This document shows positions 1 through 36,582 of a stretch of DNA of 36,582 nt, piece after piece (the stretch's first letter is position 1; each line of letters starts with the position of its first letter). Under the pieces are notes generated by a model. It was given only the letters and a program-made list of their open reading frames with translations. It made no database searches and was not told the origin of the DNA. The stretch is from Thermoplasmatota archaeon. Lineage in GTDB: Archaea; Thermoplasmatota; Thermoplasmata; SG8-5; JACRNV01. The DNA is taken from NCBI GenBank assembly GCA_040753455.1, contig JBFMEL010000003.1, positions 1 through 36,582 on the forward strand. Direction: 5' to 3'. Made by a program: the position numbers and the translations under genes.

Positions 1-2341
1 CCTTGTAGGTAAGGCCAAGCTCGAAGTATGACTGCGCCAGGTCATAGGGTATGGTCAGCATCTCTAACAGCACGATGCTCTTGTTCAGGTTCTCGATGGA
101 CCTGTCCCACTCCTTCTTAAGGCGATAGATGATCCCGTAGTTCTTGAAGACGCCGTTCATCCCGATCTTGTCATCAATGGCTTCGCATATCTTCAGGCTG
201 CGATCGCAGTATTCCTCTGCTTTGTCCAGATCGCCCTTGTGCGCCAGCGCCTCCGCTGCATTGAACAGCGCCCATGCGACGAAGTTCCGATTGCCGACCT
301 TCTCGGATGCTGTCCTGCACCTTTCGAACGCTTCCAGGGCTTTGTCCCATTCCCTGGTGTGGAGATACGAATCCCCTAGATTGTTGTAGGCTCTAGCGAG
401 CTCCACATAATCGCCGATCTGTTCGAGGTCTGTGATGCTCTTCTTATAGTGCTCCGCAGCCTTCGCCTGGTCGCCCCGCTGGTTGTACACGTTGCCCAGC
501 TCGATGTACACACGCGCGATGGCATGCCTGTCGTGGATCTTCGTGCTCTGGGCGATGCTCTCGCCGTAGTGCGCGATCGCGTCGTCGAACTCCCCCTGCC
601 GCCAGTGGACGTAGCCCAGTCCCCGCTCTGCATCCGCCATCCCAGCCACATCGTCCAGCCCTCTGGATATATCCAGGGCTTCGTTGTACAGCCCTTCCGC
701 TCGATCGTACTCCGCCCTCTGCTTGTGCATGTCTGCCTGCCGTAGCATCGCCACCGAGGCGACCTGCATGTTCCCCTTCGCCTTCGCAGCCTTCACCACC
801 TGCTGGTAGTACGGCAGGGCAGCGCCCCAGTTGCCCAGGTCGGTGTATATGTCCCCGCATGCCATCCTCAGCATCATCTCCTCAGCCTCGGCGTCCACGC
901 TGGGGACGATATGCGGCAGCACCTTCAGTGCGGTGGCGAAATAGCTCAGCGCCTCTTCGAGCGCCAGCAGCTTCCTTGCCTTCTCCCCTGCTGCTACGGA
1001 GTAGTGATAGGCCTTCACGTGGTCCCTGCCTAAGAACGCATGCCTTGCCAGCGAATAGACGACGTCGTCTGTTCTCCCGGCATAGGCCTCTTCCATCGCG
1101 CGCTCGACCTTGGCATGCATCAGCCTTGCCCTGGACTTGCTCAACCCCTCATACATCGCAGTGGCGGTCTGCTTGTGGTCGAAGAGGTATACTTCATCGG
1201 GGGTTGAGTGATCCTCACGGATGATCCCCAGTCCGATCAGCTTGTCGAGCGAGTCGAGGAGGGTTTCATGATCCATCTCTGTCACCCTGCTCAGCACCTC
1301 GAAGTTGAACTTCGTTCCGATGACGGATGCATACATCAGCACCCTGCGGGTGCTCTCGTCCATCCTGGAGAGGCGGCGGGTCATCACGTCCTTGATCGTC
1401 CCGGGGATGCGGATCGTTGATAGGTCCACTCCCCCATCCCAGACATAGGTATCGGTCTTGATCAGCCCCTCCTCGATGAGGGAGCGCAGCACCTCCTCCA
1501 CGAAGAACGGGTTCCCCTCGCTCTCGTCGTACAGGCGCCTCAGGAAGTGCTGGGGGATGTCCTCGATGCGCAGGAGTCCCTTGACCAGCGCGGACATGTC
1601 ATCGAACCCCATGCGCGGGAGCTCCAGCTTCTCGTAGAGCTTCTCGTTGCTCATCTTTCTCATCGTCTCGGTCAGGGGGTGTGTCCCTCCTGCGAACATC
1701 CTGAGCTCCTCGGGTCTGTAGGCACAGCAGATCATGAGCCTGGAGCGTCTCGTGTTCCTGGCTATGTAATGAAGGAGCTGGAGCGAGCCATAGTCCGCCC
1801 ACTGCATGTCATCGAGAAATAGGAGGACCGGGGATTCCTTGGAGATCTTGACCAGGAGCTGGGTGATCGTTTCGAACCACCTCTCCCTTTCAGCCTGTGC
1901 ACCGATGCGGGAGGGGGTGGGTTCCGTGAGCATCGCCAATCCCAAGGGGATCCCTCCCTCCACATGCTCCGGGTAACTCGCTGCTGCACCGCGGGTCATC
2001 CCTGTCAGCCCGAGCGGAAGCGGCAGATCAGACTCGTAAGTGCTCGCCTCTCTCTCCGATCTCTGGATGTAATCCCGCAGCGCCTCGAAGAAGGGGATGT
2101 AAGGATCCACATCCTGCTGGGCGATGCACCTCCCTGTCAAGAATTTGAACCCCTTATCATGGGCGATCTTGCCCAGCTCCGTGATCAGGCGGCTCTTGCC
2201 GATCCCTGCCTCCCCCTCGACGAAGACCAGGGTGCCAGTGCCGGAGCGCGCAGCCTCCAGGCGCTCTATGAGGAACCGGGTCTCCTTGTCCCTGTCGATG
2301 AACTTCGACGCGATCTTCACACGATCGTTGCCTATCCCCAT
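1..2341 (-). CDS. STAND-type AAA ATPase with C-terminal TPR repeats (3' end runs off the window; absent from the ORF track)
   Basis: Manual translation from ATG 2341 gives MGIGNDRVKIASKFIDRDKETRFLIERLEAARSGTGTLVFVEGEAGIGKSRL (Walker A), LLFLDDMQWAD (Walker B), GNPFFVEE and YLFDH. TPR-like helices follow, and the same frame reads PYDLAQSYFELGLTYK at the window start. Confidence 0.9.
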   Translation of the reverse strand, partial: MGIGNDRVKIASKFIDRDKETRFLIERLEAARSGTGTLVFVEGEAGIGKSRLITELGKIAHDKGFKFLTGRCIAQQDVDPYIPFFEALRDYIQRSEREASTYESDLPLPLGLTGMTRGAAASYPEHVEGGIPLGLAMLTEPTPSRIGAQAERERWFETITQLLVKISKESPVLLFLDDMQWADYGSLQLLHYIARNTRRSRLMICCAYRPEELRMFAGGTHPLTETMRKMSNEKLYEKLELPRMGFDDMSALVKGLLRIEDIPQHFLRRLYDESEGNPFFVEEVLRSLIEEGLIKTDTYVWDGGVDLSTIRIPGTIKDVMTRRLSRMDESTRRVLMYASVIGTKFNFEVLSRVTEMDHETLLDSLDKLIGLGIIREDHSTPDEVYLFDHKQTATAMYEGLSKSRARLMHAKVERAMEEAYAGRTDDVVYSLARHAFLGRDHVKAYHYSVAAGEKARKLLALEEALSYFATALKVLPHIVPSVDAEAEEMMLRMACGDIYTDLGNWGAALPYYQQVVKAAKAKGNMQVASVAMLRQADMHKQRAEYDRAEGLYNEALDISRGLDDVAGMADAERGLGYVHWRQGEFDDAIAHYGESIAQSTKIHDRHAIARVYIELGNVYNQRGDQAKAAEHYKKSITDLEQIGDYVELARAYNNLGDSYLHTREWDKALEAFERCRTASEKVGNRNFVAWALFNAAEALAHKGDLDKAEEYCDRSLKICEAIDDKIGMNGVFKNYGIIYRLKKEWDRSIENLNKSIVLLEMLTIPYDLAQSYFELGLTYK

Positions 2342-2578
2342 CAAGATAGCCCTCGGATGTACTTGTGCGTGCTCATGATGCATGGAGGAGAATTTAAGGA
2401 TTGTGGTGTCGGCAGACCCAAAGTGCCAATGGATTGACGAAGCGATTGGGTGATGGGGCTGATAGGCGGACAAACCAGATGGTCGGAACCCTTGGGGGAG
2501 CGATCCTGTCAGGGTGGTGGCGCTGGGTAGGCGAACGAACCAGCATATTTTTCGGGCAGCAGGCTTCGGATACACACC

Positions 2579-2584
2579 TTTATA
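2579..2584 (+). promoter_or_regulatory. TATA box (TTTATA) of a probable leaderless transcript
   Basis: TTTATA lies ~25 nt upstream of ATG 2610 and there is no Shine-Dalgarno sequence. Confidence 0.5.
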
Positions 2585-2609
2585 CCCTGTGGGCGCATCT
2601 CTGGACTGC

Positions 2610-3833
2610 ATGAAGGCCAGGTTCCTCGGAGGAGCCAGCAGGGTCGGCAGCCTGGGATTGCTGCTCGAAGATGACGGCTACAGGCACCTCTTCGACTACG
2701 GGATCACGCCCGCAGACCCTCCGCTCTTTCCTAGTGAGGCACCCGAGATCGATGCTCTCTTCCTGACGCATGCGCACGTGGACCATTCGGGTGCGATCCC
2801 ATGGCTCTGCGAGCACCAGCGCCCTGAGATCTACGCCACCCCTCCCACGGTACAGACAGGATTGATCCTCATGGAGGACACGATAAAGGTGGCGGAGGCA
2901 GAGGGGCATCATATCCCGTTTGGCAGGGCAGGGATAAAGAACGCAAGGAACCTCTTCAGGACAGTGGAGTACGGAGATACGATCGATGCGGGGGGCGCAG
3001 AGGTCACTGTCCACGATGCAGGGCACATCCCTGGGGCGGCGATGTACGAGGTGGTTGGTCATGAGACTATCTTATTCACAGGCGATATACACACGATCGA
3101 GACCAACCTTGCAAAAGCAGCGAAACCTGTGAGCTGCGATACCTTGATCATAGAGAGCACTTATGCCGGCAGGCGCCATCCAGACAGACTGAGGACCGAG
3201 CACGCTCTCGTCGAGAAGGTGAGGAGGGTCGCAGATAGAGGTGGGCTCGCGATCATTCCCGCATTTGCTCTCGGACGCACCCAGGAGCTCATGATCGCAC
3301 TGATGCATTCGCGCCTTGCCACGTGGGTGGACGGGATGGGGAAGAGGATCACCGGGACTTACCTGGATATGCCTCATTACCTCAGAAGACCGAAGCTCTT
3401 GAGAGCCGCGCACAGGAAGATCAAACCTGTGCGCAACTTCGGGGAGCGCAGGAAGGCGATGAGGGCGGATGCCGTGATCACCACCAGCGGTATGCTGGAT
3501 GGCGGTCCTGTGCTGACCTATCTGGATGAGAAGAAGTATGATGACAGGAGCGCTGTGCTCCTCACTGGCTATCAGGTGGAGGGGACCAACGGCAGGCTGC
3601 TCCTGGAGGAGCGCAGAGTGGACTTCTATGGCGTCAGGCAGGAGATCGCCTGCGAGGTGGAGTACTTTGACCTGTCGGCGCATGCAGACCACCACCAGCT
3701 CCTCAGGTTCATAGACGCATGCGATCCCAGGAGGGTGGTGCTGATGCACGGAGACAGCCGCCAGGCGCTGGCAAACGATCTTAAAGGATATGAGGTGCTC
3801 ATGCCGATGGAGGGCGAGGAGTTCGAGCTGTGA
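2610..3833 (+). CDS. MBL-fold beta-CASP ribonuclease (aCPSF2-like, no KH domains)
   Basis: Motifs THAHVDH, GHIPG, TGD, ESTY, PAFALGRTQE, SGMLDGG, GYQVEGTNGR, LSAHAD and HGD. Start reassigned to MKARFLGG. Confidence 0.9.
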   Translation: MKARFLGGASRVGSLGLLLEDDGYRHLFDYGITPADPPLFPSEAPEIDALFLTHAHVDHSGAIPWLCEHQRPEIYATPPTVQTGLILMEDTIKVAEAEGHHIPFGRAGIKNARNLFRTVEYGDTIDAGGAEVTVHDAGHIPGAAMYEVVGHETILFTGDIHTIETNLAKAAKPVSCDTLIIESTYAGRRHPDRLRTEHALVEKVRRVADRGGLAIIPAFALGRTQELMIALMHSRLATWVDGMGKRITGTYLDMPHYLRRPKLLRAAHRKIKPVRNFGERRKAMRADAVITTSGMLDGGPVLTYLDEKKYDDRSAVLLTGYQVEGTNGRLLLEERRVDFYGVRQEIACEVEYFDLSAHADHHQLLRFIDACDPRRVVLMHGDSRQALANDLKGYEVLMPMEGEEFEL

Positions 3834-3837
3834 GGTG

Positions 3838-4263
3838 CTATGCCACGCTCACGCTCTGTATGTTGTGGTGCCTGTTGATGATGTTGCGCATGAGCCTCAG
3901 GTTCTTCCCTGCCTTGCCGATGGCTTTTGCCTTCTCCTTGGGGTCCACAGTCACTGTGGCATGTATTATGTTGTTGCGCTGCTCGATCTCGACCTTCTGC
4001 ACCTTGTAGCCGTAGAAGACGTTGCGCACGAACTCTGCGGGATCGTGCGAGAACTCCACGATTTGAATGTTCTTGTTGAAACGCTTGAAGAGCCTCAGCA
4101 CATTATCGCCGTCCTTGCCCACAGCGGTCTTCACCTCCCCCTGGCGCACTATGAAAACTATCTTGTCCTCGGAGTCTATGCAATCCACAACAGTGGTGCG
4201 CGTGATCCTCTCGAAGAGGGCGATCGCGCCCAGGGTGTCCTGGGTGATGGTGATCTCAGTCAT
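3838..4263 (-). CDS. nusA: Archaeal NusA (two KH domains)
   Basis: AVGKDG and AIGKAGKN KH motifs; last gene of the rpo operon; ATGA overlap with rpl30e. Confidence 0.95.
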   Translation of the reverse strand: MTEITITQDTLGAIALFERITRTTVVDCIDSEDKIVFIVRQGEVKTAVGKDGDNVLRLFKRFNKNIQIVEFSHDPAEFVRNVFYGYKVQKVEIEQRNNIIHATVTVDPKEKAKAIGKAGKNLRLMRNIINRHHNIQSVSVA

Positions 4264-4540
4264 GTCTTGCCCTGGAGTATGCCGGACTCCCCAGGCTCGA
4301 TCACCGCCAGTGCAGAAATAGCGAAAGGCTTGCCGCATGCCGCCCCCAGCTCTATGTTCGTCCCTGGGAACATGAGCACCCGGGCAGCTCCTGCTTGCTC
4401 GCATATCTCCGGCATGGGGCAGTTCGAGGCTACGATGATCGCCTTTGCCCGTCCTGAGGACAGCGCCTTCTTGGTCTGATCCAGGCCGAAGAGGACCTTC
4501 CCTGTCATGACCGCAGACCTCAGCTCTCTGTGCATGTCCA

Positions 4541-4541
<1 letters not shown>
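4260..4541 (-). CDS. rpl30e: 50S ribosomal protein L30e
   Basis: TGKVLFG, IIVASNCP and ELGAACGKPF motifs; conserved position in the operon. Confidence 0.95.
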
Positions 4542-8813
<4,272 letters not shown>

Positions 8814-8817
<4 letters not shown>

Positions 8818-11800
8818 TTCAGTTCCTCCAGCTGAAGCCTCATCGCCACACCCAGCGCCAGCAGCTCGTCCAGCAGCAGTTTGAAGGCGTAAGAGGTATG
8901 GACCGGATGGATGTTCGAGTTGTTGCCGCACACGGGGCAGCGCATCGTCCCGCGCCTGTCCATGATCGCCAGGTGCCCGCAGGCAGGGTTGCCGCAGACG
9001 AGCTGTGTGGTGCCGTCTGATTCATCGAGCAGGCGGTCCTTGATGACCATGGCTGCGCCGTGACCTATCAGGCAGTCGCGCTCCATCTCGCCGAACCTCA
9101 GACCCCCCTGCCTCGAGCGCCCCTCTGTCGGCTGGCGCGTAAGTATCTGCACCGGTCCCCTGGAGCGCACATGCATCTTGCCCGCCACCATATGGTGCAG
9201 CTTCTGGTAATAGATCACGCCGATGAAGATGTCGCTCTTGATCCGATGCCCCGTGCGGCCGTCGTACATCACCTCCCGGCCGTTGTGCTTGAAGCCCGCC
9301 TCGACGAGAGCCCTCCGCAGCGCCTCCTCGCGCTCTCCGCTGAACGGCGTGCCGTCTATCGTCCTTCCGTTCATCGCGCCCACCTTTCCACCGATCATCT
9401 CGAGCACATGGGCAACGGTCATCCTCGATGGAATGGCATGAGGGTTTATGATGAGGTCCGGCGTGATGCCCGAGGCTGTGAACGGCATGTTCTCCTGACC
9501 CTCGATCAGCCCTATGACCCCCTTCTGCCCGTGCCGCGAGGCGAACTTGTCCCCCAGCTCCGGTATCCTCGGATCGCGCACCTTCACCTTGACGAGCCTG
9601 GAACCGTTTTCAGTCTCGGTGAGCATCACACCGTCCACCCAGCCTTCCTCTCCGTGACGCACGGTGATCGAGGTCTCGCGCCTCTTCTGGGGGGTAAGAA
9701 AATCAGTCTCCTCTTCCAGGAACCTGGGGGGGGAGGTCTTGCCGATGAGCACGTCCCCTCCTTTCACATAGATCTCCGGACCGATCAGCCCGTCCTCTCC
9801 CAGGTTGGTGTAGGCGAGGTCTGCCCTCGCTCCCCGCACATCAGGGGAAGGGATCTCGAAGTGATCCTCTTGTCCTCCAGGATACCTGCGTTCCTCCGCT
9901 TTGTAGGTCCTGAAGAATGTGGAGCGCCCGAGCCCCCTCTCTATGGAGGCTTTGTTAATCACAACAGCGTCCTCCATATTGTAGCCGTGATAGGAGAGCA
10001 CAGCCACCACAAAGTTCTGCCCGCCAGGACGTTTCTTGAAGTTGACGAAGTCCATGATCTTCGTCTCCACGATAGGCAGTTGTGGATAGTGCAGGAGATG
10101 CCCCCTGGTATCAGGCCTGACGCGGTAGTTGGAATCCCCAAGACCAAGAGACTGCTTCGCCATCGCCGCGCCCATCGTGATCCTGGGCGAGGAGTTGTGC
10201 TCCGGATACGGCACCATGCCGGAGCACACACCCAGGGTGAGCATGGGGTCTATCTCCATGTGGGTGTGGTTGTTCGTCAGCAGCTTGGGCACTTTGAACG
10301 TGCCGCTGCAAAATTTGCACTCCAGCTCCGCCTCCTTGTCCTGAGCACCTGTGTCTCTCCAGGAGACGTTGCCCTCGGAGATCAGCTTTCCACAGCATGG
10401 GCAGCCCTTGGGTAATTCGTAGGGCTTCACGGCTATGAACGCATCCTCCTCCTCCTCGGCGTCCAGCCACTCGATGATCCCATCCTTCACCAATGCGCTG
10501 GCAGAGCTCTTCTTTGCCGCGAGATCGTCCAAGTGGTGCTTGGTGAGCAGCAGCCTTCCGTCTCTCACCACCAGGAGAGGACGGCGGAGCCTTCCCTCGT
10601 CGCAGGTGATGATCACATCGTTCATCTTCCGATCGAAGTGCACGTTGATCTCGTTGGGGATGAGCGCCGAGCGCCTCCTGTGCCTGATCTCGCGCACCAG
10701 CTCCTCTGCGTTCTCGTGCACCCCTACCAGATCGCCATTGACATAGACCCTTGTCTCTGTGGTCATAAGGGTCTTGATCTCCTTCAGCCCGAGGTCTAAA
10801 AGCAGGCTCTTCACCGCTGCCTCGTGAGAGCGCTCTGATACATCCACGAGGAGCGCGCAGTTCTTCACCAAGCCGCAGTTCTGCCCCTCCGGTGTCTCGT
10901 TGGGGCACAGCCTGCCCCACTGGGTGGGGTGCAGGTCCCTTGCCTCGAAGTGCGGCTGGCTGCGCGTAAGCGGTGAGGTCACACGCCTTAAATGACTCAT
11001 CGCGCTCATGTTCGATGTGCGGTCCAGGAGCTGGGAGACACCAGCCCTGCCGCCGACCCAGTTGCCGGTGGATAGGGCGTGCAGCAGCCTCTGGGTGAGC
11101 AGATCGGGCCTGATGGCTGAGGAGATCTTGATCCCCTTCTTCTTCGCATACCCGCGCTCCAGCTGGTACTTGAGGTCCTTCATGAGGTTCATAAAGGAGA
11201 CCCTGAAGAGGTCCTCCATCAGATCCCCAGAGAGCTTCAGGCGCTTGTTCGCGTAATGATCTTTGTCATCCTCGCCCCTGAGATCTAGCGAGAGCTCCAG
11301 CACGTTCCTCGCTATGCGCCCTAGGAAGATAGCTTTCTTCAGGCGGTCTTTGGGCGTGTCCCCAAGATGCGGCAGGAGGGATTTGTCGATGACCTGCTCG
11401 ACCTTCTTCTCCCTGTACTCCTTTGCCTGCCCTGTGGCGAACTTCTTCTCGAGATGGATCAGCGCCTGCTCCTTGTTCACTACGCCGTTGGGGGGATAGT
11501 TCTTCGTGCTCTTGCACTCCTCGATGTTCGCATAGACCAGATTCGCCATCGCGGGATGCGAGACTATGGCGTTGTATATCTCATCGTCCTTCTCCATCCC
11601 CAGCGCCCTCATGAGGACGATCAGCGGGATGTTCCCGGGGGCAGAGGCGATGGAGACCATCAGCATCCCGTCCCTCTTCTTCTCCATTAGGGTGAGCGCC
11701 CTGTATCCTTCCTTCTGGGAAAAGACCTTCGCCACCTCCATCCTGGAGCCGTAGCGCTCGCTGTACTCCACCAGCACTCGGTTCGGGGCGAGGTCCTCGA

Positions 11801-12425
11801 GGGATATGAGCACGCGCTCCGTGCCGGTGACGATGAAGTAGCCACCAGGATCGCACGGATCCTCGCCCAGCGCCCTCAGCTTGTCAGCGTGGCTCATCCG
11901 CATCAGGATCTCTTCCGGCTCTTTGTCGAACTGCGTGTCGATGTTGTTCTCGTGCAGGTTGCATCTCTTGGACTTCACCATGATCGGCAGGTCGCCGATG
12001 TGCACACGCTCGGGCTCGTTCTCGAACCCGTCATCTATCACCGTGAACTCGAGCTCTATCGGGGCCTGGTAGGTGAGGTTCCTCAGCCTGGCCTCCATCG
12101 GCGTCAGGGTGTTCGTGGCTCCGTTCGCCTCTTTGACCACTGGCACTCCCACGTGAATCGTCGGCCTTGCCTGCGAATCTATCTCCCCTGTGTCCGGATC
12201 CCTTTTGCGCCCGATCCTGATGTCAACGATCCTCCCCTCTGTCCTGTCCTCATCCAGCCTGATCACCCCCTTCAGGGTCTCATCACTGGAGATGCGGAGG
12301 TTGTCAACGATCATCTGTATCCTGCTGTTCGGATTGTCGATCGTGGGAAGGAAGTCGTTGTACGATGCGATGTGATGGTTGACGATGCTCCTCTCTCTGA
12401 AGAACGCCTCGACGATCTCGCGCAT
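8814..12425 (-). CDS. rpoB: DNA-directed RNA polymerase subunit B (unsplit Rpo2)
   Basis: [20 protein letters not shown] and TPEGQNCGL motifs plus a C-terminal Zn ribbon; single 1203-aa ORF. Confidence 0.98.
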
Positions 12426-12428
12426 CTT

Positions 12429-12686
12429 CTATCCCCTTACCACCAAGCGATAGGCTTCGCACACCCCAGCCACATCGCTCCTCCTGACGATTTTCACGAT
12501 TCGCCCTTCTTCGATATCCTTGCGCAGCGCCTCCTCCAAGGTGCGAATGCAAGGATCGCCGAGTCTGATCTTCGGCAGCTGCTCTCTCGTGATCCCATAC
12601 TTCTTCAGGACTGCCTGTGCCTCCTTCTCGCTCAGGAGCGAGTGAGAGGGTACAAGCTCATGCTCCAGCACGTTGAATTCGCCCAT
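12429..12686 (-). CDS. rpoH: DNA-directed RNA polymerase subunit H (Rpo5)
   Basis: HELVPSH, QLPKI...DP and IVRRS..AG...YRLV motifs. Confidence 0.97.
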   Translation of the reverse strand: MGEFNVLEHELVPSHSLLSEKEAQAVLKKYGITREQLPKIRLGDPCIRTLEEALRKDIEEGRIVKIVRRSDVAGVCEAYRLVVRG

Positions 12687-12695
12687 GTTCCCACC

Positions 12696-12827
12696 CTACT
12701 TGTCGCCACACACATTTATGCTCGCGCTATCCTCATGCCTCTCGGGTGATACAGCGCCATTCTCCACTATTTCGCTGAGGGCTGCACAGGTATGCCCGAT
12801 CCTAAGATGATAGCGTTTCATCGTCAT
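12696..12827 (-). CDS. Possible 43-aa small ORF between tRNA-Lys and rpoH
   Basis: MTMKRYHLRIGHTCAALSEIVENGAVSPERHEDSASINVCGDK*, preceded by GGAGTGGGTGAC (SD-like). The stop abuts the rpoH SD. No recognisable motif. Confidence 0.25.
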   Translation of the reverse strand: MTMKRYHLRIGHTCAALSEIVENGAVSPERHEDSASINVCGDK

Positions 12828-12850
12828 GTCACCCACTCCGCCTGCACAGG

Positions 12851-12976
12851 TGAGCCCGCGGGGATTTCCGCACCTGCACGCAGGTTTTCGAACCCCGGAC
12901 CGCCTGGTTAAAAGCCAGACGCTCTATCTAGGGTGTGCGCTATGGCGCACATCCCACCTAGCTGAGCTACGGGCCC
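12851..12976 (-). tRNA. tRNA-Lys(UUU) with two non-canonical introns (20/21 and 59/60)
   Basis: Acceptor GGGCCCG/CGGGCTC, D stem GCTC/GAGC, anticodon arm TCTGG-CTTTTAA-CCAGG, T stem CGGGG/CCCCG. Removing 12926-12955 (30 nt) and 12865-12886 (22 nt) restores AGCTAGGTAGAGC and TTCGAAT. CCA is not encoded. Confidence 0.92.
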
Positions 12977-13021
12977 TGTGCTAACAGCCTCTCGGGTTAG
13001 CTCGCCCCCATCGTGCTTCGG

Positions 13022-13036
13022 CATATAAGATTTTCG
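13022..13036 (-). promoter_or_regulatory. BRE/TATA promoter for tRNA-Lys (possibly also the rpo operon)
   Basis: Minus strand reads CGAAAATCTTATATG ~46 nt upstream of the tRNA 5' end. Confidence 0.6.
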
Positions 13037-13088
13037 GGCGCTTTCAGTCTCTGCGGTTTGTATATATCGGGGCGAGGAGATGCCGCGC

Positions 13089-14633
13089 TCACCCCCGCCT
13101 CACCTGATAGACCACGTCTATGACCGTGCCGTCCCTGTAGGCGATGATGGCGACGATGCGATCCGTGAATGCGGGCTGTGGGGGGCAGCCCCCCGCCTTC
13201 TCCTCCGCGCGCTTGGCCAGGTCCTGAATGTCCACCACTTTGAGCCCTGCCTCTTTCGCAGCCTCCAGGATGTCATCGCGCATCGGATTCACAGCGATCC
13301 CCTCCTCCGTCACCACCGCATCTATCGTTTCCCCGGGGGTGGTGACGTTTGTGACCCTGCGCACTACGATGGGCCAGCTCTTGCGGTGCGTGGGGCAAGC
13401 GATGATGCACAGCCCAGCGCCAGCCGCCACATCCTGGTGACCGCCTATGCCGTGCAGCAGGTAGCCATCCGAATGCGTGCTCACGTTCACGTTGAAGTCT
13501 ATGTCCACCTCCGTGGCGCTGAGGAACGCCAGGTCCAGCATCTTCACCAATTGCCCTCTGTTGAACGGGTTGGCATAGAAATCAGGCTCGATCTCGAAGT
13601 GCCCGTTCTCCGTGCGCAGGCTCTCCACGCTCTCCAGATCGAAGCTCTGCGTGTTAAGGATCATCTCCACCAGTCCCTCGCGCAGCATGCGCACGATCTG
13701 GCTGGTGATCCCCCCATGGACGAACCTTGCCCTCACCCCTTTCCCGCGCATCGCCTCGATCAGGCAGTCGATGGCTGCGAGGGATATGCCGCCAGCCCCG
13801 GCTTGAAACGACATGCCGTTCCTTACCACGCCGCAGGCGTCCGCCAGCGCCACAGCGCTCCTCGCGATCCCGAGCCTCTCAGTGTCTGTCGTGCGCTCCG
13901 TGGTGCCCGAGGAGATCCCCTTAGGATCACCGATCGCTGGCACCTGCACCACCCAGTCCGTGTAGACCTGCGGGATGATCGGCGGGAGCACAGGATACGG
14001 CGCAAGGTTGTCCGTGACCACGACCACGTTCCTGGCATACCGCGCATCTGCCAGTGCGTATCCGAGGGGTCCGCATGCAGACCTTCCATACCTTCCGTTC
14101 GCGTTTCCGTATCGGTCCGCGATCGGTGCAGCGATGAAGGCTGTATCTATTCGCAGTGCGCCGGTATGTATCGCGCGCACCCTGCTGCCGTGCGATCTCA
14201 GCACCGCCACGTCGTCCATCTTTCCTTCTGAAACTACACGACCCACTGGACCGTTGATGCTGCCCTCGATCGATGCTATGGTGCCGTTCTCGATCATTTT
14301 CACGATGGGTTCGTGCACAGGGAACAGAGCGCTCTGAGCGAGCTTCAGACCCTTTAAACCGCGCCTGGCAGCCTCCTCCATCGCCATGTTGAGCACGTAA
14401 TCCCCATTCCTCAGGTGGTGGTGGAACGATAGGCATGCGCCGTGCGTGATCCCAGCGAGCTCGAAGACCTCCGGTATGCTGCCGACCAGCTTGTCTGTGC
14501 CGTAGTCGCTCGGCTTCAGCGGCAGGGGGACCTTCCAGCCCCTGGGGAAGCGCTCGTATGCCCCCTTGAAGGGCACGAGGTGCCTCCCGCGCACGAGGGT
14601 CGGGATCTCGCGCCCCACTGCGTTCTCAGGCAT
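13089..14633 (-). CDS. citF: Citrate lyase alpha subunit / citrate CoA-transferase family (copy 1)
   Basis: NAVGREIP, SFHHHLRNGD, RSHG.R, FQAGAGG, ATEVDIDFNVNV, GGHQD and YRDGTVID motifs. Confidence 0.92.
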   Translation of the reverse strand: MPENAVGREIPTLVRGRHLVPFKGAYERFPRGWKVPLPLKPSDYGTDKLVGSIPEVFELAGITHGACLSFHHHLRNGDYVLNMAMEEAARRGLKGLKLAQSALFPVHEPIVKMIENGTIASIEGSINGPVGRVVSEGKMDDVAVLRSHGSRVRAIHTGALRIDTAFIAAPIADRYGNANGRYGRSACGPLGYALADARYARNVVVVTDNLAPYPVLPPIIPQVYTDWVVQVPAIGDPKGISSGTTERTTDTERLGIARSAVALADACGVVRNGMSFQAGAGGISLAAIDCLIEAMRGKGVRARFVHGGITSQIVRMLREGLVEMILNTQSFDLESVESLRTENGHFEIEPDFYANPFNRGQLVKMLDLAFLSATEVDIDFNVNVSTHSDGYLLHGIGGHQDVAAGAGLCIIACPTHRKSWPIVVRRVTNVTTPGETIDAVVTEEGIAVNPMRDDILEAAKEAGLKVVDIQDLAKRAEEKAGGCPPQPAFTDRIVAIIAYRDGTVIDVVYQVRRG

Positions 14634-14642
14634 CCTTTCACC

Positions 14643-15170
14643 CTACCTGCTGCCCTTCCTAGCTTTGACGATCTCGAAATCTATGAAGTCGCAGTGGTGG
14701 ATGAGCACAGCCTCAGGGATGCGCTCGACCATCTCTCCTTCCTTAGAGTGCGCAGCGATGATGTGCACCATCTCGTCGGGCATGCCCACGATCATCGCGA
14801 GCCCAGCGCCAGATACAGGGTGCCGAAGGATCCTTCCATGGGGGCTCTTGACCACCACACCCCCCTGTCTAGTAAACTCGAGCAGCTTGCCGACGTCGTG
14901 CAGCAGCGCTCCAGCGATCACCAGGTCCATCCTGAGATCCCCCCGGGTTTCCGCTACGGCGATCGCCTGCCTCGTGACCATGCGTGTATGTGCTACGAGG
15001 GTCTCGCTGACCTCACCTGCGAGCAGGGTGAAGGGGATGTTGTCCAGTGTTTCCCAGCCCCCGCGCTTCATCGCCTCGACCCATACCTGGGCTGTCTGCC
15101 TTCGCAGCACAGCGTCCTTGATCCTCTCCATCTCAGGAAACGTCTTCTCGATGTACCCCACGCTGGTCAT
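14643..15170 (-). CDS. HD/HDIG-domain metal-dependent phosphohydrolase
   Basis: LVAH...LLHDVGK...RHPVSG...IIAAH...HHCD metal ligands. Confidence 0.85.
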   Translation of the reverse strand: MTSVGYIEKTFPEMERIKDAVLRRQTAQVWVEAMKRGGWETLDNIPFTLLAGEVSETLVAHTRMVTRQAIAVAETRGDLRMDLVIAGALLHDVGKLLEFTRQGGVVVKSPHGRILRHPVSGAGLAMIVGMPDEMVHIIAAHSKEGEMVERIPEAVLIHHCDFIDFEIVKARKGSR

Positions 15171-15961
15171 CCGCGTCCCTCCTGGAGGTCCCTCTCTGCA
15201 GGACCGTCATACTCGCAGTGCGCGATGGCGACGCGCCTCATCGGCTTGTACCTTTGTGTCTCCTCGTACACATGCGCCACGAGCCCTGCAGAGCGCCCTA
15301 TGAGAAAGAACCCTTTCCCCACGCGCCAGTCGAACCCCATATCCGAGATCACAGCCGCGATCGCGCCGTCCACGTTCAGGGGCAGCGCCTTTCCCCCTTC
15401 CCCCAGCGCCATCTCGATCCCCTGCGCTACAGCGATGTGATCGCCAGCGATCCCCAGTTCATGGGCTAGGGAGAGCAGGCGGGCAGTCCTGGGGTCTGCG
15501 GTGTGCAGCCGATGCCCATAGCCAGGGATGCGCTCCTTCCTCGCCTTTTTTTCTGTGACAGCAGCCTTCGCAGCCTCGGCAGGGGCAGTGCCTCTGGCAC
15601 GCATCTCTTGTACTGCCTCCTGCAGCAGCCGGGCGCACTGCTCTATAGCACCGCCATGCGCATCCCCTATGGAGAGCAGCCCTGCCGCCACCGCCGTGGG
15701 CAGCGGCACACCCCCCGAGGCGACGATCCGAGCAGCGAGAGCGCTCGGGGGCGTCACGCCATGATCTATCGACGCCGCAAGGATCGCGTCGATCATCCTC
15801 TCCTGCGCATCAGTAGGTAGCTCGCCCTTCAACAGCAGATGGACCAGACCTGCGAACGACACCCTCCCTATCAGGTCATCCTGCCTGTATCCCTTCGTGA
15901 CGATCTTGTTCTGAGAGGCATGGGTGATGGAGGTGCCCCAGAGCTCTTCCGTCATCCTCAT
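15167..15961 (-). CDS. Citryl-CoA lyase (Ccl; citrate synthase-like fold)
   Basis: W.TSIT, GYRQDDLIG, DHGVTPPS, HGGAIE, IPGYGHRLH..DPR, LNVDGA and RSAGLVAH motifs; the ~264-aa length is typical of Ccl rather than citrate synthase. Confidence 0.85.
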   Translation of the reverse strand: MRMTEELWGTSITHASQNKIVTKGYRQDDLIGRVSFAGLVHLLLKGELPTDAQERMIDAILAASIDHGVTPPSALAARIVASGGVPLPTAVAAGLLSIGDAHGGAIEQCARLLQEAVQEMRARGTAPAEAAKAAVTEKKARKERIPGYGHRLHTADPRTARLLSLAHELGIAGDHIAVAQGIEMALGEGGKALPLNVDGAIAAVISDMGFDWRVGKGFFLIGRSAGLVAHVYEETQRYKPMRRVAIAHCEYDGPAERDLQEGRG

Positions 15962-17505
15962 CCCTCCTCCACCTGGCGCACCACATCCGTCACGGTGCCA
16001 TCCCTGTACTCTATGATCCCGACGATCTTCCTGCCCCAGTGGAGCTGGTCGGGCTTCCCGGTCATGCCATACGCTGCATCGCGCAGTGCTTCGATAGTGC
16101 ACAGCTTCACCCCCCCGCTCCTGAGCTTCTCGATGATCTCCCTGCGCCTGGGGTTGACCGCCACCCCATGGTCGGTGACGACGATGTCCACCGTATCCCC
16201 TGGCGTGGTGACAGTGGTCACCGCATCCCTCAGAATCGGCACACGTTTCCTTACGATCGGCGTGATGATGAACGTCACCCTCGAACCTGCGGCTGCGTCT
16301 GCATGCCCGCCTGTCCCGTGCAGCAGTATCCCATCCGAGTGCGTGTTGACGTTCACGTTGAAATCCACATCCACCTCCGTCGCTCCCATGAAACAGGTGT
16401 CGAGCATGTGCGTCACGCAGCCCTTGGAATGCGGGTTGCCGAAGTGATAGTGCGAGATCTCCACATGGTTCGGATCCTCCCGTAGAGAGTTGATGGCAGG
16501 AATATCGAACGCCTGGGCATCGAGGATCTTGCGCACGGTGCCTTCGTGCAGCATCTCCACCACCAGCCCTGTGATCCCACCCACCGCGAAGTGTCCTGTG
16601 AGCCCCCTGTCCTTCATCCGCTCATGGAGATACTTCACGACTGCTAGCGTTGTGCCACCAGCCCCTGCCTGAAACATCAGCCCCTCCTTGATGAGCCCTG
16701 CTGCCTCCATCATATCGATGACATCGCTGGCCAGCTTTAATCTGGCGGGGTCTGTGGTGATCTCAGTGGTGCCAGAGGCAATCCCCTCAGGGTCGCCGAT
16801 CTTGTCCACCTGCACCACGTAGTCCACGCGGTGCTCCGGGATGCTGATCGGTGTGCATGGATAGTCCACTATGTTGTCGGTGATGATCACCACCTTCCTG
16901 GCGTACCAGGAGTCTGCGATCGCGAACCCCATCGGACCGAACATCCCCCTGCCCAGCACGCCGTTGCAGTTCCCCTGACCGTCAGAGGCAGAGGCTGCAA
17001 GGAACGCCACATCGATCTCGAGCTCTCCGCACTCGAGCGCCCGGGTGCGCCCCCCATGGCTGCGTATGACCACCGGCGTGGTGAGCGGGTGCTTGGAGAC
17101 GTAGTGCCCTACAGGACCGTTCAAGTTTCCCTCGATCCTGGTGACCACACCGCTCTTGATGTGCTCCACGATCGGCTCGTGTATCGGGAACATCGAGCTG
17201 TGCCCCATCCTGAGGTTCTTGATCCCCTTGGCAGCGATCGCATCGAGCACCTGGAGGATCACGTGATCCCCGTTCCTCAGGTGATGGTGGAAGGAGATCG
17301 TCATGCCATCCTTCAGACCCACGAGGTCTATCGCTTTTTCTAAGGAGCCCAGGAGCTTATCCGCCCCGGGTCCGGAGTGGACAATATGCTGCGCTATCCT
17401 CATCTTTTTCGGCTCTGGCGGTGAAGCCCACGCGCCCATGAAGGGTCTCAGCCTGCGCCCTGGCACCCTTTGGGGTATCTCTCTGCCTACAGCATTCCTG
17501 ACCAT
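15958..17505 (-). CDS. citF: Citrate lyase alpha subunit / citrate CoA-transferase family (copy 2, divergent)
   Basis: NAVGREIP, ISFHHHLRNGD, RSHGGR, FQAGAGG, ATEVDVDFNVNV, GGHAD and EYRDGTVTD motifs. Confidence 0.92.
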   Translation of the reverse strand: MVRNAVGREIPQRVPGRRLRPFMGAWASPPEPKKMRIAQHIVHSGPGADKLLGSLEKAIDLVGLKDGMTISFHHHLRNGDHVILQVLDAIAAKGIKNLRMGHSSMFPIHEPIVEHIKSGVVTRIEGNLNGPVGHYVSKHPLTTPVVIRSHGGRTRALECGELEIDVAFLAASASDGQGNCNGVLGRGMFGPMGFAIADSWYARKVVIITDNIVDYPCTPISIPEHRVDYVVQVDKIGDPEGIASGTTEITTDPARLKLASDVIDMMEAAGLIKEGLMFQAGAGGTTLAVVKYLHERMKDRGLTGHFAVGGITGLVVEMLHEGTVRKILDAQAFDIPAINSLREDPNHVEISHYHFGNPHSKGCVTHMLDTCFMGATEVDVDFNVNVNTHSDGILLHGTGGHADAAAGSRVTFIITPIVRKRVPILRDAVTTVTTPGDTVDIVVTDHGVAVNPRRREIIEKLRSGGVKLCTIEALRDAAYGMTGKPDQLHWGRKIVGIIEYRDGTVTDVVRQVEEG

Positions 17506-17598
17506 GAAACGCCCCCTTTGCAGGGGGCAACTAAAAGTGGAGGATAAAGGTTTTGGATGCGTGCCACAGCGGGAAACGCATCGGTACACTGGGGAGCG

Positions 17599-18504
17599 CT
17601 AGCTCAGGGAAGACCTGTCCACGATCTCCAGTATCTCTGTGCCATAGGAGGTGAGCCGCGCCTCACCGATGCCGTATATCCTGGAAAGCTCGTAGGCGCT
17701 GGTAGGCCTCTTCGCTGCAATCTCCCGCAGCGTGCGGTTCTCCATGACCAGGTATTTTGGGCGTGTTCCAGCCTTTGCATCCCTCCATTCCCTCAGGGCT
17801 CTCAGGATCTCCTCGGAGCACAGCGGCTCCCCTGGTGCATTGGAGAGCGTGCGGATCGCTTCGAGCCCGTCCTCGGTGATCCCGAGGGTCGGGTATCCAT
17901 CGTTCTCCCTCACATCCAGGAACCGCAGCTCGATGAGCTCCTCGATGCATCCTATGACCTCCTTCAACGGCTTGCGGCTCAGCGCGCCGTAGAGCCCGAT
18001 CGTCCAGAGCCTGAGGGAGAGGATGCGCCTGGATGCAGAGCCTGTGAGTATCCTTGCGATCGTGGTCTTTCCATACCTTCCGTTCGCCTGCTTCACGCAC
18101 TGCAGCACCGCCTGCTCCATCCCAAGCGCCTCTACAGGCACGTGAATCCCGTGCATCCCTTCCACCCTGGAGAAGGTGACCAAGATCTCTCGTCCGTCCT
18201 TGGCAAGGGCAGAGACCTCTATCTCCGCGTCCGCCATATTCCTGGCGATGGCGATGTCCGCTCCATCGTCTATGTAGCAGACAGGCTTAATCCCCTTCTG
18301 CGCAGAGTGGACTATGATGCTGCCCGCCGGGCGCACCAGGACCACGTGGTTCCCAGAGAACTCCTTCTCCACATCACCGTATCTGAAGAAGCCCTCGCAC
18401 ATCCCCGCGACCACTATCATCTCCAAGGCGTTCTCTATGCTTGCGCTCGTGGCGTTCGTCTTCTCGGCGGGTGCCACATCCCCGCCCTTTGCGTCGTTTT
18501 TCAT
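17599..18504 (-). CDS. Fusion protein: NucS/EndoMS N-terminal-like domain + RQC winged helix + HRDC
   Basis: VLVRPAGSIIVHS..GIKPVCY (NucS-N-like); LQCV....GRYGKTTIARILTGS...YGAL...YPTLGIT (RQC); LREWR...YLVMENRTLREIA.KRPTS..EL..IYGIGE....YG..IL (HRDC). SD GGAGG precedes ATG 18504. Confidence 0.8.
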   Translation of the reverse strand: MKNDAKGGDVAPAEKTNATSASIENALEMIVVAGMCEGFFRYGDVEKEFSGNHVVLVRPAGSIIVHSAQKGIKPVCYIDDGADIAIARNMADAEIEVSALAKDGREILVTFSRVEGMHGIHVPVEALGMEQAVLQCVKQANGRYGKTTIARILTGSASRRILSLRLWTIGLYGALSRKPLKEVIGCIEELIELRFLDVRENDGYPTLGITEDGLEAIRTLSNAPGEPLCSEEILRALREWRDAKAGTRPKYLVMENRTLREIAAKRPTSAYELSRIYGIGEARLTSYGTEILEIVDRSSLS

Positions 18505-18654
18505 GCGTTTACCTCCTGCTGTCTTCTTTGATCGGCACTTGCAGGCAGATGCCGACGAGCCGCGCACCCCCTCGGAGTATATCAACCTAAGGGGGGGAGG
18601 TGGGTGAAAGTACTGCGCCCGACAGCAGCATCCTCGGAGCCTCAGACTAGGGAC

Positions 18655-18706
18655 AGCAAAGGTTATAATATAGTTCGGATATATCGGTGTTGTAGTTACA
18701 TTGTAG
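18655..18706 (+). promoter_or_regulatory. BRE/TATA promoter of the bzd cluster with candidate operator
   Basis: AGCAAAGG-TTATAATA at 18655-18670; GATATATC palindrome at 18678-18685; near-palindrome TGTAGTTACA at 18691-18700; TTGTAG repeated at 11-bp spacing. Confidence 0.55.
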
Positions 18707-18719
18707 CCCAGGTGGACGT

Positions 18720-18863
18720 ATGAAGCAGGACCCTATGTCCAAGTTCGAGGTCTATGGCAGGGAGATGATAGAGAAAGAGGTCAAGCGGGCGGGCAACAGC
18801 GGCAGGATATATCTCCCACCCGACTGGGTCGGGAAGAGGGTGAAGATCATCAGGATCGATTGA
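18720..18863 (+). CDS. DUF2080-family small AbrB-like protein (47 aa; below the ORF-track cutoff)
   Basis: MKQDPMSKFEVYGREMIEKEVKRAGNSGRIYLPPDWVGKRVKIIRID, matching the EK.VK..GNS....LP..W.GK.V pattern. Confidence 0.85.
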   Translation: MKQDPMSKFEVYGREMIEKEVKRAGNSGRIYLPPDWVGKRVKIIRID

Positions 18864-18872
18864 GGTGGTGGC

Positions 18873-19346
18873 ATGACCAGGGTTTCTGTGAGGGAAATGA
18901 GGGCGGAGGACATCTCTCAGGCTGCAGCGATCCACAGGAGGATCACGAGGAGCGGGATGATCGCAGGAAAGGAATACCCGATCCACAAGCTATTCACGGC
19001 GTATCTCAAGCATACCCCAAAGACCTGCATGGTGGCGGAGATCGATGGGACAGTGGTCGGCTTCATAGTCGGAGAGATGAGGGAGTGGAGCTTCGGAGCC
19101 CAGCGCACAGGCTGGATCGAGATCGTCGAGGTGGATCCGCGGCACATGGGCGCGGGGATCGGCAGGATGCTGGGCAGGCGGATCATAGAGCATTTCAAGG
19201 GTATAGGGGCGGAGAGCGTGCACACAGCGGTGGCATGGGACTCGGGAGACCTGCTCTCCTTCTTCAAGGGGCTGGGGTTCGAGCGCAGCGCCCTCATCAA
19301 TCTCGAGAGGAGGATTGCAAGGAAGAGTGGAGCGCGGAGGCGATGA
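18873..19346 (+). CDS. GNAT-family acyltransferase
   Basis: VAEIDGTVVGFI, motif A VDPRHMGAGIG and FFKGLGF; SD GAGGTG. Confidence 0.9.
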   Translation: MTRVSVREMRAEDISQAAAIHRRITRSGMIAGKEYPIHKLFTAYLKHTPKTCMVAEIDGTVVGFIVGEMREWSFGAQRTGWIEIVEVDPRHMGAGIGRMLGRRIIEHFKGIGAESVHTAVAWDSGDLLSFFKGLGFERSALINLERRIARKSGARRR

Positions 19347-19347
19347 T

Positions 19348-20478
19348 ATGGAAGCCTTGAAGAGATTCGTGGATATCTATGAGCACAGACACGAGTATGC
19401 CAAGGGATGGAAGGAACGCACTGGCGGCAAGGTGATGGGATACTTCTGCACCTATGTGCCTGAGGAGATCCTGCATGCTGCCGGCGTGCTGCCCATACGG
19501 ATCCTCGGGAGCCACGAACCGCAGAACGTCACAGAGCCGCACATCTTCGGGATGTTCTGTCCCTTCTGCAGGGATGTGCTTGCCCAGGCGCTGATGGGGC
19601 GCTACGATTATCTCGATGGCATCATGATCGCGCAATCCTGCCTGCACGTGAGGCAGTCGTTCACGAGCTGGCAGAAGCACGTGCCAGTGGGATTCAGCTA
19701 CTATCTGCCGATGCCGCACAAGGTGCAGAGCCCTAGGTCGAGACCCTTCCTGAGGGCGGAACTCGCGCTCTTCAAAGAGAAGATCGAGGATTGGACAGGG
19801 AGAAAGATCACGGATGAAGCGCTGGACAGCTCCATCGCTGTCTACAATCGGTTCAGGGCGCTGATGCGCCAGCTCTACGATCTCAGAAAAGCCGATGCCC
19901 CTCCCATCACTGGAACAGAGGCGATGTACATCTCTGCCGCCGTGCAGATGATGGACAAGACCGAGGCAAGCGACTGCTTAGAGCAGCTGCTTGCAGCCCT
20001 GCACCAGAGGCAGGCACCAAGGGAGGGCACGCGCCTCATGATCATCGGCTCGGAGAACGACGATACTGGGCTCTTGAGGATGATCGAGGGCTGCGGCTCT
20101 ACGATTGTAACCGATGATCACTGCACGGGCAGCAGGTATTTCTGGAACTCGGTGGAGAATGGAAAGGACAGGCTGCAGGCGATCGCGGACAGGTACATTG
20201 ACAGGCCCAGATGCCCCACCAAGGACTGGGAGGAGAGGGAAAGGCTGCCCCACATCCTGAATCTGGCGAGGGAGTGGAATGTGCAGGGAGCGGTGCTGCT
20301 GCAGCAGAAGTTCTGCGACCCGCACGAGCTCGACATGCCAGCGATCAAGCAGCACCTGGAGAAGAACGGGATCAAGACCCTGTTCCTGGAGATGGATGTC
20401 ACAGTCCCCATCGGTCAGTTCAGGATCAGGACAGAGGCGTTCCTGGAGGAGTTCGGCTTGGAGGACGACCTGTTTTAG
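19348..20478 (+). CDS. bzdN: Benzoyl-CoA reductase, Bzd-type, subunit N
   Basis: [27 protein letters not shown] and QKFCDPH motifs of the HgdAB/BCR family; N-O-P-Q-M gene order. Confidence 0.88.
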
Positions 20479-20489
20479 GAGGTGCGAAG

Positions 20490-21794
20490 TTGGCAGAAAA
20501 CAAATATCCCACGGAACCCCTGAGGTGCTGGGAAAAGGCAAAGAAGATCAGGATGGACTACTACAAGGGCTTCGCAGAGGCGCGTGAGAGAGGGGGGCTG
20601 AGATGGGCAGGCGGTGCCTGGTCCTTCGACGCGATCCCTGCAGGGCTGGGCGATGATGTCTATCCGCTTACTGGCGAGCCCTACGGCGCAAGCACAGCGT
20701 TCAACAAGGAGCAATCGCTCAAGTGCCTCGAAGCCACGGAGAAGGCGGGCTGGGCAAGGGACCTCTGCTCCTACATGAGGAACTACTGGGGATCGATCAT
20801 CTTGGACGAATATACGTTCGGAGGCAGGTTCCCCAAGCCTGATTTCCTCTGGCAGGACCACATATGCTGCTCGCACGCAAAATGGTACCAGGTCGCCAGG
20901 GAGCTGGAAGGTGGGAAGGTCCCGTACTTCTGCATCGATGTGGCTGCAGGTCCAGAAGATGAAATCACGGAGCACGGGATCGAGTATCTCGTGGGCCAGA
21001 TGCACGATGGCATAGAATGGCTCGAGAACGTCACAGGGCGCAAGTACAACGACAACATGCTGATCAAGGCTGTGTACAACGAGTGCAGGGCCACCAGCAC
21101 ATGGGCAGAGATATGCTGCCTCAACAAGCAGATCCCTGCCACCTTGGACGAGAAGACGATGTATTCCCTGTACGTGCTTGGGACATTGAAGAAGCACAGC
21201 CAGGAGGTCGCTGATTTTTACGAGGAGCTCAGGGACGAGATGAAGGACAGGGTGGCAAGGGGCATAGCTGCGATACCCAACGAGCGCTGCAGGGTGATGA
21301 CAGACACCCAGCCTCCATGGGGCTTCCTCAACGTCTTCAGGTACATGGAGAAATATGGATGCGTCTCTGTGGGCAGCCTGTACACCTTTGCGCTGATCGG
21401 CGCATGGGAGGTGAAGCCCGACGGCACATGGGGTCCGAGGACCACACCACAGCAGAGAGGGATCACTATAAAAGACAGGGACCAAGCCCTCAGGGTACTG
21501 GCGGAATGGAACCTCCACAAGCCCGAGTGGCAGCACTTCTACTCCTGCCATCTCAAGAGCGAGATGATGGTGCGCATCGCGAGGGAATGGAGCCTGAGCG
21601 GTGTAATGCTGCACTACAACAGGGGGTGCGAGGGCTTGAGCCTGGGGATCGCAGAGAACCGCCTAGCCCTCCTGGAGGCAGGCTTTCCAGTCATGGTCTT
21701 CGAGGGGAACATGGGGGACGAGCGCGAGTTCGATGAGGCAAGGACGATGGCGCGCATCGACACCTTCATGGAAACCCTCGGGATAAAGAAATAG
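20490..21794 (+). CDS. bzdO: Benzoyl-CoA reductase, Bzd-type, subunit O (TTG start)
   Basis: [43 protein letters not shown] and [11 protein letters not shown] motifs; SD GGAGGTG. Confidence 0.9.
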
Positions 21795-21805
21795 ATGGTG
21801 ATCTG

Positions 21806-22588
21806 ATGCTGACCGCAGGTATAGATATGGGTGCGAAGAACATCAAGGTCGTGCTCCTTCGCGGGGATAGAACGATCGCGGCAAAGGCTCTGGTCCCCGC
21901 AGGACTCGAAGCCAGGGCGAACGCTGAGAAGGCGCTTCAGAAGGCACTCGAAACCGCGGGTGCGAGCATTGATGAGATCGCATATGTTGTGGCTACAGGC
22001 GCCGGGCGCGAGGACGCACCCCATGCCAACGGTACGATCACGGAGGTTTCCGCGGATGTGAAAGGGATACTGTTCACCCATCCGACCGTGCGCACGGTGA
22101 TCGCCGTGGGTGCGGAGGAGGGAAGGGGCGTGAGGTGCGACGAGCACGGCAGGGTCATAGACTTCGCGGTGAACGAGAAGTGCGCAGCCGGGGCAGGGGC
22201 GTTCACAGAGGCGATGGCGCGCGCGCTCGAAGTCCCGCTCGAAGAGCTTGGACCCCTTTCCCTCAGGTCCACGCAGGCAGTGCCGATGAACGCGCAGTGC
22301 GTGGTCTTTGCAGAATCGGAGGTGGTGACGCTGGTGCATGCCCAGACTCCCAAGGAGGATATAGCGAGGGCTGTCCACGACGCGATCGCTGACAGGATCG
22401 TCTCGATGGTGCGCAAGGTAGGGTTCGAGAAGGATATCGCCATAGTGGGCGGCATGGCGCACAACCCAGGGTTCGTGCAGGCTGTCAAAAGAGATTTGGA
22501 GAGCGATGTGATCATCCCCGATGACCCGATGTACGTGGGCGCGCTCGGCGCCGCGCTGCATGCCGCAGAGAGGGCAGGAGGTGGATGA
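21806..22588 (+). CDS. bzdP: Benzoyl-CoA reductase ATP-binding (ASKHA activase) subunit P
   Basis: AGIDMG, ATGAGR, NEKCAAGAGAF and QCVVFAESE motifs. Confidence 0.88.
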   Translation: MLTAGIDMGAKNIKVVLLRGDRTIAAKALVPAGLEARANAEKALQKALETAGASIDEIAYVVATGAGREDAPHANGTITEVSADVKGILFTHPTVRTVIAVGAEEGRGVRCDEHGRVIDFAVNEKCAAGAGAFTEAMARALEVPLEELGPLSLRSTQAVPMNAQCVVFAESEVVTLVHAQTPKEDIARAVHDAIADRIVSMVRKVGFEKDIAIVGGMAHNPGFVQAVKRDLESDVIIPDDPMYVGALGAALHAAERAGGG

Positions 22589-22589
22589 G

Positions 22590-23459
22590 ATGCCCGAGGA
22601 GTTCTGGCGCTGGACAGAATCGAGATGGACCTCCCCCGAGATCGATTGGAGGGCGGGGAAGATCATCTCTGCAGGCGTGGATGTAGGCTCTGTGAGCACG
22701 CAGGCTGTGGTGATGGTGGATGGGAAGCTGTACTGCTACAGCAACATGAGGACCGGCTCCAGCAGCCCAGACAGCGCCAATAAGGCGATGGCATGGGCGC
22801 TCGAAGGCACGGGGCTGGAGATAGCGAACCTTCATTACACCGTGGGCACAGGCTATGGCAGGGTGAACGTGCCGTTCTCGCAAAGAGCAATTACAGAGAT
22901 CGCATGCCATGCGCGTGGAGCAAATTTTATGTACGGTCCCAGCGTGAGGACAGTGCTGGACATGGGCGGGCAGGACTGCAAAGCGATCCGCTGCGACGAG
23001 AAGGGGAAGGTGATGAACTTCCGCATGAACGACAAGTGCGCTGCAGGCACGGGTCGCGGCATGGAGGTCTTCGCGGACCTGCTCTCTCTGCCCATTACCC
23101 AGGTGGGTGAGCTCTCGCTGGATGTGGATGTCGAGCCCCCGCCTGTCAGCAGCACATGCGTGGTCTTTGCAAAGTCCGAGGCTACGGGACTCCTGCGCAA
23201 GGGCTGGCCAAAGAACAAGGTGCTGGCAGCCTACTGCTCTGCAATGGCGCACCGCATCGCCACCCTCTTAGAGCAGATAGGGATAGAGAAGGAGTTTGCG
23301 ATCACAGGCGGGATCGCGAAGAACATAGGGGTGGTGCAGAGGCTGGAGAAGGAGATAGGGATCAAGGCTCTCAAACCAGAGCTCGACACGCAGATCGCAG
23401 GCGCGATCGGTGCAGCGCTCTTCGCAAAGGCGCTGGCAGAGAAGGAGAAAAAAGGATGA
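22590..23459 (+). CDS. bzdQ: Benzoyl-CoA reductase ATP-binding subunit Q
   Basis: N-terminal EFWRW.E, GVDVGSVS, GTGYGRV, DMGGQDCK, NDKCAAGTGRG and SSTCVVFAKSE motifs. Confidence 0.9.
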   Translation: MPEEFWRWTESRWTSPEIDWRAGKIISAGVDVGSVSTQAVVMVDGKLYCYSNMRTGSSSPDSANKAMAWALEGTGLEIANLHYTVGTGYGRVNVPFSQRAITEIACHARGANFMYGPSVRTVLDMGGQDCKAIRCDEKGKVMNFRMNDKCAAGTGRGMEVFADLLSLPITQVGELSLDVDVEPPPVSSTCVVFAKSEATGLLRKGWPKNKVLAAYCSAMAHRIATLLEQIGIEKEFAITGGIAKNIGVVQRLEKEIGIKALKPELDTQIAGAIGAALFAKALAEKEKKG

Positions 23460-23743
23460 AAGCCAGCTATGGCTACACTGACGGCTCAGGGGGATACTAC
23501 ATCATCGTGGACACGGAGCAGTGCACAGCATGCGGGTTGTGCGTCCAGGCATGCAGATGGGGCGTGATGGAGGTGGGCGAGGACGAGCACGACCCGCTCA
23601 GCGATCGTTTAGTTGCTAAGGTCTCCGAGGCTCACAGGAAGAAGATAAAATATTCCTGCGCGCAGTGCAAGCCCGCCTCCAAGCAGATCATACCGCCATG
23701 CATATCCTCATGCGCCCCCAAGGCAATAGAGCACAGCTGGTGA
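23456..23743 (+). CDS. bzdM: BzdM-like ferredoxin
   Basis: YGYTDGSG.YYI, CTACGLCVQAC and KYSCAQCKP...PCISSC...IEHSW; ATGA overlap with bzdQ. Confidence 0.85.
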   Translation: MKASYGYTDGSGGYYIIVDTEQCTACGLCVQACRWGVMEVGEDEHDPLSDRLVAKVSEAHRKKIKYSCAQCKPASKQIIPPCISSCAPKAIEHSW

Positions 23744-23761
23744 GCGCTCCATGGAGGGGTG

Positions 23762-24244
23762 ATGGGTTCGAATGTCCGGGATGTAGTAAGGGGGGCAATA
23801 GCCCGCAGGGGGGCAGCCCCGATCCAGATCCTGCAGGATGTGCAGCAGGCGCTCGGCTACGTGCCCGAGATCGCTGTCGATATGATGGCTGAGGAGCTGG
23901 AGATCCCTGCCACGCAGATATACGGGATACTGACGTTCTATGCCCAGTTCAGGCTTGCGCCCCCTGGGAAGCATTCGCTGAGGGTGTGCCAGGGCACTGC
24001 CTGCCATGTGATGGGCAGCGAGCGCATCCTGGACTATCTCCAGGGCGTCTTGGGCGTTGGCGTGGGCGAGACCACTGAGGACAGGCGCTTCACACTCGAG
24101 CGCGTGGCATGCGTCGGCTGCTGCGGCATGGCGCCCGTGGTCGTGTTAGATGGAGTGCCACATGGCAATATGAGCATCCGCGCTGTCGAAGCGCTCATAG
24201 GCGCGTATGGTAAGAGCGCTCACGGGCATAGTGCTGAGGTTTGA
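23762..24244 (+). CDS. NuoE/HydC-like [2Fe-2S] subunit
   Basis: ILQDVQ...GY, TFYAQF, CQGTAC and CVGCCGMAP motifs. Confidence 0.92.
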   Translation: MGSNVRDVVRGAIARRGAAPIQILQDVQQALGYVPEIAVDMMAEELEIPATQIYGILTFYAQFRLAPPGKHSLRVCQGTACHVMGSERILDYLQGVLGVGVGETTEDRRFTLERVACVGCCGMAPVVVLDGVPHGNMSIRAVEALIGAYGKSAHGHSAEV

Positions 24245-24393
24245 GAAGGGGCGCTGGTGGGCTTGGGAAACCAACTTCGCAGAGGTGTAGGGAAAATAGA
24301 TATAGGGGGTCGGGGATAGGGACTCGTGAAGGCTATGAACGGCAGCAGAGAGGTACGTCAACCCGAGATCTGGAGTATATGAGGAATGAAAAC

Positions 24394-24684
24394 ATGGAAA
24401 GAAAAAAGCACATAGACATTTGCATACGGCATTTATTCTGTATACTGTTAATACTAGCTTTATTTTGTTTTTTTATTTTACTACCTAATAAAAGATTTGT
24501 ATTTGGCTCAATTCTTGTCTTATTGACATCTCTTTATGTTATAAACTTATGGTTCGATCACCAGATTCGGCAAAAACAGTTAGATTATAAATTATATATT
24601 AAGAAACGAGTTTTGATTACAGTTATTGTAGCTATTATATTTTTAGTCGTAGCAACATTAATAATTTACTGGTACGGAGGATGA
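24394..24684 (+). CDS. Small AT-rich membrane protein (about 3 TM helices)
   Basis: Three hydrophobic stretches; GAGG upstream; AT-rich codon usage unlike the flanking genes. Confidence 0.6.
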   Translation: MERKKHIDICIRHLFCILLILALFCFFILLPNKRFVFGSILVLLTSLYVINLWFDHQIRQKQLDYKLYIKKRVLITVIVAIIFLVVATLIIYWYGG

Positions 24685-24751
24685 AATAACCTTGAACGTA
24701 GTATGTAATGTTTCTGTTTCCCAAATTTATGAGAAAAAAGAAGAGGAAAAA

Positions 24752-25142
24752 ATGTCAAACAAAAAATTAGTTGTATTAGGCATGACTGTAGCCTTAGCGA
24801 TAGCAACATTAATCCAGACCTCAATGATTGTGGTGGCACTGCCGCCCACAGTGACTTACCACAGTCCCACTGGATCGACCGCACCAGTGAGTTCCTACAT
24901 TGAGGTTGCATTTGACAAAATTATGAATCATGCAAGGATTAGGAGGTGTATCCGTGGATGGTATGGGCTTTAATGTTGGGTTAATAGGCACCTCAGAAAT
25001 TCTAAAGGATCCGTTCGATGAGATCACTACTCCAATCACTGCTTTCACTGCAGGATTTTTAAATGGTGTCTGTCTCTTCGTAGACGGTGTAGGCATAATC
25101 CAAAATACTGAAACTATGTTGGCTGGACTTGCAGGTGGTTAA
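24752..25142 (+). pseudogene. Chimeric remnant: signal peptide + Ig-domain start, then an out-of-frame Gly-rich hydrophobic C-terminal fragment
   Basis: MSNKKLVVLG...LPPTVTYHSPTGSTAPVSSYIEVAFDKIMNH matches the N-terminus of 25785-28685. Similarity stops at 24931, and another frame (24930-25142) then reads QGLGGVSVDG...MLAGLAGG*. Confidence 0.6.
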
Positions 25143-25964
25143 ACAGATGAGAATGAACAATGATTTTGGAAGACTATTATACGCTCCTAACAAATATAGG
25201 GAACCCCATGAAGCGAAAAAACATGCGATGAGATTATTTCGTACAGTGTTTTTTCTTACGCTTGGACTTTATCTCTTTCTAATAATCTTAGATATAATCA
25301 ATGGATTCAATTTCGAATCCTCATTATCATTTTATTTTGTTCTACTTCTCGGTTTTTCTGTTATTTGGGTTATGTTATTTGTGTGGTATTTAGTATTTCA
25401 AAAAACGAATTGGTCAGCGATTTTTGAAAAGGGAATAGCCCCTCCTATGATTCCTCTAAAATATGCTAAAGAGGGGAAGAGATTTATACCATATCAAGAA
25501 ATAGAAAGAATCACTATCAAAAGAGACGAAGTGGTGGATTACTATGGAAAAAAGCATTGCTGGCACTTTGTCTTTCACCTAAAAGATGGTGTACAAGTAG
25601 ATATGTTTCGTTCATCATTAATGACTCACGACACAGAAGAAAATATTGAGCGAGAATATCAGATATTAAAATATATTATGGACCACCTTGATGAAAAAGT
25701 AGAGTTTACAGCAGAAGAAATCGGAGTTCAACCAATGAGTGAAGATTTTTATAGGGATTTTGTTACCGATAAAGAGGAGTGCTGATGAATAAAAGAAAGG
25801 TTATAACCGCAACTCTACTTATTATTATGATTGCAACAGTCTCAATCCAGACATCGATGATTGCCGCGGCGCTGCCGCCCACAGTGACTTACCACAGTCC
25901 TACTGGATCGACCGCCCCAGTGAGTTCCTACATTGAGGTTGCATTTGACAAAATTATGAATCAT
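24839..25964 (+). repeat. 93-bp direct repeat (24839-24931 and 25872-25964), 2 mismatches
   Basis: CTGCCGCCCACAGTGACTTACCACAGTCC(C/T)ACTGGATCGACCGC(A/C)CCAGTGAG...ATTATGAATCAT read in both places. Confidence 0.95.
25147..25785 (+). CDS. Membrane protein, 2 TM helices plus a PH-like soluble domain
   Basis: Two TM segments followed by IFEKGI...FIPYQEIERI (bacterial PH-like pattern); AT-rich; TGATG-coupled to the next gene. Confidence 0.7.
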   Translation: MRMNNDFGRLLYAPNKYREPHEAKKHAMRLFRTVFFLTLGLYLFLIILDIINGFNFESSLSFYFVLLLGFSVIWVMLFVWYLVFQKTNWSAIFEKGIAPPMIPLKYAKEGKRFIPYQEIERITIKRDEVVDYYGKKHCWHFVFHLKDGVQVDMFRSSLMTHDTEENIEREYQILKYIMDHLDEKVEFTAEEIGVQPMSEDFYRDFVTDKEEC

Positions 25965-28685
25965 ACTTCATTGGAGGCGGCGTTTTCGATTACCCCTTTT
26001 GTAAGCGGAACATTCTTTTTCGAAGTAGAACCCACAACTTCATTGGTATACATCCCAGATTCTGATCTCGCATATGGCACGACTTACAATGTTAGTATAA
26101 ATGGAAGTGTAGCAAAGGACCAGGCTGGAGAGTTCTTAGATGGAGATGGAGACGGAATAGCAGAGGGGAGTCCAATCGATGATTACAGTTGGGAGTTCAC
26201 CACGGAACTACCAGATACAACACCACCCACAGTTACTACAGCGAATCCAACAGGAACAGATGTGTCGATCACCTCAATAATCACAATTTCATTCAACGAA
26301 AGCATGAATCAAAGCTCTGTTGAAGCAGCATTTTCAATATTTCCACCGATTGGGGGAAACTTTTCATGGGGAGAAGAGCTTGGTGTCAACACGGTGGGTT
26401 TCTATCCCTTAACCAACCTAGCAACAAGTACAACATATAATGTAACAATTAATGCCAGTATCGCAAAGGACATAAATGGGAATTACTTAGATGGTAATGG
26501 TAATAGCACTGCAGAGGGATCACCAACTGATGATTATACCTGGAATTTCACAACAGAAGCCGTGGATTTGATACCGCCTAATGTGACTTATGCGTCTCCA
26601 GTCAGCATAAATATCAATGTGGCAAGCAATATAATCATTAGGTTTAGTGAATATATGAACCATACTTCTGTTGAGGAGGCCTTTCTATTATCTCCATCGG
26701 TCATCGGTACATTCTCGGAAGTGGATTCTTATGGAGAGACAACACTAACTTTTGACCCGGATACTAATTTGGCCTATGGCACAACTTACAATGTTAGTAT
26801 AAATGGAAGTATCGCTAAAGATCTAGCGGAAAATTATCTTGACGGGAACAAAAATGGAACCTCAGAAGGTAGCCCGGTAGACGACTATAACTGGTCATTT
26901 ACTACTAAACCGCCGGATGTTACACCACCTACAATAACATTCTCGACACCAACTGGAATTAATGTGCCTGTCAATACAAACATAACTATCAAGTTTAGTG
27001 AATTTGTAAACTACACATCTGTAGAAATTGCCTTTACCATTTTTCCTAGTGGGACGGGAACATTTGTATTTGAGGATGAGGGAATTACATATATGGTTTT
27101 TGACCCCGATATAGCTCTTTCATATGGAACAACATATCACATCACCTTGAATGCTAGTGTAGCAAAGGACCTATTTGGAAACTATTTAGATGGAAATGGA
27201 AACGGAATAGCAGAGGGGAGTTCAACCGATGATTACAGGTGGGAATTCACTACAGAACAAGAATCCATCCCCCCGACTGTTATATCTCATTCGTCTACAG
27301 GATCCGGGGTTCTCGTTTCGACCAATATTACTATTCTGTTCAGTGAATCTATGAACAAGACCTCTGTAGAACAGGCCTTCAATTGCACGCCGTACATTTC
27401 TGGAACATTTAATTGGAACGGAAACAACAATGTGAGTTTTGTACCTGATATGGAGCTTGAATATAATACCACATACAACATAACCTTGAACTCAAGTATC
27501 GCTAAAGACAGCTCTGGAACTCTCCTAGATGGCAATAGCAATGGAACAGCAGACGGATCCCCAATTGATGACTATTCGTGGACTTTCAAGACAGAGCAAG
27601 CGCCGGACACTGCCCCACCCATTGTAATTGGCAACTCCCCTAAAGGTCTTGGCGTCAACGTGGCATCAATCATATCCATAACTTTCAGTGAATTGATGAG
27701 CCAAAGCTCTGTTGAGGCTGCATTTTCAATGTTTCCCGCTGTCTCGGGCTCGTTCAGTTGGAGTGGGAATATTTTCAGTTTCACTCCAACGGTGAATCTT
27801 TCTCATGATACAGCCTACTCGGTTATGGTTAACGGCTCTCTGGCAAAAGATCTTTCGGGCAACACCCTGGACGGTAACGGAAATGGCGTGGCACAGGGTT
27901 CGCCCGTTGACGACTTTGTCTGGACGTTCACCACAGTTCCAGACACGACAGCTCCAGCCGCTATCATGGATCTGGTTGCAACGCTGGGTCCTACCAATAG
28001 CGTCAATCTGACGTGGACGGCTCCAGGAGACGACGGTAACGTAGGAACGGCCACCAGCTACGACATAAGATATTCAACTGTCCCGATAAATGAGACCAAC
28101 TGGGCGAATGCTATATATGTAACCGGCGAGCCGACACCATCTGTTGCCGGCACTGTACAATGGATGTCCATTTCCGGGCTGACCGAAGGTTATACCTACT
28201 ACTTTGCAATGGTTGCATCGGATGAGGTGCCAAACCACTCCCCGCTGTCGAACGTCGCCAATGTAACCATCGAGGAGTCGGCGGACACAACGCCACCTGC
28301 GGCCCCGACTGGGCTGGCGGCTACCACCGAGACTACCGGCATCAGGGTAGCCTGGAGCGCGGTCGCGGACGCAAGCTTCTATTCGATCTACCGGAGCACG
28401 GACGGCGTCGCCTTCGAGCTGCTAGCTAACGTCACTGCCACTTCGTATCTAGACACCGCCGGTCTGGTGAGCGGCACGACATACTATTACATAGTGACAG
28501 CGATTGACGCCGCTGGCAACGAATCCCCGAACTCTACCACCGCGCACGCGACGTGGACTGTGCCGTCGCCGGACGATGGAAGTGATTACACGATCGTAAT
28601 CGTTGTAATCGCAATAGGATTAATCCTAGGCGCAATCGTAGGCTCCAAACTTCTCAGGCACAGGAAGGGCGGGAAGACCGAATAA
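25785..28685 (+). CDS. Cell-surface protein: signal peptide, 6 Ig-like (Big_5/SbsA-type) repeats, 2 FN3-like domains, C-terminal TM anchor
   Basis: Six units PP.V....P...F...MN..SVE.AF...LDGN.NG...GSP.DDY.W.FTT, then LTWTAPGDDG...YDIRYS, PPAAPTGL...YYYIVTAID.AGNES, a hydrophobic helix and a basic tail. Confidence 0.9.
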   Translation: MNKRKVITATLLIIMIATVSIQTSMIAAALPPTVTYHSPTGSTAPVSSYIEVAFDKIMNHTSLEAAFSITPFVSGTFFFEVEPTTSLVYIPDSDLAYGTTYNVSINGSVAKDQAGEFLDGDGDGIAEGSPIDDYSWEFTTELPDTTPPTVTTANPTGTDVSITSIITISFNESMNQSSVEAAFSIFPPIGGNFSWGEELGVNTVGFYPLTNLATSTTYNVTINASIAKDINGNYLDGNGNSTAEGSPTDDYTWNFTTEAVDLIPPNVTYASPVSININVASNIIIRFSEYMNHTSVEEAFLLSPSVIGTFSEVDSYGETTLTFDPDTNLAYGTTYNVSINGSIAKDLAENYLDGNKNGTSEGSPVDDYNWSFTTKPPDVTPPTITFSTPTGINVPVNTNITIKFSEFVNYTSVEIAFTIFPSGTGTFVFEDEGITYMVFDPDIALSYGTTYHITLNASVAKDLFGNYLDGNGNGIAEGSSTDDYRWEFTTEQESIPPTVISHSSTGSGVLVSTNITILFSESMNKTSVEQAFNCTPYISGTFNWNGNNNVSFVPDMELEYNTTYNITLNSSIAKDSSGTLLDGNSNGTADGSPIDDYSWTFKTEQAPDTAPPIVIGNSPKGLGVNVASIISITFSELMSQSSVEAAFSMFPAVSGSFSWSGNIFSFTPTVNLSHDTAYSVMVNGSLAKDLSGNTLDGNGNGVAQGSPVDDFVWTFTTVPDTTAPAAIMDLVATLGPTNSVNLTWTAPGDDGNVGTATSYDIRYSTVPINETNWANAIYVTGEPTPSVAGTVQWMSISGLTEGYTYYFAMVASDEVPNHSPLSNVANVTIEESADTTPPAAPTGLAATTETTGIRVAWSAVADASFYSIYRSTDGVAFELLANVTATSYLDTAGLVSGTTYYYIVTAIDAAGNESPNSTTAHATWTVPSPDDGSDYTIVIVVIAIGLILGAIVGSKLLRHRKGGKTE

Positions 28686-28732
28686 CACGCGGAGAACAGC
28701 CTCTGAGGTAGAGTCGAATAAACTCGAATCCC

Positions 28733-28789
28733 GCTATTACGGCAAACAAGCGTTGGCTATTACGGCAATAGACGGTTGCCGCAGGTAGC
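28733..28789. repeat. Subterminal repeats at the end of a transposon remnant
   Basis: GCTATTACGGCAA at 28733-28745 and 28756-28768, plus a degenerate inverted copy TTGCCGCAGGTAGC at 28776-28789. Confidence 0.7.
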
Positions 28790-28798
28790 CAGTATCTC

Positions 28799-29389
28799 TC
28801 ACTCGACGGAAACCCCCATGAGCGATTTTGCCTCTGCTCTGCTCTCTGGCTGCACCCTGATGAATCGTCGTGCCATCCCTGCCAGGGAGCCGTAGACAGC
28901 CTGAACATATTCTCTGTCAGTTAGGTTCAGTGCCAAGAGCATCCCTACGCCTTCTCGCTGTACCTGCGCCTCGACATCCTCATTCCCCTTTATGCGTCGT
29001 CCGTGTCTCCGTGTTTTACGGAAGTCGCTTTCATCTGGTGTATTCGTTCTTGGAAGTTTTCTGATAACGTTTCTCCCGTTGACTTTGACCCTGACATTTG
29101 GGGCGAACAACTCTTCCCTGTGCTCTTCGATAAGATTGCCTACCTTCCGTAGTGCCTTTTTCAATTCCCGGGAGTGATGATCGGTTGCACCGCGTTCATC
29201 GAACTCCTGGCTCTTCTCGAGCACCCGGTCGAGTTTCTTCCTGCCCTTTTCGAGGTCTTTCTCCGACAGGGAGATACGCGTGCTCAGGGGGATGGGACCG
29301 TTCCGGTATCTGAGCGCCTTCCTGACACGCTGGAACCATGACCAACGTATCTTCAGGGCTTCGAAATCCGAGTGCAATTTGCCAAGCAC
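28799..29389 (-). pseudogene. 5'-truncated transposase (C-terminal part)
   Basis: LPRTNTPDESDFRKTRRHGRRIKG resembles the RTNN..E..FR..RR motif of DDE transposases; basic composition; no N-terminal half or SD. Confidence 0.6.
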
Positions 29390-29590
29390 TATGGGTGGTG
29401 GTCGCAGCAGCCGCAGGGATGTGGAAGCAATATCTCATCCTCCCGAGGACAAAGCCCCAACGCCAATGGAACCAAGGGGGCGCTGGAGGTGAAATGCTGA
29501 TGGAACCTTCTGCACGACATACACTGGAGCGCAAAAGAGGCAGCGAGCACGCAGCAATCGGGGTGTGCGCGCTGATACGAACGAGAAGCG

Positions 29591-29637
29591 AAAGATGCAA
29601 AAGAAACAAAAGAAAAGTTTTTGCATCCCTTGTTTCT
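29591..29637. promoter_or_regulatory. Repeat/inverted-repeat operator-like array upstream of the ATPase gene
   Basis: AAAGATGCA-AAAGAAACA-AAAGAAAAG 9-bp tandem units, followed by inverted TTTTGCATC and TTGTTTCT. Confidence 0.5.
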
Positions 29638-29653
29638 ATTGGTCGTGATATCC

Positions 29654-30805
29654 ATGGCTAACCCGTTCATGCGTTCCACGGGCAATCCGCCGAGAAAGTT
29701 CGTTGGCAGGGAGTTGGAACTGTCGGAGTTGATGCGTGCGCTTGATCATACCAAAGCAGGGATGCCAGAGCACACGATTATGTTCGGGCAGTTCGGCATC
29801 GGGAAGACCTCGCTACTCATCGAGTTCCGAGCGCGCGCAAAAGACGTATATGCTGTCAGGATACCGTTGTTCGCCACCGGCGATATATCGGAGATATGCG
29901 ACATTGTGCTGAGAGAGGCAAGAAGTCAGCTCGATCTCAAACCGCAAAAATTGAGGGGTCGCTTGGTCCAATTCGGGTTCACCGTCTTCGGTACTGGCGC
30001 GAGCCTCACCCTCGGCAAAGTGCAAATGAATCCCCAGTCCGCGCTCAAGGAGATCCTAGCCACGATCCATCACCAACTTCCTGAGGGGTCCACGCTGGTC
30101 CTGATGCTCGACGATCTCCACCGCATCACAGGCGAAGGAGGGATGGACGCTAGGAAGGTCTTCACCGTGCTGAGCAATGTGCTCCTTCAATTGAACCAAG
30201 ATAAAAGAAAAATAATGTTCGTGGGCACAGGTTCCCACGACATCCTCAGGATTATTCGCGCACACGACGAAGCGAGCGTTCGAATATTCCACCCGCAGGA
30301 GGTCCCGCCGCTGTCGCTTGAAGAGACACGCGCTGTAATTCGGGAACATGCTAAAGAGGAGGGGGCGGAGTTCTCTGAGGAGGTAATCACCAAGATTCAC
30401 GAGCTGTCTGAAGGCATCCCATACTACATACACATACTGAGTTATTACTGTTTTGAAGCGCGAGAAGACTCGCAAGTGCGCTCGAACGCCTTCGAGCGAG
30501 GCTTTCCGCGGGCATTGAACGACCTGGCAGAAAAAGAGTTCGAAACGATGTACAAAGGTATTAGCAATGGAGCCAAAAGGGTGCTCGCTGCCATGGTGGA
30601 ATCAAGAAAGAGAACGTTGCGCTACAGTGAGATAAAGAGGCTTGCGGGCAGTGAGGTCTCGGTATATCTGAGTGAATTGAACGAGAAAAATCTTATTGTG
30701 AAGGACGGGCGCGGGAAGTACAGAGCTCGGGACAGGTTATTTGCGGAATACCTGCACTCGCACAAGCCGTATATGAGAAACGGAACCATAGAGGGGCGAG
30801 AATGA
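29654..30805 (+). CDS. Archaeal AAA/STAND ATPase with C-terminal winged-helix domain
   Basis: NPF....FVGRE.E, Walker A GQFGIGKT, Walker B LMLDD, EGIPYY and C-terminal L.EL.EKNLI.K.GRGKY...D.LF motifs. Confidence 0.88.
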   Translation: MANPFMRSTGNPPRKFVGRELELSELMRALDHTKAGMPEHTIMFGQFGIGKTSLLIEFRARAKDVYAVRIPLFATGDISEICDIVLREARSQLDLKPQKLRGRLVQFGFTVFGTGASLTLGKVQMNPQSALKEILATIHHQLPEGSTLVLMLDDLHRITGEGGMDARKVFTVLSNVLLQLNQDKRKIMFVGTGSHDILRIIRAHDEASVRIFHPQEVPPLSLEETRAVIREHAKEEGAEFSEEVITKIHELSEGIPYYIHILSYYCFEAREDSQVRSNAFERGFPRALNDLAEKEFETMYKGISNGAKRVLAAMVESRKRTLRYSEIKRLAGSEVSVYLSELNEKNLIVKDGRGKYRARDRLFAEYLHSHKPYMRNGTIEGRE

Positions 30806-30848
30806 GGGCGGATATTGACGTGATAGAGCAGTTTGTGGGTGAACACCA

Positions 30849-31367
30849 ATGACCGATGCGCAGAGTATCTCACAACCACCACTCATAGGGCGGGACAAGG
30901 AACTAAATGAACTCAAGACCCGCTTAGAGAACGCTTCCCAATCCCAGGGCTCCACTGTCCTCATCTCTGGCGAAGCCGGCATAGGCAAGACCCGCCTGGT
31001 CTCGGAGCTCATCAAGGACGCGGAATCCGGGGGCTGCCAGATCATCCGGGGCTGGTGCCTTGCCGAGAGCCTGGAGCCGCTGTTCCCGTTCAAGACCGCG
31101 TTCCGGGAGGTCGGGATGCACCATCTGATCGCCGGGGCGCCGCCCCCGAAAGTGATCTCGGCGTACCTGATGAACGAGGCTGGGATCCTTGCAGCCAGGG
31201 CGGAGCGCGAGGAGTCCGGGCTGGATCCCGACATCTTCACCTCGATGATGAAGGCGAAGGGCGACTCCTCCAGGGCCAAGGAATATCTCGAAATAGCCCT
31301 CTCCGGGTTCGAGCGCATGGGGATGAAGATGCGGGCTGAGAAAGCGAAGAGGGCGAGGGAGGGATGA
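30849..31367 (+). pseudogene. Internally deleted STAND ATPase-TPR gene (N-terminus fused in frame to the last TPR helix)
   Basis: LIGRDKEL...ISGEAGIGKTRL...GWCL....PLFPF is present but Walker B is not. After DPDIFTSMM (~31250) it jumps to KAKGDSSRAKEYLEIALSGFERMGM, a TPR C-terminus. Confidence 0.75.
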
Positions 31368-33160
31368 GGATGGTCAGGGTGGGGAATGCCGTGCCTGATG
31401 TTCCAACTATACTGGTGTGCCAGGGGGCGAGCGGGCTCTCCGCGGGTGCGCTGGGGATCATGGATGCGTTCGAGGAGGAGCTGAAAAAGCACTCCTCCCA
31501 TCCCTCGCTGTCCAGGGGTTACAGGGTGAAGCGCGTGGGGGACAGAGGGCTCTTCATCGACCCTCTGGTGGACGTGCTGATGCCCGACGGCTCGCGCACC
31601 ACATACGCGCGCCTGACCCTTACCGATGTACCGAAGATCGTGGAGCAGCACATCTTTGGCGGCAGGGTGGTGGAGGAGTGCCTGGCAGGTGAGGATTACA
31701 CGAGGTTCTTCGAGGGGCAGCAGAGGATAGTGCTCAGGCACTGCGGCGAGATCGACCCTGAAGACATAAACGACTACGTGGCGCATGGCGGCTTCACTGC
31801 CCTGCGCAGGGCGCTGTCCATGACACCGGAGCAGGTCATAGACCTGGTGAAGGCTTCTGGGCTCAGGGGCAGGGGGGGCGCAGGGTTCCCCACAGGGCTC
31901 AAGTGGGGGTATGCCAGGGCTGCGAAGGGCACTGAGAAATACGTGATATGCAATGCGGATGAGGGCGATCCTGGTGCGTTCATGGACCGCTCGCTGCTCG
32001 AGGGCGATCCCATGGCTGTGATCGAGGGGATGATCATCGCTGCCCATGCGATAGGCGCGGGCAAGGGTTTTGTCTACTGCCGCGCAGAATACCCGCTGGC
32101 TGTGGAGCGCGTCACCAAAGCGATAGAGAATGCGGAGAACGCGGGCTACCTGGGCAAGAAGATATTGGGGACCGGGCACTCCTTCGAGATCGCGCTCAAG
32201 GAGGGTGCGGGGGCGTTCGTCTGCGGGGAGGAGACTGCGCTCATCGCCTCGATCGAAGGAAGGCGGGGCGAGCCGAGACCCAGACCTCCTTTCCCTGCGG
32301 AGAGCGGGCTGTGGGGCAAGCCAACCATAATCAACAATGTGGAAACGCTGGCTACCATCCCCCTCATCATAGACAACGGTGCTGAGTGGTTCAGCGCCAT
32401 GGGGACAGAGCACAGCAAGGGCACAAAGGTCTTCGCGCTCGCCGGACGGGTGAAGCGCACAGGGCTTGTGGAGGTGCCGATGGGCACGAGCCTGCGCCAG
32501 GTGATCTTCGGACCCGGGGGCGGGATGGCAAGGAAGGGTCGTGGGCTCAAGGCTGTGCAGATCGGCGGACCCTCTGGTGGCTGCCTGCCAGCCAGCGCCT
32601 TAGACACCCCGATAGACTATGAAACGATCACAGCCACAGGTGCGATCATGGGCTCGGGCGGCATGGTGGTCATGGACGAGGGCACATGCATGGTGGACAT
32701 CGCGCGCTACTTCCTCAGCTTCACTGTCAAGGAATCCTGCGGCAAGTGCGTCCCATGCAGGATGGGGCTGAAGCAGATGCTGGATATTCTAAACAGGATC
32801 GCAAAGGGCGAGGGCTCGCGCGCAGACCTCGAAAGACTGGAGCGCATTGCAAAGGTGGTGAAGGAGACAGCCCTCTGCGGTCTGGGACAGACAGCCCCGA
32901 ACCCTGTGCTCACCACCCTGCGCTACTTCAGGGACGAGTATGAAGCGCATATCACGGGCAGATGCCACGCAGCAGTCTGCACTGCACTGACCAGGTTCGA
33001 GGTGGATCCTGACAGATGCAAGATGTGCGGCAGGTGCAGCACCGCCTGCCCAGTGGACGCTGTGTCCTGGGCTCCTCGCACCCTCCCCACCATCGATAAA
33101 AAGAAATGCATACGATGTCGCGCATGCATCGAGGCATGCGAATATACGGCGATAAGGTGA
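31364..33160 (+). CDS. NuoF/HydB/BamH-like FMN-NADH subunit with C-terminal 2x[4Fe-4S]
   Basis: GLRGRGGAGFPTG, NADEGDPGAFMDR, GEETAL, GGPSGG, ESCGKCVPCR, CKMCGRC...CP and CIRCRAC...C motifs. Confidence 0.93.
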   Translation: MRMVRVGNAVPDVPTILVCQGASGLSAGALGIMDAFEEELKKHSSHPSLSRGYRVKRVGDRGLFIDPLVDVLMPDGSRTTYARLTLTDVPKIVEQHIFGGRVVEECLAGEDYTRFFEGQQRIVLRHCGEIDPEDINDYVAHGGFTALRRALSMTPEQVIDLVKASGLRGRGGAGFPTGLKWGYARAAKGTEKYVICNADEGDPGAFMDRSLLEGDPMAVIEGMIIAAHAIGAGKGFVYCRAEYPLAVERVTKAIENAENAGYLGKKILGTGHSFEIALKEGAGAFVCGEETALIASIEGRRGEPRPRPPFPAESGLWGKPTIINNVETLATIPLIIDNGAEWFSAMGTEHSKGTKVFALAGRVKRTGLVEVPMGTSLRQVIFGPGGGMARKGRGLKAVQIGGPSGGCLPASALDTPIDYETITATGAIMGSGGMVVMDEGTCMVDIARYFLSFTVKESCGKCVPCRMGLKQMLDILNRIAKGEGSRADLERLERIAKVVKETALCGLGQTAPNPVLTTLRYFRDEYEAHITGRCHAAVCTALTRFEVDPDRCKMCGRCSTACPVDAVSWAPRTLPTIDKKKCIRCRACIEACEYTAIR

Positions 33161-33164
33161 GAAC

Positions 33165-35417
33165 ATGGTCGTCCTGAGGATCGATGGTCGCGATATCTCT
33201 GCCCACACAGGGATGACCGTGATGGAGGCTGCCCACGCGGCAGGGATATACATCCCAGGGCTGTGCAGCCATCCTGCCCTTCCGCCTTCGGGTGCCTGCA
33301 GGCTCTGCATCGTAAGGATCGAGGGAGTGAAAGGCTTGCCCACCGCATGCACCACCCCTGTGAGAGAAGGGATGGTGGTGACCACGAAGGATGAAGGACT
33401 GCAGCAGATGCGCAGGGAGATCCTCAGCCTCCTGATGGCAGACCATCCACATGCATGCCTGGGCTGTGCCCAGAGAGAGGGCTGCACCAGGGAGCCGTGC
33501 TCCACGAACGTGGCTCCGGAGGAGCGTTGCTGTCCCAGGCTCGGCAACTGCGAGCTCCAGAAGGTCGTGGAATACGTGGGGATACGAGAGGACACACCGA
33601 AATATCTTCCAAAGGAGCGCAGGCAGGACACAGAACCTCTTCTCCACAGAGATGAACGCTTGTGCATCCTCTGCGGACGATGCGTGAGGGCATGCAGCGA
33701 TCTGAGGGGCGTTGGAGCCATAGGGTTCGTCACCAGAAGCTTCGAGCTGAGGGTTGGGACCGCGTTCTCGCGCAGCCTTGCAGATGCCGACTGCCGTTTC
33801 TGCGGCGCATGCGTCGAGGTCTGCCCCACAGGCGCCCTCACAGACAAGGATGTTGCACCAGGTCCGAAGGAGGAGGTGCTGGTGCCTTGCAGAGCCTCCT
33901 GCCCCGCAGGTGTGGACGTGCCCCTGTTCCTGCGCTTTATCGCCGAGGGCAGGCACGCAGATGCGTGCAGGGTGCTGCGGCATGCCCTTCCCTTGCCCGG
34001 CACGATCGCCTACATATGCCCGCGCCCATGCGAGGAGCGCTGCAGGCGCGGGAAGATCAACGAGCCGGTCGCCATCGGGGATATACAGGTCTTCGCCGCC
34101 GCCCATGACGACCTCTCCTGGAAAGGTGGAATGCCAGCCTCCACAGCAAAGAGGATCGCGGTCGTTGGCTCTGGACCAGCAGGGCTCAGCGGCGCTTACT
34201 TCCTGCGGCTCAGGGGATATGGGGTCACGATCTTCGAGAGAGAGGAGAAGCTGGGCGGCATGCTGAGGGCGATCCCATCCTTCAAGCTCCCGAGAGATGT
34301 GCTGGACAGGGAGATCACTATCCTCCTCGATATGGGGATCGAGGCTGTGCCGGGCGCGGAGATCGAGGATCCTGGAGACCTCATCGCCCAGGGATACGAT
34401 ACCGTGCTCTGGGCAACGGGTGCAATAGCGCAGCAGCCGAGGATCGAAGGGATGGAGCTGCCAGGGGTGGCTCGCGCCCTCGACATCCTCAGAGATCCTG
34501 GGATATCTCCAGGACAAAAGACTGCGGTCTTCGGCTCAGGCTATGAAGCGCTTGAAGCTGCAAGGCTGGTGAGGCGCACGGGCGCGGATACCGCACTCCT
34601 TGTGCCGAAGGATGAGTCCCTCATACCCCCTAAGGAGCTCAGGATGGCGCAGGAGGAGGGGATAAGGATCAGCACGGGGCTCAGCATTACCAGGATATAC
34701 CGCACGGACGGCATGCTCAGATGCATCCTCTCCAGCGGCGAGGAGACAGAAGCCCATACCCTGCTCATAGCGCAGCGGAGCACCTGTCCGGAGGTCAAGA
34801 AGGCTCAGAAGGTCTTTGCAGTGGAATGCGGTGCTGCAGGCAAGGAGACCAGCGCCGTGGAGGCTGTCGCCTCTGGGCGAAAAGCAGCAGAGGCTATCGA
34901 TAGGTTTCTAGGGGGAGATGGCACTATCCCAGCCCTTCTCTCTTCTGAGCCACAGAAACAAAATATCGGACGGATCAGAGGGTTTGCCAGCCTGAAGCGC
35001 ATGGATGCAGAGTCCCCCCCCTCCGCAAGATTGGCAGGAGCGCCCGACCTCCAGCAGATGGACGAAGAGCACTGCGCCCGTGAGGCAGCACGATGCCTAC
35101 GCTGCGATCTCAGGCTTCTGATCCCTGCGCCGCGTCTCCCGCCCGAGGCATGGCTGCCGCTGACCCTCGATGCAATAGCCTCGGTGCCGCACGCAGAAGG
35201 GGTCTATACCCTGCGCGACAATGAAGGAAAGGTGCTGAAGATCAAGGGCGCGCCTGACCTGCACGTCGCCCTCGAAGGCGAGCTGTCCTCCGCCGCATTC
35301 TTCGAGTTCGTCCTGGACAAGATGTACTCGAAAAGGGAGAGCGAGCTCCTCCAGCAGTACGTCCAAAAATACGGGCGCATGCCAGAGGGCGCGGGCGACC
35401 TCGATGAGCTGTTCTGA
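33165..35417 (+). CDS. BzdV-like multidomain Fe-S flavoprotein (NuoG-type N-terminus + GltD-like FAD domain + small C-terminal domain)
   Basis: IPGLC...GACRLC...PTAC, H...C..C, CILCGRC, CRFCGAC, PCRASCP...CPRPCEERC, VVGSGPAG, EAARCLRCD and C-terminal GVYTL...RESELLQQY motifs. Confidence 0.85.
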   Translation: MVVLRIDGRDISAHTGMTVMEAAHAAGIYIPGLCSHPALPPSGACRLCIVRIEGVKGLPTACTTPVREGMVVTTKDEGLQQMRREILSLLMADHPHACLGCAQREGCTREPCSTNVAPEERCCPRLGNCELQKVVEYVGIREDTPKYLPKERRQDTEPLLHRDERLCILCGRCVRACSDLRGVGAIGFVTRSFELRVGTAFSRSLADADCRFCGACVEVCPTGALTDKDVAPGPKEEVLVPCRASCPAGVDVPLFLRFIAEGRHADACRVLRHALPLPGTIAYICPRPCEERCRRGKINEPVAIGDIQVFAAAHDDLSWKGGMPASTAKRIAVVGSGPAGLSGAYFLRLRGYGVTIFEREEKLGGMLRAIPSFKLPRDVLDREITILLDMGIEAVPGAEIEDPGDLIAQGYDTVLWATGAIAQQPRIEGMELPGVARALDILRDPGISPGQKTAVFGSGYEALEAARLVRRTGADTALLVPKDESLIPPKELRMAQEEGIRISTGLSITRIYRTDGMLRCILSSGEETEAHTLLIAQRSTCPEVKKAQKVFAVECGAAGKETSAVEAVASGRKAAEAIDRFLGGDGTIPALLSSEPQKQNIGRIRGFASLKRMDAESPPSARLAGAPDLQQMDEEHCAREAARCLRCDLRLLIPAPRLPPEAWLPLTLDAIASVPHAEGVYTLRDNEGKVLKIKGAPDLHVALEGELSSAAFFEFVLDKMYSKRESELLQQYVQKYGRMPEGAGDLDELF

Positions 35418-35578
35418 GGCCCCCTATCGGGCATAAGTTTCATCTGCGTTAGGCTCCCCGTGCCTGCGTTGGACTTGTGATTGCTCGCCGTAACGCTTGG
35501 AGTATAATGGCTCGCAACCATGCGCTCGCCTGGCATGCGTCGTAATAGGACGATCAGCTTCGGTCAGGAATCTCTCAC

Positions 35579-36582
35579 CTATGAAAAACTTCCTCTGGAC
35601 ACCTCCATGCTCTCGTCCTTGATAAAGCTTCCCTCCTTCGGGAATTCCACCGCAGGGACGGGTTTCAAAGGGTGTCCCTGCGGCTTTTTCGCCCCCTTTG
35701 GAACCATGCATCGAAGGCTGGCTTTGTCTTCCATTCGTTCTATCTTCTCTGCGTAGAGTGGTAGATCGATGTTGTGGTACTCTGTTTTATCCCTCAGCAT
35801 ATAGTAGATGATCCGTAGGAGGTGCCGGGCTGTAGCTACACGGGCAATCATCTTGCCTCGCCGTCGCGATATGCGGTTGTATGTCTTCTTCAGCTTCGGG
35901 TTATTCTCTTTCGCTTTTATCCCTGCTTCTACTAAGATCCATCGCAGGTTTCGATTCCCCTCTTTTGTTATGTGTCCATGCCTGACAGTCTCTCCACTGT
36001 TCCGCACCGAGGGCACTAAACCTGCATAGCTTGCCAGCTCCCTGTAACTAGGAAATCGCCCGACATCTCCGATCTCGTTCACTATCACCTGGGCGCTGTA
36101 GAAATCTATCCCCGTGATCTCCATCAAACGCCTCACGTCTTCATCCCATACTGCTTGTCGCGCCATAGTGGCTTGGATCTGTTCAATCTCTTGCTCTATC
36201 GCCTCCAGCTGACGGAGGAGACTCTCCAATACCTCTCTGGTAAGCTCCGGCAGCTCTATTCTTGTCAGGAACTGGCGCCCACTCTTGCCGAACAAATCCG
36301 TGAATTCCTGTGTGACCCAGTTCGTACTCAGCAGGGCATGAACTCTGTTCTTCACTTGGGCTGCATTCTGCCCCAACCAAATCCGATGTCTTAGAAGCTC
36401 GCGCATCTCCCTGATCTGCTTTGGTGGCACGTATGCTCTCGGCAGGAAATCAGACTGGAGCAGCTTCGCCAGTATCCTGCTGTCTATCTTGTCTGTCTTG
36501 CTCTTTGACATGGCAATCGCATGAACGTCCTTGCTGTGGGCTACGGACACTGTATAACCCCATCCCTCCAAGAGATCCACGA
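35579..36582 (-). mobile_element. IS110-family transposase (5' part outside the window)
   Basis: KTDKIDS (last two Asp of DEDD), ITGI.....IVNEIGDVGRF, SYAGLVPSVRNSG (catalytic Ser), GNRNLRWILVE and VATARHL motifs. Confidence 0.93.
35650..35683. repeat. Perfect 10-bp inverted repeat near the IS110 3' end
   Basis: CCGCAGGGAC-N14-GTCCCTGCGG, followed by CTTTTT on the + strand. Confidence 0.8.

Follow-up and report, generated by a model that had tools for sequence, protein, structure and literature searches.

The four-gene operon citF1-ccl-HD-citF2 of an uncultured Thermoplasmatota archaeon probably encodes a citrate lyase that works without ATP and without a carrier protein, judging from the gene content, orthology and synteny that we observed, from a distribution complementary to those of CitD/CitE and citryl-CoA synthetase (Ccs), and from a lysine signature in CitF. 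In the proposed mechanism, CitF would use free acetyl-CoA as the CoA donor for citrate, with acetate and (3S)-citryl-CoA as products, and the citrate-synthase-like citryl-CoA lyase (Ccl) would cleave the latter to oxaloacetate and acetyl-CoA. Overall, citrate would be converted to oxaloacetate and acetate, and acetyl-CoA would be regenerated, acting as a diffusible catalytic cofactor. Ccl would stand in for CitE, and free CoA for CitD and its prosthetic group, so that CitC, CitG, and CitX would not be needed. Acetyl-CoA synthetase could re-prime the cycle; its gene lies on contig C44 of the same genome and, in a sister genome (G001), directly downstream of the operon.

A hybrid citrate route free of both ATP and ACP had been put forward in the original prediction, and it gained support from the gene absences, the Ccl match, and the neighborhood survey described below. 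If true, it would add a further natural citrate cleavage route to CitDEF, ATP-citrate lyase, Ccs/Ccl, and reversed citrate synthase, with just two catalytic proteins and no prosthetic-group maturation. According to one article, CitF-family enzymes take CoA esters in vitro and CitF-family transferases “naturally use acyl-carrier proteins” (PMC9813914), a statement that the proposed route, if true, would contradict. No description of a CitF paired with a citrate-synthase-type Ccl was found in the literature searched, which lay mostly outside subscription journals.

Operon layout and the CitF and Ccl proteins

The window, meaning the whole stretch of 36,582 nucleotides that was analyzed, belongs to a 1.94 Mb Thermoplasmatota genome that is 93% complete (G000). 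Sequence and translations place all four genes on the minus strand, in the order citF1 (15958..17505; citrate CoA-transferase of the citrate lyase alpha type, 515 aa, with Lys at position 420), ccl (15167..15961; citryl-CoA lyase, a short citrate-synthase-family protein of 264 aa), a gene for an HDIG/HD-domain metalloprotein (14643..15170; 175 aa, a conserved companion), and citF2 (13089..14633; a second citrate CoA-transferase paralogue of 514 aa, with Lys in the position-420 column). The tight coupling first noted, two ATGA overlaps and one 9-nt gap, was borne out by our reading of the sequence: the TGA of citF1 overlaps the ATG of ccl as ATGA (a second in-frame ATG of ccl lies at 15955), the start of the HD gene overlaps the ccl stop, again as ATGA, and citF2 starts 9 nt past the HD stop. 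The same reading placed GGAGG-like motifs upstream of ccl and the HD gene. The operon is real, as first noted, and the gene set goes beyond chance because it recurs in related genomes.

A GC-rich 7-bp inverted repeat (GCCCCCT/AGGGGGC with a 4-nt spacer; 17511..17528) ends 5 nt upstream of the citF1 ATG and may be a 5′ leader structure or the terminator of the upstream gene. A second 7-bp inverted repeat (17556..17582) lies in the 93 nt that separate citF1 from the RQC/HRDC gene. No RNA genes were found in the window with ARAGORN and Rfam, nor were any public sequencing runs containing the operon.

The family matches of all four products agreed with the initial reading of two CitF proteins, a citryl-CoA lyase, and an HD protein. 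Both CitFs scored above the NCBIfam citF equivalog cut-off (TIGR01584, 501 bits), CitF1 with 585 bits (PF04223, E-value 1.7e-158) and CitF2 with 523 bits (PF04223, E-value 4.7e-142), and CitF1 matched PDB 2hj0_A over residues 1-514 with 484 bits. The two proteins are 48% identical across their full length, and both have the conserved residue at each of the 64 invariant columns in an alignment of 30 CitFs, among them GAGG 281-284 and E377/D379. In the tree, CitF1 falls in its own orthologue clade with those of G004, G007, and G009, and CitF2 in another, which also holds the only CitF of G001; the two are old paralogues.

Ccl scored 303 bits against the citryl-CoA lyase model NF004866 (cut-off 245) and matched the solved citryl-CoA lyase of Hydrogenobacter thermophilus (6HXP; 6hxp_A) with an E-value of 1.8e-69, residues 5-260 aligning with 2-253. 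Its PF00285 match is confined to profile positions 165-355. Across 30 Ccl sequences, H150 and D198 never vary and the conservation of H67 is at least 90%; this Ccl keeps all three, which we take to be the catalytic His/His/Asp triad of citrate synthase. By its full-length match to 6HXP and its length of ~260 aa, the Ccl-like protein fits a lyase, in line with the first reading, and is not a full-length synthase.

That at least one CitF acts not on citrate but on citramalate, methylcitrate, homocitrate, or malate appears decidedly unlikely. The two paralogues do differ at position 363, a column separating CitF classes (Cys in CitF1, Gln in CitF2), and a bacterial citD-lyase-citF set adjoins methylaspartate mutase genes. 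CitF homologues also serve citramalate lyase, and that of Clostridium tetanomorphum, from the family II CoA-transferase complexes, combines a CitF-type transferase with a lyase, as here; it is ACP-dependent, and its lyase is of the CitE type (PMC9196870). Both CitFs nevertheless exceed the citF equivalog cut-off, Ccl matches a characterized citryl-CoA lyase and not the methylcitrate synthase model, and elsewhere Ccl and the HD protein adjoin aconitase, isocitrate dehydrogenase, and a CitMHS/DASS transporter. We infer that citrate is the substrate of the proposed lyase.

Carrier, maturation, and ligase genes in the genome

The absence of citC, citD, citE, citG, and citX, first noted for the window and confirmed among its ORFs, extends to the whole 93%-complete genome, where PF06857 (CitD), PF03328 (CitE), PF01874 (CitG), PF03802 (CitX), and PF08218 (CitC) gave no match, as judged by Pfam models only. 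Since the genome is 93% complete, citD or ccs could lie in the missing part. It is accordingly conceivable, though highly improbable, that CitF acts on a protein-bound thioester, with an unrecognized carrier or with a CitD encoded in the unassembled 7% of the genome, and the use of Pfam models only for the absences leaves some room for this. CitG, CitX, and CitC are, however, likewise without a match, and the gaps of 0-9 nt leave the operon no room for a small extra gene, which counts against a hidden carrier. CitD also occurs in 0 of the 27 genomes of the class sample that have both CitF and a Ccl-like gene, and in all 10 genomes in which CitF accompanies CitE or a CitD/E fusion (on a different contig in G041). 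Free CoA esters are the presumed thioesters of the carrier-free lyase in vivo.

The classical enzyme (CitD/CitE/CitF with CitC, CitG, and CitX; Klebsiella pneumoniae, E. coli, and enterococci) has the alpha subunit family in common with the operon (its CitF is 42-47% identical to bacterial CitF), as well as the proposed two-step chemistry and net reaction. In contrast, the genome of the operon is without the ACP (CitD), the HpcH-type CitE, and the prosthetic-group genes; the lyase is the citrate-synthase-fold Ccl, an HD protein is added, and position 420 of CitF is Lys instead of the Gly, Ala, Tyr, or Asp seen in ACP-dependent CitFs. Because such CitF genes are annotated only as “citrate lyase subunit alpha”, the gene set looks like an incomplete citrate lyase.

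A genome search for ccs gave no separate citryl-CoA synthetase, by the Ligase_CoA search and SucCD scoring. The Ligase_CoA domain occurs only in SucC, SucD, and AclA, and the sole SucCD pair is a true succinyl-CoA synthetase by score (547 and 429 bits, with cut-offs of 370 and 336, respectively); in other genomes, the scores of SucCD-like pairs adjoining Ccl lie close to or under the succinyl-CoA synthetase cut-offs. The Ccs/Ccl system of H. thermophilus, reportedly described by Aoshima et al. in 2004, has an orthologous Ccl (6HXP) and a free citryl-CoA intermediate in common with the proposed one, and the HD protein also occurs in SucCD-like/Ccl operons of WOR-3/Stahlbacteria and the archaeon G129. 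Unlike in Ccs/Ccl, citryl-CoA would here arise by CoA transfer from acetyl-CoA and not through an ATP-dependent SucCD-like ligase, and the products would be acetate and oxaloacetate, with no net gain of acetyl-CoA.

ATP-citrate lyase (AclAB) is encoded in the same genome, on contig C61, adjoining aconitase and sucCD. It has a Ccl-type lyase module and acts on citrate, but it spends ATP and yields acetyl-CoA, whereas the operon is without an ATP-grasp or CoA-ligase domain. Its presence counts against our reading of the operon, since there would have to be some physiological reason for keeping two citrate-cleaving systems. A single DASS query of the genome turned up no citrate transporter.

The same chemistry might serve another role, either jointly with ATP-citrate lyase or towards citrate, as a thioester-conserving citrate synthase; we regard this as unlikely. 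Oxaloacetate and acetyl-CoA would then give citryl-CoA, which with acetate or another acid would give citrate and acyl-CoA, and the two CitFs could take different acids. None of the 22 genomes in the window’s order (G000-G021) yielded a canonical citrate synthase, their best PF00285 match having reached 156 bits against 290-476 bits for full-length synthases of other families, and 25 of the 29 genomes with ATP-citrate lyase also have CitF. ATP-citrate lyase could, however, supply citrate itself, and the equilibrium between citrate and acetate plus oxaloacetate favors cleavage at millimolar concentrations, which counts against the citrate-forming role. We infer cleavage as the direction of the pathway. 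Another scheme, in which reversed ATP-citrate lyase and CitF/Ccl replace an ADP-forming acetyl-CoA synthetase, was rejected, as the ATP-grasp_5 domain of that synthetase occurs in 186 of the 201 genomes of the class sample, including all of G001-G021; G000 alone in its order is without a match, probably through genome incompleteness.

A carrier-free archaeal citrate lyase with free CoA esters was also proposed for Thermoproteus tenax, from citE, acetyl-CoA synthetase, and a CoA-transferase in place of the missing citD and citF, as quoted in PMC1403158; it is not known to have been shown. That gene set is the opposite of ours, with CitE present, CitF absent, and a transferase of another family.

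Distribution of CitF partners and of Lys-420

Of the 201 genomes in the class sample, 41 have CitF, 10 have CitD (all 10 with CitF), and 36 have a Ccl-like gene (27 with CitF); CitD and a Ccl-like gene occur together in none of the 201. Four genomes, 57-82% complete, have CitF with neither. By coordinates, 26 of the 27 Ccl-like genes of CitF-containing genomes adjoin CitF. CitF lies directly upstream of Ccl in 27 of the 29 Thermoplasmatota loci found with Ccl, the other two being at a contig end, and in 0 of 51 bacterial loci. Relatives mostly have a single CitF, in the arrangement HD-CitF-Ccl. Three HD-bearing bacterial loci, two of WOR-3 (L086 and L088) and one of Stahlbacteria (L092), have SucCD-like genes (putative Ccs) upstream of Ccl, as annotated by Pfam for L086 and L092 and by gene lengths only for L088. 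SucCD-like genes (putative Ccs) also take the place of CitF upstream of Ccl in the archaeon G129, and these putative Ccs/Ccl/HD loci of WOR-3, Stahlbacteria, and G129 adjoin aconitase and IDH.

Seen at first in a single operon, CitF with Ccl is, by this survey, a recurrent module and an alternative to CitD/CitE, although the counts overstate the support because kin are not independent. The complementary distributions offer a concrete picture of how modules were exchanged as citrate-cleaving enzymes evolved, with CitD/E set against Ccl, and Ccs against CitF. The Ccl gene is used to mark the reductive TCA cycle (PMC9802188), a use that would mislead in Thermoplasmatota.

Lys at CitF1 position 420 was found in 36 of 37 Ccl/CS-partnered CitFs and in 0 of 10 CitD/E-partnered (ACP-dependent) ones, the latter being five archaeal and five bacterial proteins, including those of K. 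pneumoniae and E. coli. The exception is the CS-partnered CitF of G003, which has Asn. In the tree, this signature rests on just two to three independent transitions, so shared ancestry could explain much of it; among three independent pairs, two differ in the same direction and one shows no difference. In addition, G022 has a Lys-type CitF-HD pair and no Ccl-like gene at E ≤ 1e-30, which counts against the two-protein reading.

The HD companion protein

The HD protein matches PF01966 and TIGR00277 (HDIG), with H61, H91, D92, H117, H141, H159, and D161 invariant, which cover the H...HD...H...H...D metal ligands of HD-domain hydrolases. Its model (pLDDT 94.8) has a generic HD fold, the best Foldseek match being the HD domain of YhaM (TM 0.69) and the others generic HD folds. 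The best PDB sequence match has an E-value of 0.013, and the protein atlas returned “HD domain” clusters only; no subfamily or substrate could be assigned from the PDB sequence, atlas, or Foldseek matches. The protein co-occurs with CitF across genomes, is fused to aconitase in other genomes, and is absent from the five bacterial cit loci examined. These distributions point to an uncharacterized family of HD proteins linked to the metabolism of citrate and aconitate.

A bolder possibility, which we consider doubtful, is that the HD protein, Lys-type CitF, and Ccl form an unrecognized three-part citrate lyase widespread in Thermoplasmatota. CitF would have turned into a genuine transferase for free CoA, in which Lys-420 may hold the 3′-phosphate that is lacking in the ACP prosthetic group. 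The dinuclear HD protein, which the putative Ccs/Ccl operons also have and which is elsewhere fused to aconitase, would take an active part in tricarboxylate cleavage. Such a system would represent a surviving intermediate form that links citrate lyase, Ccs/Ccl, and ATP-citrate lyase, reached via repeated module swapping around the citryl thioester.

Two further candidates concerning HD homologues were rejected. The apparent HD-citrate synthase fusion P0131 comes from a garbled gene model with a single member, which holds only a C-terminal piece of Ccl and then HD; adjacent ccl-hd genes are its most likely origin. The apparent selenocysteine in HD homologues of family f12 comes from an in-frame TGA that is a natural stop overrun by the alignment.

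A CitF-Ccl operon in a genome where no citC, citD, citE, citG or citX was found

The operon comprises four head-to-tail genes on the minus strand, and their sequence and translations bear out the layout of the original prediction, with its two ATGA overlaps and one 9-nt gap. citF1 (17505-15958, 515 aa) is followed by ccl (15961-15167, 264 aa), whose ATG overlaps the citF1 stop codon as ATGA and which has a further ATG 6 nt inside the first. The HD-domain gene (15170-14643, 175 aa) overlaps ccl in the same way, and citF2 (14633-13089, 514 aa) begins after the 9-nt gap. GGAGG-like motifs were found 5′ of both ccl and the HD gene, and the 93-nt spacer upstream of citF1 contains two 7-bp inverted repeats.

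CitF1 and CitF2 share 48% identity from end to end. They match PF04223 (E 1.7e-158 and 4.7e-142, respectively) and score above the cut-off of the NCBIfam citF equivalog (585 and 523 bits, cut-off 501). The nearest structures to CitF1 are the structural-genomics CitF entries 2HJ0 and 1XR4, and the 64 columns invariant across 30 CitFs are all kept in both proteins. The ccl product exceeds the cut-off of the citryl-CoA lyase model NF004866 (303 vs 245 bits), matches the citrate synthase profile in its C-terminal half only and aligns, from residue 5 to 260, with the citryl-CoA lyase (Ccl) structure of H. thermophilus, 6HXP (E 1.8e-69). Comparison of 30 Ccl sequences shows no variation at H150 or D198 and at least 90% conservation at H67; we take these three residues to be the catalytic His/His/Asp of citrate synthase. 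The HD protein belongs to PF01966 and TIGR00277.

The host genome (1.94 Mb in 174 contigs, the window being contig C3; estimated to be 93% complete) was searched for the remaining components. No citD (PF06857), citE (PF03328), citG (PF01874), citC (PF08218) or citX (PF03802) was found genome-wide in this 93% complete assembly; control genomes did give matches in each search. There are only two CitF genes, and the only members of the citrate synthase family are the operon Ccl and AclA. The latter is encoded on contig C61, where the gene order is sucC-sucD-aconitase-aclB-aclA. The SucCD pair of this contig, the sole such pair in the genome, scores as a true succinyl-CoA synthetase (547 vs a cut-off of 370 and 429 vs 336 bits); hence no separate citryl-CoA synthetase was seen in the 93% complete genome, which answers a check proposed with the original prediction. 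An AMP-forming acetyl-CoA synthetase is encoded on contig C44 and an isocitrate dehydrogenase on C16. The ADP-forming acetyl-CoA synthetase (ATP-grasp_5), present in 186 of 201 genomes of the class, including all the others of the window's order (G001-G021), gave no match, probably owing to an assembly gap. Five POR_N matches to 2-oxoacid:ferredoxin oxidoreductases were also recorded.

An RNA polymerase operon of archaeal type, its rpoB not split, is found downstream of the four genes. The nearest relatives of Ccl and CitF come from Thermoplasmatota/Thermoplasmata MAGs, and the G+C content near the operon (0.60-0.62) is the same as that of the contig.

Alternative partners of CitF and Ccl

We analyzed the distribution of these genes in 201 genomes of the same class, among them an unpublished one (G109) that has a canonical citrate synthase and no ADP-forming acetyl-CoA synthetase match, and on which none of the conclusions depends. 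CitF was found above cut-off in 41 genomes and CitD in ten, all of which also encode CitF. Ccl-like genes, defined by E<=1e-30 against the Ccl of the window, are present in 36 genomes, 27 of them CitF-positive, and none of the 201 genomes combines CitD with a Ccl-like gene. The four CitF-positive genomes with neither (G025, G047, G052 and G061) are 57-82% complete. The Ccl-like genes are of two sorts, a short Ccl of ~260 aa, at least 48% identical to that of the window, and a ~350-aa form in family f3, 35-40% identical to it. By coordinates, the Ccl-like gene lies beside CitF, or with the HD gene alone between them, in 26 of the 27 genomes; in the exception, G031, the two are on separate short contigs. 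ATP-citrate lyase (ACL) occurs in 29 of the 201 genomes, 25 of which also encode CitF.

In the annotated neighbourhoods, the order CitF1-Ccl-HD-CitF2 is found in the window and in G009, CitF1-Ccl-CitF2 in G004 and G007, and CitF-Ccl in G048 and G057. Ccl-HD-CitF occurs in G001, followed by an acetyl-CoA synthetase gene, and, by coordinates, in G002. The classical CitD-CitE-CitF arrangement is present in genomes of other families (G022, G029, G033, G032 and, with a CitD/E fusion, G037).

A separate scan with the Ccl protein, taking one genome per species, gave 29 archaeal and 51 bacterial loci among the best 80 of 225 relatives. Within these best 80, 27 of the 29 archaeal loci have CitF immediately upstream of Ccl, and in the other two the contig ends within 140 nt of Ccl; the usual archaeal order is HD-CitF-Ccl, with HD in 22 of the 29. 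CitF adjoins Ccl in none of the 51 bacterial loci of the same set, nine of which (WOR-3/Stahlbacteria and unclassified) carry an HD homologue, 52-58% identical to that of the window, ~2.2-2.8 kb upstream of Ccl. This gap is filled by two SucCD-like genes, identified by Pfam, in L086 (WOR-3) and L092 (Stahlbacteria), and in L088 (WOR-3) by genes assigned from their equal lengths. The scores of the SucCD-like genes beside Ccl either fall short of the succinyl-CoA synthetase cut-offs or lie close to them, and we read these genes as encoding a putative citryl-CoA synthetase. They are surrounded by aconitase and isocitrate dehydrogenase genes in L086 and, judging by gene lengths, L088; in L092 an aconitase gene lies downstream of Ccl, and neither gene was found upstream. 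The archaeon G129 has the order SucCD-like-Ccl-HD. In two loci of family f17 (L131 and L137, in G045 and G034), where neither CitF nor HD accompanies it, Ccl immediately follows a 541-559-aa CitMHS/Na_sulph_symp (CitMHS/DASS) transporter.

These neighbourhoods and loci thus reveal a two-way swap of partners: the upstream partner of Ccl is either an ATP-dependent ligase or CitF, and the partner of CitF is either CitD/CitE or Ccl. Such a pattern is expected if CitF and Ccl form a working citrate-cleaving pair, and the survey suggested with the original prediction returned a recurrent module. The public names of these proteins are all generic. No paper pairing CitF with a citrate-synthase-type Ccl was found by full-text searching of a literature with few subscription journals. 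The nearest printed idea, as far as it is quoted in PMC1403158, is an unproven proposal for T. tenax involving citE, acetyl-CoA synthetase and another transferase. The recurrent combination of these known enzyme families appears to be new and would dispense with the carrier protein.

Lys-420 and the proposed reaction

Five bacterial sequences from annotated citCDEFXG loci, including those of Klebsiella pneumoniae, E. coli and Enterococcus, served to root a tree of 52 CitFs. The CitF1 and CitF2 of the window are ancient paralogues, with orthologues of each in G004, G007 and G009, and the single CitF of G001 falls in the CitF2 clade. The archaeal CitFs partnered with CitD/E branch basally and are intermingled with those partnered with Ccl; four changes of partner label are needed on the tree.

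Three alignment columns separate Ccl- from ACP-partnered CitFs, the cleanest being CitF1 position 420. Lys occupies this position in 36 of 37 Ccl- or citrate synthase-partnered CitFs (the exception, G003, has Asn), including both CitFs of the window, and in 0 of 10 CitD/E-partnered ones (Gly in seven and Ala, Tyr and Asp in one each). ACP-type CitFs have Ala, Ser, Asn or Gly at position 363, where the remaining CitFs carry Arg, Cys, Gln, Met or Ser, with Cys in the CitF1 clade, Gln in CitF2 and Arg in HD-CitF-Ccl. On a tree built without the signature columns, Lys-420 required only three changes, and only two were forced by the starred branches, and only three independent pairs were available, two agreeing in direction and one showing no difference. 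Shared ancestry therefore explains part of the Lys-420 signal, and significance is out of reach for any test. That Lys-420 grips the 3′-phosphate of free CoA, a group absent from the ACP prosthetic group, is speculation.

Three further loci were recorded. L032 (G003:C6:6200-19800, family f3) is a dense CoA/citrate locus encoding an AMP-binding ligase, a 428-aa ATP-grasp_2 protein, a 712-aa protein with a citrate-synthase domain, the CitF with Asn-420, a 353-aa citrate synthase-like protein, an acetyl-CoA hydrolase/transferase-GNAT fusion, an ADP-forming acetyl-CoA synthetase and a DRTGG protein; its genome has a canonical aclB elsewhere. In L038 (G022:C19), a Lys-420-type CitF precedes HD; the genome also encodes a classical CitD-CitE-CitF at another site and gave no Ccl-like match at E<=1e-30, making this an orphan CitF of the ACP-free type. 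The citC / citD-'CoA ester lyase'-citF set of L146 (Peptoclostridium acidaminophilum, NZ_CP007453.1) adjoins glmS and glmL, which encode methylaspartate mutase, and probably specifies a citramalate lyase; the CitF of this set carries Ala in the position-420 column and Asp at 252.

In the proposed reaction, CitF would convert acetyl-CoA and citrate to acetate and (3S)-citryl-CoA, which Ccl, to judge by orthology, would cleave to acetyl-CoA and oxaloacetate, so that citrate would yield oxaloacetate and acetate with neither ATP nor a carrier. By analogy, acetyl-CoA synthetase would renew the thioester lost when labile citryl-CoA hydrolyses; CitC does the equivalent for the ACP enzyme. CitF-family enzymes are described as accepting CoA esters in vitro and naturally using ACPs (PMC9813914). 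The host encodes ACL as well as the operon. The net flux through CitF and Ccl might instead run towards citrate, and the 22 searched genomes from the order of the window yielded no canonical citrate synthase. We lean, with moderate confidence, towards an ACP- and ATP-independent citrate lyase acting through CitF and Ccl, as originally proposed.

The HD protein and the rest of the window

In 30 sequences of the HD protein, H61, H91, D92, H117, H141, H159 and D161 are invariant, which is the set of ligands that characterises dinuclear HD sites. Its confidently predicted model (pLDDT 94.8) matches generic HD folds only, the best being the YhaM HD domain (TM 0.69). An HD homologue (E<=1e-20) is present in 36 of 41 CitF-positive vs 6 of 160 CitF-negative genomes, regardless of the lyase partner; the gene also occurs within putative citryl-CoA synthetase/Ccl operons and is absent from all five bacterial citCDEFXG loci. 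One relative, P0125 (859 aa, five member sequences), is a fusion with a full aconitase, and among the longer relatives (within P0124-P0128) three clusters carry a fused aconitase-X swivel domain and one a LUD (LutC-like) domain. Such fusions hint that the HD protein acts in connection with [4Fe-4S] dehydratases or tricarboxylates.

Directly upstream of the operon, a gene at 17599-18585 (minus strand) encodes a 328-aa stand-alone protein with RecQ RQC and HRDC domains only and no helicase core; the same gene lies 5′ of Ccl-HD-CitF in G001. Between citF2 and rpoH, at ~12875-12975 (minus strand), is a tRNA-Lys(UUU) that ARAGORN and Rfam missed. ARAGORN calls it only after in silico removal of a 28-29-nt insert (~12926-12954) in the D-arm, after tRNA position ~21, which points to a non-canonical archaeal intron.

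A divergent cluster on the plus strand (19315-24244) encodes two HGD-D proteins, two BcrAD/BadFG ATPases, a Fer4 protein and a NuoE-like 2Fe-2S protein, and resembles benzoyl-CoA reductase or 2-hydroxyacyl-CoA dehydratase systems. A low-G+C island (~24000-28700, 0.40-0.43 vs ~0.60), encoding a 968-aa Big_5/fn3 surface protein, and the STAND/AAA_16 ATPase genes that follow it (29621-31367) part the NuoE-like gene (23759) from NuoF-like and NuoG/GltD-like genes (31364-35417). An IS110 transposase gene lies at 35579-36580.

Follow-up and report, generated by a model that had tools for sequence, protein, structure and literature searches.

A putative Bfu-family electron-donor module beside a bzd-type benzoyl-CoA reductase in a Thermoplasmata-like archaeal genome

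In an archaeal genome, a benzoyl-CoA reductase operon is followed by genes for NuoE, NuoF and a 750-residue BzdV-type protein. On balance we favor the reading that these three proteins make up, as subunits C, B and A respectively, a flavin/iron-sulfur complex of the HydABC/Bfu family, recruited as an electron-donor module on the ferredoxin side to the bzd-type, ATP-dependent reductase. Such a three-protein, bifurcation-type module probably feeds electrons to the ring reductase; bifurcation or confurcation by the complex, the identity of its third substrate, and expression after the operon was split are matters that we infer. Three-subunit enzymes joining NuoEF to a GltD/NuoG fusion have already been characterised (NfnABC/StnABC, with another domain order), and the module is therefore a variant rather than a new kind.

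The reductase operon and its associated genes

The window – the whole stretch of DNA analysed – is an entire 36.6-kb contig of a Thermoplasmata-like archaeal MAG (1.94 Mb, 174 contigs), and it also encodes RpoH, an unsplit RpoB and RpoA'/A'' (4541-12686). The gene order is bzdN-O-P-Q, ferredoxin, NuoE, a 598-residue NuoF and a 750-residue NuoG-N/GltD fusion, all on the plus strand.

18873..19346, plus: GNAT acetyltransferase gene (Pfam Acetyltransf_1, 3e-13), overlapping the bzdN start
19315..20478, plus: BzdN, bzd-type class I benzoyl-CoA reductase subunit (NCBIfam TIGR03190, 494 bits, cut-off 454; Pfam HGD-D)
20505..21794, plus: BzdO (NCBIfam TIGR03191, 680 bits, cut-off 449)
21806..22588, plus: BzdP-like ATPase subunit, BcrAD_BadFG family (Pfam PF01869, 5e-47; TIGR00241, 206 bits)
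22521..23459, plus: BzdQ ATPase subunit (NCBIfam TIGR03192, 422 bits, cut-off 380)
23456..23743, plus: ferredoxin, 95 residues, BzdM-equivalent (Pfam Fer4), its start overlapping the bzdQ stop
23759..24244, plus: NuoE / BfuC-type subunit (Pfam 2Fe-2S_thioredx, 8e-44 to 1e-44)
24245..31363, no strand: intervening mosaic of 7,119 nt parting nuoE from nuoF (GC; synteny)
31364..33160, plus: NuoF / BfuB-type subunit, 598 residues (Pfam Complex1_51K, SLBB, NADH_4Fe-4S, two Fer4; PDB matches)
33165..35417, plus: BzdV-type, BfuA-like subunit (NuoG-N/GltD fusion), 750 residues (Pfam Fer2_4, NADH-G_4Fe-4S_3, Fer4_Nqo3, Fer4_20, Pyr_redox_2, DUF7508; alignments; model)
35579..36580, minus: IS110-family transposase gene, truncated where the contig ends (Pfam Transposase_20, DEDD_Tnp_IS110)

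The BzdO reading frame opens at 20211 and its family match begins at residue 99 of that frame; the probable start of BzdQ is the Met at 22590. The ferredoxin, NuoE, long NuoF and NuoG-N/GltD fusion recorded in the first-pass annotation are all real, at the limits stated and on the plus strand (open reading frames, Pfam). The three-gene module it described has all of its genes, but these are not contiguous, as 7,119 nt lie between nuoE and nuoF. The contig stops where it does because of the IS110 transposase gene, identical pieces of which lie at the ends of contigs C38 and C144. The GNAT gene is also found upstream of bzdN in locus L005, and downstream of a short BzdV in L004. Elsewhere the genome encodes Oah (559 bits) and a benzoate-CoA-ligase-type protein (395 bits), each over its cut-off, as well as adjacent Had-like and Dch-like genes that both score under theirs, and, on contig C1, a separate Hdr-linked Bfu set.

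As in the BzdNOPQ-BzdM-BzdV set of Azoarcus sp. CIB, the reductase subunits score over the NCBIfam bzd-type cut-offs and a ferredoxin follows bzdQ (ferredoxins 42-65% identical to that of the window do so in most related loci); the oxidoreductase next to it belongs to the family annotated 'BzdV protein', a likeness drawn by annotation (PMC6849830). In Desulfobacterium N47, the thn-type aryl-CoA reductase cluster (locus L063) likewise has the order bzdNOPQ-ferredoxin-BzdV. The window differs from both in the insertion of NuoE and NuoF between ferredoxin and BzdV, and in a BzdV of 750 rather than ~840 residues whose NAD(P)H/FAD site is degenerate. The order bzdNOPQ-ferredoxin-NuoE-NuoF-BzdV is shared by the window, L005, L049 and L217, four genomes of one Thermoplasmatota clade, and is found only there. 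The proposed linkage to bzd recurs but is rare, this arrangement being found in 2 of 49 genome-contig loci having bzd and BzdV; BzdV alone is the common form, lying directly after the bzd ferredoxin without NuoEF in 72 of 122 anchored loci.

The interruption between nuoE and nuoF

The 7.1-kb stretch that splits the operon is variable DNA belonging to the genome itself, and the flanking genes are intact. Since nuoE and nuoF are adjacent or overlapping in all four relatives, the gap is peculiar to this genome. It holds surface-protein and STAND-ATPase genes unrelated to the module, includes one minus-strand open reading frame, and has a GC content of 0.28-0.44 (at 24.3-27.7 kb) against 0.57 for the genome; no terminal repeats of the 7,119-nt mosaic were found.

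24376..24684, plus: small hydrophobic reading frame in the low-GC part (GC3 0.26)
25129..25785, plus: membrane reading frame, 218 residues, without family (ORF call; Pfam)
25779..28685, plus: surface protein, 968 residues, with six Big_5 repeats, fn3 and a C-terminal membrane anchor (Pfam Big_5, 6e-81; fn3)
29407..29486, no strand: ~75-nt repeat, on six other contigs (blastn 83-95% to C34, C129, C6, C122, C151)
29621..30805, plus: STAND/AAA_16 ATPase, 394 residues (Pfam nSTAND1, AAA_16, ATPase_2)
30849..31367, plus: internally deleted AAA_16-TPR gene copy (88% nucleotide identity to C13:10530-10983), its tail resembling the 3' ends of TPR genes

The 5' end of the 968-residue surface-protein gene is duplicated at 24811-24931 (repeats D1-D3), and paralogs of its product on C95, C5, C34 and C143 are 31-44% identical (35-44% for the top-scoring). 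That the interruption is an artefact of assembly, nuoE and nuoF being truly adjacent, might be suspected from a metagenome assembly of 174 contigs and from the sharp fall in GC to 0.28, but we regard this as very unlikely. A misjoin would have to exit after nuoE and return precisely where nuoF begins; the right-hand 550 nt are a diverged (88%) paralog from the same genome's gene family rather than an identical repeat; a stretch of ~85 nt at the left border recurs at the edge of a further low-GC island, on C5; and comparable islands lie on many contigs of the genome.

The interruption may cut off nuoF and bzdV from the bzd promoter. It is conceivable, though in our judgment improbable, that the two genes are a decaying relic no longer co-expressed with bzd, other ferredoxin reducers serving the reductase. 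The restriction of the gap to this genome points that way, as do the long terminal branch of the window BzdV (0.53 in a 124-row tree), the IS110 copy 160 nt downstream, and the combination, seen in no other copy, of a lost flavin GD motif with a retained but shrunken NAD(P)H subdomain. Decay is nevertheless difficult to reconcile with reading frames that are open end to end with every cluster ligand intact, and with codon GC3 values (0.76 for nuoF, 0.72 for bzdV) like those of the bzd genes. In addition, the AAA_16-TPR remnant has its stop in an ATGA overlap with the start of nuoF, an arrangement that would allow read-through translation coupling.

Subunit types and predicted docking

NuoE keeps all of its 2Fe-2S ligands (C77, C82, C118 and C122) in the alignment, and its C-terminal ~12 residues are unlike those of its relatives. 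By its sequence NuoF is of the bifurcating BfuB/HydB type, with which it groups as had been proposed, and not of the Nqo1/FdsB type. It is composed of a degenerate N-terminal thioredoxin-like domain, an FMN/NADH domain, the B1 cluster, a His/3-Cys site and a C-terminal 2x[4Fe-4S] domain, and the motifs named in the first-pass annotation are all there (GAFM at 204-207, GGPSG at 401-405, H529..C534..C539, and two CxxCxxCxxxC motifs beyond residue 546). The diagnostic residues are present: C442, C534, C539 and A205/M207 of GAFM are kept, and H529 aligns with the Bfu-specific His that Schut et al. 2022 (PMC9304861) report in all but 8 of 1558 BfuB proteins and in no non-bifurcating homolog. In the PDB, NuoF finds its nine top matches, all with E <= 1e-150 and over the full length, among the B subunits of HydABC, NiFe-HydABCSL, NfnABC and StnABC-type complexes, led by 7t2r_B (1.5e-228) and 9n5u_B (2e-220), whereas matches to the non-bifurcating FdsB (443 bits) and Nqo1 (411 bits) stop at about residue 528. 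At the B5 site, which Schut et al. list among the invariant BfuB clusters (PMC9304861), one of the four Cys is left at the N-terminus in the alignment with BfuB.

The fusion runs from 2Fe-2S, His-ligated 4Fe-4S and 2x4Fe-4S domains to a GltD-type Fe-S and FAD part with a shrunken NAD(P)H subdomain, and ends in DUF7508. All N-terminal BfuA cluster motifs are present and invariant over 52 aligned sequences, and Pfam finds no H-cluster or molybdopterin domain, in agreement with the earlier description. The N-terminal cluster set is that of the A subunit of HydABC and NiFe-HydABCSL, from which the window differs in lacking H-cluster or NiFe subunits and in having Ala at the fifth B2 ligand position. 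The AF2 model of the fusion (pLDDT 86, pTM 0.82) has StnA, Csac NfnA and Tsib NfnA as its top Foldseek matches.

NuoF is predicted to dock the N-terminal 2Fe-2S end of the fusion the way BfuB docks BfuA. Modeled with BzdV residues 1-240, it gave a docking score of 0.80 against 0.00 for the best of three controls; in the benchmark, 116 of 157 solved complexes attained the mark, as did 2 of 215 mismatched pairs, counts that are only approximate here because the analysis used its own alignments. Between runs, 93% or more of the contacts recur, and the partner pLDDT does not fall below 81. In the predicted interface the B1 motif of NuoF (455-471) faces the 2Fe-2S region of BzdV (41-65). As similar complexes have already been solved, the result speaks for likeness rather than for binding.

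Proposed electron flow and the erosion of BzdV

In the favored Bfu-family complex, NAD(H) would bind at the FMN of NuoF, electrons would pass between its B1 cluster and the N-terminal 2Fe-2S of the BzdV-type subunit and then along the 4Fe-4S chain of the latter, and low-potential ferredoxin would be served at the NuoF C-terminal 2x[4Fe-4S] domain; in this clade the NuoEF core would functionally replace the decaying NAD(P)H-binding subdomain of BzdV. Two aspects of the sequences argue against the Bfu reading, namely that the expected third-substrate site is not evident, the GD motif being lost, the subdomain short, and the domain gone in the closest relatives, and that the NuoF B5 ligands are mostly absent.

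The nearest characterised enzymes are the NfnABC/StnABC complexes of Sporomusa ovata (8oh5), Caldicellulosiruptor saccharolyticus (9bov) and Thermococcus sibiricus (9n5u). They have the same NuoE-like C subunit and a NuoF-like B subunit that the window NuoF matches over its full length (E 2e-220 to 4e-209), Tsib NfnB sharing its His+3Cys (zinc) type of B2 site (PMC12018979). Their A subunit likewise carries an N-terminal 2Fe-2S, NuoG-type 4Fe-4S and an NfnL/GltD-like flavin domain followed by an RCLxC motif. In StnA/NfnA, however, the GltD block separates the 2Fe-2S block from the NuoG Fe-S block, with an Fdh-like domain coming next, whereas here GltD follows the NuoG Fe-S blocks and Pfam finds no Fdh-like domain; the window also differs in its eroded NAD(P)H/FAD site, absent B5 cysteines and benzoyl-CoA reductase operon setting.

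By analogy, NADPH could be oxidised at the GltD FAD of the fusion while the NuoF/NuoE core bifurcates to NAD+ and BzdM, exactly the reaction of T. sibiricus NfnABC (PMC9304861, PMC12018979). The cofactor modules equal those of NfnA/StnA, the top sequence and fold matches; a Rossmann-like subdomain is still folded in the model (452-536, pLDDT ~85-90) and retains a GxGxxA-like GSGYEA; and L049, basal in the clade, keeps GRGHAL and GGD. Against this, the GltD part is ~90 residues shorter than in ~840-residue relatives, ~40 residues of the subdomain and the loop ahead of the GD motif are gone, GGD reads VEC, and in the alignment the protein has LLVPKDES in place of a YRR-type motif. The three closest relatives (L005, L004, L217) have NuoEF but no NAD(P)H subdomain, and short forms (612-648 residues) make up 32 of the 120 best database matches, so that the short BzdV is a stable design rather than an accident. 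The pyridine-nucleotide coupling envisaged at first presupposes an NADPH site on the fusion; with that site eroded here and deleted in those relatives, Nfn-like NADPH-driven bifurcation is doubtful.

On the 124-row tree the BzdV proteins linked to NuoEF, five in all, cluster together with an SH-aLRT support of 100. Canonical relatives in the alignment retain GGG(N/G)V plus GGD, GGE or SGD; the nearest NuoEF-less neighbor checked, L106, keeps GGGNVA and its GD motif (AGD), and L108 keeps GGGNVA, the alignment lacking its GD region. Within the NuoEF-bearing clade the NAD(P)H subdomain is lost step by step. A similar swap is seen in a second lineage, an independent one, where bzd and ferredoxin genes are followed by BzdV without the subdomain, NuoE, NuoF and NuoG-N/DUF7508 (L092, L101 and L102, placed by the tree as sister to the N47-type, and L119, placed by gene order). 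The erosion rule is not general, because in L060, L116 and L070 the BzdV-like genes close to NuoEF encode intact GltD domains, and the module is not necessarily tied to the reductase, as G023 carries a NuoEF-short-BzdV set 1.4 Mb away from a canonical bzd-ferredoxin-BzdV operon.

The second lineage bears on whether NuoEF merely exchanges the NAD(P)H/FAD entry of BzdV for an NADH/FMN entry in a plain, non-bifurcating NADH:ferredoxin (BzdM) oxidoreductase. No C-terminal ferredoxin domain was detected in L092 NuoF, which suggests plain NADH input in that lineage, and the B5 ligands are gone from the window NuoF. For the window such an enzyme is nonetheless unlikely, since its NuoF has the Bfu-specific His, the 3-Cys site, GAFM and a ferredoxin-like domain, none of which occur in non-bifurcating homologs, and electron transfer from NADH to low-potential ferredoxin is thermodynamically uphill. 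In favor of the plain reading, canonical BzdV is regarded as a simple NADPH:ferredoxin oxidoreductase (PMC5658619).

Finally, electrons from NADH (at NuoF) and from reduced ferredoxin of the pool (at the C-terminal domain of NuoF) might be merged, leaving at mid-potential through the BzdV Fe-S chain to BzdM or the reductase. This we put forward tentatively as a lesser possibility, a purely inferential one in which BzdM docking on the BzdV-type subunit is putative and electrons run opposite to the NAD(P)H-to-ferredoxin flow assumed for canonical BzdV (PMC5658619). It would account for loss of the NAD(P)H subdomain while no variant has lost the Fe-S chain, the FAD motifs or DUF7508, and the 2-oxoacid:ferredoxin oxidoreductase encoded in the genome could charge the pool ferredoxin. 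The BfuA branch is mid-potential in all Bfu enzymes, and the same merging of NADH and ferredoxin electrons has been proposed for BamGHI of the class II benzoyl-CoA reductase (Bam-Bfu, Geobacter/Desulfosarcina; Schut et al., PMC9304861), a BfuABC-type module, NuoE/NuoF/NuoG-like, that is also attached to an aromatic-ring reductase. The Bam module works with HdrA-type and tungsten subunits and does not require ATP, whereas the window pairs an ATP-dependent class I partner with a BzdV-derived A subunit. If confurcation is the true reading, half of the electrons for ring reduction would come from NADH.

The operon and its genomic setting

The bzd-type reductase operon of the window encodes a full set of Bfu-type B and C subunits together with a BzdV-derived A subunit; BfuA, BfuB and BfuC of this HydABC/Nfn-type bifurcating family correspond to the BzdV-type protein, NuoF and NuoE. 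The window spans contig C3 from end to end, in a metagenome-assembled genome of 1.94 Mb in 174 contigs, rated 93% complete. Its source is archaeal; genes for RpoH, an unsplit RpoB, RpoA' and RpoA'' are present at 4541-12686 on the minus strand, and the closest relatives in a database protein search carry the Thermoplasmata label.

Features of the bzd region in the window
18873-19346, plus strand, GNAT protein (Pfam Acetyltransf_1)
19315-20478, plus strand, BzdN (TIGR03190, 494 bits, cut-off 454)
~20505-21794, plus strand, BzdO (TIGR03191, 680 bits, cut-off 449)
21806-22588, plus strand, second BcrAD-type ATPase (PF01869)
22521-23459, plus strand, BzdQ (TIGR03192, 422 bits, cut-off 380)
23456-23743, plus strand, ferredoxin of 95 aa (Fer4)
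23759-24244, plus strand, NuoE (2Fe-2S_thioredx)
31364-33160, plus strand, NuoF of 598 aa (Complex1_51K, NADH_4Fe-4S, two Fer4)
33165-35417, plus strand, NuoG-N/GltD fusion protein of 750 aa (Fer2_4 to DUF7508)
35579-36580, minus strand, IS110 transposase cut by the contig end (Transposase_20)

With the BzdN, BzdO and BzdQ equivalog models all above their cut-offs and PF01869 found in both ATPase subunits, the enzyme is, by its subunit models, a bzd-type class I benzoyl-CoA reductase, for which benzoyl-CoA itself is the putative substrate. Elsewhere in the genome, Oah scores above its cut-off (559 bits), as does a benzoate-CoA-ligase-type gene (395 bits, cut-off 375). A Dch-like gene falls below its cut-off (176 bits versus 292.5, in a genome 93% complete), and so do the Had-like genes, with 86 bits for the best copy, on contig C134, and 78+57 bits for a copy adjoining the Dch-like gene on C64 (cut-off 339).

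Several neighboring features are of separate interest. IS110 pieces identical to the gene at the end of the window lie at the ends of contigs C38 and C144, and it is because this element is multicopy that the assembly breaks right after bzdV. At 13089-17589 on the minus strand, an HD-domain gene and a citryl-CoA-lyase-type gene lie between two genes of CitF-like type (citrate lyase alpha / CoA-transferase), directly upstream of an RQC/HRDC gene and the bzd operon. The same genome carries a second, Hdr-linked Bfu set at 58000-71250 of contig C1 (locus L003), which starts with 2-oxoacid:ferredoxin oxidoreductase genes, a 1054-aa double HdrA-like protein, MvhD and an FrhB-like protein, and continues with HdrA, MvhD, an HdrA-N/NuoE fusion, NuoF and a NuoG-N-like protein that carries additional Fe-S domains; its NuoF is 55% identical to that of the window.

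Subunits of the putative bifurcating module

The NuoF motifs listed in the first-pass annotation are all present in the 598-aa protein when it is aligned to solved BfuB chains, and with genes and motifs found its gene observation is real, with two omissions: the operon is split and the fusion protein is eroded. The FMN/NADH domain with the B1 [4Fe-4S] site is identified by Pfam Complex1_51K (1.5e-46) and NADH_4Fe-4S (1.5e-34). Nine PDB sequences match at E <= 1e-150, all of them B subunits of several complex types, led by 7t2r_B of NiFe-HydABCSL (1.5e-228) and otherwise comprising the NfnABC complexes of T. sibiricus and C. saccharolyticus, StnABC, three HydABC hydrogenases and 9mqx_B. FdsB of formate dehydrogenase and Nqo1 come next (443 and 411 bits) and cover NuoF only to about residue 528; the solved BfuB chains align from residue 12-16 through 597.

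The B2-site histidine of BfuB is described as conserved and as absent from non-bifurcating homologs (PMC9304861, Schut 2022). H529 of NuoF falls in the alignment at the position of H525 (7t2r_B) and H524 (9n5u_B) and is invariant in 8/8 NuoF-type sequences aligned, and its B2 cysteines C442, C534 and C539 match C437, C529 and C534 of T. sibiricus NfnB. Since NuoF has alanine at the position of the fifth ligand (C476 in A. mobile), the site is of the His+3Cys type, which holds zinc in T. sibiricus NfnB (PMC12018979, Xiao et al. 2025). Two Fer4 stretches (residues 546-597) align with 7t2r_B and 9n5u_B as the C-terminal ferredoxin-like domain with the B3 and B4 [4Fe-4S] sites, and the GAFMD motif is found in NuoF (A205, M207) as in 7t2r_B (A202, M204), residues of a type assigned to the BfuB FMN/NADH site (PMC9304861). 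At the B5 site of the thioredoxin-like domain at the N-terminus, C19 alone of the four cysteines remains, the others being S, D and L/F, a loss common to 4/4 aligned Thermoplasmatota NuoEF-BzdV loci (the window, L004, L005 and L049); in T. sibiricus NfnB this site holds zinc and is dispensable for bifurcation (PMC12018979). By these features NuoF is a BfuB whose N-terminal domain is unusual in having no cluster, a placement made from scores and diagnostic residues. NuoE retains its four cysteines, and only its last ~12 residues are unlike those of relatives.

The 750-aa fusion has the Pfam architecture of BzdV-type proteins (Fer2_4, NuoG Fe-S, Fer4_20, Pyr_redox_2 and DUF7508) and is 38-63% identical to the proteins that follow the bzd ferredoxin in 47 loci among the best 80 of 551 in genome contigs and in 25 metagenome loci. 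The label BzdV rests here on the source annotations of database protein P0101 and of a Desulfatiglans homolog (PMC6849830, table), in which it is the family name, and not on the sequence of Azoarcus sp. CIB BzdV. Every BfuA/NuoG-N cluster motif is present in the N-terminal 230 residues, residues 240-590 are GltD/NfnL-like, and the C-terminal domain is DUF7508; neither an Fdh nor a molybdopterin domain is found by Pfam. Against a norm of ~840 aa, the NAD(P)H subdomain has about 90 residues fewer, VEC stands in place of the conserved GGD ahead of the last flavin-binding helix, and the shortened NfnL-like part has no YRR motif. An AF2 model (pLDDT 86, pTM 0.82) has as its closest folds StnA and the NfnA subunits of C. 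saccharolyticus and T. sibiricus, and then NfnL (5jca_L/5jfc_L; TM 0.66-0.68 on target). Orthology with StnA/NfnA is nevertheless rejected because the domain order differs: NfnA and StnA run 2Fe-2S, GltD block, NuoG-type clusters and Fdh-like domain, whereas the fusion runs 2Fe-2S, NuoG clusters, GltD and DUF7508, with phmmer segments 3-98, 128-231 and 240-516 matching StnA residues 5-100, 572-677 and 102-391.

Two further elements of the BzdV family deserve mention. Four cysteines (C112, C122, C123 and C129) within residues 104-129, an insert that follows the His-ligated cluster motif, are invariant in 52/52 aligned BzdV-family proteins, in a region with model pLDDT below 50 at 104-115, and may form an extra metal or cluster site, one not known from NuoG and HydA N-termini. 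DUF7508 (35140-35417, residues ~660-750) has a beta-beta-alpha-beta-alpha fold in which a GVY...IKG pattern occurs, and its acidic tail at the C-terminus is conserved. The domain is retained by all BzdV variants, is joined in a split lineage to a NuoG-N-like protein after NuoF (L092:13794-14942), and is a candidate docking domain.

When NuoF was co-folded with BzdV residues 1-240 the score was 0.80, with the best of 3 controls at 0.00; at least 93% of contacts are shared between runs, the partner has a pLDDT of 81 or more, and in the predicted interface the B1 motif of NuoF (455-471) faces the 2Fe-2S region of BzdV (41-65). The mark is reached by 116/157 solved complexes and 2/215 mismatched pairs, counts that are only rough because our own alignments were used, and as such Bfu complexes are solved, a pass indicates likeness and not binding of this pair. 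Cofactor motifs of the Bfu C and A subunits are accompanied by predicted A-B docking, but the C gene lies 7.1 kb from the B gene here, and a Bfu-type activity, bifurcation with NAD(H), ferredoxin and a third substrate, is putative for the module. A plain NADH:ferredoxin reductase is a rather unlikely reading of the same subunits.

A 7.1-kb stretch within the operon

The first-pass annotation had treated NuoE, NuoF and BzdV as one module; the genes are there, and their contiguity is not, as 7,119 nt (24245-31363) separate nuoE from nuoF, which abut or overlap in the four other NuoEF-linked loci L004, L005, L049 and L217. Between them lie a pair of small membrane ORFs, an ORF on the minus strand that belongs to no family, a STAND ATPase, a 968-aa surface protein (Big_5 x6/fn3) whose 5' end is duplicated upstream, and an internally deleted AAA_16-TPR gene copy (30813-31367), 88% identical in DNA to C13:10530-10983, whose stop overlaps the nuoF start. 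The GC content of 24.3-27.7 kb is 0.28-0.44 versus a genome mean of 0.57, and low-GC islands of similar kind are numerous in the genome. We read the stretch as probable real variable DNA of this genome rather than misassembly. A simple IS, integron or integrative element was dropped as an explanation, since direct or inverted repeats at the ends of the stretch do not go beyond matches of chance size, and neither a tRNA gene nor an Rfam match at E <= 0.1 was found. The flanking nuoE and nuoF are both intact; that the module is a relic, in the window's genome only, we consider doubtful.

Repeated sequences occur in and around the stretch. The genome has at least nine AAA_16-TPR STAND ATPase paralogs, one of which (2-2611) is cut by the contig start. 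A ~75-nt repeat at 29407-29486 recurs at 83-95% identity on C34, C129, C6 (three copies), C122 and C151, and may be a small interspersed element. At the left border, ~85 nt (24285-24365) are ~80% identical to C5:30931-31010 of the same genome, both copies sitting exactly where the GC content drops from high to low at an island's edge; this sequence matches neither Rfam families nor tRNA genes, and could be an island border or attachment-like sequence. Another bzd operon is interrupted at nearly the same position in a member of the same order (L206, G013:C54), with ~5.2 kb between the bzd ferredoxin and BzdV.

Distribution, BzdV erosion and proposed electron supply

With the fusion protein as anchor, we surveyed the best 80 of 551 confirmed loci in genome contigs and 80 metagenome loci, 42 of which have the full anchor, the other 38 matching the NuoG-N part only. 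The metagenome scan, made with this single protein, returned mostly ~40% relatives and none at 60%.

Gene order around BzdV-like proteins (genome contigs, best 80 of 551; metagenome contigs, of 42)
bzd..Q-(ferredoxin)-BzdV, nothing between: 47; 25
bzdNOPQ-ferredoxin-NuoE-NuoF-BzdV: 2 (L005, L049); 0
bzd-ferredoxin-truncated BzdV-NuoE-NuoF-NuoG-N/DUF7508: 0; 4
NuoEF beside BzdV-like gene, flank without bzd: 3 (L004, L060, L070); 1
Flank without bzd and without NuoEF: 15; 7
Upstream flank below 3 kb, unclassifiable: 13; 5

Whole-genome searches found the canonical bzd-ferredoxin-BzdV operon without NuoEF in four others of the window's order (22 genomes). In the order of the L005 genome (6 genomes), G027 has a complete bzdNOPQ-ferredoxin-NuoE-NuoF-short-BzdV operon; in genome G023 a canonical operon and a free-standing NuoE-NuoF-short-BzdV set lie 1.4 Mb apart. 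From these counts and searches, the linkage of bzd with NuoEF and BzdV, which the first-pass annotation had asked to be surveyed, is conserved, but only in one clade, in four genomes including this one. Class I reductase genes with a BzdV gene nearby are reported for Thermoplasmatota and Asgard archaea (PMC9239135, PMC8163825). We found no NuoEF inside a class I reductase operon in the literature searched, although supplements such as the Bfu clade tables of PMC9304861 could list such cases. Among the closest characterised systems, the BzdNOPQ-BzdM-BzdV set is the same operon without NuoEF (BzdM being the bzd-operon ferredoxin, here the 95-aa protein), NfnABC and StnABC have the same modules in another order and context, and BamGHI of the class II reductase is a Bfu module on a ring reductase with different partners.

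A tree of BzdV-like proteins (124 rows, quick IQ-TREE, SH-aLRT, midpoint root; loci below 390 bits and duplicate L203 left out) places the five NuoEF-linked Thermoplasmatota proteins in one group with support 100, where L049 is outermost and the window comes next, ahead of the short forms. The motifs follow the same order: L049 keeps GRGHAL and GGD, the window keeps GSGYEA and has VEC for GGD, and in L005, L004 and L217 the NAD(P)H subdomain is entirely gone, with the FAD GxGxxG and a GD still in place. Aligned canonical BzdV proteins have GGG(N/G)V with GGD, GGE or SGD; the nearest NuoEF-less neighbor, L106, keeps GGGNVA and AGD, and L108 keeps GGGNVA, the alignment not covering its GD region. 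Proteins of the split type (L092, L101, L102) group apart from these, as sister to the Desulfobacterium N47 type, and they have lost the NAD(P)H subdomain too. L060, L116 and L070 are counter-examples, having NuoEF near BzdV-like genes with intact GltD domains. Short forms (612-648 aa) make up 32/120 of the best database matches, so the reduced design is common; gene neighborhood among these 32 is known for L004, L005 and L217. Vertical inheritance within the order is rejected, the canonical BzdV of its other members being distant (41%) and elsewhere on the tree; they fall in the tree's opposite half, a sign that the NuoEF-BzdV set of the window may have been acquired sideways, though the window's long branch (0.53) calls for caution.

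The stepwise loss of the BzdV nucleotide site in two independent lineages strengthens the case for BzdV working with NuoEF. NuoE, NuoF and BzdV probably form a complex that supplies the reductase's ferredoxin, as the first-pass annotation had proposed, with NAD(H) at the NuoF FMN replacing BzdV's own nucleotide site. Nfn-like, NADPH-driven bifurcation has a low probability, and the eroded nucleotide site of the fusion stands against it. Confurcation, with NADH and pool ferredoxin feeding the BzdV branch toward BzdM, fits a protein that has lost its nucleotide subdomain and kept DUF7508, and is nonetheless given little weight. Its fullest form, a 'Bzd-Bfu' subtype, is likewise improbable: here a bifurcation-type NuoEF core would, in a Thermoplasmatota clade, have replaced the NAD(P)H subdomain of BzdV, so that BzdM or the reductase would become the third, mid-potential substrate for confurcated NADH and reduced pool ferredoxin. 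Were it true, the replacement would be seen at successive stages in the window, in L049 and in the short forms, and the demand of the ATP-dependent class I ring reductase for low-potential electrons would be halved.

An operon that connects BzdV, usually a one-protein recharger from NAD(P)H to ferredoxin, with a NuoEF core of bifurcation type gives a concrete and testable answer to how the reductase's ferredoxin is supplied. It would add a member to the Bfu family, one whose third substrate may be a dedicated ferredoxin, and a BfuB without the B5 site, with C19 remaining, bears on the current debate over the minimal bifurcating 'flavobicluster'. The split operon, finally, amounts to a natural experiment on the need for co-translation of the subunits.
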